Below are positions 1-64,000 of a stretch of 64,000 nucleotides of DNA, one piece after another. The notes under the pieces were generated by a model. It had not been told where the DNA came from and did not search any database. It worked only from the letters and a program-made list of their open reading frames with translations. The stretch is from assembly GCF_004010195.1 (NCBI RefSeq), contig NC_057718.1, forward strand, positions 73,989,775 to 74,053,774, in the 5' to 3' direction. This stretch comes from Chiloscyllium plagiosum. Taxonomy: Eukaryota. A program made the position numbers and the translations under genes. Position 1 is the stretch's first letter. Each line of letters begins with the position of its first letter.

Positions 1-435
1 CACTAAACACTATATAGGACAAACAGGAAGACAGCTAACGATCTGCATCCATGAACATCAACTAGCCACGAAACGACACGACAAGCTATCCCTAGTAGTC
101 ACACACGCAGACGACAAGCAACATGAATTTGACTGACACAAGACTACCATTATAGGACAAGCCAAACAAAGAACAGCCAGGGAATTCCCAGAAGCATGGC
201 ACTCATCCACAAACTCCATCAACAAACACATCGACCTGGACCCAATATACCGGCCACTACAGCGGACAGCTGAAACTGACAACCGGAAGTGGCAGGGACA
301 GGCCACTATAAATGCCAGAGGAAACACCAGAGAAGCGCTTCACAGGAGGCTCCCAAGCACTGAGGATGTCACCTAGACAGGGGACGAAACGTCTGCAACA
401 AAAATTTCCAGCTCGGCGAACTGAACCACAACAAG
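1..435 (+). mobile_element. 3' end of a Penelope-like element (GIY-YIG endonuclease remnant plus pseudo-LTR)
   Basis: Frame from nt 2 reads TKHYIGQTGRQLTICIHEHQLATKRHD...HEFD*...AREFPEAWHS...INKHIDLDPIY, a PLE-type GIY-YIG domain with one stop, followed by a hammerhead motif. Confidence 0.85.
354..397 (+). ncRNA. Minimal type I hammerhead ribozyme motif (PLE-associated)
   Basis: CTGAGGA (360-366), stem II GTCACCT/AGGGGAC, GAAAC-GTC (386-393) with palindromic ACGT stem III, short stem I GCA/TGC. Confidence 0.7.
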
Positions 436-732
436 TATTGTAATATAACATCAAACCTGCATCCAAGTTTGTAGATTAATTTTCAAATTTCATACCTACT
501 TTCCTTTAGAACCACAGGAGAAAAGACACATTATCACTTCTTAGGCCTCCTAACCCACTTATACTCTAGATACATGGTTATTCATAGTTGAAACTTGCTG
601 GAATACCAAAGAGTTTTTTGTTTTGCATTTGACAAGTGAAATCCAACTGACAATCGCATACACATGCAGCTATGTAAATTTTGAAGGAACCACCAATTCT
701 GCTTAAATAATTGCAAAACTTCTTGTCAACAG

Positions 733-888
733 AGGAATTCAATGACCGGATCTTATGTCCAGAGTTGACTGATGATGAGATGCAAACTCTTCACGCGGAA
801 GTGAAGAAAATTTACGTGACCTATTGTCTTGATGAAAGCATTGATAAAATCAAATTTGATCCATTTATTGTGGAAGAGATACAACAGG
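733..888 (+). CDS. SNX14: SNX14 coding exon (RGS domain), [52 protein letters not shown]
   Basis: CAG acceptor 730-732, GTAAGT donor at 889; peptide recognisable as vertebrate SNX14; phase 1-1. Confidence 0.95.
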
Positions 889-2461
889 GTAAGTTTTTTC
901 CGTTGTTTATTATATCTAGGAAATTAAATGGAAAGTCAGATAACACTTCAGTTGGGATCATTTTCTTCACCTGTTTCTAGTCATTTAGGCAGGACCTCAG
1001 TATCTGGTAAATGAGTAAATTGCTTTTAACTTGAATGCACTCAGAATACACGTCGGTCTTTGTTCTCACAAATTTGTAAAATAATATCCAACTCACTTAT
1101 TTTATTCCGACAGACTTTAAATTATGCTGCCAATTTGCAGGAAGAATTTTTTCCTTGGGTTCATATTCATAATTGCAATGCACTCCATTTAGAATCTGCA
1201 TTTTTTTCATTTGCTATCCTGATGTGCAAGTACTGACCCTGTTACAAAATACAACACAAATAAAATTGCTTTGAAGTGAAACCCAAGCAGTATTCAACAA
1301 TATTTAAAGGCTCAGTGGTGGCCAAATTTATGTTCTGATTCTAATTCAGTGTGGTAGTGCTTAGTATCTGCTAGTCTCAGACAAGATGGTGCAGGTTTAG
1401 TTGGATGAACAGCTGGCAAGCTTAGCACAAAATGAATATTATGATCACAAACGAATGGGTAGGGGTCATGCTTGCACCCCACACACACCAAACATGCACA
1501 CCACAAGCTCACTCCATATGTGTTCCCACAATATGCGTGACCCCATGCTCCACACATGCACCCCTCTCACCATATCATTGCAGGAGCTTAAATGGTTCAA
1601 TGTTGCTATCTCCCTCACTATATCCAAGAGTTCCTTGAGGGGATGTTAATCATTCTACACCTGATAAGTTGTTCCTGATATGCATCCCTATTTTCCATAA
1701 TCTAAAATCCTTTATTCAATTTGTAATTTAGATTAGGGTGATTTAAAATTCTAGATTACTTTTTCAATGTTGCAGTTCTGTATACCATTATTTTATATGC
1801 TGCTCTTCAAAATTAGAAAGCTCAGAGCTCCTATTATTCCTGCTGATTCAGACTGTCTAAGTTTGGAGATCAACATTGTAGATCCTCGTTGGACCGTTCA
1901 TAATGTTTGAAATTTCCAATGTCTTAGCAGTCAAAACTGGCCATAGTATACAAGCCTTATTTATCAAAATTTCTGACTTCCTTTGAATTAGATTATGTAG
2001 TGTTAGGCTAAATGCTTTAAATTTGTGGATTTCATGTTCTTAATTGATTTGGCGTGTTGAGGTTTAGATTGATTTAATGTTCATAAGCCTTTCAAATCCT
2101 TGTAACTCCTAATTCTTGTATTTGATAAAAATGCATTTTTAAAAATACTTTTCTGTATTTTTAGTTGTGGACCTAAATGGGAAAACAACTGTTTCAGGAA
2201 ACAAAAATTGTTGAAGGATTGTATGCTTCATAAAAGCAAGTAACCAGACACTCATAATGAGTGTTGTTTATGCAGCTGCTTGTTCAAGCACTAGTGCAAG
2301 ACTAGTTCGTAGATAAGTTGGAGCCAAGAGGTGTGTATGAATGGAGCTTTTGTTGGCAATATGTAGCTGATTGATCTGTGGACTAGTGATCAGTTATTAA
2401 TGACTAAGGCCTTCTGCCTGCCAACAACTGTGATTGTCTCCCAGCTAGGCTCTGACTTCTT

Positions 2462-2826
2462 TGAATCATAGAATCCCTGCAGTGCGGATACAGGCCCTTC
2501 GGCCCAAGACCACACCAACCCTCCGAAGACTAACCCACCCAGATCCATTCCCCTATCCTATATTTCTATATTTACCTCTGACTAATGCCCCAAACCTATA
2601 CCTCCTTGAACACAATGGGCAATTTAGCCTGGGCAATTTAGCCTGGCCAATTCATCTAACCTGCACATTTTTGGACTGTGGGAGGAAACCAGAGCACCCA
2701 GGGGAAACCCACACAGACAGAGGAAAATGTGCAAGCTCCATACAGACAGTCACTCGAGGCTGGAATTGAACCATAGTCCCTGGTTTCTGAGACAGCAGTG
2801 CTAACCACTGAGCCACCGTGCTGCCC
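2462..2826 (-). mobile_element. HE1-type V-SINE (tRNA-derived)
   Basis: Reverse complement starts GGGCAGCACGGTGGCTCAGTGGTTAGCACTGC with A/B boxes, V-domain and CR1-like tail. Confidence 0.9.
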
Positions 2827-2879
2827 CAGAAGCAATTTGGAGAAGCAATCTGATCTCTGCAAAGCTGGCCTTTCCGGCC

Positions 2880-3045
2880 TTCCCTTCCACCCCATCTCCA
2901 GGCTCTCCTTTAACATGACAGCTCTGAAGAAGAGTTATATCAACTTGAAACGTTAGCTCAAGTTCTCTTTCCACGGATGCTGTGAGATCTGCTGAGTTTA
3001 TCCAAAATTGCTTTTTCAGATTTCCGCTCCATGGTATTTTGCTTT
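2880..3045 (+). mobile_element. Penelope pseudo-LTR fragment with hammerhead motif
   Basis: AGCT-CTGAAGA(2924-2930)-AGAGT..ACTT-GAAACGTT-AGCT. Confidence 0.65.
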
Positions 3046-3527
3046 GAACCCTTCTTTCTCCTGGTCTGTCTGGTCTGCATGTGTGTAGAGCGGGTGTTTA
3101 CAAGGGGTTTAGAGTTTTAACAAGTTGAGTTGTCTATTGACAGTTCATAAAATTTTTGAGTTAGAGTTTGTTTTTTTGTAATAAATACTTATTTTTGTTA
3201 AGTACAGAAAGCTGGTCAATGCTTTCTGTCAGCTACAGTATAAAAGAGCATAAGTTGGGAATTCTGCACACTTCATAAAATCTTTAAATTCTCTGACTCC
3301 AAGAAATTCAGTAATTGATTTTCAGAGTGCTACCCCACAGTGAGGTGTATCAAGTTTTAATTCTGTCAAATGTTTCACACCACTTAGGGTGAACATGTAT
3401 TATTTATTCCTTTGCTTAATGGCCAGTGGAGTTTATCTGCCATTTTCCTGACCTTTATGTATGTTGTCCATTAAGACTCTACAAAATGTGAACTGAACGA
3501 GGATATTCAATGCCCTGCGTGTACAAA

Positions 3528-6025
3528 GAACATAAACAACACAGCGCAGACCAGGCCCTTTCTCGATGTTATGCCGACCTGTGAACTTATCGGAGGAGAA
3601 AGTGAGGTCTGCAGATGCTGGAGATCAGAGCTGAAAATGTGTTGTTGGAAAAGCGCAGCAGGTCAGGCAGCATCCAGGGAACAGGAGAATTGACGTTTCG
3701 GGCATAAGCCCTCCTTCAGGAATCCTGAAGAAGGGCTTATGCCCGAAACGTCGATTCTCCTGTTCCCCGGATGCTGCCTGACCTGCTGCGCTTTTCCAGC
3801 AACACATTTTCAACTGTGAACTTATCGGAGCCCATCCCCCTACACTATCCCATCATCATCCATGTGCTTATCCAAGGATTGTTTAAATGTCCCTAATGTG
3901 GCTGAATTAACTACAATGGCAAGCAGGGCATTCCACACCCTTACCACTCTGAGTAAAGAGCCTGCCTCTGACATCGGTCTTAAATTTATCACCCCTCAAT
4001 TTGTAGTTATGCCCCCTGGTACAAGCTGACGTCATCATCCTAGGAGAAGACTTTCACTGTCTACTCTGTTTAATCCTCTGATCATCTTGTATGTCTCAAT
4101 CAAATCTCCTCTTAGCCTTCTTCACTCCAATGCGAACACACCCAATTCTGTCAGCCTTTCCTCATAAGAACTTCCCTCCAGATCAGGCAAGATCCTAGTG
4201 AATCTCCTCTGCACCTTTTCCAATGCTTCCACATCCTCCTTACAATTGGGTGACCAGAACTGTACACGGCATTGTTTTGTATAGTTGCAGCATGACATTG
4301 CGGGTCTGGAACACAATCTCACTACCAATAAAACCTAACACACCGTATGCCGCCTTAACAGCACTATCAACCTGGGTGGCAACTTTCAGGGATCTATGTA
4401 CATGGACTCCAAGATCCCTCTGCACATCCACACTACCAAGAATCTTTCCATTGACCCAGTATTCTGCCTTCCTGTTATTCTTTCCAAAGTGAATCACCTT
4501 ACATTTATCTGCACTGAACTCCATTTGCCATCTCTCAGCCCAATTCTGCAGTTTATCCAAGTCGCCCTGCAACCTGCAACATTCTTCCACCCACTCCGCC
4601 GCTCTACCAACTTTAGTGTCATCTGTAAATTTACTAATCCATCCACCTATGCCTGCGTCCAAGTCCATTATAAAAATGGCAAACATCACTGGTCCCAAAA
4701 CAGATCCTTGTGGCACACCATCAGTAACCGGACTTCAGGCTGAATATTTTCCATCAACCACCACTTGCTGCCTTCTTACAGCAAGCCAGTTCCTAATCCA
4801 AACTGCTAAATCACCCTCAATGTATGCCTTCACATTTTCTCCAACAACCTACCATGTGGAACCTTATCAGAGGCTTTACTGAAGTCCATGTACACCATGT
4901 CAACGGCCCTACCCTCATCCACATGCTTGGTCACCTTTTCAAAAAAGCTCATTGAGGTTTGTTAGGCATGACCTGTCTTTGATGCAACCATGTTGACTAT
5001 CTGCAATCAAATTGATGCTTGCTAAATGATTATAAATCCTATCTCTTCGAATCCTTTTCAAAACCTTTCCTACAACAGACGTAAGGGTCACTGGTTTATA
5101 ATTACCTGGGTCATCTCTGCTGCCCTTCTTGAACAAGGGCACAACATTTGCAATCCTCCAGTCCTCTGGTACTAGACAATGACGACTCAAAGATCAAGGC
5201 CAAAAGCTCCAACATCTCCTCACTAGCTTCCCAGAGAATCCTTGGATAAATCCCTTCTGGCCCAGGGGGCTTGTTTACTTTTACTCCTTCTAGAATTGAT
5301 AACACCTCTCCTTTAATAACCTTGATCCTTTCTAGTCTAATATCCGGTATCTCATTCTTCTCCTCTACAATTTTCTCCTTTTGCCTGAGTGAAAACAGAT
5401 GAGAAATATTCATTTAGCACCTTTCTGATCTCCACAGGGTCTACACACAACTTCCGACTTCTATCTTTGACTGTCCCTATTCATACCCTAGTCATCCTTT
5501 TATACCTCACATACGTATAGAATGCTTTAAGGTTCTCGTTTATTCTGTCTGCTAAAAACTGCTCATGTCCCCTCCTTGCCCTTCTTAACTCTCTCTTTAA
5601 ATCCTTCCTAGCTAATCTGTAATTCTTCATCGCCTCATCCGAACTATCTCGTCTCGACTTCACATTAGCCTCCTCCTTTCACTTAACAAGAGATTCAATT
5701 TCTTTAGTAAACCACGGTTCAGTTATCTTATCACTACTTCCCTGCCTGATAGGGACATAACTATCAAGGACATGCAATATCTGTTCCTTTAGCCAGCTCC
5801 ACATTTCCATTGTCCCCATTCTATGCATCTAAGTCTTGCCTAATCGCATTATAATTGGCCTTCTCTTTACCCCCCCCCTGCCAAAATCAATAACTCTTGC
5901 CCTGTGGCATGTACCTATCCCTTTCCATCGCTAAATTAAACATAACCAAATTATGGTCACACTCTCCAAAGTGCTCACCTATCACTAAATCAAACAACTG
6001 ACCTGGTTCATTACCAAGCACCATC
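3528..6025 (-). mobile_element. CR1/HER1 LINE, 5'-truncated and decayed
   Basis: ORF fragments PEDWRIANVVPLFKKG..PGNYKPVTLTS, PQGSVLGP..FTDDTK, LEKVQRRFTR; AGAAC-type 3' tail near 3528. Confidence 0.95.
3596..3813. mobile_element. Fold-back Penelope pLTR insertion carrying a hammerhead
   Basis: ~90-bp inverted arms around 3720; HHR GAATC-CTGAAGA-A-GGGC-TTAT-GCCC-GAAACGTC-GATTC (3720-3757); flanking direct repeat CTGTGAACTTATCGGAG at 3579-3595 and 3814-3830. Confidence 0.85.
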
Positions 6026-6136
6026 CAGTATACTCTGCAATTGAATAAGGTAATATCTGATCTGATATTCCTCACTCCTGTCTTTTCCTCATAACCATTA
6101 ATTTCTCTTCCTCATTAAACATCTGTCTATCTCAAC

Positions 6137-9100
6137 AGTAGTGATTGGAATTCGGTGAGATTATTGACTGAGATCCTTGACTAGCTTTGTTAACCTGGGC
6201 CAATCAGGGACCTCTGGCTGACAGAGATAAATGGGATTCAAAGAGTCTCCTGACTTCAAGGACTGACTCTGAGCTAGTTGGTTACAGCCAGTGTACTGTG
6301 CACATGTAAATAAAGGATGAGTTAGTGATGGGATACCAGCCTCTGAAGTTACTTCAGTTGCGACTGGAGAAAACGTGCCTGAAGAACATTTGCTCACCAT
6401 TGTCGTCTTTGAGTTGAGCTAAGCATTTCTGGTATCATGTCTTTATTCAGGAAGCTTGACTCGTCATCGAAGACTGGGCTCAGTATGTGGAAAGAATGCA
6501 ATGTTTTTTTGAAATAAATGATATTGAGGCAGATGAAGAGCAATGATTAATCCTTCTGGTTGCTTATGGTCCTGCAGCATTTTCGCTTATTAGAGGCTTA
6601 GCTTTCCCAAAGGTACCAGACACCAAAATCTTCTAAGAGTTAACGGATTTGGTTGAGGAATATTACGACCCCAAACCACCACTAATTCTGAGACACTATC
6701 CGTTTTATTGGACTATTAGCCAAGTTTTACAAGCCCTGACTTGAGTAAGAAAACCGGTCGGTATCCAGGAGAGTGCACACCCTGAAAAATCCACCAGCAG
6801 AATCCATACTTGGATTTTTGACAAAGTTAAGATAACTGGCAGAGGCATATGATTTTGGGTTAACAGTGAATGAGATGCTGAGAGACTGTTTGGTATGTGG
6901 GATTAAAGTTGTCGTCATGCAAAAGCGCCTACTAGCTGAAGCCCAACTGGACTTCAAACAGGCTTTGTCATTATAAATATGCCAAATTGAGCATGGGAGC
7001 TACAGGACATCCTAATGGAAGTGGTCACCCTCACCTGTTTGACTGAGCTTGGGGAATACCATTTGAGTGTAAGCAATTGCAGAGTTTCACTCAGGGTATG
7101 TTCTGAAGCAGAGGGACCCCTAGGCCAGCTCACAGCAAAACCCCATGACAAAGCCGAGCCTCAGCCAAATGGCTGAAAAGCTCTGCAGGATTGGGGCTGG
7201 CAAGTCATTGTCGTTGCTGCCAGAGTTCGGACTCGAGACAGCAAAAGAGTCCTACGAACCCTGACTTGAATAAGAAAACAAGTAGGCCAGTAATCAGGAC
7301 AGTGCAATCCCTAAAAAGTAATATCTACCTGTGGATTGGAACAGTTAGATTGCTTAGCAACCTCCAAATCACAACCAATTAAAATTAATGTCTGGTTAAA
7401 TGGTCATCTAGTTCTCATTGAGCTTGATACCAGCGCAGCTGTATCAGTAGTTTGCAGAACCTATATTTAACAAGATTCTCTGTGGTCTCCAATCCACGTT
7501 TGTGCAAGACTTCAGCAAGACTGAGAATGTATGCTGAGGAACCATTACAATTAATGGTATGACTTCAGTTCCTGTCTCCTCTGGGAAGCAGTTGGTGCAA
7601 TTACCACTGTAGTCAGAGACTCTGGTCCAAGCCTATTGGGGTAGAATTTGTTGAGAAAGATTCACCTTGATTGAGTCAACATTTTTTGATTAGAAGATGG
7701 CTGTCTCTGTGTAATCCTAATGAAATAACCATGAGTTTTTCAGGAAAGGCTAGCAACTATCAAAGGAGCCAAGACCATTTTATATGTTGATCAGGAAGCA
7801 ATTCTGTGATTTTGCAAAGCCCGCCCAGTGCCATTTGCCTTGCAGGCAAAAATAGTGGCAGAAATCAGGAGGCTGGAAAGTAAAGGAATTATCAAACCAG
7901 TGCAGTTTGCGGAATGGGCAGCACTGGTTGTGAAGCCTGACAACTGCTGTTTGCAGCAGGATAAATGCCGAATTGCTTGCATAAAGGACTTATTCACAGA
8001 ATTGAGAAGGGCGGGGGGGGAGCTGTCCTTCACAAAGTTGGACATAAGTTAGGTGATGAATCCCAGAAGTAGATCACAATTAATACCCATATGGGTTTTT
8101 ACAAATATACAAGACTGCGATTTGGGGATTTTTCCAGGGAATGATGGAGAATGTTTTATAAGGGCTACCCCAGGTTGCTATTAATTTGGTGCTAATAACT
8201 GGAAAGACCAATAAAGAGCACTTGGAAAGCTTGGACATAGTGCTTAAATGCTTTTCCCAGGTGGGCGTACACCTTAGAAGGGAAGAATGTATGTTCTAGG
8301 TGCTCCAAGTGATATACTTTAGTTACAGCTGACAAAACTGCATTACACCCATTGGAAGATAAAGTTAGGGCAATCAAAAGTGCCTGGCTTAGGTCTTTCC
8401 TTGGGTTAATAAATTATTATGGGAAATTCATACTTACCCTAGCCACTATCTTGGCACCCTTACACCTGTTGAAAAAGGGTTAGCCGTGGAAAAGGTTATG
8501 TAGCCAAGAAATACCCTTTAAGGAAGTGAAAAAGCAGCTATTGCCATCTAAGGTGTTGGCCCATTTTGATCCGAAGCAAGAGGTGGTGCTGACATGTAAT
8601 GCTTCCCTGTATGATCTTGGGGTAGTGTTTGCTCACCAGTGGTCCAACAGCAGGAAGCAGCATGTTTTTCCTGGACTTTGGCTAATGCCGAAAGCAAATA
8701 CACAGATAGTGAAGGGAAGTTTGGCGGTCATCTTTGGTATGAGAAATTTCTACCAATACCATTACGGATGTAAATTTGTCATAGTAACAGATCATAAACC
8801 GTTAAAACTACTTAAAAATGATGAAGCCACGCCACCCATTGCTCCTGGTTCGCTTCAGCGTTGGGCCCTTATTCTCAATACATACAAGTTGGAACATACT
8901 CCAGGAGGCCCAGTGGTTCAAGCCACCTCCCACAGGCAGAAACTCCACTAATGGTGCCTCCTCTGGAAGAGTCTGTTCTGGTTTTAAATTTTCTGGACAC
9001 CTTTCTGGTCCCCACTGGCAGTGTCTGACTGTGGACACAAAGGGCCCGTCCCGATGAAACTAAAATAGCTGGTGGTAATGGGGAAAACAAAAGGGCCATC

Positions 9101-9439
9101 ATAACCAGGACTGAAGCTTTTCCCGGACCCAGTGAGACCTGAGGAAAGGTTGCTGCTAGAACTGGCTGTGGGCACAAAGTTATGTCTGGCAGCGAGGATT
9201 GGATGCCAATATAGCTGCAGTTGAGGGCAGTGCCAACAAAGACAATAATTGTCTTTGGCGGCACCCTCACATTCATGGCAATGGCCGGGTAAACCCTGGA
9301 TTTGGTTACATGTTAACTATGCTGGTCCTTTCATGGACTCAATGTTCTTGATCATTGTGGATGCCCATTCAAAGCATTGAGTTCATATAAATAAAGGGTG
9401 GCTTGGTGATGGGATACTAGCTTCTGTCCAGTTATTTCA
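6137..9439 (+). mobile_element. Ty3/Gypsy (Mag/K02A2.6-like) LTR retrotransposon, internally deleted, nested in an older CR1
   Basis: 5' LTR 6137-6356 ending TTACTTCA then degenerate PBS TTGCGAC; gag EDWAQYVERM; protease LIELDTSAAVSV (~7400-7450); RT and RNase H fragments (7828-8951); integrase start PWIWLHVNYAGP..IVDAHSK; partial 3' LTR ~9385-9439 matching the 5' LTR end. Confidence 0.88.
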
Positions 9440-10560
9440 TCAGTCTTAAATGTATACATGGACTCTGCCTCGCAGCTGTCTGTGCAAGGAGTTCAAAAGA
9501 CACTCAACCCTCTGAGAGAAGAAATTCATCCTCATCTCAGCCTTAAGTTTGCACCCCTTTATTCTGAGACTGTGCCATCTGATCCTAGATGCTCCATTGA
9601 GGAGAAACATTCTCTCAGCATTTACCATGTCAGGCTCCTTAAGAATCCTATTTTTCTGATGATAGATTAATTGGCCTATATTAGTTGCCTTCCTCCTGTT
9701 TTGAACAGAGGTGTCACATTGGCAGTTTTCTAATCCTCTGGTACTGCAGATTCCAAGGACCTTGGAAAATTACAACCAATGCTGTTTATGATTCTGTGGT
9801 GCAAGTCATTGGGGCCAGGGGACTTATCTGCCTTTAGCCCCATTCATTTGTCTATTATTAATGCTCAAGTGATGTTGATGGTACTTAATTCCTCCCATGT
9901 ATTCTTTAGTATTAATGGGATGTTCGAAGTATCTTCCACCATAAGACTGATGCAAAATACCTGTTTAACTCCTCTGCCGTTTTTTTTGTCCCCCATAATT
10001 ATTGCTCCGGTTTGATTTTCCAAGGGATCAATATTCACTTTGACTTCTGACTTTCTTTTTGTGTTTAAAGAAACTGTCCTTGTCAGCTTCCATATTCCTC
10101 GCTGGTTTACTCTCATAGTTTATTTGCTTTCTCTTTTAATATCTTTTTCTGCCTCCTTTTTTGGATTTTGAATTTGATCCCAGTCTTTGGGGCAATCACT
10201 GACTTTTACATCCTGTACATGCTGCTTGTTTCAACTTCATAATCTCCTTAACTTCCATGCTTAGCCTTGGTTGGTTTATCCCTCTCTTAGACTATAATCT
10301 TCCCTCTTTACTGAGATATATTTTTGCTGAAAGTCATGAATTACCTGCTTAAATATCTGCCACTGCTTGCTGACTGCCTTTCCTGCCCAGTCCAGTTTAA
10401 CTGACTTTATCCTCATTTCGTTGTAATGTCCTTCTATGATCCTATTATATTTTTAAGTTAAAAACAGTGGCTTCCAATCCAACATTCTCACACCCAAACT
10501 GAATATTAAATTCTAGCATGTTATAGTTACTACTTCTTGGGGGATATTGACTCCCAAACA
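9440..10560 (-). mobile_element. Old CR1 LINE fragments (host of the Gypsy insertion; other half at ~6030-6136)
   Basis: ORF track AERMFLLNGASRIRWHSLRIKG..FFSQRV and DKSPGP motif on - strand. Confidence 0.8.
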
Positions 10561-10864
10561 CTAGCTATACTCTAGGCAATGCTATAACTCAACAAAAAAG
10601 AAGCATGCAAAAAGAATAGAACAATCCTTAATGTGTTCTATTAATTTGTTATTGTAGCTACCCTTTCCAATTTTATTGACCCCAATCAATATGAAGATTA
10701 AAGTCATCCATAATTATTGCTGTATTCTTTGATCTACTGTTTCAGCAGTTGAGCTGCATTGGTAATTATTTCTTTGCAGTTTGTGTTGCATGCAATTTAT
10801 AATTTTGTAAAGCTGTAACCCAGCTGGATAAATTGAAGTTATTGGCTGTATTATAACCTTGCAG

Positions 10865-10989
10865 TTGCAGAAGGATCTTACAGGAATGTAGTGAAACTTC
10901 AGACCATGCGCTGTTTGTTCGAGGCATATGAACACGTCATGAATCTGCTTGAAACTGTATTTACGCCTATGTTTTGTCACAGTGATGAG
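10865..10989 (+). CDS. SNX14: SNX14 coding exon, [42 protein letters not shown]
   Basis: CAG acceptor 10862-10864, GTATGG donor at 10990; in frame with previous exon (G|TT). Confidence 0.95.
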
Positions 10990-11929
10990 GTATGGAATCT
11001 GTTATTTCTGTTTGCTTTGCATTCTTTTAACCCTGCAACTGAGACTTGAAGTAAATATTTCCTGTGTGAATTCTGAATAGGAGTCAAAAGATGCTTATTG
11101 AGAATTGTGTTTCTCGAGGGCTTCTTTCTGAATTTCAGCGTCCAGTTTTTCATTTTGGAGTATTTTCATTCTCACTGATTCTTTAATGCAATGAGATGTA
11201 ATCACTAGTAATTTTTGTGTATTTGCTAAAATATTAGGCATTTGGTCTCAGAGCAGAACTGAAATATCTTGTCAATAATTGTCAAATCCCATTAAACTTA
11301 AGGGCATGTCATGCAAGAAAGTTTAAATTTCCTGGGCATTGCAACATTTAAATTAGCATAGGGCAACAGCCATATGTTAGGCAGAAAAGGTTTTCTGTCA
11401 ATGACATTTCATAAATGATTTGTAAGGGGTTTATTACTTGTGACTGAGCTTTTCTGACCTCCCAATTGGCTAGGTGACCTTTTCTTTTGTTGACAGGCCC
11501 CATTCGCAATCTCTCTTTTGTAGCCACCCAAAGCTCAATCCACCTTTCTCTGAATCCCCCCTCCTTGCCGTTTATGGCCACATGCTTATCTCCACCATTG
11601 GATCTCTCCTTTGAAGATTTCCCTTTCTAAAGATCGCTCATGCCTCTTAGCAGAATGTCAGCAGCCTCCTGTCCTGAGCTCTGTCAGTAGGGCTCCTAAC
11701 TTTACATTATCAAAGGCCTTTTGTAAATCTGGATAAACGACGTCTACTGCATTACATTTTCCTACTCTTACCTTTTATGACACTATTTTATCAGTTCCCT
11801 TAGTTATATAAATGGATGTTCAAGATAGAATAACGAACTGAGAGTTCCTTCTCAATCCCATAATCCTCAGAAAATACTTTGGCTGAATATCGAAATATGA
11901 CATTGAGGAATTTGTAGTGATACTGTGAT

Positions 11930-13365
11930 CATGCAGTGACTTCTCGAGGTTAAAATTTTACAGTCTGTGCAACAGATCAAAAACTACAGCAGGGAATTGG
12001 TGAATATGCTGTGCTTAGATTTCCAGAAGACATTTAATAGTGCGTCGCATCAAATGTTACTGCGGAAAATAGAAGCTCCATAATGTGCAGGTGACTCATT
12101 GGCATAGGTAAAAGATTGCTTCCTAATAAGCAGCCAGAGACTAAGTACAAGTGTTTTTTTCTGGTTGATCTGATGTAATGAGCATTGTATCACATTAATC
12201 AGTGCCAGGATCTCAACTGTTTACAATTATATGAATAATTTGGATGAAGGGGTGAAAGGAATGATAGGAAGGAAATTAAGTTGTGACATGGCATAAGCAA
12301 GCTACAAAAAGATATAGCTTATGTGATGAGACAATGTGGAAATGGAGTATAATATGGAAAATGTGGATTGTCCATTTTGGCAGGAAGAATAAAAATGCAG
12401 CATATTATCTTAAAGATGAGGGATTGCAAAGCTGAGAGATGCAGAGGGATGTGTGGCCTTGAGCATGAATCTTAAAAGTATGATCTATTAAGATCATGGC
12501 TGATAAGTAAGTATCAAGGGTAGCTAATTAGAAACAAAATGCTGGAGGTCACAGCAACTCAAGCAGCATCCATGGAGAGAAAGCAATCTAATGTTTTGAA
12601 TCTACATGACTATTCAGCTAGATGATGAAGAGTTGTCTAGACTCGAAACGTTAGCTTGCTTTCTCTCCTGCGTGCTGCCTGACCTACTGTGATCTGCAGC
12701 ATTTTTTATTTTCAGTACAGATTCCAGCATTTGTCGTAATTTGCTCCTAGCCAATTAGAAAGTTACGAATTGCAGAAAACTTTAATACAAAAATAAGGTG
12801 ATTTATGCTTCGATTATACAGGGCACTAGAGAAACCACAGCTGGAATATTATATTGATTACATGACTTAATGAAGGGCGTAAATGCATTGGAAGCAGGTC
12901 AAAGAATGTTTATCAGATTAACACCTGGATTGGACAGGTTGCTCAATTTTTCCTCTAAACAGTCTAGAAATGAATACTCTGTACTTTACAAGAGTAACAA
13001 GCAACTTTGTTAAAACACAAAATCCTCAGTGGTCTTGACAGGATAGATGTAAAGAGATGTTTCCTCTTATGGGAGAATCTAGGATTAGTGGTCTCTGTTT
13101 ATGATAAAAAAGAAATTTAAAACATATGAAGTGAATTCTTTTCTCTTTGGGTCATAAGTATTTGGAACGCTTCCTGAAATTATGGTGGAAGCAGATTCTT
13201 TGAATATTTTTAAGACTGAAGTGGATAGATATTTGGCAAGCCAAGGCAGAACTTTATTGGGATATAAGAGCATGTGGGTTGAAGTTATAATCAGATCAGC
13301 CATGATCTTAAGTGGTGGAACAGGTTCGATGGGACAAGGACCGACACCTACTCTTTTCGTGAGGG
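11930..13365 (+). mobile_element. Old CR1 LINE 3' portion
   Basis: Decayed LDFQK, QRD, LEKPQLEY motifs and MVEADSLNIFKTEVDRYL C-terminus. Confidence 0.75.
12529..12750. mobile_element. Second, older fold-back Penelope pLTR family with degenerate hammerhead
   Basis: Inverted arms AAAATGCTGGAGGTCACAGC../..CTGTGATCTGCAGCATTTT; core aTGATGA-AGAGT..ACTC-GAAACGTT-AGC at ~12621-12656. Confidence 0.65.
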
Positions 13366-14355
13366 TGTCATGTTTACATTGAGACAAAGTTGCAGTTGCT
13401 AATGCTTACTCTCTCATGCAGTCCAGTATTGGTTTTATTTAATGTTTATTGAAGGTGCTCAAGGCATTTTTTGTGTGTAGAAGGATTGAACATGGTATTT
13501 GAGGATATTGGTATTCCTTGGATCATATAACACACAGAGGGCATTCATCCCACCTTGCCGGTGTTGGCTGTTTGAAAAAGCTATCCATTTAGTCTCACTC
13601 CACTTTATTTTTTCCCCATAATCCTATAAATTTCCCCTTTTATTTGCAACCTCATTTTGAAAATTATTGTATATGCTTCCACTATCCTTTCAGGTCATAA
13701 ACTCGATATTAACTATAGTGCATCTTGTCTGGTGTCAGGATGAGGTTGCTTATGGCCAAGCCTACACACATCCCTTCTTTACAAATGGGGCTTTTTATAG
13801 AAACATATTGCACTATAGATTTCAAAATATTTTAACGAGCTGGTAGTATTGGCAAATTGGTCTTGATTTCTGTCTCACAGCAACCAACATGGGGTGTTAG
13901 CAGTGAGGAAGATAGGTTGCTTGGCCAAATATTTTAGGTAGAGGATAGTGTTTCAGCAGAGGTTTGTAAGAGATATGTGTAAAAAAGCAGGAGCTGACTG
14001 TACCATTGACCCTTGCAGTCGCTGGTTATTTGATTATTCTACAATGGGCAATTAATTTGTCAAAAATTTACCTTTAGCATGTTAATTTTAAATTTGATGT
14101 TCCCAATACAGCAAGAATATAGAAAAATGTTGTAAAAATGTGTATATAGATTGAACTTTTACTGTAGCTTCATCAGTCCTTGTGCTGAGTTTGTAGATTT
14201 TTGCATTACACTCGATTTTAAAAAGAACTATACTCTTACAAAGGGACCTAATTGCTAATAGTGATACTTATGTGACACAACTGAAATTTTAGATGTGAGT
14301 CACTTACAAATTATCAGGATTGCAAGTAATGTTTAGTCAGTTTTCTTCCACACAG

Positions 14356-14414
14356 TATTTCAGATATTTGTTGAAAGGGGCAGAGTCACCAACACGCAAC
14401 TCCAAATCCAATAG
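14356..14414 (+). CDS. SNX14: SNX14 coding exon, YFRYLLKGAESPTRNSKSNR
   Basis: Pyrimidine tract and CAG 14353-14355; GTGAGT donor at 14415; phase 0-2. Confidence 0.95.
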
Positions 14415-15249
14415 GTGAGTTTGCAGGAGTTAATGGTAAGCACAATTCCTGCCAACATCCCACTTTTTAATAGTCTATCTGATTGTATTCCTTTTGTTAC
14501 TAAAGTGGTTCTGTTGCCTTTGAGGTTTTTGTTCAAAAGTTCAGTTATTTCTGTTCTTACCGTAACTTGTCACTGAGATTTTAATTTGCAACCCCATGCA
14601 TGTAACTGCAAAATAGAGTAAGCTGTCCAAAGTAAAAGAAATTCAGTGTTCAAGAGTATCGATTAATTTATTTGAGATTCTGGATCAACAAAATAAAATT
14701 GACTACAGTCTGCTTAGTACGGTTTTTTGTGTACAGGTTGCTCTTTTTGTCAGATGCATTTTAAACCCGTTTTCAGTGTAAAAGTACACTACAGTATGTT
14801 AATAATCCATAACTTATACACCAATAAGGTTGGCAGCTTTAGGATATCACCATGGCACTATATGTACTTGGCAAGATCTCATTATACACCCGACCTGCTT
14901 TATTTTGAAAGTGCTAAATGGGTAATTATTTATATTTATTAAATAATTGAGAAAATGGCTTTGTGATAAATTTTCTGTGCAATTTTAAGATGTATGTTTG
15001 TAAGCAGACTATAATTTCTTGTAGTTACTCATGTTGCTTTTCAAACTAGCCACAGTTTACAGATTTTTGACAGATACCACTTCAGTGCAAGTACAAAGGC
15101 TATAATTTTTGATCATCCTACAGAAGCATTACCTATATGAAAGGTGGCTAAATTTAACGTCCATGGCAGGTCTACCCTCATGAAAGCCTTCTGTCAGCTT
15201 GCTTAGTGTCACTGGGCTCCTCACGTCAATATATTACTTCTGTGGAATT

Positions 15250-15720
15250 AGGAGAAAGTGAGGTCTGTAGATGCTGGAGATCAAAGTTGAAACTTTATTG
15301 CTGGAACAGCACAGCAGGTCAGGCAGCATCCAGGGAACAGGAGATTCGACGTTTCGGGCACAGGCCCTTCTTCAGGAATGAGCAGAGAGTGTTCAGCAGG
15401 AGAAGATAAAAGGTAGGGAGGAGGGAGTTGGAGGAGGGGCGTTGGAAATGTGATAGGTGGAAAGAGGTCAAGGTGAAGGTGATAGGTTGGAGTAGGGTGG
15501 AGGCGGAGAGGTCAAGAAGAAGACTGCAGGTCAGGAAGGTGGTGCCGGGCTGGAGGGATTCGGCTGAGACAAGGTGGGGGGAGGGGGGGTGAAGAAACTG
15601 GTGAAGTCCAAGTTCATCCCCTGTGGTTGGAGGGTTCCCAGTCGGAAGATAAGACGCTCCTCCTCTGACCGTCGCGTTGTTGTGGTTTGGCGGTGGATGA
15701 GTCCAGCTCAACATGATAAC
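15250..15720 (-). mobile_element. 3' end of a Neptune-type Penelope-like element with pLTR and hammerhead
   Basis: - strand reads TTTRRSEEERLIFRLGTLQPQGMNLDFTSF; HHR ATTC-CTGAAGA-AGGGC-CTGT-GCCC-GAAACGTC-GAAT at 15344-15379; pLTR same family as the fold-back arms. Confidence 0.85.
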
Positions 15721-15846
15721 CCCAGATCTCCACTGTTGTTCATAATTCCCAGGAGCCTTACCCAACAGGCCTGAAAAAACCTTCAGAACCATTTCAACCA
15801 AGTTCTTTGTGGCATGTCCTGGACTGCAACCTGTTCAGAATTTATT

Positions 15847-16000
15847 GTCAAAGTGTGGTGCTGGAAAAGCACAGCAGGTTAGGCAGCAATTGAGGAACAG
15901 GAGAATCCTGCTCCTTGGATGTTGTCTGACCAGCTGTACTTTTCCAGTGCCACACTTTTCGACTCTGATCTCCAGCATCTGCAGCCCTCACTTTCTCCTA
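15847..16000. mobile_element. Fold-back pLTR insertion with the central hammerhead deleted
   Basis: Inverted arms joined at GGAGAATCCTGCTCC; flanking repeat TTCAGAAT(T/C)TATT at 15834-15846 and 16001-16013. Confidence 0.75.
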
Positions 16001-16573
16001 TTCAGAATCTATTACCTGGTTCCCTCATTGAGTGTTCAGAATGTATGGATCGTGCCTGTTAATGGCTTGTTTTGGAAGCCTTTGATCTTCACTAGATATA
16101 TTAATTATTTTTATGCAGATATATTCTGAAACAAAATAAGAGCTATATGAATGGCTGCGTAGAATATGAGACTGCATACGTTGATTAGCTGGCTTTTGAG
16201 ACCATAAAATGAGTGTAATATAGATTACACTGCACATCTATGTTCAACTGTATAGTTGTAATGTTATTTATGTTATAATTTGCCTGAAATGTGGGTTAAA
16301 AGAGACCCCTAAGATTTAATCTACATAAACTTTTGAAGTATTGACAGCTGACTGTTCAGCATTGTGAATCCAAATATTTATTGATTTACATAGTCTTTGT
16401 GATCTTCAATATTTGAGTTAATCAATATTCATTAAATAAATCAAGCTAAAAGTTGAACAAATGATGTAAAATATAGGAAAAATGGTTTTCTCATTAATGT
16501 ATTTTTATTATTTCTCCTATCTTTTCTTGTCTTGAGTTGTCTGAATTTTAATTCCTTGTGTTTTTTGTTGCAG

Positions 16574-16600
16574 AAGTAGCCTGAATTTGGATGATTTTCG
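16574..16600 (+). CDS. SNX14: SNX14 27-nt microexon, (R)SSLNLDDF(R)
   Basis: T-rich tract and CAG 16571-16573, GTAAGT donor 16601; symmetric phase 2-2; matches the GSLSLDDFR segment of mammalian SNX14. Confidence 0.92.
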
Positions 16601-17424
16601 GTAAGTATGCATGCACAATATGGAGAAATACCTATTGCAGGCAGGAGCAGCATGTCACTCCACCCTCATAGTCCATATTGCATCACATTTTTACAGAATA
16701 GCCTTATGGACTGTACACAAGCTTCTGCCTTTATAACAATCTGAATCTTGAAGTTTACTGTTTTAAGACTTAATTTGTCTCCAGGTTACCCTTTAATTAA
16801 ACCTAGTCAACAACTTTCTGCAATGTTTTAAATTTGGTTTTCTATTTGGTTTTGCTCCCTACAGTAGAAATACTATTGGTCCATATTATGTATAATGAAA
16901 TTTAAATATATAACTTAAAATTTTGTGTCTCTAATATCTATAATGAATAATAGATGGCAGTAAATCACTTAACGTGTATGAAAGTAAGCGTTCTATGCAA
17001 TCTACCATTAACCATCAAATTCTAGCATGCAGCAGTAAGTCCTAGATTTGTTTTGCCAAAATGTATTATAATTTATGATGTCAAAACAAAAGATCATATC
17101 CCATATTTTGAGGCGACTCATGTTCAGTTTGTCAATAAGCTTATCTGTAATTCAGAACTATGTAGCAGAAAACACTTTTGTGAAGTAACCTAATGTCTTG
17201 AGGATTAACTTCATTTTTAAAAAAATGAAGAGTAACTTTTGTAATTTTGCTCCATGCACTTACCAGTTTAGCTGTACACATGCAGTCCTTGCCTGACATG
17301 GTTCTACAAACTCGAGTTATTTCTTCATTTCTAACTTGAAAGAGCTGCATTTAGCACTTACAGATGGGTAGACAGTAATATTGTGATTTTGCCCATAATC
17401 GGTGTGAATATAACAGTGAGCTGA

Positions 17425-18445
17425 GAGCTCCATAACAAAGGGATCTTGATCAATTGGGCCAGTGGGCTGAGGAATGGCAGATGGGATTTAATTTGGATAA
17501 ATGTGAGGTATTGCATTTTGGTAAAGTGAAAAATGACAGGACCTGTACAGTTAATGGTAGGGCTGTGAGTAGTAGTGTTAAACAAAGAGACCTAGGGGTT
17601 CAGGTACATAGTTCTTTGAAAGTTGCATCATAGACAGGGTGACTAAGAAGGTAAAAACGATGACTGCAGATGCTGGGATCCAGATTCTGGATCAGTGGTG
17701 CTGGAAGAGCAGAGCAATTCAGGCAGCATCCGACGAGCAGCAAAATTGACATTTCGGGCAAAAGCCCTTCATCCTGATGAAGGGCTTTTGCCCGAAACGT
17801 CGATTTTGCTGCTCGTCGGATGCAGGGTGATTAAGAAGGCATTTAACATGTGTGCCTTCATTACTCAGACCATTGAGTATAGGAGTTGGGGGTGTCATGT
17901 TCACCGTTACAGGATGCTGGTTAGGCCACTTTTGGACTGTTGTGTACAGTTCTGGTCACCGTTATATGATGGATATTATTAAATTGGAGAGAAAAAAGAT
18001 TTGTCAGGATGTTGCTGGGAACAGAGGTTTTGAGTTATAAAGAGAGGCTGGTTAGCCTCAGGCTTTGTTCACTGGAGCGTAGAAGGTTGAGGGGTGACCT
18101 TGCAGAGGTTTATGAAACGATGAGGGGAATAGCAAAGATTTTCCACTATAGGGTGGTGGAGTTCAAGGCTAGGGATCGTACTTTGAAGGTAAGAGGAGAA
18201 AGATTTACAAGGGATCTGAGGGGCAATGTCTTCATGCAGTGGCTGGTTCGTATGTGCAGTGAACAGTGGATGCAGGTACAGTTACAACACTTAAAAGGCA
18301 TTTGGACAAGTACGTGAACAGGGAAGGTTTGGAGGGATATGGGCCAAATGCAGGCAAGTGGGATTAGTTTAGTTTCAGGAAACCTGGTCGGCATGAATGC
18401 GTTGGACCTAAGGATCTGTTTCCATGCTGTTTGACTCTTATGGAC
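17425..18445 (+). mobile_element. CR1 LINE 3' fragment
   Basis: WAEEWQMGFNLDKCEVLHFG, LVRPLLDCCVQFWSP, SLERRRLRGDL motifs. Confidence 0.9.
17652..17822. mobile_element. Fold-back pLTR insertion with canonical hammerhead core
   Basis: ATC-CTGATGA(17774-17780)-AGGGC-TTTT-GCCC-GAAACGTC-GAT; TSD CAGGGTGA(C/T)TAAGAAGG at 17635-17651 and 17823-17839, interrupting CR1. Confidence 0.85.
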
Positions 18446-18484
18446 TAGGAAATTCTCTGCTTGATCTCTGAACTAAATGAAGTT

Positions 18485-18783
18485 ATCATAAAATCATAGA
18501 ATCCCTATAGTGTGCAAGTAAGCCATTGGCCCATCTAGTCCACACCGATCCTCCAAAGAGCAGTCCATCCAGACCCACCCCATCCCTACAACTGCAGTTC
18601 CCACAGCTAATCTACCTGGCCCGCACATCTTTCGACTATGGACAGAAACCGGAACACATGGAAGAAATCCATGAAGATAGTGGGAGAGTGTGCAAACTCA
18701 ATTCGGTCAGCCACTCGAGGGTGGGATTGAACCTGGGTCCCTGGTGCTGTGAGGCAGCAGTGCTAGCCACTGAACCACCGTGC
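18485..18783 (-). mobile_element. HE1-type V-SINE
   Basis: Same family as 2462-2826. Confidence 0.85.
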
Positions 18784-19479
18784 ATACATGGAGTACATTT
18801 TTGACTTGACAGATAAAGGCTAGAATCAGGCTCAACAACATTGCTTCTTTAATTGAACCAACTTAGACTTGCTGTTAAGACTCTTATAGATCTCTTCCCT
18901 CCCTGCACTTAATGTTTTTGAATGGCAGAGAGACCAAAAGAACAGACCACATCTCTTTCATTGCTGATCTTTGCTCAATGAAGAAATTGGATACTTGATC
19001 GCAAAATGGTAGAATGACATTGTGTCCATTTTACAAACAGTCTAACCAACTGGGTCTGAATGTGAGCATGACATTTTTTATTTAAAAATTAAACTTGGTA
19101 AGGATTAAATTTAATTTGACTTAATTTTAAGTTACAAATGCATTAGTTTTGGTTTCAGGTATAAACTAAGTCAAAACATAGAATGAATGGTCAACGCCAC
19201 ATAAATGACAAAGCTGAGAGTTTCCTGTCACCCAGTGTTGTATGAAGCATGCACACTGGTAATATGAAAAGCTTGGTTCACTAAATCAGGGATGCGTAAT
19301 CAAGAATCTTGATTGATAATCTATTGGGTATGTGCAATTGGGATGCCAGCAGTATTGTTCTAAATTTTGCTTAATGTGAATGTATATGAATGAAAGTTGT
19401 GGTTTGTTTGTTGCTGTTGTTTCTCCACTGTCACTTCTGGGTTAACTGTTCTCACCTATTTCTGTTCCTCTTTAGCCAG

Positions 19480-19820
19480 AGAATCATAGAAATTCTATCG
19501 TGTGGAAACAGGCCATTTGGCCCAACAAGTACACACCAACCCTCCAAAGAGTGACCCACCCAGACAAATTCCCCTGCCCTATTACTCTACATTTCCTAAT
19601 GCACCTAACCTATACATCCCTGAACACTGTGGGCAATTTAGTTTGGCCAATTCACTTAACCTGCATATCTTTGAATTGTGGGAGGAAACTGGAGCACCCA
19701 GAGGAAACCCACACAGGCATGGAGTGAATGTGCAAACTCCACACAGTCGCCGGAGCTGGAAACAAACCCGGGTCCCTGATGCTGTGAGGCAGCAGTGCGA
19801 ATCACTGTGCCACCATGCCG
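19480..19820 (-). mobile_element. HE1-type V-SINE
   Basis: Same family as 2462-2826. Confidence 0.85.
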
Positions 19821-20311
19821 ACCATCTGCATTGGTTTCTCTTCCTTGCTACGTTGTTACTTTTAGCATCCTCCAAAGATATCTCCTTGTCCCCAGTTAGA
19901 TGCAGATGCTGGGAAATTCACCCAAACACAGAATTATTTCCTTTGTATATGATAATGTACCTGAATCGCCAACTCTCCTTGAGCTCTCCACTGGAAAGTT
20001 TTTCTCATGTTAAATATTAGAAGCCCTCAAAGCCATTTCAAACTCAGATCCCCAGTGATAAACTTCATCCTTCTCCCTGACGGTTTATTTGAAGCAAAAC
20101 CAGATTGTTTGCAACCTTTGTCTTGTGCTCGACCCTGCAATAAACTGCTAAACATGTATCAATAAGATCACTGAGACTCCCTGTTTCTACTTCTGCAGAA
20201 TAGGCCCTACTGCTGAATCCTATTTTTGTGCCTTTATTACTGGTTGGTCTCTCACTTTCTCCTCTTTGTAATTTGAGATTGTACAAAACTCTGCCCATTA
20301 CTTAAGTCATG

Positions 20312-20512
20312 AGTGTGTTGCTGGAAAAGCACAGCAAGTCCAGCAGCATCCGAGGAGCAGGAGAATTGACATTTCGGGCATATTCCTGATGAAGGGCTCC
20401 TGCCCGAAATGTCAATTCTCCTGCTCCTTGGATGCTGCCTGACCTGTTGTGCTTTTTCAGCAACACACGCTCGACTCTGATCTCCAGCATCTGCAGTTCT
20501 CACTTTCTCCAA
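20312..20512. mobile_element. Fold-back pLTR insertion with hammerhead
   Basis: CTGATGA 20386-20392, GGGC-TCCT-GCCC, GAAATGTC; TSD ATTACTTAAG(T/A)CATG at 20297-20311 and 20513-20527. Confidence 0.82.
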
Positions 20513-20810
20513 ATTACTTAAGACATGCCAAGTTCTGCTCACTATTTGGCAACTGACCTACACTGGCTCCTGATTATGAAATGTCACAGCCTTTTCGCTG
20601 TTTTTGCTTTCCACCCTACAACCCTGTTAAGGTATCAGTGCTGTTATAATTTTAGCATCTTAAGCTCCCCATTTCAATGGTTCTACCATTGGAAGTCCTT
20701 TTGTCCTAAATCTCTATCCTTGCAGCTCTCATCCTACTTTCAGATGATCCTTAAAACCTGCTTCTTTGCCCAAACATGTGATCTCCTGGTCTAATACCTC
20801 CTGATATAGC

Positions 20811-21562
20811 TGTTAAGACGGACCCGGAGGGTCCCGTCTTTGCGTGTTCTTTTGGAAGGAGAGACTCACACTGGCAACTATGATTAGACGCAGACAGCAG
20901 TTTATTCACAGAATCTTAACTGGTACAACGAATCTACAGGCATGCATTCGTTGGAGAAGGCGTTCTGCCTTCCCGTTCAAAGTTGACACAATTATACTTC
21001 GCGCTGCCTGGAGTCCCCGGTCAGTTCGCCTTCCCCATTGGTCCATTCGTCTGCGCGCGCTGGGGATCCGTCCTCCTATTGGCCGCATCGAAGTGCCTGT
21101 CCAGCTCCAGCTGTGCTTGACAATGGCTCAGCCATCCCTGGGAGCGGTTCCGATCCCGTATTCAATAGTCCATTGTGTCAAGGAATTACTATGCGTCTGA
21201 CAGGCTAGCCATTTTCAATAGTTTTAGTTTAACTAAATTGTCAATTACACTTATCAACTTTAGACTTAAATAGAGCCATTCACACTCACTAGTTACAGGT
21301 TCCGATAGAGCAATTCACACTTGTCTAACAGTTACAGATTCCGATCAGTTTCTTTATGAATCCCGAGTTTCGATGGGGCAATTGATACTGGCTGGTATTT
21401 ACAGGCTCCAAGATTTAATTAACATTATGCATATCCCTTACAAGCTCCAGCAGTCATGCAATCGCCTGCAGCAGCTCGCTTGGCTGTTGTTAACCATTTC
21501 AGGGCTGGAAGTGTCACCCTCCCTAGCCCTACATTAAACACCGCAGTGAAATCTCCCCAACA
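20811..21562 (-). mobile_element. Solo LTR, young (CpG-rich)
   Basis: TGTT...AACA ends, perfect 4-bp TSD TAGC (20807-20810, 21563-21566); on - strand CCAAT x2 (21078-82, 21037-41), TATAAT (20991-96), AATAAA (20901-06). Confidence 0.85.
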
Positions 21563-22003
21563 TAGCTCAACATTGAATTTTGTCTGATAAGAGATTTTTT
21601 TTAAATGATTGGTTCTTCAAGCTATTTTTTCTTTTTAATCTTCATAGTCACATTTCAAAATGGCTTATTTTGATTAAAAATGTTTATTTGAGAGTTATTT
21701 TTGACTGTGGAGATTCTCGCACTGACATGAATGTCACAAAAAAGGGAAAATTCAAATAGTAATTATGCAGTTATTAGAAATATTACTGTTAAATCAAGAG
21801 TTTGTTGTAAAGGCAGAAAACATTTTTGCTTGAATTTTGTTGCCAGAGCAGTATGTTATTGAATGCAGAAACTTGTGGCTGGCCATAGAGCGCTCCAGTT
21901 AATGAATGCAAATGCTGAAGCTAATATCTATCTGTTTCTCTTTTCACTGATTAATGCTGCCTATTGGATATGTTTTTTTAAAAAACAAAAATTTGTGGGT
22001 TAG

Positions 22004-22159
22004 CACCGAACAGGATTTAAAACGGGGCACTGAATCTGCATCTCTAGGGCAAGCTGCCTCCATGAATCAAGGGTCTTCATCTGCATCTGTTTTTCCTCAT
22101 GTGCAGTCAATCTTAACACTTCCATCTGGCATTTTACCTTCTCTCCCTGCTGCTATAAC
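22004..22159 (+). CDS. SNX14: Candidate SNX14 alternative cassette exon (156 nt, 52 aa, Ser-rich)
   Basis: First AG after an ~80-nt AG-free zone (TAG 22001-22003), GTAAGT donor at 22160, symmetric phase 2-2, stop-free in the SNX14 frame, non-repetitive context, TGCATG at 22194-22199. Confidence 0.65.
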
Positions 22160-22787
22160 GTAAGTCAGGGTCCATTCACACTCCTTTGTAACATGCATGG
22201 ATATTTGTGTCAAAAGTCTATCCCACCAACCATTAAAACATGTGTTTTGTGTCTGTGTCCTATAGTTTGGGTTTTATACTGGCTTGTTTACATTTGTCTA
22301 TGTATTTGATAAATGGTTTGTTTAAACAAAAATTTTGCATATTTTATCTACCCATTTTCAGTTGTATAAAACATCAGAAGTGCATTAACTGAAACATAGA
22401 ATATGGATGGAAATGAAGTCTTCGAACTGTTGTTAAAGAAATCTGGTGCCAAATCATTTAGCATGGAACAAAGCCAACTTCCCACCATTCCTGTGCTGAT
22501 CTGAGGATTCTTGCACTCCTTCCCCTTCCCTGTAGCACTTCAAACTTCTCCTTTTGAAGTAAACATTCAAATACCCTTTGAAAATTATTACTGAATCAGT
22601 GTATCGCCGCCAGGGCATTCCAACTCTCAGCCCAGTAAAACATCTCATATTTTTGATTCTTTTACCAGCTCTCCTAAATCTCTTTTTTCTGGATAGCATC
22701 CTTCTTACTAGAGTTCTATTTATTTGCTGATATAGTTTATCATTTATTTTTGTCGGTGTATTGACTGTGCTTGAGCTAGATTTAGAC

Positions 22788-23150
22788 TGAGTCAAAAATC
22801 TCGCAACACCAGGTCCAGCTGGTTTATTTGGAAACACTAGCTTTCAGAGCATTGCTCCTTAATCAAGTGCTAGTGAGAGAGGAAACCCTTAGGCACAGAA
22901 TTTATAGGGAAAAGATCAAAGGGAACAAATTGAACACATCTAAGCTGGCTAAGATATTCAATTTGTTTGCAGAAGTTGTATGACCTTTTGATGTTTTCCT
23001 TATAAATTCTGTCTAAAATCTTCAGGTGCTAGTGAGAGAAGAAGCAGTGCTCTGAAAGCAAGTGTTTTTAAATACACCCGTTGGACTATAACCTGGTGTT
23101 GTGATTTTTTGATTTTGTCCAACCCAGTCCAACACTGGCACTTCCATATT
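22788..23150. mobile_element. Inverted Penelope pLTR remnants (third family, degenerate hammerhead)
   Basis: Inverted arms CAACACCAGG..CTAGCTTTCAGAGC / GCTCTGAAAGCAAG..CCTGGTGTTG; related copy at ~37895-38050. Confidence 0.55.
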
Positions 23151-23344
23151 TTAGATTTAGATTGTTTTAGTAAAGCACTGAAGTTTGACTATTATAAAGT
23201 TCTCTCACTTCCAAATCACTTCCAGTCACATCATGCAAATGAAGTGAAATAATGTGTTCCTGATAGCACTGAAGGTGTGAAGGTGTCCATTACTGAAAAC
23301 TGCAAGCTCCCTTTGGATGGTTTTAAGATTTATTTTTATCATTT

Positions 23345-26125
23345 AGAGTCATAGAGATGTACAGCATGGAAACAAGCCCTTCGATCCAACTTGTCCACGC
23401 CAACCAGATATCCTAAATTAATGTAGTCCTATTTGCCAGCATTTGACCCATATCACTCTAAACCCTCCCTGTTCATGTACCTTTTAAATGTTTTAATTGT
23501 ACCATCCTTCACCACTTCCTCTGGCAGCTCATTCCATACACACACTACACTCTGCGTGAAAAAGTTGCCCCTGAGGTCCCTTCTAATTCTTTCCCCTCTC
23601 ACTTTTTCCCTATGCCCTCTAGTTTGGACTCCTCCACCCCTGGGAAAAGACCTTGTCTATTTACCCTATCTATGCCTCTCATGATTTTATAAGCCTCTAT
23701 AAAGTCATCCCTTAACCCCAGCCTATTCAGCCTCTCTTAGCTCAAACGTGCCAACATCCTTGTGAATCTTTTCTGAACCTTTTCAAATTTCACAACATCC
23801 TTCCAATAGGACAGAGACCAAAATTGCATGCAGTATTCCAAAAGTGGCCTAACCAGTGTCCTATACAGCTGCAACATGACCTCCCAAATCCTTTCCTCAA
23901 TGCACTGACCAATAAAGGCAAGATACCAAATGCCTTCTGCACCACCCTATCTACCCTCAACTCCACTTTCAAGGAGCTATAAACCTGTATTCTAAGGTTT
24001 CTGTGTTCAGCAATTCTCCCGAGGACCTGACCATTAAGTGATTTGCCTTTCCAAATGTGGTACCTCTCATTGATCTAAATTAAACCCTAATTACCACTTT
24101 TCAGCCAATTTGCCCACCTGATCATGGTCCTATTGTACCTTTTGCTGTCCATTACACCACCAATTTAGGTGTCATCTGCAGACTTGTTAACCATATCTCC
24201 TATGTTCACATCCAAATGATTTATATAAATGGCAAAAAGCAGTGGATCCAGTAATGATTTTTGTAGCCTCCAGTCTGAAAAGCAACACTCCACCACCACC
24301 CTCTGTCTTCATTGCAGCCGGTTATGTATCCAAATGTGTCACGACACTGGGTAATCCTCCTGCTTAATTTAAAACTAGCAACACAGAAAAGATTTATTCT
24401 GTTCAGTAATCTGTAAAATTCGTGGCCAAGGACTATTTAAAGTAAAATTAATAACTTTATTTCTTAAAGTATAACAGAGAATAATTAGCTAACAACTATT
24501 TACCATTCCTTACTCTAACCTATCTGCTACCTTCTCTTCTATAATACTAGTCTGTTGAAGATTTACAAAACAAGACGTCTTATCTCAAAATCAGGCAGCT
24601 TTAATTCTTCTATTAGGATTTTCCTGTGTTATCTTTTCTTCTTCAGGAATTTCTTCACCAATCATCAAAAAGGTATCTTTTTAAGAGAGCTATTTTTCAG
24701 GCAGTCTGTTTACATGCTGAGCTTGTCAGTTCTCGTCTCAACTGTTCAATTTTCCACAGTCACACTGGATTGGAGTTTGACAATTTTTGGGGTATAATTT
24801 AAATAGATTGGCTGAATTTGAATTTGTTTTTATCGCCAGGCAACGAGCTAATTGAGCGAATTGCCCAAGTGTTACATTGTTGCCTAATTGAGAACACTTG
24901 GTGCTGTGTCCGGTAGTTCTGCTGTTTTTAACTCTCTTAAAATACATCCACATCTTCAGAACAAATGGCTAGTTCTCCCTGTATTCCATGAGCTCTAACC
25001 AGTCTACCATGCACAACCTTGTCAAATGCCTTACTGAAGTCCATATAGATCATGTCCACTACTCTAACTTCATCTCCCCTTCGTTACCGCTTCAAAAAAC
25101 TCAATTAGGTTAATGAGACATTGCTTCCTGTGTTCACTATCCCTGATTAGTACTTCCCGTTCCACACACATGTAAATCCTGTTCCAAATACATGTAAATC
25201 CTGTGCTTCAGGGTTCCCTACAACAACGTGCCCACGTTTCAGGCTCACTGGTCTATAATTCCCTAGCTTTTCCTTACCACCTTTCTTTTGGCACCTCACC
25301 TGTGGTTATCGATTATACAGATATATTGGCAGCAGGCCCAGCAATCGCTTCTCTAGTTTCCCACAGAATTCTGCGGTATACCCGATCAGATCCTGGGAAT
25401 TTATTTACCTTTGTGTTTTAAGATGTCCAGCACAACTGCCTCAGTAATATGAACATTTTTCAGGATGTTGCTATTTATTCCCCCTTGTTCTCTATCTTCT
25501 ATATCCTTCTCCATAGTAAACACTGATCCAAAATACTCGTTTAGTATCTCCCCCAGCTCCTGCGGCTGCACAGATAGGTGGCCTTGCTGATTCTCTCCCT
25601 AGTTACCCTTTTGTCCATAATGTATTTGTCGAATCCCTTCAAATTCTCCTTAATGCTATTTGACAAAGTTATCGCATGTACCCTTTTTGTCTTCCTGATT
25701 TCCCTCTTAAACAAACTCCTACTACTTTTATATTCTTCTTGGGATTCACTCGATCGCTGCTGTCTACACCTGACGTCTGCTTCCTTTTTCTTGACCAAAA
25801 CTTCAATTTCTTGTGTCATCCAGCATTCCCTACACCTACCAGCCTTTCCTTTCACGCGAAAAGCAATATACAGTTTCTGGACACTTGTTATCTCATTTTT
25901 GAAGACTTCCCAATTTCCAGCTGTCCCTTTACCTGTGAACATTCGTCTCCAATCAAATTTTGAAAATTCTTGCCTAATACTATCAAAATTACTCTTCCTT
26001 TAATTTAGAAATTTTACTTTTAGATGTGGTCTATCCTTTTCCCTTGCTATTTTAAAATTGTTCGAATTATAGTCACTGGCCCCAAACTGCTCCCCCACTG
26101 ACACCTCTGTCACCTACTCTACCTT
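23345..26125 (-). mobile_element. CR1 LINE, decayed, interrupted by a solo LTR
   Basis: 3' tail AGAGTCATAGAG; ORF fragments KVELRVDRVVQKAFG and WEVFKNEITSVQKLYI. Confidence 0.9.
24337..24963. mobile_element. Solo LTR (family shared with 27579-28299)
   Basis: TG...CA ends, 4-bp TSD AATG (24333-36, 24964-67), cleanly splits CR1 sequence. Confidence 0.85.
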
Positions 26126-26789
26126 AACAAGTCACAGAATTTGAATTGTACCTGTCTCAAGTTCAGTGGCCTCAACTCCACCTTGTTGCCAATGGGTTCT
26201 TTTTGGTGAAGTACCTACAAAAGAAAGCAAAGAAAGCAAAAAAAGTATTAAAGTAAAATAAAGTCCTGATCATAATTACAATTCTAATTTTCAAATTCTG
26301 ATCTAGAAAAGCATTGAAATATTTGGTTTACAGGAAGAATGAAGCCATTGAATAGCAGCAGTGTAATGGTTTATTCTTGTCATTGACTGTGTTCAAGCCA
26401 AGGTAGAAATGTTCACATTGAATCAAAGCTTTTTTAGAATAATTCTGTAAATGTCAAATTTCTCATATATTTCCCTTAACTCTGTTTAGAAGGTACTGCT
26501 TTGCCTTTTATGGACATCACACTGTTATCCTCAACAGTATCAACTGCTTCCAGTTTCAATTTCTCATATAGAGACTTTCCTATTGAACCTGTTCAAAGAT
26601 TTTATTGTGTATCTCTGGTGCAGGTGGAACTTGAATCTAGGTCTTCTGACCTGAGAGATTGGGACACTACTGCTGTGCACAAGAACCCTCAGTCTCTGGT
26701 ATATGCATTTTGAAGCTTAATTCTATCAAATCATAAAGCTTCAATGTCTCTTGTCTCAGCTAATTAGATTACATATATATCTCATTTAA

Positions 26790-27340
26790 ACTAGTAGCAG
26801 GAGTAGGCCATTTGACCCTTTGATCATGTTAAACAGCAGACCAGACTCGATGTCAAACCTGTATTTCAATATCCAGTTCCTGTGACTTCTTTAAACTCCC
26901 GATGCATTTTAATATCTAATAATTTATCCATCTTTTCTTGAGTATACTCATTGACCCAACTTCTTCAGCCTTCATTTGTAGCAAATTCGACAGGTTGACC
27001 AGCCTCTGAGTGAAGGAATCTTTTCTCATCCCAATCCTAAAGATACTACTGCAAACCCTGAGTCACTGACCCATGGTTCCATACCCCCCAACCACGGAAA
27101 ACATCCTCCCTGCATCTAGGCTGTCTAGCCTATTAGAATTTTATAGGTTTCAATAAGAACACCCGTAGTTCTTCTAAATTCTAGGGAACATAGGCCAAAT
27201 CAATCCTATGAGGAGAGTTTGGATTGCCATCTCTAGTATCAGCTCAATGAATCTTTGCTGTACTTCCTCTGTGGCAAGTATATCCTCTGTTAGGTGGGAA
27301 GATCGAACTATGTGCAATACTGTAGATGAGGTGTCACCAA
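26790..27340 (-). mobile_element. Old CR1 3' fragment
   Basis: AGCAGGAGTAGGCCATT 3' end and CR1 C-terminal motifs. Confidence 0.7.
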
Positions 27341-27349
27341 GGCCCCAAA

Positions 27350-28725
27350 CACACCTTCCAGGTACATTGATGCTTTACCTGCACTTCACTCCATCTAGTC
27401 AGCTGTATTCACTATTCACAATGTGGTCTCCTACACTGGAGAAACAACTCGTGATTGCTTTGCAGAACACCTACACCTTCTGTCTGCAAATAAGACTCTG
27501 AGCTTCCAGTCACCTGCCACTTCAATACACCACTGTTTCCTGTACAACATCTCTGTCTCAGGCTTGCTGCCGTAATCCTATTACAACAATGGGTAACCCC
27601 CGCCAGGCTGATTTAAACCTGCAATACAGAAATGATTTAACCCATGCTGTAAGCTGTTAAAATTCGAAAGGGAAACAACTATTCCCAAAGTCGTCATTTA
27701 AGGTAAAAATTCATATCTTTAATTTTTTAAAAGTCTAACAGAGAATAATTCACTAATAACTATTTGCAACTCATTTATGTAAACCTATCTTTTACCCCCC
27801 CCCCCCCCCCCCCCCCCCCAAATACTGGTCCAATAAAACCCCCAATTAACAGAAAAATTCAAATTTCAAAAAAACCAGCCAGCTGTCGAATCTTCCTCTG
27901 TAGATTTGCTTTCTAGGTCGGTGTTCTTTTTTCCTGTGCAAACTCCTTTTCCAGACAGGTACTTCTCGGAGTTCTTACTAGCAGCTTACATCTATTGGTC
28001 TTTTGGCAATTCTCCTCCAACTGTTCAATTTCTTTCTCAGTTTTATACCCCAAAGCATCAGATTGTTTCATTGGTGTCAATATTATAAAAATACTAAATT
28101 CAAACTTGATTGGAGTTTGGTAGTTTGGGGCATAATTTAAACTGGCCAAATTTGAATGTTTTTTTTGTCTCCAGGCAACCTAGCTAATCCATCTGTTCAA
28201 CTAAGTGTTTCCTTGTTCAGAACAGTTGGTGCTGTGTCAGATAGTTCTGCTAGCTTTTAACTCTCTTAAAGGCACAGTACCCTTTACACCTTCATAACAA
28301 TCCAGCAAAGCTTAGTGCAAGCTGGAAGAACAACATCTCATTTGCCGCTTGGAAATTCTGCAGCTGCTGGACTTAATATCGAGTTCAACAATTTCGGCAC
28401 TTGAGGCCAAGTCCCTATCCCAGGCCTTGTCATCACATATTCATTGCCCCAGACAGATCTTTAACCGCACCTTTGTCTGTCCAACTGTTCTCTCTCTTTG
28501 GGCTCTAGCTCCAGCTATAGTTTACTTTTCACCCCCTGCCTATCCCCCAATCCATCTTCAGCATAAGTACCAACTTTTACCCAGCTACCATCAGTTCCTG
28601 ATGGAGAGTCACTTGACCTGAAACATTAACTCTGATTTCTCTCCACAGATGCTACCAGACTTGCTGAGTTTTTCTAGCAATGACTGGGTTTTTTGTTTCT
28701 GAGTTCCAGCATCTGCAGTTCCTTT
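27350..28725 (+). mobile_element. Neptune-type PLE endonuclease and pLTR remnant, split by a solo LTR
   Basis: Decayed FTCTS..CGL..GET..FAEHL and KLEEQHLICRL motifs; degenerate HHR CTGATGG..GAAACATT ~28598-28627. Confidence 0.7.
27579..28299. mobile_element. Solo LTR (family shared with 24337-24963)
   Basis: TA(from TG)...CA ends, 4-bp TSD ATCC (27575-78, 28300-03), colinear similarity to 24337-24963; internal C24 run 27795-27818. Confidence 0.82.
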
Positions 28726-28749
28726 TTTAAACCAATTATTTCCTTCTAT

Positions 28750-31640
28750 TTCCAGTCTGCACACTTTTTTTATCATGCCAGTATATAATTCCCAATCTTG
28801 TGAACTCTAATTTTGCCAACTAACATCTTATGTCAGATCTTACCAAACACATTCTTGGACTTCAGATACACCACATCTACTAGTCCTCTTATTGTACTAG
28901 TTACATCCTCAAATCTCCAGTAGATCAGTTAAGAATGCTTAGCCTTTCATAAATTCATGTTGACTTTTCATAATCCTATTAGTGCTTTCTGATTCTTGCC
29001 ACATCTTTGAAGAATAGCCTTTATTGTCACGAATGAGTGCAGTAGATAAATTGCAGTGGATAAGTTTGTAGTGTTGCCCCTCAGCGCCATATTAAGTACA
29101 AGGTACCTAGCACAAATAGTTTAAGAATTGAAGTAGTAGGGGAAAAAGAAAGACTAGCATGGGAATGCAAAATTATAACATCCAGATTAATAATAAAAAG
29201 TGTGTCATTAAAGTAATAAATAGTTCTTTTGTTCTGCTTCGGGCTCCGGCCCTTATGTACTTCCGGGACTTGGCCCATGCTTGCTCTGCTCCCCACTTTG
29301 GGCTCCAGCCATGACTTGACTCGCTTCCGTGACTTGGTCCGTGGCTCGCTTTGCTCCCCGCTCTGTGCTCACTCTGCTTCCTGCTCCGTGACTTGCCTTG
29401 TAACTCGCTCTGCTCCGTACTTGCCTCGTAACTCGCTCTGCTCCCCACTCTGCAACTTCACCCTCTTTGTCTCGCCTCCATTCTCCAGGTAGAATAGTTT
29501 AAGAAGTTAAAAGTTTGGGTGAGGGATAGCAAAACTGCTGCAAAGAGGTCTTTCGTAATAAACCCGAGTATGTTTTCCCCCACTATTGATGTTTGGGTAA
29601 CTGGTCTGTCATTCTTTTTTTTAAACTTGAGGTTATATTTGCCACTGTTTTAATCTGCAGGAACTGCTTCAGAGTCTACAGGATTTCGGAAGTTAGAGTC
29701 ACATAGCATGGAAATAGACTCTTTGGTCCTACTAGTCCACGCTGACCATGTTTCACAACTAAACTAGTCCCACTTACCTGTGTTTGGCCCATATCCCTGC
29801 CATCACTTTCCAATTCATGTACTTATCCAAATATCTTTTAAACGTAACTGTCCCAGCGTCCACCATTTCCTCTTTAACTACCAATTTATCCAGTAATTCC
29901 AATACCACTTTCTTTAGTATCCTGGAAAGTAGATTATTAGGTCCTGGTGATTTGTCAGCTTTTATTCCCAATAATTTGTCCAGCACCCTTTTTTTTTGTG
30001 AACCAAACTTGATTTTCCTCAATTCCTCCTGCTCCTTGGCCGATGATCTTTCTGAGAGATTATTTGACTGTTTATTGTGAAGACATCCAAAATGTGTCTT
30101 CAATTCCTCTGCCATTTAAAGTCATAGTCATAGATGTACAGCACGGAAACGGACTCTTCAGTCCAATCTGTCCATGCCGACCAGATATCTCAACCCAATC
30201 TAGTCCCACCTGCCAACACCCGGTCCATATCCTTCCAAATCCTTCGTATTCATATACCATCCAAATGCCTTTTAAATGTTGCAATTGTACCAGCCTCCAC
30301 CACTTGCTCTGGCAGCTCATTTCATACACATACTACCCTCTGCATGAAAAAGTTACCCCTTAGGTCTCTTTTACATCTTTCCCCTCTCACCCTAAACTTA
30401 TGTCCTCTAGTGCTGGACTCCTCACTCCAGGGAATAGACATTGTCTATTTATCCTATCCATCCCCCTCATGATTTTGTAAACCACTCAGCCTCTGATGCT
30501 CCAGGGAAAACAGCCCAAACCTATTCAACCTCTCCCTATAGCTCAAAGCCTCCAACCCTGGCAATCTTTTCTGAACCCTTTCAAGTTTCACAACATCTTT
30601 CCGATAGGAAGGAGACCAGAATTGCACGCAATATTCCAACAGTGGCCTAACCAATGTCCTGTACAGCCGCAACATGACCTCCCAACCCCTGTACTCAATA
30701 CTCTGACCAATAAAGGAAAGCATGCCAAATGTTGTCTTCACTATCCTATCTACCTGCGACTCTATTTTCAAGGAGCTATGAACCTGCACTCCAAGGTCTC
30801 TTTGTTTAGCAACACTCCCCAGGACCTTACCATTAAGTGTATAAGCCTGCTAAGATTTGCTTTCCCAGAATGCAGCACCTCGCATTTATCTGAATTAAAC
30901 TCCATCTACCACTTTTCAGCCCATTGGCCCATCTGGTCCAGATCCTGTTGTAATCTGAGGTAACCCTTCTTTGATTCCCATTATAACTTCCTCCATTTTT
31001 GACAGTTAAGGAGCCACCATTTGTCCTCACTAATCTTTTTCTTGTCACAGAACCTTTTATAATCAACGTTACACTCCTACTTTATTTTCCCCTCCTTGAT
31101 TAGTTTTTTGTACCTTTATTGCAAACATCTATAACTCTCCTGTTTGTTGCCTTTCCTTCACTACTGTTTGGTGGTGTGTAGACAAACCTCTTGCTTTCTA
31201 TCTCTTGGTGTTTCTTAGCTCTACCCATACAGCTGATTTTGGGAGCCAGTATCCTTCTGCACTATTGCATCGATAGACTCATTTAGTCACAGTGCTACTC
31301 CATCTCCTTTCACTATTTGTTTGTCCTTCCTAAATGTTGAATACTTCTGGATGTTCACCTCCCATCCTTATCACCCTGCAGCCATGCCGTCTTAGTTGTA
31401 ATTATGTCATAGTTTTGTATATCTATTTGTGCCATTAATTAATCTACCTTATTGTAAATGCTCTGTGCATTAAGACAGTCTGTAGACTTGTTTTTTTATC
31501 TTTGTTAGTCATCTTAGCTTTACTTTGCATTATGACTTTTTTAATCATCCTTGTTTTCTTTCTACTTTTCATTATCACATTTATAGCTATCTTTTCAATC
31601 CATATTTCCCTTTTCTCTGTCTCCCTCCTCAGATTCCCAT
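28750..31640 (-). mobile_element. Nested CR1 LINE fragments of several ages
   Basis: KADKSPGPNNL, LYRTLVRPLLEYCVQFWSPSYRKDV motifs; younger 3' fragments at ~29695-29870 and ~30120-30965. Confidence 0.85.
29230..29480. repeat. Degenerate GC-rich tandem repeat (CTCGCTCTGCTCC-like units) in an unclassified insertion ~29020-29565
   Basis: Repeated GACTTG / CTCGCTCTGCTCC motifs with variable spacing. Confidence 0.6.
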
Positions 31641-31904
31641 TACCCATTCTAGTTTAAATTTTCCCTGACAGCGCAAGCCAACAGCGCCCCCCCACAAGGA
31701 CATTGGTCCCAGTCATGTCCAGATGCAATCCATCCTGTTTGTACCAGTCCCATCTTGCCCAGAATTGGTCTAATTGGTCCAGGAATCTGAATCTTTCCCC
31801 CTGCACCTACAGCGACATTATTTATTTGATATACCCTGTTATTTCTACATCCACTAGCATGTGGCAGACATGGTAATCCTTTTGAGGTCCTCTTGTTTTT
31901 ATAT

Positions 31905-34515
31905 CTGAGAACAGGGGAAGGTGTGGCATTGTTAGTCAAGGACAGTATTATGGTGGCAGAAAGGACATTTGATGAGGACTTGTCTGCTGAGATTAGAAAC
32001 AGGTTGGGGGTTTTCCATAGGCCTCCGCAAAGTTCCGGAGATATAGAGGAAAGGATTGCAAAGATGATTCTAGATAGGAGTGAAGCTAACAGGATAGTTG
32101 TTAACTTTCCCAATATTGATTGGAAACGCTATAATTCAAGTACCTTAGATGGGTCAGTTTTTGTCCAATGTGTGCAGGAGGATTTCCTGACATAGTATAT
32201 AGATAGGCCAACAAGGGGCAAGGCCACATTGAATTCAGTACTGAGTAACGAACCCAGCCAGGTGTTAGATTTGGAGGTAGGTGAGCACTTTGGTGATAAT
32301 GAACACAATTCGGTTAAGTTTACTTGAGCGATGGAAAGTGATAGGTACATACCGCAGGGCAAGAGTTATAGCTGGAAGATGGCAATTATGATATGATTAG
32401 GCAAGATATAGGATGGGAAAGGAAATTGCAGGGGATGGGCACAATTGAAATGTGGAGCTCATGCAAGCAACAGCTACTACGTATCCTTGACAAGTAAGTA
32501 TCTGTCAGTCAGGGAGCAAGTGGTCGAGTGAGGAAACTGCGGTTTACTAAAGAAGTTGAATCTCCTGTCAAGAGTAAGAAGAAGGCTTATGTAAAAATAA
32601 AATGTGAAGGCTCAGTTAGTGTGCTTAAGTGTTACAAGTTAGCCAGGAAAGACCTAAAGAGAGAGCTAAGAAGAGCCAGGAGGGCACATGAGAGAAGTCT
32701 TTACAGTTAGGATTAAGGATCAATCTTTTTATAGGTATGTCAGGAATAAAAGAATGACGAGAGTAAGAGTAGAGTCTGTCAAGGACAGTAGTGGGAATTT
32801 GTGCATGGAATCCAAAGAAATAGGAGAGGCACTAAATGTCTTTCATTGTCTTTCTCTTGTATGAATAGTAATGTTGTCAAGGAGAATACTGAGAGACAGG
32901 CTATTGGACTAGACGGGATTGGTTTTCACAAGGAGGAGGTATTGGCAATTCCAGAACGTGTGAAAATAGTTAAGTCTCCTGGGCTAAATGGGATTTATCC
33001 TAGGACACACTGGGAAGTTAGGGAGGAGATTGCAGAGCCTTTGATTTTGATCTTTGTTGTCATTTTCTATAGGAATAGTGCCAGAAGACTGGAGGATAGC
33101 AAATGTTGTCCCCTTGTTCAAGAGGAGGAGTAGAGACAACCCTGGTAATTATAGACCAGTGAGCCTTACTTCAGTTGTAGATAAAGTGTCGGAAAGGGTT
33201 AAAGGTGATAAAGTTTATAATCCTCTAGAAAGGAACAATTTGATTAAGAATAGTCAACACGATTTTGTGAAGGGAAGGTCATGCCTCACAAACCTTATTA
33301 AGTTCTTTGACCAAACAGGTGGATGAGGGTAAAGCCGTTGATGTGGTGTATATGGATTTCAATAAAGCATTTGTTCAAGTTCCCCACGGTAGACTATTGC
33401 AAAAAATATAGAGGCATGGGATTGAGGGTGATTTAGCAGTTTGGATCAGAAATTGGCTAGTTGAAAGAAGAAGGTGGTGTTGGTTGATGGGAAATGTTCA
33501 TCCTGGAGGTCAGTTACTAGTGGTGCCCAGCGAGGATCTGTTTTGGGGCCATTGCTGTTTGTCATTTTTATAAATGACTTGGGTGAGCGCATAGAAGGAT
33601 GGGTTAGTAAATTTGTGGACGACACGAAGGTCGGTGGAGTTGTGGACAGTGCGGAATGATGTTGCAGAATACAGAAGGACATAAATAAGCTGTAGAGCTG
33701 GGCTGAGAGGTGGAAAGTGGAGTTTAATGTGGAAAAGTGTGAGGTGATTCACTTTGGAAGGAGTATTAGGAACACTGAGTACCGGCCTAATGGTAAGATT
33801 CTTGGTGGTAGTGTGGATGTGCAGAGAGACCTTGGTGTCCATATGCATAGATCCCTGAACATTGCCACCCAGGTTGATAGGGTTGATAAGAAGGCTTACA
33901 GTGTGTTAACTTTTATTGGTAGAGGGATTGAGTTTCGGAGCCATGAGGTCATGTTGCAGCTGTATAAAACTCTGGTGTGGCTGCACTTGGCCATATTGCA
34001 TACATTTCTGGTTGCCGAATTATAGGAAGGATGTGGAAGCATTAGAAAGGGTGCAGAGCAAATTTACCAGGATATTGCCTGGTTTGAAGGGAAGTTCTTA
34101 TGAGGAAAGGCTGAGAGACTTGAGACTGTTTCTGTTGAGAAGATTAAGAGGTGACTCAATAGAGGCATACAAGATGATCAGAGTATTAGATAGGGTGGAC
34201 AGTGAGAGCCTTGTTCCTTTGGTGATGGCTAGCAGGAGGGGTATAGCTTTAAACTGAGAAGTGATAGATATAGGACAGATGTCAGAGGTAGGTTCTTTAC
34301 TCAGTAATAAGAGCAGTATTATTATTACTCAGTAATAATACTCTGCCTGCAACAGTAGTAGACTCGCCAACTTTAAGGGGATTTAAATGGTCATTGGATA
34401 AATATATGGATGATAATGGAATTGGGGAGGTTAGTTGGGCTTCAGATCGGTTTCAGAGGTTGGTGTAACATTGAAGGCCGAAGGGCCTGTACTGCGCTGT
34501 ATTGTTCTATGTTTT
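31905..34515 (+). mobile_element. CR1/HER1 LINE, near-complete ORF2 (APE + RT), decayed
   Basis: GEGVALLVKDS..FHRPP..NFPNIDW endonuclease, NYRPVSLTS, QRGSVLGP..FVDDTK, 3' UTR ending TTGTTCTATGTT. Confidence 0.95.
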
Positions 34516-35167
34516 CAAGTTGTGAGACTTCACTTTTTAACCTGTATCATTGGTACTAAAATGTACAATGACTATTGGCTGTTCACCCTCTCTCTTCAAT
34601 AGCCTCTCTTGGACGTACTTTCCACTGGCACCAGGGATGCAGCATGCCAGCTTGGAGTTTCTTTTTGTGGCTGCAGAAATGCCTATCTGTTCCCCTCACT
34701 AATGTATCCCCTCTCCTTATCGTCCTGCCACTCCTCTTCCTCCTGTTCTTATGTCACTGAACCACCATAGCTTCCATTGATATTCCCTGAGAAGCCCCAG
34801 CAATCTCCAAAGCAGGCCCTTTTTCTATTCTAAACACTCCCGCTATAGTCCATAGTCCTAACCTTTTTTATTTTAATGTACTGCAACTTAATTGCTCGAA
34901 AAAAGTAAAAGTAATTCTTCTGACCATACTCCAGATGCATCCTAATTTAGAGCTATTTAAGTATGCACTCTACCAGTATTAACTCACCGATGCTGTCTCA
35001 CAAAGTTTATTGCTCTCCACTTGCGTTTCTTCAAAGTAAGTTCACCGTTCTCCTCAGGAGCTGCTTTATACTAAAGTTCCTCCCAGAACACAGCAGTTCT
35101 GATTTGCTGTATGCTCTTCTCAGTCTACTTCAGTGATGCTGACTGCTTCACACATTTCTGAACTGTT

Positions 35168-35520
35168 TAGATTAGATTAGATTGCTTACAGTGTGGAAAC
35201 AGGCCCTTCGGCCCAACATGTCCACACCGACCCGCTGAAGCGCGACCCGCTGAAGCGCAACCCACCCAGACCCATTTACCCCTGCCCCTAACACCACGGG
35301 AAATTTAGCATGGCCAATTCACCTAAACTGCACATTTTTGGACTGTGGGAGGAAAGCGGAGCACCAGGAGGAAACCCACACTGACACGGGGAGAACGTGC
35401 AAACTCCACACAGGCGGGAACTCACCTGAGGCGGGAATTGAACCTGGGTCTCTGGAATTGAACCCAGGTCTCTAGTGCTGTGAGGCAGCAGTGCTAACCA
35501 CTGTGCCACCGTGCCGCCCA
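35168..35520 (-). mobile_element. HE1-type V-SINE with (TTAGA)n tail and two small internal duplications
   Basis: Family match; duplicated GACCCGCTGAAGCGC and GGAATTGAACC..GGTCTCT. Confidence 0.9.
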
Positions 35521-35923
35521 CTTTCTTGCTGCTCATTTTCTCTCAACTCCTTTCCTTTGTATCAACATGAAATTCTCGTCATTCTCAAAATCTATTTCCA
35601 CTCTTGTCTTCCATCTCCCAAGATTTCCTGCAATCCTGTGTTTTTCTAAACCTTCAGTAATTGTCCAACAACCCTCTAATTTTGCTCCACTTTGCTTTCT
35701 ATGATTCATTATCAATGTCTACTTTTTCAGCTTCCTTATGCAACCCCATTCTTCAGCAATTCTGTCTTCTCTCCCTGTCTTGAAAGATTGCTTGCGGAAA
35801 TCTCTTCATTGATTGCACTTGCCCTTTCCACATTCTTTTAAGTTCGTTTGGACTTGCTGTGCATTGGTTAGAAAATACTCCAGAAATTTGTGAGTTAATT
35901 CAGAGAAGTTATAACATACAGTA

Positions 35924-36234
35924 CAGGTACACAATCCTTTATCTGAAATGCTCGAGACCAGCTGGTTTTCGAAATTTGGAATTTTTTGGATTTTGCAATA
36001 AGTAACAGTTCAACTGTGAAATTTTTTAAAAAATCTTACTTAACAGCAAACTTAGTGTGAGTAATTGAGGTCTGCCAGTGCTGGGCCATGCCCCCCACAT
36101 CACATCTGAGTGACACGCTTCGAATGGGTTAACTGTTTGCAAGTCAAGCAACCTTGTTAATGAGATAAAAACTTCATGAAAAGACCTTCAGATTTTGGAG
36201 CTTTTTGGATTTCAGATAAAGGGTTGTCTACCTG
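35924..36234. mobile_element. Tc1/mariner (Tigger-like) MITE
   Basis: TA TSD on both sides; 26-bp TIR CAGGTA(C/G)ACAA(T/C)CCTTTATCTGAAAT. Confidence 0.88.
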
Positions 36235-36334
36235 TATTAAGAGTGACAGCTTCAGAAGCCCAACAAAGGCTAGAATCAGAGCAACCCCTTGTACCTGCTG
36301 TGCCTTTTATTGAGGTCATATCTGATCCCCAAGA

Positions 36335-36630
36335 ATACCACAAGACACAGAGCAGAAATAGGCCGTTTGGCTCATCACACCTACTGTGCCATTGAATGAG
36401 ATTATGAATGATTTGATAATCTTGAAATCCTCTCTCCTGCCTTTCTCCCACAACTATGATTCCCTTACTGATGAAGCATCTATCTAACTCAACCTTGAAA
36501 AAACTAAACAACCCAGCCTTGATAGCGCTCTGTGGTAAACAATTCTATAGATTCACTGCCCTCTGAGAAACAATGTTCCTCCTCATTGTTGTCTTAAATG
36601 GGCAAACCTGTGACTGAAATTATGCTCTAT
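36335..36630 (-). mobile_element. CR1 3' UTR fragment
   Basis: FFKVELDRCFISKGI C-terminal motif and CR1 tail. Confidence 0.7.
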
Positions 36631-36861
36631 GGTATTTTGCCCCTCCTTTCCTCAATGTCCCTTGATACTTTTGGATCACCCAACAATCAATCAGAGGTTT
36701 AACATCAATAATTGATAAGAGTTCCACAGGACTTCCCGTCCTTTTGTGTTTATAAGTGTTTCTTAATTTCGCTCCTGATGCTCTGAAAATTAGAACCAGA
36801 TCAATGACCCCAATCCCTAGGTTCCTCTATGAGCTGAAATGGTTTCCCTCTGCCTACGTTA

Positions 36862-37064
36862 CAGTTGGTTCTGCTATAATGCGAGAGTTCCGTTCACGTG
36901 CAATCTCGCGTTATAAAATAATCACGCAATAGCTGAGCCATTTAAACTAATGGAGCAGGAATCGCTTTATAGCCAATACAGATAAGGAAAGTTTACAGTC
37001 TATAAATAACGGGCTAAATTCTTCAATTGCCTTGAAGAAATACGCATTATAGCAGAACTGACTG
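36862..37064. mobile_element. Tc1/mariner (Tigger-like) MITE
   Basis: TA TSD on both sides; 22-bp TIR CAGT(TG/CA)GTTCTGCTATAATGCG. Confidence 0.88.
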
Positions 37065-37577
37065 TATATCGGTCTTAGTTCTTAAATAGGAGACTGCAAT
37101 TCCTGATTGCAATTCGTTGATTTAGAAAGGAAGTAGGAAAATCCAGAAGAATGTTTCCTAGAAATGTTCAAATAAGTCATGCTAAAGAGTTGGTGAGAAA
37201 AAAATTGCAAGATGTCAATCTGTTTTTACTTGAGTGCAGTGTGCATTTTGATTAAATAATCTGAACAGTCACTGGTAATTTTAATGCAGATGAAATTCTG
37301 GATACTATATGAAGTGGATGAGTTGTAGTTCACTTGGAATTTAGTTTTGACCACAGCAAACTTTTTATTAACTGGCATCTATGGGAAAAGGTGTGTGCTG
37401 GTTGATCAAGAGGTCCACATAATCAGTGTAAAAACACACTAAATAATAGAAATGCAATGCAAGGTTTTATCACTTTTAAGCTTACAGTATAAATCACTTA
37501 AATAATGATGCAGCTTTCCTTAAATAAAACTTACCTGTAGAGATTGTTCTTATTTGTATCCTCACCTGCCTGCTCAG

Positions 37578-37593
37578 ACATTGCTATAGTACG
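37578..37593 (+). other. Candidate 16-nt SNX14 microexon (frameshifting)
   Basis: CTCAC branch-like motif, TGC-rich CTGCCTGCTCAG acceptor, CG|GTAAGC donor, GCATG 37598-37602 and TGCATG 37711-37716. Confidence 0.4.
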
Positions 37594-38079
37594 GTAAGCA
37601 TGCTGCATTGCAGGGATATAACTTTTGCTAGTTTATTGAGAGTGCCGGTTCATAAGGTGCTGATTAAAACAGTTTGTTGTATTGGTTCTGTTTTGTGATG
37701 TGTAACTTGATGCATGATATGTTGCGCACACATGATCTGAAAGTGCGTTAAACGAATAGTAAATTGCAGATTTGGTACTTTTAGCTACTACTTTTGATAA
37801 TATGTAATTACAAATGATATGTACCTGAATATTGTCTCCAACAGAAGTCATTGTATGCTTGTAAATCTAAGAAATGTCTGGAGTATAAATTCGAATGATG
37901 TGGAGGCGCTGGTGTTGGATTGAGGTGGACAAGGTCAGAAGTCACACAACGCCAGGTTATAATCAGGAGGACAAAGAAGCAGCATTCTGAAAGCTTGCGT
38001 TTTCAAGTAAAGCTGTTCGACAATAAGCTGATGTTGTATGACTTCTGACCAAAGTGCACCTTGACTTCATCCTATTACA

Positions 38080-38383
38080 CTATAGAATCGCTACAGTGTA
38101 GATAGAAGCCATTTGGCCCATTGAGTCTGAACAAACCCTCCAAACAGCATCCCACCAGATTCCCACCCTACCTTCTCTCCATGACCCCACATTTGCCCAT
38201 GTGTAATCCACATAGCCTACACTTGCCTGGATATTATGGGCCAATTTAACATGGCCAATCACCTAATCTGCACATCTTTGGACTGTGGGAGGGAACCCGT
38301 GCAGATGTGGGGTGAACTTGCAAACTCTACACAGACAGTCACCCAAGGCTGGAATCGAAACCGGGTCCCTGGTGCTGTGAGGT
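38080..38383 (-). mobile_element. HE1-type V-SINE (5'-truncated)
   Basis: Family match. Confidence 0.8.
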
Positions 38384-38878
38384 GCATTTTGTAATTTTCA
38401 AATTTGTTGGGATTATTCTAATTATTGCACAGACCTTTCAAACATTCACCTTTGGAAAATAATCAAAAGATATGTATTCTTGAGCTTGCCAAGTAATATT
38501 GAAATAATTTAGGATAATGTGCCTTCTCTAGCTGAGAACTGGCTTGAACCAATTAAGAGGGAATATGTTGCATCATTTACACTTCATCTTTGCCTATTCC
38601 TTTCAAATAAAAGTGGCAACCATTAATCAATTTGATAGTTGATGAATTGATTGAGTTGTTTTGCTCATTGTGTTGAGTATAAAATCTGCCAACCACATGT
38701 AGTCCAGATGTGTGCCAATTTGTGTGAAAGAAGCTGTAATACCACAGGTCTTGGGGTATGTGGATTATGGATGCAGTTGTAATTTTAAAAATGACTAAAA
38801 GAGTTGCTTTTCAGCATTAGAGTAGTAGCCATTTATAAAGGTAAGAACGTCCCACCTAGCTCTGATGTTAACATGGGA

Positions 38879-39182
38879 TATAAGACCATAAGACACAGGA
38901 GTGGAACTAAGGCCATTCGGCCCATCGAGTCCACTCCGCCGTTCAATCATGGCTGATGGGCATTTCAACTCCACTTACCCGCATTCTCCCCGTAGCCCTT
39001 AATTCCTTGTGACATCAAGAATTTATCTATCTCTGCCTTGAAGACATTTAGCGTCCCGGCCTACACTGCACTCTGCGGCAATGAATTCCACAGTCTGCGG
39101 CAATGAATTCCACAGGCCCACCACTCTCTGGCTGAAGAAACGTCTCCGCATTTCTGTTTTGAATTTCCCCCTCTAATTCTAA
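38879..39182 (-). mobile_element. Young CR1 3' fragment
   Basis: TAAGACCATAAGAC tail, CpG retained, internal duplication of CTGCGGCAATGAATTCCACAG. Confidence 0.8.
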
Positions 39183-39587
39183 TATGAGCATCAGAGTTGT
39201 ATTGGCAGTGTTGAACTGTTTCAGTGAATACTCTCAAATTTCAAATTCTACATTCACTTTCAAAAGTGCTCAATATCTTCTCATTAATTTTATGTTTGAA
39301 GGTGGTTGAATTAATATGCTTTATTTTCTCTCTTCACTGTTTGATTTTACTATATTATGCCATTAGATCTGTAATAAAATGCACAAGAAAAAGTATATCC
39401 AAATTCACTGAGCTGGTAAATTGTAGCCTTCAAAAGACACTCTCGTTGCAATTGCCATCAACAAATCAGAGCTGCTCTTTGTATCTGACCATTGCATGAG
39501 CTGATCTTTACACTGCATGTTCCACATTTACTCAATCATTGTTTAACATGTAAAGGATTTACTGACCCATTGTCTGCTGTCATTCAG

Positions 39588-39720
39588 GGGCTCCAATAAA
39601 CGTGGAGAATCTTTTGGAATAAGTCGAATAGGCAGCAAGCTCAAAGGAGTCTTTAAAAGCACAACAATGGAAGGAGCTATGTTGCCTAACTATGGATTGC
39701 CAGCAGCAGATGATGATCTT
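39588..39720 (+). CDS. SNX14: SNX14 coding exon, [44 protein letters not shown]
   Basis: ACTGAC branch site 39561, CAG 39585-39587, GTGAGT donor 39721; phase 2-0. Confidence 0.96.
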
Positions 39721-40004
39721 GTGAGTGAAATTGAGCTGTTATGTTAGTAACTGTGTTGGTTAAGCATGGTCTACATAGAAAGCTGGTAGCTTTTAAACTG
39801 TCAATCTATTCATTTGGATTAAGCATATGTTGGCATTGTTACAAATGCGACTTGATGTCATACAGGAATAGTATTGTTTTCATATCAGATTTTAGGTTAG
39901 AGGTGTAGTCCAGGACAAATATGTAGTCATACTTTAAGGTCTTATATTCTTGGCTGACAGTTAGAGTTAGGTGGTAACCTGGAATGGATATCCAGGATAT
40001 TATC

Positions 40005-40280
40005 TTAGGATCCATACTGTGTAGACACAGTCCATTTGGTCCAACTAGTCCACACTGACCCTCCACAGAGTATCCCACCCAGACCCATTTTCTTACTCTA
40101 TTACTCTTCATTTCCTATGACTAATGCATCTAACCAACACATCCCTGAACACAGTCTGCAATTTAGCCTGGCCAATTCACCCAACCTGCACATCTTTGGA
40201 CTGTGGGAGGAAACCGGAGCACCCGGAGGAAACCTATGTAGGCATGGGAAGAATGTGCAAACTCCACACAGACAGACAGT
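40005..40280 (-). mobile_element. HE1-type V-SINE (5'-truncated)
   Basis: Family match. Confidence 0.8.
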
Positions 40281-42523
40281 TAAATGACAAAATCCATCTC
40301 AAAGTTGCTGTTATGTTCTTAATTATCTCACCTCATTCTTCTATCTTTTTGCACATTTTTTAATGCACTTGATCATATCCATCTCATTTGTACCACATCT
40401 GCGTTTCCCAGCGATGTGGGCCCTTCCTTGCCTAGTCCCATTCTTGTGTCAGAATCACCAGCACGTTGGGTGACCATTCAACATATCTAGCCCATGTAAG
40501 TTTTCTAGAACAATTCAGTCAACCCCAATCCCTTCCCTTCATTATACTTTGTTTTAAAACAATCTTTGACCTTGCTACCTATTCCCTTCCCTTATTCCAG
40601 TAGCACTGCAAGCTCAGGTGCCTTACACTAACTAAATATTCGGAAAATCAAAGTCATTGTTGTATGCCTCCATCAGAAGCCACTGAGTCCATCCCACTCC
40701 CTGACAATGGTTGAACTGAATTACTTGCAGCCTTGAAGTCCTGTTTAACCCTGAGCTGTTGCCAAACCAGTGTGCTTGCCATCACCAAAACTCTACTTCA
40801 ACTTCTGTAACATGGGCTGTTAGCTGGTCCTGTCTCAGATCCCATGTTGTTGCAACCCTCATCTGATCTCAACACTACCTTAAATTTTGCCCTCATCTCA
40901 CCTGGCTCTGTTTGACACCCTCCACCCCTTCTGTCAGATGTGACTCAGTATCAACTGTGTTTGAGTCCAAGGACTGATGTCCCACTCCAGCACTGGGACA
41001 CAAATTAAGTTAGATACTCCAGTGAGTACTGAGGGATGCTGTATTATTGCCTGAGACTTTTAATCAAAGACCAATAAGCTACTGGGTGAATGTGAAAAAT
41101 TCCTTTCATCTTTTTAATTATTATTTTTCTCTACATCAACATCTCATAAAACATTTACCTGATTGTTTTTATATTGCTGAATGTAAGAGTTAGTTGAGTA
41201 CACATTGGCTGCTATATTTCATACCATGTCAAGTTTCTTCTGTGAATTTGCTTCCACCCCACCTTGAAAGATTATATTTCAATTCATAACTCCCTGTTAA
41301 ATTTCAAATATGTGGTGTATGTCTATTTGACTAGTTTTTGCATATTGTCCAAAAGTCTGAACTGAGAAAGGTCATCAAATTGAGAAGTTATAATTTTCTT
41401 CTCAGATGTTGCCCATCTGTTGAGTGTTTCTAGTAGTTTCTGGTTTTATTTCAAGTTTCCCGCATCAGTATTTTTCTTTCATCCTCCTGAAAACTTATTA
41501 TTCTCCACTTCTCTAAGTTTCATCACCTGCAAACAAATCCATGTCCTCAATACATATTAAGGAGCGAGGTTATCCACCCCTGATGACCACGTTTTTGTAC
41601 TGTCTATAGCCTGAAAAACATTAAGTTTTCTGACTTCTGGCCAATTTTGTTTGTGCTCCCACTTTCCCTTTGAGCAGATGGCACTTTATATTTGCTAATA
41701 GGTTTATTATGTGGCACTTATAAATGCCTCTTGAAAGTCAAGGTACACAACATCAAAGATAATCTCAGCAATCCATCCTTCTTAATCAGAGATATGTTTG
41801 TCATCCCCAAATCTATGTTGATTTTCTTTTCCCTATTGTTTAAAGTAGATTAATTGCACCATTTTCATGGTTAGTATTGTACCCCGGTTTACCATGGAAT
41901 TTTGAAATTGTAACAGCATTCTTTAGTAAACAGCATTTTCTAAATGCCAATTAATTCTGTTTTTAAAGGTCCTCAACATGAGGCATACTGGCCTGCAATT
42001 ATTGGGATTATGTTCTTTTTTTGAACAGAATGTTCCTTCCAATGCTTTAGCAATGCCCCCATATTTAAGGAAGATTGGAAGATATTAGCCAAAGCCTCTC
42101 CAATTTTCACCTATGCATCCCTCACCAACTTTTAGATGTATTGATTCTGCACTGTGACTTCTACCTTAAGTACTGCAGGACCTTTTTATTTGTATTGATC
42201 CTATGGAGCATTGCCACTTGCAATTTCTACTTTGGCAGTATCTTCCTCAGTGAGCTTTGCAAAATATTTATCCAGCATCACAGCCTTCAATAGAGAATTT
42301 TCTTGATATGTTTAGTCACATGAAGACTCCTGCAGACATCATCCTTGAATTGGGAAACAACGCAGATGGAGATTTGTTTACTAAAGACCTTTAGGTTCCC
42401 TATTAAATTAGCTGCTGTTTTGCCTAGTCAAATGTTTGATCCTGAAACATCTGAGTCTTCAAGATTATTCTGTGGTTCAGGGAGTGATAACTTTTTCTGT
42501 TCGGGTTGATCTAGGGTTGTTAA

Positions 42524-42850
42524 GGGTGGCACGGTGGCTCAGCAGTTAGCACTGCTGCCTCACAGCGCCAGGGACCCGGGTTCGATTCCCACCTTGGGCG
42601 ACTGTGTGGAGTTTGCACATTTTCCCAGTGTCTGCGTGGGTTTCCTCCAGGTGCTCCAGTTTCCTCCCACGATCCAGAGATGTGCAGGTTAGGTGACTTG
42701 GCCATGCTAAATTGCCCATAGTGTTAGGTGCATTAGTCAGGGGTAAATATAAGATAGGGGAATGGGTCTGAATGGGTTATTCTTCAGAGGGTTGGTGTGG
42801 ACTTGTTGATCTGAAGGGTCTGTTTCCATACTGTAGGGAATCTAATCTAT
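42524..42850 (+). mobile_element. HE1-type V-SINE, full length
   Basis: A box TGGCTCAGCAG 42535-45, B box GGTTCGATTCC 42579-89, V-domain, TCTAA tail. Confidence 0.92.
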
Positions 42851-43269
42851 TCTCTAATTTTTCCTAACTAATTTGTCCACCATCCTTGGTAGATGTCAAG
42901 ATTGCAGCCTTTGTGACAATGTAGAAGAGATGCTCAAGATGATTTGGGGTTGTTCTTGTTGAATCAAAGAATGCAAAGAGGAAATTTGGAGGTGTTTGCA
43001 GTTATGAATGATGTATATACAGTTAAAATAAATTCCAATTTTCAGTGGCAGCAGAGCCAATGACCAGAGCGGACACATTCAGTGATAAAGGGAAAAGAAC
43101 AAGAGGAGACATGAAATGCTTTTTTTGTGCATCAGGTTGTAGTCTTGAATGCAGTACTTGAAATGGAGTTAGCAATAGATTAACTAACTTTCAAAAATAA
43201 ATAGCTTCAATATTGGAAGGAAAGACATGAAGACTTGGGGAAGTGAGTGGTCATATCTTGGGGACAGTT

Positions 43270-44828
43270 CATATCACAGTGAAGGAAGTGTAGGATGTAT
43301 TAGAATGTATAAAGGTGGATAAATCTCTTGGTCCTGACCAGATATATCCAAGAACACCGCAAGAGGCTAGAGAAGAAATTGCAGGGGCCCGGGCTGATAA
43401 ATTTGCATCGTTTGCCATGCATGAGGTTCTGGAAGACTGAAGGGTAGTGAATGTTGTGTCCTTGTTCAAGAAGGGCTCAAAAAAAACCTGAGAACAATAG
43501 ACCAGTAAGCCTACAGTTGTGGTAGGTAGGTTACTTGAGAAGATTCTGAGAGATAAGATATATGTGCATTTGGAAAGACAGGGTTTGATTAGATGTAGTC
43601 AGCATGGCTTTGTGCATGAGAGACCATGCCTGTCAAATTTGTTTATGTTCTTTGATGAAGTGATTAAGAAGGTTGCCTGAGTGCAGGGCAGTAGATGTAA
43701 TTGATATGGATTTCAGTAAGGCCTTTGATAAAGTTCAACATGCTAGACTACTCTTGAAGGTTAGATTGCATAAAATCCAGGGGTAGCTAGCAAATTGGAT
43801 ACACAATTAACTTGATGGTAGGAAGCAGAGGGTAATAGTGCATGAATGCTTGTCGGACTGGAGGCCTATGAGTAGTGGACTGCCTCGGGTCAGTGCTGGG
43901 CCCATTACTGTTTGTTATCTATATCAATGATTTGGATAAAAATGTACAAGATATGATTAGTAAGTTTGTAGATGATACTAAAATAGGCGGTATTATGGAC
44001 AGTGAGGAAGGTTATCAGAAATTGCAGCAGGACCTTGATCAGCTGGGGAACTGGGCCAAGAAATGGCAAATGGAGTTTAATACAGATAAGTGTGAGGTCT
44101 TGCATTTTGGAAAGTCAAGTCAAGGAAGGAGTTTCATGGTGAAGGAGTGTAGAGGATCAGAGGGACTTGAGTTCAGGTGCACAGTTCTCTGAAAGTGGAG
44201 TCACAGGTGGACAGGGCAGTGAAGAAGGCTTTTGGCACACTGTCCCTCATCAGTCAGGGCATTGAGCATAGAAGTTTGGAAGTTATGTTGCTGTTTTGTG
44301 AGACGTTGGTGAGGCTGCACTTGGTGAATTGTGTTCAGTTTTGGTCACCTTGCTATTAAACTCTTTTATAAAAAAAAATGCAGAAGAAATTTACAAGGAT
44401 GTTGCCCAGGACTCAAGGGTCTGAGTTATAGGGAGAGGTTGGACAATCTAGGACTTATTTCTTTAGACCATAGGAGCCTGAGGGGGATCTTATAGAAGTG
44501 CATAAGATCATGAAAGGTATGGATAGGGTGAATGCACTCAGTCTTTTTCCCAGAATAGTTTAAGGTTAGGAAGGAAAGAATAAAAGGGAACTTGAGGGGC
44601 AACTTTTTTTGATTTGGAATGCATTTGGAATGAGCTGCCAACGGAAGTGTTTGAGGTGGGTACATCAATAGCATTTAAGAGGAATTTGGACAAAGGCATG
44701 GGTAGGAAAGGATTAGAAGGATGTGGGCCAAGTGCAAGGAAATGGGGTTAGCATTGATGGTCATTTTGATCGGCATGTGCCAGTTTGGGCCAAAGTGCCT
44801 GTCTCTATGCTGTAGGACTGTATGACTA
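43270..44828 (+). mobile_element. CR1 LINE RT and 3' end
   Basis: GSVLGPLLFVIYINDLD..FVDDTKIGG..KCEVLHFG. Confidence 0.92.
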
Positions 44829-45736
44829 AATGTGGGCACTGGGGAAAGATAAGGAGGATGAATTAATTATATAGTTCCATCAAACAACAGGCATGTGCAT
44901 AATCGCCCAAATAACATTGTGCTGCATCATTCCATGATTTTGACACAAGTTAAATGCTTTCCATTCATTCTTAATTTTTTAGTATTTTCAAATGGTATAA
45001 AGCTGCTAAGTTTGGTGATCCCTCTATATTTCAGCAAATCATCAACAGTCAACTTTGGCAGACTCCGTAATGCTCATTCCAGTTTGGTATTGTTTGCGTA
45101 GAATTCTGTACAGTTTAGCTTGTGATAGTTACAACTTTGTCAAAACTTGCTGTTTATGGTTAAGCAAGTAATCTAATTGTGCCATTGGGATCTGTAATCA
45201 GTTCATGTCTTTGTACTTTATTTTCTTTTGCAATTTTTGTTTCCTAAAGATGTTGACCCTGTAAGAGTATGATTCCAAGAGCACCACCATTTGCCTCATT
45301 TGCCACTTTGCTTTGATGCACCCATGCAAATGTATTTGACTTGAAATTCAGCATTGGAAGGCTTCACACTTAGAACGTGACCATTATGTTATTGAACACT
45401 TCCAGCAAAAGTATCTAACGTAGCAATGGATATAACTGTTTCCTCTTTCCTCTCCCAGCTTTCAGTCTAGGATATAGGTCACTTCTTGTCTAGAAAATAC
45501 AATTAGACAACATGCAGTCTTTAGCTATTTGATTGGTGGGGCAGCACTTATATGTTCCAAAAGAGAATCTTATTTGCCTATCTATCTATTTTCCTTTCTT
45601 TCCTGTACTTTGCATTTTAGTTTTCCAAAATGTTGCGCACACAAGATGGAACCTGCTGTTCAGTAATGGCTGGTCATCCTAGCGTCTAACTCGCATTTTT
45701 GTGAAAAATGGCATTTTATGTTAACACTTATTACAG

Positions 45737-45920
45737 GTTGAAGAAGCAACAGTTGTGTCTGAGGATGATTTAATTGAAGAATTAGCAATCACTCCCAATG
45801 CTCATCGTAACCTTTCTGCTTGGAAAATAAGCATTCCATATCTGGACTTCTACTTTGACAGTAAAAAGGAGAAAGTCCCAGTCTTCTGTATTGAAGTAAT
45901 TCGAAATGAAGATGGGTCAG
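45737..45920 (+). CDS. SNX14: SNX14 coding exon (PX domain start), [61 protein letters not shown]
   Basis: CAG 45734-45736, GTAAGC donor 45921; phase 0-1. Confidence 0.95.
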
Positions 45921-48039
45921 GTAAGCTTTGTGTATTTAATTTTCTCATCCTTGCCCCATCCCCTTTCTAAGTATTTCTGTGATGTAATTGTATTGGTTCC
46001 AGAGCCCATGTATACCCCACCTATTCTTTCTGATCACCCACATACTGAATTTTATACTCGATGTAAAATCAGTACATTTGATCCAAACGTTTTGTTACAT
46101 TCTTATTAACAAGGTGCATGAAGTTTGGATCATTTCTCTCTTGCTGTCCTGCCACATCTCTCATTTGATTCCCAATCTGCACTGCTGACCTCTGCTGAGA
46201 TGGTGGGAAGGAGCTGCAGTGAGTTAGGGAAGTAAAGACTGCCATGTTTCTACTTTGGTAATGAGAGGTGAAAACTGTTCAATATGCAGGAGGTGCAACA
46301 AATTTGATGAATAGGGAAAGTGTGCACTTTCTTCATTTAATCAAAGGCAGCTTTGATATGCCTAGGAATTTGTATGCATTGTTCATGCTGCTGATGTCAT
46401 TGAAAGCAACACATGGCTTTCCACAGAATGAAAAGGCCCAATATATCTTCAGCAAACTGGAGTTCTGGGGATTTCAGTACAACTAAGTATGTCATTCCTT
46501 AGCAGATGTGAGGCAACATGATGGAAATCAAATCCTGGCTTAGTTAAAGATCCAACCATGCATGATTAACCAATGTCTGTGATCTATATGGACAAATTGA
46601 AACCTTGTTGCCACAAGTTAAGGTAACTCAATCCAAAAATGGAAGTTCTTGCCTTTTCTGGCTGTGGTTAATTAAATAAAATTTGTTATTAAATCTAAGA
46701 AAAAAGGGTGCATTACTTAACCCTAGTTGGATAAGAGATTAAATATAAATAGCTTTTAATGCTATGTGAATCTCCATATTGAGATAGGGAGATTGGCATG
46801 CATACATATTTAGGGTAGCACGGGGAAAGTTAGACCAGGAGGTAAATTACGAAAATATTTGGAGAATGAATTCTGTAGACTAGATGCATAGCAATGGGAG
46901 AAAGAAGTGAACCATTGTTTGACAAATAGAGTTGATGGATCTTGGTTTCATGTCCTGTTGAAATGTTTTGAAATTGTGTTCTTAAGCCGTTGTTGGCTCA
47001 GTGCTATTGAATCGCTGTATTGGAATGATGGCTGTTACTTCTGATGGGATTTTATTTGTTCTTGGCATGTGAGAGAATCTCAAAGCTTGGATAGAGGGTA
47101 CGCATGAGATATGAATGCTGCTACCACTGTAGGTGCATTGGGACAGACCATTTCAGTGTGCTTTACTGAGGTTTAAGTTGGTAACCCATCAAATAGCTTT
47201 CCATTTCTCACCTATCTGGTTCATATTGATTGCTGAGTTATTGGGGAAACCTGCATTTCATGTTTTGAGTTGCACACAGATCTTGTGAAGAATGAGGCAG
47301 ATCATATTCTGCTCTTAATTTCAAGGAGATCACTATATTTCTTAAAGAATGTTATTCTATGTAGAATAACCCATATGTGATGTAAATTGCAAAACCATTT
47401 TTATTTATGAAGTTCCATTTCTTTTCAAATGGCTTGCATCAAAATTGAATATTAGTCAAGTCCTTATGAGTGGAACTTGGCAGATCTTGTTCTCATGAGT
47501 AGGTGAGGGTTCTTAATTGCACCATTAGTCTGCAAACAAAGCTATTCATTGTGCAGGAAGCTGAACTAATCCAAGCCTAATAGATTGTTTTGTTTAGCAT
47601 GTTTCAGAAACTAAGTTTATAAGGTTTTGTACTTAAGTAAAATGGAAAAACGCATGGAGTCAGGTGACCTGCTCTGAATTTTGCCTGATGACAAAGTTGA
47701 TAAGCTTCATTGCTATGGTGACAAAGAAAGCCAAGCCAAGAGACTTGCTAAGAAGGTTCAAGCTATTCACTTTCACCAACAATGGCAACAGTATTGATAC
47801 TGACTCTGAATTGACTCAGTTACCAAGTCTCTCATGGAGGTGTTATAAATTCAGGTTTTACAAATAAACAGTTTAATGTATAACTATTTAATTCCAAGGT
47901 AGAATGGAGTTGGAGGTTGAAAGGGTAGCTAAGTGGCATTTCTACGTGGATGCAAGGTCCATGTGATTTAGATTCAAAGTTATTTGTACCAAAATATATC
48001 ATCATGACAGAGATAATAAAAGGTACTATTCTAACCAGT

Positions 48040-48740
48040 GTGCAGGACCAGAGCAGCTTGTGTGTGTATGTACATGGTATTAAAGGTGGCAGGATAGGTA
48101 GCAAGAGGTGCTAATAAAGCATACAATATTCTAGGCTTCATTGGCTGGGGCGTAGAATCCAAGAGCAGGGAAGCTCATGCTGAGCTTGTGTAGAACACTG
48201 GTTATACTGTATCTGGCATATTGTGTACAGATCTAGGTCTCTTACTTTAGGAAAGAGGCAAATGCATTGGAGAGAATTCAGTAAAGGTTTATAAGAATGA
48301 TTCCAAGAATGAGAAACTTTAGTTGAGGATAGATAGGAGAAGTTAGGACTATTTTCCTTTAAGGGGAGGAGGTCATGACAAGATCTGACTGAAGTTTTCA
48401 AAATCATGAGAGGTCTGGATAGAGAAATAGGTGGACAGAAGCTGTTCCTGCTCCTAAAAGGTTAGAGAACTGGAGGGCAAAGATATCGTGTTTAGCCAAC
48501 AAAGCAAATGTGAGGTGAGAAAACTCTTTTTATGCAGCGAATTGTCCAGAATGCATTTCTTGGAAGTGTGGTGGAGGCAGGTTCAATTAGACATTCAGGA
48601 AGGTTTTAGACTTTTAAATAGAAATGATCATGTTGTACAAGGTTAGGGGAAAAAGCAGGAGACTGCCATCAAGTCACAGTGCTTAGAGCTGGTGCAGACA
48701 TATGCACCAAATGGTCATCTCTTGCATAGTAACAATTCTC
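48040..48740 (+). mobile_element. Old CR1 3' fragment
   Basis: Decayed AYNILGFI, LERIQ, RGR..DLTEVFKIMRG motifs. Confidence 0.7.
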
Positions 48741-49569
48741 TGAAGCCAGCCTGTATGGATGTGAGAGAGAGCAGAGAAGCAGAAAAAATGCTGACTGTAT
48801 TGTTCATGCAGAATGTGGGTGGAAGTTCATGCTCAGATTGGAGATCCTAAAATTAAGGAGAATCTGAACAAAGCTGTAAGCCTTGCTAGACTTTATCCTG
48901 AGGGAAGAATGTACAGGGTAGTCTTCACAATAAAAATTGCTCCTGGATTAGAAACTACCCAGACTGGGAAAGGAAACAGGCTATTGGCAGCAAAGAATAT
49001 TTTTGGACTAGGTCTGGGAGAATAAAATGGTCACAAGAGACAAAGTAGACATTAAAGTATCAGAAGTATCAGAAAATGTGGACTTGAAGCTACTGCCATT
49101 TACAAATTTGTTCATGTTTTGTATGTTTTCTGACTCAAAACATGGGAATGCTGCCAAGATTCTGGTCACTTGTCTTACTGAAGAGGCTATGATTACCTGG
49201 GATAATTCTCTAATCTGACCTCTGTGTCAAATTCAACAGTGAAATACTTGAAATATAATATGTTAAAACTAATTTTAAATTATACATTCCTAATTCTAAG
49301 CAATTAAGATACACTTCCCTGTTGTGTATTATTTTAAGATGGTTTGTCTTAATACAGTTTAATCTTTTGTTAGTTGGACCTCCATCCAATTAAAGTAATT
49401 GTTCCATATTATTATTCACTATGAGGTGTAATCTCAAATTGAGAACATTTGAAACCAGCATAAATATTGTGTTTATGGTGAGGAGAAAAATAGCATTTAA
49501 TAATGACACCTTTCAAATAATAGTACAGAAACAGGATTAAAACAGAGTTGCGACAGAGTTCCAACTTGT

Positions 49570-51430
49570 AGAACACAGAACATTACAGCGCAGTACGGAT
49601 CCTTCATTCCTCAATGTTGTGCCAACCTGTGGAACCAGTCTCAAGCCCATCTAACTTAGACTATTCCATTTTCGTCCACATATTTATCCAATGACCATTT
49701 AAATGCCTTTGAAGTTGGCAAGTCTACTACTATTGCAGGCAGTTCCATGCCCCTACTACTCTGAGTAAAGAGACTACCTCTGATATCTGTCCTATATCTA
49801 TCACTCCTCCGTTTAAAGCAATGTCCCCTCGTGCTAGCCACCACCATCTGAGGAAAAAGGCTCTCACTATCCACCCTATCTAATCCTCTGATCATCTTAC
49901 ACGTCTCAATAAAGTCACCTCTTAAACATCCCTCTAACAAAAACAGCCTCAAGAACCTCAGCCTTTCCTCATAAGACCTTCCCTCCACACCAGGCAACTT
50001 TTTAAAATTAGATTACAGTGTGGAAACAGGCCCTTCGGCCCAACAAGTCCACACCGACCCGCCGAAGCGAAACCCACCATGGCCAATTCACCTGTACATC
50101 TATGGGAGGAAACCGGAGCACCCGGAGGAGAACGTGCAAACTCCACACAGTCAGTCACCTGAGGCGGGAATTGAACCTGGGCCTCTGGCGCTGTGAGGCA
50201 GCAGTGCTAATCACTGTGCCACCGTGCCGTCCGATTCTTAGTAAATCTCCTCTGCACCTTTTCCAAAGCTTCCACATTCTTCCTATAATGCGGTGACCAG
50301 GACTACACAATACTCTAAGTGTGGCTGCACCAGAGTTTTGTACAGCTGCAACATGGCCTCATAGCTCGGAAACTCAATCCCTTTACCAATAAAAGCTAAC
50401 ACACTGTGCGCCTTCTTAACAACCCTATCAACTTGGGTGGCAACTTTCAGAGATCTATGAACACTCAGCTCATCTATAGTACCAAGAATCTTACCATTAG
50501 CCAAGTAAATTGTATTCCTCTTACTCCTCCTAAAGCAAATCACCTCACGCTTTTCCACATTAAACTCCACTTGCCACCTCTCAGCCCAGCTCTGCAGCTT
50601 ATCTATGTCCCTCTGTAATCTGCAACATTCCTTTGGCACTATCCACAACTCCACCGACCTGGCTGTCATCTGAAAATTTACCAACTCTACCTTCTATGCT
50701 CTCATCCAGGTCATTTATAAAAATGACAAACAGCCGTGGCCCCAAAACAGATCCTTGCGGTACATCACTAGCAACTGAATTCCAGAATGAACATTTCCCA
50801 ACAACCATCACCCTCTGTTGTCTTACAGCTAGCCAATTTCTGATCCAAACTGCAAAATCACCCTCCATCCCATGCCTCAGTATTTTCTGCAATAGCCTAC
50901 CTTGGGAAACCTTGTCAACGCCTTACTGAAATCCATGTACACCACATCAACTGCATTACCCTCATCCAGCTGTTGGTCAACTCAATAAGGTTTGTAAGGC
51001 ACAATCTACCCTTTACAAAACTGTATCAATCCCAAATCAAATTCTTCCTTTCTAGATGATTATAAATCGTATCTCTTTTATCCCTTTCCAACACTTTACA
51101 ACCAAACTAAGGCTCACTGGTCTATAATTACCAGGGTTGTCTTCACTCTCCTTGAACAAGGGGACAACTTTTGCTATCCTCCAGTCTTCTGGCACTATTT
51201 ATGTAGACAATGACGACATAAAGATCAAAGTCAAAGGCTCTGCAATCTCCTCTAGCTTCCCAGAGAATCCAAGGATAAATTCCATTTGATCCAGGGAACC
51301 TATCTATTTTCACACTTCTCAGAATTGCTAACACCTCCCTGTGAACCTCAATCCCCTCTAGTCCAATAGCTTGTCTCTTTGTATTCTCCTCTATAGCATT
51401 GTATTTTTCCAGTGTGAATACTGGCGAAAG
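49570..51430 (-). mobile_element. CR1/HER1 LINE (subfamily of 3528-6025 and 31905-34515) with an HE1 SINE nested at ~50008-50230
   Basis: PQGSVLGPRLFVIFINDLD, LYKTLVQPHLEYC motifs; SINE interrupts CAGGCAAC..TAGTAAAT. Confidence 0.92.
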
Positions 51431-52231
51431 ATATTGTCGAAAGTTACTTTGTTTAGGGTTCTATTGCTGGTGCAACCACCTTTTGCAATACTATACACAA
51501 CCATAAAATATAAGTGCGAGAAATATCAATACAGTTTTTATAATCTTTGATCACCTGTTTTTTTCCTGGTGGTGATGATGCATACCGACCCTCCTTCACC
51601 TAGTACTGATAATTGATTCCCACTGCTGGGAAAGTCAGAACAAGGGAGTATAATCTTAAAATTGTCTCCTCTGTTTCCTTCTCCCTCCCCTTCCCCATCC
51701 CGACATTGCTACCAAATTCATTAGTTCAGTTAACCTTGGACTGAAATGTTAACTTTTTCTTTTTTGCTCCCATTATAAAAATTAATTTTTAGTAACAAAA
51801 TCCAAATTTTAACAAACATGTTTAGTCACTGTCAAAGCATAATGTAACTGATGTACTACTTTGAAAAAGTATGGGATGCTGACATCTGAGCTTTCATTTT
51901 TGCTATCATGTCTTCAACATTTCATTAAGCTGACATGATAGTTGCTAAAAACTGTAAATACCCTGCCATCTAGTTGAGTTGAATCTGTATTGCTGGACAG
52001 ACTTTCCTTTGTTTTCATCATTTAGTGAGCATCGTTTGTTACGTCATGAATACTTTTTGTACTGTCCTAATTTTTTCTTAGTCTTCAACATTTTAACAGT
52101 ACAACTGTAGCTATTCCTCATAGTGTGTTTAATCATAGCAACAATAATTATTTTAGTTATTACGTTACATGTAACTGATTTCCTTTAATGTTTCTACAGT
52201 CTTTTCCAATTGATTTTGCTCTGCTTTTCAG

Positions 52232-52315
52232 AAGGACGTGAAAATGAAAACTGCTTTGTTTACCGAAGATATTTTGAATTTTACGTCCTTGAATCGAAGC
52301 TTACCGAGTTTCATG
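52232..52315 (+). CDS. SNX14: SNX14 coding exon (PX, RRY motif), [29 protein letters not shown]
   Basis: Pyrimidine tract and CAG 52229-52231, GTAAAG donor 52316; phase 1-1. Confidence 0.95.
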
Positions 52316-52509
52316 GTAAAGTGGTGAACAAAATATACTATGTCCAGTGAATCAGTTTACGTCATGAATTTAAAACAAGAGTATTTACTTCTGAGTACAG
52401 GCCAATTTGTGACTGTGAAACTAGTTTCACGTTTACATCCATTTTTTGAGATGGTGAGATATGTATTTTGTTAAATGTATGCAGGATTCTCGTCTTGAAT
52501 TTACAGTCG

Positions 52510-53242
52510 AGTACTGCCACACAGTGTTTTAACTCTTACATCGAGCAAAGAAACTGCGAGTCGACTCTTAATAAGCAATCCTATTTATTTAACACAATTC
52601 ATGCTATAACCATAAAATACATAGAAACCAACAATTTACACTATAAATCTAATCAACTATCTTGTGCTTTAACGTAACTCTGGATGATCAGATACTACCA
52701 CACAGATTTTGGTCATGAACCACATAGTAGTGATTGTCTGGTTATCTTCTCCTGGTGTTTCTAGGGATGTCTTCTCTTCACAGTGGTTCGTCACGAGTTA
52801 CTGCTCCTGAGGATGTTGTCATGGCAATTTGTATATTTAGTAGTTGTTCCAGCCCTTTTGGGAGAGATTGGACCCAACCAGGCATTGACATGTCGATGAC
52901 AGGGTGGTCCTTGGACATCCATTCCTGGAGGTGTTAGGTGCACATAAGTCAGGTAGTCCTTTCCAAATAAGAGTGTGAGGCACCCCTGTGACTGGCAAAC
53001 AACTTGTTTCCAATTGTCCTGGGATGGCATTCAGGTTGATTCTATTTAATACAAATTTAAGTGCGTATTGTATTGTCTTGAGTTGCTGGTTAATTGCATA
53101 CTCTGTCAGTCTGTGAAGCTGCAATCTGTCTGGATTCTGCAGCATGTTTACAAGGTGACTGATTTGGTCTCCATTTCCCAGTGTGCCTCATTTATTGTCC
53201 ATTTTCATAAATCCATCATTTTGAGCGGCCCATCCAGCCACA
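52510..53242 (-). repeat. 3' LTR of provirus
   Basis: Starts TGTGGCTGGATGG on - strand right after the PPT; TATTAAATA ~53044-53052; AATAAA 52584-52589; colinear with 60818-61593; outer end uncertain by a few nt. Confidence 0.85.
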
Positions 53243-53255
53243 GTTCCTCTTCTTG
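53243..53255 (-). promoter_or_regulatory. Polypurine tract
   Basis: CAAGAAGAGGAAC immediately 5' of the 3' LTR TG. Confidence 0.7.
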
Positions 53256-54939
53256 ATCCTGAACACGAAGCATGATGGATCACATGATCACAGATCAATT
53301 TCATGCGGTGACTACATTATCATTCAGGCTCAAGCAAAGCACAACATATACTTAAACAGCTAAACTCTCGCAGCTAGCATACTTGAAAATCATACCTAAC
53401 TAAGATCAAGCAAATTTCATCAAACTATATCTAAATGGAATATCAAACTTCGGACTTAACTGCTAATCAAGCAAATATTGTAAATTAGAATAAGTAAAGG
53501 TATTGGAGAAACAAACCCATTCACAAAAAATTCATAACGAGAAACGGAAAAGTAAAACAAACTTTATAAAACCGGAGTGAACAGTGATCAAGTAAGGTTT
53601 GCTGAGTACAAATGAGCCAGTAGTGGTAGATTCAAATAAATAGATATAAAAATAAATTCATAGCAAAAACAAGCATTATAAAACTGGGGAATATTTCATC
53701 CAAACAATAGGATAGAACATTCTTTACAAATGACATGTTAACTAATATTTTCTCGTCTAACAAATATTTATCCTGGACTGTTTGGTGTTTCTTGTGTGTT
53801 GTTTCCGGTGCTGATGACTATCCCGATGAAACAGATATTGATTATGTACTGCGTGGTCGTGATTGTCCTGGGCAGTGATCAAGGTTGTTTCTGCTGTTAT
53901 CCTTGTTTAACATCTCAATAGTTTCAAACAAATGTAAAGCATATGCCCTAACCCTCTCTTCCACTTTTTAAAAATGAATAGGAATGTGAACCCCAAGTCG
54001 GGTTTAGAGCGCTGGTAGGCTCCAACCTTGGTCCCTAGTGGTAGGGGTTCAGGATAGTTTTAAATGGGCTGACCATGGAGTGGGCCCAAAAGACTGAAAT
54101 GAGGCGGTCATCATGACCAGTGAATTAAGTATAAAGACGAAGTGGTCATTGTGACCTATGGAGGAAATTGAAGACAAAGATAAAGGAAATGTGAAGGCGA
54201 CAATGGTTGTGACCGTGGGCAGAATGACTCCCATCAGCAAGTAAACAAATAAGAGTTTGTCCCACTGGGACAACAGAGATGTATGAAATGAGTGAAAGTT
54301 TGAATCATCAGAAACATTTGTACCTCGCCTTGGGTGGCTGTCAGGAGCTGTTTCATCATCTGGATTCATGAATGAGTGCATTCATCAAATAAGCACCCAC
54401 AAAGACTCATCAGTGTGTTGTGAATCCTCACTCTCTGAGGGGTATGGCAATATTGTATCCTCCCGGTTTCCATGTCCATGTCCTATCATTCCCTCTAGCA
54501 GTGATACCCTGAATGTTGGATGATACTATTTAATGGTCTGGGTCAGTCTGTTTTTCCGTTTTAGTATTGTCATGTGTTTATGTTGTGGGTACACTGTCTG
54601 GGATTTGAGTAATGAGTTGGGTTTGTTCAGTTTCCTGTCTGTCAGGGGGTTATTGTGGAGTTCCGCCATGTCTTGAATGATTGAAATATGTTGTATGTCC
54701 ATGCTGTCAGTTATTAGCAAGTTGTTCCAATTTGTTAGAGAGTCCATCCATTAAATCAATTAAACCATCTGGGGCTTTCTTAGGCATTGAAGCTGCAGTC
54801 GGTGGTTGTGATGGAAAAGTATGGTTTTCATCAGGGATGAGGTCTGTCTTGAGGATGTGTCAGGGGTATCCTTGGTCTGGTTATTTGCTCTAAGGCAGTA
54901 TCATCTACCACACATATAGTAAGGTGGTGAGAGTGGCTG

Positions 54940-57900
54940 TGTTGTGTGCCATAGTCTTTTAATTGGTTTACATTGGTACCAACCAGTCTTTCCTTTAGCT
55001 TGTAGAACCTTGTATATTGAGGGGCTTGCCTTATCCACCAGGGTGTGTAGACCTGAATATTAAGGTGAGAGAAAGGAACTAGGGTGGTTTATCTGGAGCA
55101 TCATCTGTTGTCCTGTTGGGTATTTGAAAGGGTTAACTTTACTGTCAAAGTAAGCCTTGCTCATTTTCCTTTTTACCCTAACCTAACAGCTGCTGCTAAC
55201 TGAATATTTTCATGGGTGAGGGCAAGTTCTGTAAAGTCAAGACTGAACAAATAATCAACTCCATTTCATGGGGTGGCTGGTTATCAGGGTTTGGGAATAT
55301 ACTTTTGGATTGGCAGAAAGTGTTGGGTACCATCATGAGGACAAACAGGAGTACTGTGTCCCAAGTTTATTGTTCTGCTGCACCATTTTCCTAATCATCT
55401 CTTTTCGAGTGCAGTTCATCCTTCCCACAATCCCACTCGATTGGGGGTGGTATGCAAAGTGGAATTTCTGCTTGATACCACGTATCGTTATCACATTCTG
55501 TATGACTTGGCCAGTGCAATGGATTCCCCGATCTAACTTGAGACTGAGGGGTAGACCCGATCTTGTAAATACCTGTTGTGTTAGGATTTGAGAGATTGTT
55601 TTGGCTGTATTTGTCCCAATGGAAAAAGTCTTGACCCATTATGTGAAAATGCCTATGATGAGTAGATTATAGATAAATCTGTTCCTACATGATAAAAGGG
55701 GTATAATCAATTTGTAGATTTGTCCAGGGCCCTTCCACTGGATGGTTGTGCCTTAGTTCTCCCTTTCTGGATTATTTTTGGCACAGACCAGACAGTTTGC
55801 TATGTAATTAGCGACATCCTTGTGTAAGGAGAAAGTGAGGACTGCAGATGCTGGAGACCAGAGTTGAAAAGTGTGGTGCTGGAAAAACGCAGCAGGCCAG
55901 GCAGCATCCGAGGAGCAGGAGAATCAACGTTTCAGGTATAAGCCTGAAGAAGGGCTTATGCCCGAAACATCGATTCTCCTGCTCCTCGGATGCTGCCTGG
56001 CCTGCTGCGCTTTTCCAGCACCACAATTTTCAACTCTACATCCTTGTGTAAGTCAGGCCAACAAGCCGTTCTTTCAATCGTTCGTAGTGGCCTCTATTCC
56101 CTGGTGCCCATGCCCACCTTGGTATTGATATATGGTTTGATTTCTCCTGTTTTTACTACCAATCCGTCCCATACCTGTAGTTATCCCTTCATTTGGCATA
56201 AGCCTCTGGATATCCTGCTCCCACAATCCGTTTGAAGAATTATTTCGTGTTGTGCATCCTCTATATTGTCGGTCCTCAGTTTGTTTGGCTTACAATGACT
56301 GCATTTGCCTATTCTCCTGTGGGGGGCTTCCAAAATCTCCATGAGTCCCTCTCTTAGGTAGTTCAGCTGCTCTGTGGTTACCTTCTGAGGATGTTTTATG
56401 GTAGCTTCTAATTTTAATTATACTGTATTTCCTTCCACTGGTTGCCTGCAGTACGTATTTTAATAAGGGGGCTGATGGTAGGGGTTTCCCATCATCAGAA
56501 ATAAAACCCCTTCCTTCCCATAATGGTAAAAAGTCAGTGAAGCTGTTGCACACAGATGTGCTATCAGTGTACATATATGCAGGTGAAGGGAACAGATCGG
56601 GTAGCTGACTGCATAGGCCACAGCTGTTAATTCTGCAGTTTGTGCACTTAAATGGCTGGGTAATTTTAAAGCTGGTTCAACCAATGGCTGTCCTTGACTG
56701 TCAATCATGTGTAACCCACAACTAGTGATCCGACTGCCATCCTCGATGGTAGATCCATCTATATAGATTTTGATTGCAGAGACTGCCTGCCTATCACTTT
56801 GTCTCATTCCTAATAATTTCTCAAACTGTTTTGGTATAAAAGCACCAGTGGGGTGTTTAGTGGCTATGATTTGGCAGTCATGCGGATCTTCCCCATAATT
56901 TAGGTTATTAGCTCGGTAGGTGGGCACCTTGGTCCATCTGACTGATGGACTCTACCACTTCAAGGTCAGGACATCGTGCAGCTTGAACTGGCTCAGTGAG
57001 CCATCTTTGATTCAGCCATTCAGCAGGAGCTGGATTAGGCTGCACGATTTAAACCAATGATGTAGTTGAAATACTGAACTGCCCTAAAGACTGCGAGATG
57101 TTGTCATTCGCACATGGATATCCTTGCTCCATTGGGCTGTAGGACCCTGGGGACATACGCCACTATGTCTGGCCTACCCTGCTGCTTTTGCAGTAGAACA
57201 GCAGATATCTGGTCTGTGACTGCAACTTCTAAGGTGTAAGTCAGGGTTGTGAACTAATAAGGCAGGTATTGTTGCGAGAGTGTGTTTTAAATCAGTTACT
57301 GCCTTTGTATGTTGGGATGTCCAATTCCAGGTAGTGGTATTTTTCAGCATCTGAGAGTGGGGCTCCCTTGGTAGCGAACTCATCAATGTGGTTCCTGTAG
57401 TATCCCACTGACCTGGGAAAGATTGGAGGGCACAAACATCTTGGAGGAGTCTGAATCATGCTTTGGAATCTATTCGCTTTTGGTCTATCTCTCTTTTCCC
57501 ATGGGTGACTATCGTTCCCAAGTATGTAACCGTAGGCTGTAGAATTTGCGCCGTCTTTGGATTTATTTTACAACCGAGCACACGTAAAAGGTCGAGTAAT
57601 TTGTCTAGGAGTTGGATGTGCTCCTTTGTTTCGATTTGTAGGAGTAGGTCATCTACATATTGGATTAGGCAGTCAGGCCGAGGAAACCTTTCTAGTCCCT
57701 TGGCTGATTGTCCATGAAAAAATCAAGGGTGAGTTATAGAATCCTTGGGGTAGACAGGTCCAGGTATAATGCTGGTCCTGAAAGGTAAATGTGAATTTGT
57801 ACTGACAGGATATGACAAGGGTATGGGACCAGAAACCATTCCTGATATCAAGTACTGTGAAGTACTTTACTTGCGTGGCTTGCTTCATTATTGTGGCAGG

Positions 57901-58660
57901 GCTGCTGGCTACTGTTGGTGCAATGAGGGGGGTGACTTTATTAAGCTACCGATAATTGGTGGTTAAATGCCATGAACCATCTGGCTTCTTGACTGGCCAA
58001 ACTGGAGCATTATTAATGGAGGCTACAGGTTGCAGCACTCCTTACTGTAACAGACTGTCAATCACCTTGGCCACCTCCCCCTCTGCTTGTCAGGGGAAAC
58101 TGTATTGTTGTTGCTGTCTCAGGTCTGACCCCTCAATTATCACTTCTCCTGGGATATGCCCACAGTTATGTTTATGCTGGGCGAATAGCCCTTTGAGTTT
58201 TACAAACACCTGTTTGAGTCAGATTCTTGGTCATTGTTATGAAATTGAATCAAAACTCCCCTATTTCGCTGATCTCATTAGCATAATTTCCTGTTGAAAT
58301 AATAGGTGGGGCATTGCTAACTGGAGACATCTGCCATATGCAGGCATTCACTGGATCAAAAGTAAGATTGTACCTAGTCATGTAATCGATGCCTAGTATG
58401 TATTCTGTACTTGGGGGACAGTTGACTAAGTTAGCAGGGTGCTGGCATGTTATGTCACCTAATTTAAATTCTGTCGGTTCAGTAATGTACCCCTCCTGAA
58501 CATGGCCAGTAAATCCATTTAAAACAGTAGTCCCTGTGGTCCGCCAGGGCAGATCATTAAATCTTGGTGTTCAGAGTTGTGTGGGAAACTCTGCTATCCC
58601 AAAGAAATTCTATGGGGTGGCCTTCTACCTCACCATTGACTAGTGGTCGATATACACACT
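54940..58660 (-). pseudogene. pol: Retroviral pro-pol pseudogene
   Basis: Protease FLWDSR(G)VS (58590-58601) and ILGIDY; RT PVWPVKKPDGSW, LDIRNGFWS, LPQGFYNSP, YVDD (57648-57659); tether AVLLQ..VAY; RNase H YIDGS..SAQTAEL..YTDS; integrase CLVC, GPWTNLQIDY, AYHPQSSG, C-terminal WYQCNQLK. Confidence 0.9.
55829..56037. mobile_element. Fold-back pLTR/hammerhead insertion inside the proviral integrase
   Basis: 15-bp perfect TSD ACATCCTTGTGTAAG (55814-55828, 56038-56052); CTGAAGA 55944-55950, GAAACATC. Confidence 0.88.
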
Positions 58661-60443
58661 CACTCCATGTTGCACATCCATACTGGGGGACACAGAAGCC
58701 AACTGTCATGTGGATGCCTCATAGGTTTGGATTCAGGAGGGCACTTGGGTTGGCTAGTGTCCACAGCATGGACCGGACCCTGCCAAGTTGGGCCTTCTAA
58801 AGGGAGTTGGTGGCTCCCTCTATCACCCCTTGATTCCGCTGTGGTCAGTGGTCCCTGTGCCTGCGAGTATGGCCACATGTGGGTGCTACATTCTCATGCT
58901 TACTGTCCTGAGGCTGACAGTGGTAGCACTACACTGGTTGCCAAGTGTTTCCATTGCTGTGCCCCTCTATCTCTCCCCATGGCTCACTAGGTTGAACTGG
59001 GTTCCTTTGGGTTCCACTTCCTTCATTCCTCCACACCGGACTCTGGTTGGAGGTTTGGAAAGGAATCATTTTTCAGTCCTTTCTCTCTTTTTGCTCTTGT
59101 TTAGTTTATGGGCTTTTTTCTCCCACACCCGGGACATACTTCTCAGAAACCATGCCTCTTTGTGGCTTGGCTCTGTGCGATTGAAATTCACACAGTCCTT
59201 CATGCTCTGTAGGGTGTCATGGGAAACTTATGTCCTAGCCCACTTAGTTGAGTCAGCCCGAATAGTTGACCCCTGTTTATGTCTTTGTAGACTCCCGAAA
59301 AATAAACTATTGTCAAAGGCTGTTAGATGTGCTCCTTTCTTTTGCCTACACTTGTTTAACCCATCTCTGGGGTCTCCTTTGAACCTAATTGCTGTTAGAA
59401 TCGCGTTTTTCATAGCGGTGAGGATTCCATCCCCTACGTTTAGTGGGGCTGAGATTGCAGACTGCACTGACTGGCTCAGACACATTACAATGAGTTTTAC
59501 TTCCTCTCTCTCTCATATAACCTATGTAAAACCTTTTGTTGCCTGACCCTTTCAAAGAATGTAAATGGATCAGCCGATGGCTCAAAGTCTGGAATTTTTT
59601 AGTAATTTCCGCTAATTGTGCCACTTAAAATAGGGTAATGTATGTTATTGATGGGCATTGGCGTCCCAATGCATCTTTTGGTGGTAATCAGGTTCATTGC
59701 AACACTGGGTGTCCCCAGGGGGTGCTGAAGGAGTTGACTCCTTTGAGAAGGATGGGGGCAGACCCCAGTCTTCCGTGCACATGGTATAATGCTGCGTGTC
59801 TTCCCTGAGTTCATCCCAGTCTATCTTCTGACCTTCCCCTTCAGCTTTAACTTCCCCATATTCGCACATTATTCCATTGCGGATTGAAAGTTGGGCTTTT
59901 AACTTCTCAATCTCCTGCAGGCACAGCTGCCTGTTTCTTTTCCCAATCTATCTGGTGAATTACCTTTACTACTGCCTGTTAATCTGCGCATTTATTTCTC
60001 AATTTCTTCACTCCATTATCACCAACATCTTTAGCTGACACTGTGCATTAGGTATCCTGGTATGCTCTCTCACTGGGTTTGGAGTTGCCTCATGTATCAT
60101 TAGTTTGCTGATTTCTTTGGTTCTGAGCTGAGTTTTTCAGTTTTAACTCCATGATTTCCATTTTTGTGTCCTCTAATTCTTTACGGACTGTTTTCAATTC
60201 CTACTCTGTACCTAACAATTGTCACAGACCGCACCTCATTGCTGTGACTTTTTCAGGCTTGGACGCCTGCTTCCCTTGAATTTTCCTAAAACCCTTCCAG
60301 TGTTTTTGTCCTAGGGATCCTGGTCCCATTTCATCGTTTCAACAAAATTCTGCCTGTATAGGCCACCTTTTCTTACTAATGTATTGCCTTAGCTTCTTTT
60401 CCCAAATGGGACAATCTTCTACTCTAGTGTCTTTCTCTGCCAT
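58660..60443 (-). pseudogene. gag: Retroviral gag pseudogene
   Basis: ATG at 60443 (MAEKDTRVEDCPIWEKKL), coiled-coil-like ELKTVRKELEDTKMEIMELKLK, PSAP 59720-59731, capsid-like region, broken CCHC knuckle 58888-58928. Confidence 0.75.
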
Positions 60444-60797
60444 TCTCGATTAACAAAGGGGTATGGGATGTGAATCAGACTGAGGGTACGGCTTTCACTA
60501 TTTTCTGGTCATGATCCTACCGGGTCTCTGCCGAATTTCCATGTTTTATCTTGCCTATCCCACGGAGGATTGCGCATGCAAATGAGCGCACGCAGACGCA
60601 CTCTGTTTGCTTGATCAGGAGTAAATACCTGTTGGCTTTTTCTTTTAAAGAACAGTTCTGTTTAGATCTTTCTGTTCCTTTCATTTTCTTGAATTCCTGA
60701 TCTTTGTGTCCTCAAAACAATCAGCTCAGGCAAAATCTCAAGGAATATGAGGTTCTATGGGCTTCGATCTCAATATGACAGTCATTTCTTCTCAAGA

Positions 60798-60814
60798 TCC
60801 CATCTGGGGTGCCA
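60798..60814 (-). promoter_or_regulatory. Primer binding site, tRNA-Arg(CCU)
   Basis: TGGCACCCCAGATGGGA on - strand just inside the 5' LTR, complementary to the vertebrate tRNA-Arg-CCT 3' end (...TCCCATCTGGGGTGCCA, recalled sequence). Confidence 0.8.
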
Positions 60815-60817
60815 GTT

Positions 60818-61593
60818 TGTTGTATCTGCCACACTAAGTTTTAACTCTTATATCGAGCAAAGAAACTGCAAGTTGGCTCTTAATAAAAATAAATGATATT
60901 TATTTATTTAACACAATTAATACTGTAACAATTAAATGCACTATAAACTAACAATTTATCCTATAAATCTAATGAACTACCTTGTGCTTTAACTTGGATG
61001 ATCATATACCACCATACTAGATCTTGGTTTTGATCCACGTGGTGGTGATCATCTGGTCATCTTCCTGTGGTCCCAGGGGTGTCTTACCTTCACAGTGGTT
61101 CATTTCAAGCTACTGCTCCTGTGGATGTTGTTGCAATGATTTGTATACTTGGTAGTTGTTCCAGTCCTTTAGTGTCCTCCAAAAATCAATCAGGGCTTGA
61201 TCATCCTGAGCAATCGGACTCAACCATGTGTTGTCGTGCTAATGGCAGGGTGGTCCTTGGGCATCCATTCCTGGATGTGTTAGGTGCACAGAGGTCAGGG
61301 AGCCCTTTCCAAATAAGGGTGTAAGGTGCCCCTGTGTCTGGCAAACAACTCGGATTTCCAATTGTCCTGGGGATGGCACTCAGATTAATTCTATTTAATA
61401 CAAGTCAAAGTGCATTTTGTATTGTCTGCAGCTGCTGGGTTAACACTGTCTGTTTGTAGCTACAGCCTGTCTGGATTCTGCAGCGTGTTTATGAAACAGT
61501 CGCTTTGGTCAAGGCTAGTCTCAATTTCCCAGCATGCTTCATCGATTGTCCATTTTCATAAATTCATCATTTTGTCCGGCCCATCCAACCTCA
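60818..61593 (-). repeat. 5' LTR of provirus
   Basis: TGAGGTTGGATGG...TACAACA on - strand; colinear with 52510-53242. Confidence 0.85.
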
Positions 61594-61759
61594 AGTAGTT
61601 ATAACATGTTTTGCAGGACAATTAAAAAGCCACTTGAGGATCTTGATGTGAGGAATCTTTCAGAATGAGATGTAAAATGCAAATCTGGGAAGCATTATTG
61701 ACCATCATTAGTTAAGCTATTTGTGGAACTTGTACCAAAGACATAGTCACTCACATCCA

Positions 61760-62630
61760 TTAGCTCCTTGCACAGATTCTCCCTTTAGGCTCAAGTAAGT
61801 CCCACTCTGTCCCTGATGATCCTCTTAGCCTTAATATGCTGGCTGAAGCCTGGAGGTTTCCCTTGATTCCATCTGCTAAAAATATTTTGAGACTGCTCTT
61901 TGCCCTCCTAACTTTTTTAAGCAATTTCCTATTTTTGAATGGCCTCTTCCATTTTTAGTGTGCTGTACCTGACACGTGCTTCCTTTTTCTTTTATCAGAC
62001 TCAATATTCCTTGATATTCTGGGTTCCCTGGCACGGTGCCCTTGCCCTTCACTCTGAAAGGTCCACAATGGCTCTGAATTCCCTCCATACTACTTTTAAG
62101 AGACACCACCTTTCCAAATATAGACTTATCTGCAAGTAGCTGCTCCCATTCTGTTTTCCAGATCCTATCTAATGAATTGAAATTGGACTTCTGTCAAGCT
62201 AGACACTTAACTTCAGTACTGCCCTTATCCTTTCTATAATGACTTTGAAAAGATTGGGGTCACTATCCCCATAATTCTTGTCAACTGAAACTTTAACCAC
62301 TTGACTGGCTTCTTTCCCAAGTATTAGCTCTAGCACTGGTCTATCAAGACTGTCCATGTATTGGCACAAAAAACTCTCTTGAATGCATGTTATAAGTTCC
62401 ACCCTATGTAATCCTTTCACACTAAAGCAATTTCATTTTGTGTTAGCAAAGTTGAAGTCCCCTACAACTGTAACCATATTTTTCTGCCAGCTTTGTGATT
62501 TGCCTACATATCTGCACCAATATCTCCCTCTTACAGTTGGGAGGCCTCTAGTATAACTACAGTAAGGTAATCACTTTTTTTTAATTTTTAAGCTCTGATT
62601 GGATGGCCTCATTTGAAGACCCTTCTAAGA
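61760..62630 (-). mobile_element. Old CR1 endonuclease-region fragment
   Basis: VVGDFN, CIQESFLCQYMDS..LELILG motifs. Confidence 0.75.
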
Positions 62631-62833
62631 CACCTCAGCAACATTGTTTTCTTGTCTTAATATATTAATTAGCTTGATTCAGAAATAGAAACCGCCAAAA
62701 TGAATTATCAATGTCTGTGGGGTACAAGGGGACAATACCTGAGCTTGTGTTTTGGTAGTGCATTAGTTCAGTGTCTAGAAAACCAAAAGGATATATACCT
62801 ATCGGCAATTTATTGACTGATTTGTGTTTTCAG

Positions 62834-62934
62834 GATCTTTCCCAGATGCGCAGCTTCCTTCAAAGCGACTCATTGGATCCAAGAACTTTGATTTCCTAAA
62901 TTCTAAACGAGAAGAGTTTCAGGAATATCTGCAG
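62834..62934 (+). CDS. SNX14: SNX14 coding exon (PX), (G)[33 protein letters not shown]
   Basis: GACTGA branch-like motif, CAG 62831-62833, GTATGT donor 62935; phase 1-0. Confidence 0.96.
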
Positions 62935-62974
62935 GTATGTAAAATCTAATTTGTCGATGTATTTTTAATGTGAG

Positions 62975-63460
62975 TTCAGAAGTAGGGATGTCTTACTGCA
63001 GTTATACATTGTCTTGTTAAGACATGCAAGGTTTTGCTTGAAGTTTTGGTTTACCCTAATTATGAAAGGATATGGACCTGCCATAGAAGACGTGCAGCAG
63101 AGGCTCATTTGGCCGATACCGAGGGGCTGTCAAACAAAGAGAGTTTGGTTTGGCTGGAATTATATTCACTAGAATTTAGAAAGATAAAAGTGGATTTGAT
63201 TGAAATGAACAAAATTTTACCAGGCTGTACAGACTAGGTGCAGAAAGGATGTTTTCCATGGTTAGGAAGTCTATGCCCAGTGGCCCCAGTCTCAGAATAC
63301 AGATTAGGCCATTTAGGACTGCGATGTGGAAATACTTCTCATCTCAATGGTGGTGAACCCGTAGAATTCTCTATCACTAAAGCCCGTGGAGGCAAAGTCA
63401 CTGAATATATTCAAGAAAGAGAAATTTCAAGAATTTAAAGGGGTATGGGCTAAAGTGGGA
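62975..63460 (+). mobile_element. Old CR1 3' fragment
   Basis: LYSLEFRKIKVDLIE motif. Confidence 0.7.
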
Positions 63461-63469
63461 ATATGAGTC

Positions 63470-63562
63470 AAGATTGTGGTGCTGGAAAAGAACAGCAGGT
63501 CAGGCAGCATCCAAGGAGCAGGAAAATTGATATTTCGGGTAAAAGCCCTTCATCAGGATTCC
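63470..63562 (-). mobile_element. Penelope pLTR arm with hammerhead motif
   Basis: - strand AGGAATC-CTGATGA-AGGGC-TTTT-ACCC-GAAATATC. Confidence 0.75.
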
Positions 63563-64000
63563 TTTGGTGCTCTTCACGATCTCTACAGGAGAGACGTCAA
63601 TGTCTAGCGGAGAGTGGTTGCTCAGTGCCCTCCTGAAGTCAACAACCATCTCTTTCGTCTTGTCCACATTCAGAGACCAGTTGTTGGCTCTGCACCAGTC
63701 CGTTAGCTGCTGCACCTCCTCGCTGTATGCTGACTCGTCATTTGCGCTGATGAGACCCATTACAGTCTTATCGTCAGTGAACATGATGATGTGATTTGAC
63801 CTGTGCATCACTGCACAGTCATGTGTCAGCAAGGTGAACAGCGGTGGACTGAGCACGCAGCCCTGGGGTGACCCCGTGCTCAAGGTGATGATGTTGGAAA
63901 TGCTGTTTCCAATCCGGGCTGACTGAGGTCTCCCAGTCAGGAAGTCCAGGATCCAGTTACAAAGGGAGGTATTTAGGCCTAGCAGACTCTGCCTTCCAGT
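63563..64000 (-). mobile_element. Rex1/Babar-type LINE RT fragment
   Basis: [51 protein letters not shown]. Confidence 0.85.

Follow-up and report, generated by a model that had tools for sequence, protein, structure and literature searches.

The closest described counterparts of the exon reported here are found in isoforms of its own gene, SNX14, whose product is an ER-anchored contact-site and lipid-handling protein and whose loss causes the human ataxia SCAR20. An orthologous exon occurs at the same site in isoforms X2 of Scyliorhinus canicula, X5 of Carcharodon carcharias and X3 of Hemitrygon akajei, and likewise in isoforms X2 of Erpetoichthys calabaricus, Acipenser ruthenus and Ambystoma mexicanum. 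These isoforms are predicted models (RefSeq 'X' isoforms are usually backed by RNA-seq) and show no difference of substance from the exon in our window. The exon is already present in RefSeq models, including those of three other elasmobranchs, and is not a hidden exon. Among the papers listed by full-text searches of the literature, none describes the cassette, an event that supplementary tables or splicing atlases could list, and no functional description of insert-bearing isoforms was found.

Splicing changes in mammalian SNX14 have been reported with the exon unnamed in the available text (PMC6048363; bioRxiv 10.1101/2024.07.17.603550), and the available part of a whale-shark preprint mentions SNX14 for its gene length only (bioRxiv 10.1101/443036). 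A human pathogenic pseudo-exon, c.867+288A>G, is known from the same gene but from another intron (PMC13116672). It follows c.867 (approximately codon 289), whereas the insert follows approximately codon 490, and it was rejected as a relic of the cassette.

Among described classes of exons, distant-branch-point exons (Gooding et al. 2006, PMC1431707) share with the cassette a branch-like motif and a pyrimidine tract at the 5' end of the AG-free zone, and are likewise linked to alternative splicing. The cassette differs from this class in that its zone, with 81 nt, stays below 100 nt and contains additional branch-like motifs at -53 and -49. With RBFOX-regulated cassette exons it shares TGCATG, here a putative RBFOX element, in the intron downstream of a frame-preserving exon that encodes a disordered region.

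The cassette exon and its homologues

The window, a 64,000-nt stretch of the Chiloscyllium plagiosum genome, holds nine SNX14 exons on the plus strand, located by tblastn with catshark SNX14 and delimited by a frame test (Table 1). The exons match catshark SNX14, a protein in which Pfam finds PXA, RGS, PX and PXC domains and whose best solved-structure matches are to the PX domain of SNX14. The first exon in the window has a tandem acceptor, CAGAG at 733-735, of which the upstream AG would shift the frame.

Table 1. Features of the SNX14 locus in the window
Feature	Position	Strand	Remarks
SNX14 exons 1-5 in window	735-888, 10865-10989, 14356-14414, 16574-16600, 22004-22159	+	tblastn and frame test
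SNX14 exons 6-9 in window	39588-39720, 45737-45920, 52232-52315, 62834-62934	+	tblastn and frame test
Upstream SNX14 microexon	16574-16600	+	27 nt, SSLNLDDFR; skipped in many fish isoforms; TGCATG at 16608
AG-free zone	21921-22001	+	81 nt; branch-like motifs, pyrimidine tract, then A-rich, pyrimidine-poor stretch
3' splice site TAG of cassette	22001-22003	+	junction at residue boundary of homologous isoforms
SNX14 cassette exon	22004-22159	+	156 nt, phase 2-2, 52 residues, RGS-PX linker
Conserved 25-codon core SSSASVFPHVQSILTLPSGILPSLP	22074-22148	+	from alignment; limits set after viewing the alignment
5' splice site GTAAGT of cassette	22160-22165	+	from sequence
TGCATG, putative RBFOX-type element	22194-22199	+	35 nt downstream of cassette
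Two TGCATG (39493, 39514)	39493-39519	+	distal end of intron after cassette; -95 and -74 before next exon
Downstream SNX14 exon	39588-39720	+	encodes conserved basic amphipathic segment ~10 residues past insert

The initial annotation had proposed an in-frame 156-nt exon in the RGS-PX linker, and the frame test, the homologous insert and the domain positions agree with it. The exon has a length divisible by three, a symmetric phase, AG and GT ends and an open frame. Joined to the microexon and the downstream exon, it gives an open frame and the peptide that had been read from it; the join that skips it is open as well, and all four in/out combinations of the 27-nt and 156-nt exons are free of stops across the nine exons. 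It lies within 20516-22791, a stretch without self-repeat that corresponds to the island of unique sequence described earlier, in a 23 kb intron with a self-repeated share of 35%. Between microexon and cassette, head-to-head SINE-like copies (17719-17830 and 20305-20476) are arranged as near-perfect inverted repeats (91% over 55 nt and 88% over 76 nt), which are possible substrates for double-stranded RNA editing.

The cassette peptide as query retrieved seven matches among 69 candidates, all of them SNX14 isoforms. Identity to the window peptide is 92-94% in catshark, white shark and stingray and 67% in reedfish, and three mormyrid rows match likewise. A second search, with the linker of the reedfish as query (1,259 matches among 1,547 candidates, the best 120 of which were used), and a profile search (100 matches among 8,000 scored candidates) add sturgeons, arowana, eels, tarpon, shad, characins, catfishes, pikes, salmonids, smelt, cods, many percomorphs and the axolotl as carriers. 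With the three protein searches pooled, 96 of the 173 listed rows match an insert-only profile at E<=1e-3, 13 of these 96 having built that profile. The axolotl was absent from the profile-building set, and its insert matches the profile at E 7.5e-11 and the window peptide at 26 of 51 residues (51%, pairwise E 2e-14). The insert occupies one site in these database isoforms, and in the six isoforms named at the outset it follows the DD[F/I/L]R of the microexon. A search of shark and teleost snx14 isoforms, which had been suggested as a check, finds the insert in place.

The homologues are mostly automatic gene models in databases. One insert-bearing protein of 985 aa (P0167) is encoded on an assembly contig of 3,373 bases, which implies an assembled spliced transcript. 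A metagenome scan for the flanking DNA of relatives gave 45 pattern matches, none of them confirmed. Judged by the conservation of its peptide, 22004-22159 is almost certainly a real SNX14 exon.

Unrelated inserts at or beside the same junction were observed in sterlet, killifish, four-eyed fish and one fragment (P0048, P0074, P0168 and P0206), and the intron may be especially prone to exonisation or to errors in gene models. P0048, P0074 and also P0041 were rejected as carriers, their inserts being unrelated and without a match to the insert profile.

The insert peptide and the RGS-PX linker

In the catshark protein the insert occupies residues 491-542, between the RGS (335-464) and PX (649-729) domains as delimited by Pfam. 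An AlphaFold2 model built on 101 sequences (mean pLDDT 76.3, pTM 0.66) has pLDDT values below 50 over residues 475-606, the insert included, and renders the insert as coil; an alignment of 37 fish and axolotl sequences gave a mean pLDDT of 40 and was set aside. The insert is accordingly placed by prediction in a disordered RGS-PX linker, and the low pLDDT of this linker agrees with a flexible arrangement of RGS and PX (bioRxiv 10.1101/2021.11.30.470681).

Approximately ten residues downstream of the insert, catshark residues 553-564 constitute a basic segment with a helical hydrophobic moment of 0.60, the 97th percentile of the protein. The segment is conserved from vertebrates to distant SNX14-like proteins, a strict pattern of it recurring in 13 of 149 representatives. 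The SNX14 literature contains, in its available text, no description of this segment and no assigned function for the RGS-PX linker. The RGS domain binds Rab9, Rab11, Rab32 and Rab38 (PMC13596360) as well as G-alpha-s (PMC8280035). With the RGS upstream and the basic segment downstream, the insert would be flanked by a GTPase-binding domain on one side and by a probable membrane-binding helix on the other.

The insert had been characterised as Ser-rich, which holds to a modest degree (10 Ser and 4 Thr in 52 residues); the feature that stands out most is the hydrophobic core conserved in its 3' half. Identity of this core to the catshark is 96% in reedfish, 84% in sterlet, 88% in both Paramormyrops and eel, 76% in arowana, 64% in tarpon and axolotl, and 44-68% in six clupeocephalans. 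Outside the insert the proteins are 75-79% identical to the catshark, one incomplete model excepted (77-78% in the four basal lineages); the linker after the insert is 66-69% identical in reedfish, sterlet, Paramormyrops and eel, and in the 5' half of the insert the identity of 13 bony vertebrates to the catshark is 9-43% (17-43% in the four basal lineages). The mean core identity of 0.89 in the four basal lineages is matched by 137 of the 890 windows taken from the rest of the protein.

We interpret this pattern as strong constraint within a disordered linker, which suggests a linear docking motif, and we regard the chances that the core is a protein docking motif as evenly balanced. The core is not essential, since it is eroded in the axolotl and the clupeocephalans. 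A search of a protein atlas with the 53-aa peptide gave no usable match, and Pfam found no domain in the insert. Judged by the core definitions of the LIR (Atg8-binding) and calcineurin LxVP motifs, a LIR-like FPHV is present in 7 of 15 inserts and an LxVP-like LTLP in 5 of 15, patterns so short that they often match by chance.

Alternatively, the exon could be a regulated spacer, in which the 3' half is kept for RNA-level splicing elements and the peptide contributes linker length only. Frame and length (41-67 residues) are indeed held in all 15 tabulated lineages while the sequence diverges, the exon is still present in percomorphs despite a rewritten core and in the axolotl despite the loss of hydrophobic residues from it, and the insert is modelled as coil. 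We nevertheless consider a pure spacer rather unlikely, as the core remains 84-96% identical between the catshark and four basal ray-finned lineages, with changes that are mostly conservative or small insertions, and the RNA fold of the exon region (21900-22230) is nothing unusual (z 0.26). Inclusion adds 52 residues to the disordered linker between the Rab/G-alpha-binding RGS and the PX and, under the docking-motif reading, would set a short hydrophobic linear motif ahead of the deeply conserved basic amphipathic segment. The long form would then probably gain reach plus one extra docking site.

Splice signals and proposed control of inclusion

The splice signals listed by the initial annotation, CTAAT at 21921, CACTGAT at 21945, TAG at 22001-22003, GTAAGT at 22160 and TGCATG at 22194, all lie at those positions, with candidate branch-point A residues at -79, -53 and -49. 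The zone described as AG-free for about 80 nt measures 81 nt, the longest of the nine acceptors in the window, the others having 13-52 nt. A pyrimidine tract is present as claimed, at approximately 21926-21945 directly after CTAAT, but the last 25 nt before the cassette AG are pyrimidine-poor (fraction 0.32, compared to 0.55-0.73 at the eight other acceptors). The stretch from the tract to the AG is A/U-rich, not CU-rich, and contains no YTRAY nearer to the AG than -49. The cassette hence combines a branch motif and adjacent tract, both at a distance of over 40 nt from the AG, with an AG exclusion zone shorter than 100 nt. The cut-off for a 'large' zone is 100 nt, and 2,264 of 67,334 human introns reach 80 nt (PMC1431707), so that a zone of 81 nt is unusual, not extreme.

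We interpret the acceptor as weak, because 50-80 nt separate the pyrimidine tract and the best-placed branch motif from the AG that follows, and the donor as strong; a moderately distant branch point would presumably be used. We propose that with such an acceptor skipping would be the default state, and that inclusion would occur in the presence of an activator.

Downstream RBFOX sites activate exon inclusion, and the activator would most likely be RBFOX acting on the downstream TGCATG, in which case inclusion would be favoured in nerve and muscle. TGCATG lies within 100 nt of one of 18 splice sites in 5 of its 17 occurrences in the window, where 0.48 are expected. The enrichment is not clean, because the antisense control CATGCA also occurs near splice sites (5 of 32, three of them overlapping sense sites). 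The microexon has TGCATG at +8 and GCATG at +50. GCAUG is bound by RBFOX (PMC11874969), and we put forward an RBFOX-driven nerve and muscle bias tentatively, as a proposal with slightly less than an even chance of being correct.

The main rival to RBFOX control is that this real cassette obeys other main regulators, for example PTBP-type repression via the AG-free zone, with TGCATG being incidental or directed at the microexon. In human cells a SNX14 splicing event, the exon of which is unnamed in the available text, is under the control of PTBP1 (PMC6048363), and distant-branch-point exons are often PTB-regulated (PMC1431707). The element at +8 of the microexon and the equally enriched antisense control likewise speak for it. 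Against it, the bases that separate the tract from the AG are rich in A and U, not in C and U, and the TGCATG at +35 and the two distal copies fit the rule of downstream activation by RBFOX. We regard control mainly by such other factors as rather unlikely.

Evidence for optional inclusion comes from pairs of database models with and without the insert in the same species, which in 13 of 14 cases are 97-100% identical over the aligned residues. These pairs are from reedfish, sterlet, tambaqui, croaker, snakehead, icefish, bass, wolf-eel, two soles, stickleback, pike and leatherjacket. Both forms of one gene in 13 bony-fish species identify a cassette exon in bony fishes, as had been claimed; for sharks, the claim is an extrapolation. 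The remaining pair, in Pygocentrus nattereri, was rejected as a cassette pair, being 75.7% identical and consisting of paralogues. Its member P0046 is a second, long-branch snx14 copy; the insert that it carries at this site looks similar, on inspection, to the ancestral core (SILTL...IL.SLP) and lies below the profile cut-off.

No skipped elasmobranch isoform is among the matches listed, and all three elasmobranch rows carry the insert, a pattern also expected if the exon were constitutive in elasmobranchs and alternative only in bony fishes. We consider this improbable. The list from the reedfish-linker search covers the best 120 of 1,259 matches, and clusters hide members; the cassette acceptor is the weakest of the nine by pyrimidine content; skipping preserves the frame; included and skipped forms coexist in reedfish and sterlet; and the insert is missing from 149 more distant representatives. 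In Chiloscyllium plagiosum the exon is, by extension from bony fishes, very probably skipped as well.

The 27-nt exon is optional independently of the cassette. Its motif is present in 41 of the 96 insert-bearing rows and absent in 55, several of the latter (P0126, P0143, P0170, P0172-P0174) being fragments or intron read-through frames. Since the microexon is skipped in many fish isoforms with the cassette, the linker has four in-frame forms.

Three of the four GTAAGT donors in the host intron have an upstream AG that gives an open in-frame candidate, so the splice signals of the cassette alone are no better than chance; its status as an exon follows from homology, not from these signals. A pseudo-exon produced by chance, as the two further open AG...GTAAGT candidates in this intron might suggest, is refuted by a peptide kept at the same position from sharks to the axolotl. 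The account as a whole, that is, an old optional exon with a weak acceptor, RBFOX-type control and a spacer plus docking motif, appears to us likely on balance.

Age, probable loss and significance of the exon

Since the exon occurs in elasmobranchs, in ray-finned fishes and in a salamander, we assign it to the last common ancestor of jawed vertebrates. It would accordingly be at least as old as that ancestor and have survived into tetrapods. None of 149 further, mostly distant SNX14-like representatives matches the insert profile (best E 0.8), and their linkers are mostly 76-136 residues long, compared to 107 in the skipped reedfish form. This suggests a gain in vertebrates, without dating it.

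The initial annotation had also assumed an ancestral exon that was lost in mammals. Its ancestral nature is supported from sharks to the axolotl; a loss in mammals is consistent with the searches and no more. No amniote carrier is among the listed matches of the reedfish-linker and profile searches, an absence that weighs little because the database groups sequences at 90%, one of the searches had a size limit, and the lists also lack zebrafish, coelacanth, lungfish and frog, so that carriers may be hidden, amniotes included. One representative (P0208), which we take to be amniote-like, is without both optional exons. We think it probable that the exon is absent from amniotes, presumably by loss, and since the axolotl keeps it, any such loss occurred after the amphibian-amniote split. 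The exon would thus have been kept in elasmobranchs, ray-finned fishes and the axolotl and probably lost in amniotes, and its core would have eroded separately in the axolotl and in clupeocephalan teleosts.

A bolder scenario, which we regard as unlikely in its entirety, is that early jawed vertebrates had a long neuron and muscle form of SNX14 with a docking motif (e.g., of Atg8 type) between the RGS and an ancient membrane-binding helix. Two optional exons would have provided four forms, the motif would have decayed twice (in salamanders and later teleosts), and the exon would have been deleted in amniotes. If this is true, fish brains may run an SNX14 tether that is absent from mammals.

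The cassette represents no new kind of system; it is an example, placed in time, of an exon that has eroded and has probably been lost. An optional exon with a core as conserved as folded domains between sharks and basal bony fishes points to the linker as a regulated site, and with the core a defined peptide is at hand with which partners can be sought. In practice, fish used to model SNX14 disease may have isoforms that are absent from humans, with consequences for rescue constructs and for comparisons across species.

Follow-up and report, generated by a model that had tools for sequence, protein, structure and literature searches.

A decayed, multi-copy endogenous retrovirus of Chiloscyllium plagiosum with a Pol probably nearest to a snakehead-retrovirus-like fish virus

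Introduction

Endogenous retroviruses (ERVs) of CmiERV lineage I in the elephant shark, with a provirus of about 9.5 kb, cluster with the snakehead retrovirus (Han 2015, PMC4422223). Retroviruses related to that virus, including class III ERVs, have been united in a clade named "Huo", in a screen that according to its available text took in three cartilaginous fishes (Xu 2018, PMC6001957). Foamy-like elements have also been described from these hosts: the available text on the elephant-shark CmiFLERV reports a foamy-like element of which only pol was detected (Aiewsakun and Katzourakis 2017, PMC5512871), and that on a catshark reports an ERV-Spuma (Song et al. 2023, PMC10699275). As far as the available text of PMC5512871 goes, tRNA-Lys or tRNA-Asn is the reported primer in foamy viruses and foamy-like ERVs. 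Lokiretroviruses are described, in the available part of PMC7947760, as having an Env similar to the paramyxovirus/pneumovirus fusion glycoprotein (PF00523) and, in some members, an smc gene.

Here we analyzed a window of Chiloscyllium plagiosum DNA, meaning the whole 64,000-nucleotide stretch from contig NC_057718.1, in which an earlier note had described a near full-length, mosaic, spuma-related provirus. The element is a real retrovirus-derived provirus. It is probably a fixed, long-dead ERV of a multi-copy family, with a Pol nearest to that of a snakehead-retrovirus-like fish virus and next nearest to those of foamy viruses. As reference for the fish virus we used a 10,688-nt IMG/VR sequence (L032, L066 and L113), which we take to be the snakehead retrovirus from its length, its layout and its tRNA-Arg primer binding site (PBS).

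Structure of the provirus

The element is an LTR-flanked provirus of 9,084 bases on the minus strand (52511-61593), and it carries the hallmarks of a retrovirus: paired TG...CA LTRs, a PBS just after U5 and a polypurine tract (PPT) just before U3. Its terminal features are as follows.

60818..61593, minus strand: 5' LTR (776 nt), starting with TG and ending in ...CAACA
60797..60814, minus strand: PBS, separated from the LTR by a 3-nt spacer (AAC) and complementary to the 3' end of host tRNA-Arg(CCU) plus CCA
53244..53254, minus strand: polypurine tract AAGAAGAGGAA, an 11-base purine run one base before the 3' LTR
52511..53242, minus strand: 3' LTR (732 nt; outer end at about 52511), with its final four bases (AACA in the family) missing or changed

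The paired LTRs described earlier proved to be direct repeats about 8.3 kb apart, and their exact ends could be mapped; the family end ...CAACA was defined on the 3' LTR of another copy (L027), and the 5' LTR (TG...) starts precisely at position 61593, the end coordinate given in the earlier note. The two LTRs are 81.3% identical (581 of 715 aligned columns), differing by 90 transitions, 44 transversions and 12 gap events (K2P 0.221). No clean target-site duplication was found at the provirus ends: TACT stands at both only if the LTR ends at GGCAG, whereas other copies end at CAACA.

The PBS and PPT claimed from the sequence were both present, the former pairing with host tRNA-Arg(CCU) over 17 of its 18 bases in this provirus and over all 18 in other family copies, the latter as the 11-base purine run before the 3' LTR. 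A redesigned pattern located host tRNA-Arg(cct) genes that carry this 3' end at L058, L059 (two genes) and L061. A first primer-tRNA pattern had given 65 sites, of which 11 loci and 5 more stretches were scanned and contained no tRNA; at least some of these sites are copies of the PBS, since one lies in L013, a copy of the family, and the same bases occur in aligned copies.

Between the LTRs, Pfam models matched on the minus strand in the order RVT_1, RT_RNaseH_2 (tether), RNase_H, Integrase_H2C2 and rve. The reported gag and pro-RT-tether-RH-IN order on this strand was thus recovered, pol by its domains and gag and pro by motif. Pol and the region behind it comprise the following features; P0001 is an independent intact protein, a relative of the family that was the sole match of a 90-aa reverse transcriptase (RT) frame in a homologue search for longer proteins.

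57228..58218, minus strand: reverse transcriptase (Pfam RVT_1, PDB and tblastn), with stops and frameshifts; YVDD at 57659-57648
56916..57227, minus strand: tether or connection, degenerate RNase H-like (Pfam RT_RNaseH_2, E 6.5e-06), aligning to P0001
56341..56660, minus strand: RNase H (Pfam RNase_H, E 1.3e-05)
54940..56250, minus strand: integrase (IN), with H2C2 zinc-binding domain, catalytic core (rve) and weak C-terminal SH3-like domain (Pfam and tblastn), split by an insert
55829..56037, no strand assigned: secondary insertion (209 nt), a palindromic repeat with 85-nt arms that are 93% complementary
53255..54939, minus strand: pol-to-PPT region (about 1.7 kb), conserved among copies, with no recognizable env or other gene

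The RT motifs named in the earlier note all appear in the translations, as KPDGSW, LDIRNGFWS, LPQGFYNSP and YVDD. In searches of solved structures, the RT fragment matched foamy PR-RT at E 2.5e-14, MLV at 1.7e-6 and Ty3 RT at 0.009-0.04. The RNase H fragment matched 2lsn ("RNase H") at E 2e-4 and then foamy PR-RT chains at about 2e-3, and the IN core matched HIV, HTLV and PFV all near 1e-5, with no preference. The C-terminal SH3-like domain was detected by Pfam in another family copy (SH3_Tf2-1, E 0.002).

An unrecognizable env and many copies are also what an ordinary Ty3/Gypsy LTR retrotransposon, as opposed to a retrovirus, would present. We find that reading scarcely credible, given the far weaker match of the RT to Ty3 than to foamy RT, the retroviral RT-tether-RNase H arrangement, the 18-nt tRNA PBS of retroviral type and the nesting of the family among retroviruses in all trees described below (which hold no Ty3/Gypsy reference).

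The pol gene is heavily decayed. Within 622 still-alignable codons there are at least 8 in-frame stops and four frame changes, and the palindromic insert, with a 15-nt direct repeat on either side (55814-55828 and 56038-56052), interrupts the zinc-binding domain of integrase; it is missing at that site in other copies. The provirus is long dead, and there is no viral activity today. Between 52000 and 62000, an Rfam search (E up to 1) gave sub-threshold miRNA-like hairpins on the palindromic insert only, and no hammerhead family. The summed contig depth over the bin holding this insert ran to millions in all four of four sequencing runs.

The family in the host genome

The provirus belongs to a multi-copy family that counts about 40-70 decayed members in this genome. 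The whole element has at least 185 DNA matches (25 of 3,484 first-look candidates scored), and its RT kilobase at least 59 matches at 70-86% identity (40 of 72 candidates scored); most matches of other copies to the provirus show 66-86% identity. The longest gene-assigned open frame in 29 other loci is 213 aa and runs from the protease (PR) into RT, a maximum to be read with the fact that most listed frames of 180 aa or more carry no strand or gene assignment.

Gag, protease and the region after pol

Upstream of RT, the following remnants were recognized.

58720..60700, minus strand: gag remnant, with frames conserved across copies
about 59300-59350, minus strand: remnant of the gag major homology region (MHR)
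about 58880-58930, minus strand: remnant of the gag CCHC knuckle, broken in this copy
within the 59648-59947 frame, minus strand: gag PSAP motif
58253..58718, minus strand: protease remnant, recognized on motif basis only, with an ILGIDYM motif downstream of the active site

The knuckle remnant had been pointed out earlier, and this is confirmed by other copies: broken here, the C-X2-C-X4-H-X4-C pattern is intact in 5 distinct copies among 29 loci scanned, and the MHR pattern Q-x3-E-x7-R is intact in other copies as well. The Gag of the family is therefore of the orthoretroviral type, with an MHR and one CCHC knuckle. Apart from the knuckle, neither Pfam nor tblastn linked the gag remnant to any of the reference Gag proteins.

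The protease and RT had been said to closely resemble foamy-virus Pol. The WDS-R and RT motifs on which this rested are present, the active-site triplet being D-S-R and not D-S-G (58598-58590), but the resemblance of the protease to that of foamy viruses found no support in Pfam or PDB: the protease frames of this copy had no Pfam match, and a PDB search with the 213-aa frame of another copy, from PR to the RT start, returned 0 matches.

The pol-to-PPT region had no Pfam match and no tblastn match to four kinds of Env, and a CX6CC/ISD-type transmembrane motif was not found in the provirus or in 29 other loci. Frames of other copies, 15 from behind pol and 3 from gag/PR, gave only a weak SH3 match in Pfam. 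This blank is weakly informative with regard to env, as the intact Gag and Env of the snakehead-retrovirus-like reference are also without a Pfam family.

Foamy Gag has neither an MHR nor a Cys-His box and carries GR boxes instead. The Gag of this family thus argues against a strict foamy-like ERV, that is, an element on the foamy stem whose nearest kin would be foamy viruses and fish foamy-like ERVs and not the snakehead retrovirus. The foamy-specific models point in the same direction: Foamy_virus_ENV and Gag_spuma gave no match at E up to 0.5-1, nor did Spuma_A9PTase, although intact foamy references match the Env model at 1,498-1,688 bits and the Gag model also strongly.

Phylogenetic placement

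To place the family, a careful maximum-likelihood tree was built with IQ-TREE from 26 rows and 770 Pol columns, with 8 rows from the family, including P0001. The frames of decayed copies were picked by similarity to ten guide Pols, one of them snakehead-retrovirus-like; P0001 needed no frame choice and took the same position. In this tree, the family was sister to the snakehead-retrovirus-like fish virus (support 99/97), the branch of that reference being long, at about 1.0 changes per column. The pair grouped with five foamy viruses (100/99), and epsilon-like, gamma and class II viruses fell outside. A 49-row quick tree gave the same grouping (SH-aLRT 98 and 98), as did an RT-only tree (95 and 94), and an IN-only tree showed an unresolved fork of four groups plus the family, with no supported conflict. 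All of these trees were built without elephant-shark CmiERVs, fish or amphibian foamy-like ERVs, ERV-L, lokiretroviruses and Ty3/Gypsy elements.

The earlier note had likened the protease and RT to foamy-virus Pol and had proposed a maximum-likelihood phylogeny as a check. With foamy and snakehead-retrovirus-like references, that phylogeny puts Pol on the side of the tree that holds both and makes the family sister to the latter. Among the three lineages that had been offered (lokiretrovirus-like, snakehead-retrovirus-like or unnamed), the snakehead-retrovirus-like one fits the trees and the lokiretrovirus-like one gained no support.

Over Pol as a whole, the tblastn bit sums were 300 for the snakehead-retrovirus-like reference, 220-239 for foamy viruses, 205 for epsilon-like, 196 for gamma and 68 for class II viruses. 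Identity between the RT of the provirus and that of the snakehead-retrovirus-like reference is 41-46%, with 46% for an RT fragment, and the RT-tether of P0001 is 38% identical to that of the same reference vs 25-30% to those of six foamy viruses.

A strict foamy-like ERV, already disfavored by Gag, is on this evidence an unlikely reading. The solved structure nearest to the RT is that of foamy PR-RT, the RNase H fragment reaches foamy chains as well, and the pol-only elephant-shark elements were classed as foamy-like in the available text of PMC5512871. An AU test of the family with the foamy viruses and the snakehead-retrovirus-like virus outside gave a log-likelihood lower by 14.8, which is not rejected (p 0.098). 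However, each of the three free trees with a supported position (main, quick and RT-only) chose the snakehead-retrovirus-like virus as sister, and the identities of P0001 also lean away from foamy viruses.

A class I ERV, related to epsilon- or gammaretroviruses, appears very improbable. In a separate comparison P0001 was 37% identical to the snakehead-retrovirus-like reference and 35% to an epsilon-like one, and integrase similarity leans the same way, with tblastn scores for IN alone of 79.7 bits for gamma, 73.9 for epsilon-like, about 49.5 for foamy and 45.8 for snakehead-retrovirus-like viruses. Forcing the family together with epsilon-like and gamma viruses nevertheless costs 37.3 log-likelihood units and is rejected by the AU test (p 0.019), and in all three free trees the family falls beside the snakehead-retrovirus-like virus and the foamy viruses.

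The same integrase scores, together with an orthoretroviral type of Gag, LTRs 19% apart and no clean target-site duplication, could be read as signs of a recombinant between a foamy- or snakehead-retrovirus-like RT parent and a class I (gamma or epsilon-like) parent of gag or IN. We consider this improbable, and the description of the provirus as "mosaic" gained no support. The tree of RT alone places the family as the whole-Pol tree does, and that of IN shows an unresolved fork. The snakehead-retrovirus-like reference unites the same traits, so that no recombination is needed to explain them. The two LTRs (81%) are also closer to each other than most copies are to the element (66-86%), and the provirus and its junctions are conserved in other species.

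The suggestion of a lokiretrovirus, or of another lineage basal to all known retroviruses, likewise fared poorly, and we give it almost no weight. An indirect test, with class II as outgroup and no lokiretrovirus in the tree, nests the family within the crown of gamma, epsilon-like, snakehead-retrovirus-like and foamy viruses, and the identity of its RT to the snakehead-retrovirus-like RT (41-46%) also speaks against such a position. PF00523, the family that lokiretroviral Env resembles in the available part of PMC7947760, had no match in the three sense frames of the provirus, and no SMC-like gene was matched.

Insertion and age

From established retrovirology, together with the primer match, PPT, LTRs, domain order and Gag type seen here, the replication of the living virus may be outlined. 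Reverse transcription of its genomic RNA would have begun on a host tRNA-Arg(CCU) paired with the PBS that follows U5, the polypurine tract would have served as the start of the plus strand, and integrase would have joined the DNA between its LTRs to a chromosome of the germ line. Subsequent decay would account for the divergence of the LTRs, the DSR protease, the stops and frameshifts in pol, the palindromic repeat in integrase and the lack of a recognizable env.

Contigs of two further organisms bear on the age of the insertion. Those of organism C span both junctions between provirus and flank (52200-52654 and 61246-61900), and one of organism B spans the 3' junction (52202-52569). The contig pieces listed for B and C are mostly about 94-98% alike, with one long piece from organism B at about 92% counting gaps; paralogous copies, by contrast, are only 70-86% alike. 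For the stretch at the 5' junction no RNA data set is listed, and one run (X9) with identical contigs is putatively RNA but may be DNA. Because the contigs of C and B carry the same insertion, the provirus appears to be fixed and older than the divergence of the species sharing the junctions. An insertion common to at least 2-3 species would provide a minimum age, and with it one more dated fossil for the snakehead-retrovirus-related record in cartilaginous fish.

Comparison with known relatives

The likeness to the snakehead-retrovirus-like reference extends beyond its sister position in the Pol and RT trees. Both have the RT motifs NGFW and FAFTF, an H..DCG segment before RT where the other references are gapped, one CCHC knuckle in Gag with an MHR-like motif (by eye), a Gag and Env without a Pfam family, and a tRNA-Arg primer, although the isoacceptor is ACG in the reference and CCU in the provirus. 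A foamy-like Pol, an MHR/CCHC Gag and a tRNA-Arg primer together are the pattern of the snakehead retrovirus, so traits that look "mosaic" co-occur in this lineage. The two differ in that the reference has an Env frame that measures 1,134 aa from stop to stop and a 3' ORF, whereas the provirus is 9.1 kb long with about 1.7 kb after pol. The long RNase H-IN insert of the reference is mostly missing from the provirus, and gag and env show no tblastn similarity at E up to 1, the knuckle excepted. All frames of the reference are open, while the provirus is endogenous, decayed and multi-copy.

CmiERV lineage I was compared with the provirus by eye, not by alignment. Its printed sequence has the same RT motifs (KPDGSW, LDISNGFWS and LPQGFHNSP), a single CCHC knuckle and the same succession of an LTR ending in ...AACA, a 3-nt spacer and a PBS. 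The PBS itself is another 18-mer and so belongs to another tRNA, presumably tRNA-Ser. Its LTRs are 3.3% apart vs 19% in the provirus, and its env has a gamma-type CX6CC after LQNR...LD that was not found in the provirus or in 29 other loci. The PBS words of the provirus do not occur in supplement 1 of Han 2015 (PMC4422223). The likeness to clade "Huo" is one of description, drawn from the available text of Xu 2018 (PMC6001957), which does not trace members of the clade to the three cartilaginous fishes screened; our tree holds no ERV-L-type reference.

Foamy viruses are the next-nearest Pol group and provide the nearest solved RT structure, and CmiFLERV, as far as its available description goes (PMC5512871), resembles the provirus family in that only pol is detectable by homology. 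The family differs from foamy viruses in its MHR/CCHC Gag, its tRNA-Arg primer and the lack of any foamy Gag, protease or Env signal in Pfam.

The importance that had been attached to a cartilaginous-fish member is reduced by the publication in 2015 of snakehead-retrovirus-related ERVs from cartilaginous fish (PMC4422223), and the published picture of such viruses as widespread in early vertebrates is unchanged. We tentatively suggest, as a possibility that we hold to be less than even, that the family is an uncatalogued elasmobranch-specific branch of the snakehead-retrovirus-related retroviruses primed by tRNA-Arg(CCU), and that its conserved 1.7-kb post-pol region encodes either an Env that resembles no known retroviral Env or none, the latter making it a retrovirus that became an intragenomic retrotransposon. 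If so, few fossils would stand closer to the lineage's only exogenous virus. In practice, the family can serve genome repeat annotation and a denser tree of the clade.

Genomic context

The provirus had been placed in an intron of SNX14. Pfam searches of the genome for PXA and Nexin_C gave 3 matches each, none of them on the contig of the provirus, and the 122 frames of at least 75 aa outside the element contained no sorting-nexin domain, a length at which short exons would escape. Eight of these 122 frames carry reverse-transcriptase-type domains.

Structure and decay of the provirus

The provirus on the minus strand (window 52511-61593) is an ancient, fixed and heavily decayed member of a multi-copy ERV family related to snakehead retrovirus. 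It is bounded by direct repeats ~8.3 kb apart, and the paired LTRs, primer-binding site (PBS) and polypurine tract (PPT) described in the earlier note were all recovered.

Terminal features of the provirus
61593-60818, minus strand, 5' LTR, 776 nt, starts TG
60814-60797, minus strand, PBS TGGCACCCCAGATGGGAT, begins 3 bases past the 5' LTR
53254-53244, minus strand, PPT, 11-base purine run, one base short of the 3' LTR
53242 to about 52511, minus strand, 3' LTR, 732 nt, starts TG

Aligned in element orientation, the LTRs were 81.3% identical over 715 columns, with 90 transitions, 44 transversions and 12 gap events (K2P 0.221). The family LTR ends in ...CAACA, as seen in the 3' LTR of one other copy (L027) and at five 5' LTR/PBS junctions. 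Because the last four of these bases are absent from the 3' LTR of this copy, inspection of both LTR flanks did not establish a clean target-site duplication; TACT adjoins both provirus ends only when the LTR is cut at GGCAG. The PBS was complementary at 17 of 18 positions to the 3' end plus CCA of host tRNA-Arg(CCT) genes, in agreement with the arginine primer proposed earlier, and the 18th base also matches in other family copies. Two further tRNA genes had 3' ends identical to those of tRNA-Arg genes of the host genome, one of the Arg(CCT) type called Pro(cgg) by ARAGORN (L062:1449-1521) and one of the Arg(ACG) type called Cys(aca) (L132:1500-1574); both are probably pseudogenes or copies with a mutated anticodon.

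Pfam domains on the minus strand followed the order RVT_1, RT_RNaseH_2 (the retroviral tether), RNase_H, Integrase_H2C2 and rve, which matches the pro-RT-tether-RH-IN arrangement read earlier, with the protease recognized by motif only. Its active site reads D-S-R in place of the expected D-S-G, with ILGIDYM downstream; the protease of this copy had no Pfam match, and the PR frame of another copy had no PDB match. Every motif quoted in the earlier note was found in the provirus translations. Across the 622 pol codons alignable to reference Pols, 8 stops lie in frame and the frame changes four times or more.

No database homology was found for Gag, and gag frames are preserved between family copies. 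An MHR of the form Q-x3-E-x7-R is retained in other copies, and five distinct copies among the 29 loci scanned carry an intact C-X2-C-X4-H-X4-C knuckle. Only remnants of both are left in this copy, in which the CCHC knuckle noted earlier is broken. The region of about 1.7 kb between pol and PPT (window 53255-54939) is conserved among family copies. It gave no Pfam match, no tblastn match to snakehead-retrovirus-like, epsilon-like, foamy or gamma Env (E up to 1), and no plausibly placed CX6CC or immunosuppressive-domain-like motif. These blanks say little, because the intact Gag and Env of the snakehead-retrovirus-like reference virus also match no Pfam family.

Copies in the host genome

With the whole element as query, 185 matches were obtained in the 3.56-Gb genome (25 of 3,484 first-look candidates scored); for the RT kilobase there were 59, of 70-86% identity, from 40 scored out of 72 candidates. 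The RT-bearing copies thus number on the order of 40-70 as a lower bound. Among open frames assigned to a gene in the 29 further loci, the longest was one of 213 aa extending from PR into RT; most other frames of at least 180 aa carry no strand or gene assignment. The whole ERV family is old. Three copies lie 0.2-2.6 Mb away on the same contig, at C9:73821201-73824289 (L030), C9:73609168-73610877 (L013) and C9:71403296-71403920. The copy nearest in sequence to this provirus is L030 (76-86% DNA identity), its sister in all trees. An independent intact relative, P0001, is an uninterrupted RT-tether frame of 336 aa from a 3,070-nt public contig (JGI source); it shares 66% identity with the RT of this copy and stands at the family base in the trees.

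Relatives and phylogenetic placement

Reference genomes were natural records of a viral contig collection (IMG/VR). Foamy viruses were labelled by Gag_spuma and Foamy_virus_ENV Pfam matches and gammaretroviruses by Gag_p30 and TLV_coat matches, and class II retroviruses were also included. Two partial records and one of 12,708 nt are presumed, from length and from where they group in the trees, to be epsilonretroviruses. In a 10,688-nt record, Gag is 618 aa long and has a single CCHC knuckle, Pol measures 1,275 aa from the first ATG or 1,398 aa between stops, and Env is long; the PBS of this record is identical to the 3' end of tRNA-Arg(ACG) genes. From its length, layout and arginine primer, we take it to be snakehead retrovirus, the original paper on which is reportedly that of Hart et al. 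1996. Five IMG/VR metagenome records (L091, L096, L100, L107 and L116) matched a degenerate WTRLPQGF pattern but had no RT frame, and are most likely chance matches in viral contigs that are unrelated.

Against the PDB, a 90-aa RT frame matched foamy PR-RT at E 2.5e-14, MLV RT at 1.7e-6 and Ty3 RT at 0.009. For the RNase H frame, chain 2lsn (bearing just the title "RNase H") ranked first at E 2e-4, ahead of foamy PR-RT chains, and the IN core showed no preference among structures. The RT frame was 46% identical to the snakehead-retrovirus-like virus versus 36-44% to nine foamy genomes; the corresponding values for P0001 were 38% versus 25-30% to six foamy viruses. Pol tblastn bit sums were 300 for the snakehead-retrovirus-like virus, 220-239 for foamy, 205 for epsilon-like, 196 for gamma and 68 for class II viruses.

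For the trees, this copy and 19 others were read continuously, with X for each stop or break, in frames picked by local similarity to P0001 and ten guide Pols of four groups, and were aligned to 30 reference Pols. Left out were L004, L005, L011, L013, L015, L017, L018, L024, L025 and L027 (duplicate genomic copy or no pol match), together with L008 and L022 (<380 filled columns). Of the 17 foamy records 7 were omitted, as were 4 of the 12 records near 8 kb in length, one of which has no RT frame. Also omitted were 5 metagenome records in which no RT frame occurs and 5 class II or metagenome rows. The sampling excludes lokiretrovirus, ERV-L, fish foamy-like ERV, CmiERV and Ty3/Gypsy sequences.

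In a quick tree of 49 rows and 747 columns, the family formed one clade (100) whose sister was the snakehead-retrovirus-like virus (SH-aLRT 98); foamy viruses came next, as sister to the pair (98). The RT-only tree gave the same grouping (95 and 94), and the IN-only tree was unresolved. A careful maximum-likelihood search on 26 rows and 770 columns again placed the family as sister to the snakehead-retrovirus-like virus (99/97) and joined both to foamy viruses (100/99); epsilon-like, gamma and class II viruses fell successively outside. Constraining the family with epsilon-like and gamma viruses was rejected by the AU test (p 0.019); a constraint uniting it with foamy viruses and leaving out the snakehead-retrovirus-like virus was not (p 0.098). 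Given these supports and AU outcomes, Pol comparison offers good support for a snakehead-retrovirus-related family on the side of the tree that holds foamy viruses and snakehead retrovirus, and a position as sister of snakehead retrovirus itself is favoured but not proven.

The earlier note had called the provirus a mosaic. The sole hint of such mixed ancestry is weak, namely that IN scores higher in tblastn with gamma and epsilon-like viruses. However, the RT and whole-Pol trees agree, the IN tree holds no supported conflict, and the combination of foamy-like Pol, Cys-His-box Gag and arginine tRNA primer is exactly that of the snakehead-retrovirus-like virus; we found no evidence for a mosaic. 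Among the lineages that had been put forward, the trees bear out the snakehead-retrovirus-like one. In the part of Wang and Han 2020 consulted (PMC7947760), the definition of lokiretroviruses is an RT in basal position together with an Env resembling paramyxovirus F, and cartilaginous fish are not among the hosts listed there. Neither feature was seen here, the RT position being judged among class II, gamma, epsilon-like, snakehead-retrovirus-like and foamy references, and a lokiretrovirus identity is very unlikely.

Snakehead-retrovirus-related proviruses were already known from cartilaginous fish. Han 2015 (PMC4422223) described three elephant-shark ERV lineages and placed lineage I in a cluster with snakehead retrovirus. 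Compared by eye, a lineage I provirus shares with this family the RT motifs, a single CCHC knuckle and the LTR-end/spacer/PBS layout, but differs in its PBS and in having a gamma-type env motif, absent here. In the parts consulted, Xu et al. 2018 (PMC6001957) report a major clade related to snakehead retrovirus and a screen of three cartilaginous fishes, and foamy-like ERVs are reported from elephant shark (Aiewsakun and Katzourakis 2017, PMC5512871) and catshark (Song et al. 2023, PMC10699275).

Age and fixation

Contigs from runs of two other coded species, organisms B and C, were compared with the locus at ≥85% likeness. Both provirus junctions are covered in organism C, because one contig (52200-52654) joins 311 nt of flank to 144 nt of LTR and another (61246-61900) joins 348 nt of LTR to 307 nt of flank. 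An organism B contig spans 52202-52569, and further contigs cover the interior. Most of the listed pieces from both organisms show about 94-98% likeness to this copy, and one long piece from organism B comes closer to 92% when gaps are counted, whereas paralogous copies within the host genome reach only 70-86%; the contigs are therefore orthologous. The insertion is accordingly fixed and older than the split of the three species. At 0.22, the distance between the LTRs is some five times that between species at the locus (about 0.04-0.05), and by this rough measure the insertion would be several-fold older than that split. Absolute age depends on the rate, and the elephant-shark rate of 2.2e-10 (Han 2015, PMC4422223) gives an implausible 500 Myr. 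In run X9, guessed to be RNA, eight listed contigs were identical or nearly so to provirus pieces (window 52752-60977), and may be transcripts or carried-over DNA.

Surroundings and a palindromic insertion

The earlier note had placed the provirus in an SNX14 intron, a placement that gained no support. Genome searches with PXA and Nexin_C matched three places each, none on this contig, and no sorting-nexin domain was found in window frames of at least 75 aa, although short exons would escape both searches. Other retroelements fill much of the window, as seen in seven further frames with RT or RT-RNase H Pfam matches.

Further frames with RT or RT-RNase H Pfam matches
4243-4734, minus strand
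4942-5193, minus strand
8484-8948, plus strand
33051-33323, plus strand
43872-44189, plus strand
50602-50922, minus strand
63503-64000, minus strand

Within the provirus, the integrase zinc-binding domain is split by a palindromic repeat.

Palindromic insertion
55829-56037, palindromic repeat, 209 nt, 85-nt arms, 93% complementary

It is flanked by a 15-nt target duplication (direct repeats 55814-55828 and 56038-56052), and other family copies do not carry it at this integrase site. Rfam gave no hammerhead match on the 209 nt. The repeat was found in both orientations elsewhere, in and near other ERV-family copies, and summed contig depth at its bin reaches millions in runs of three coded species.
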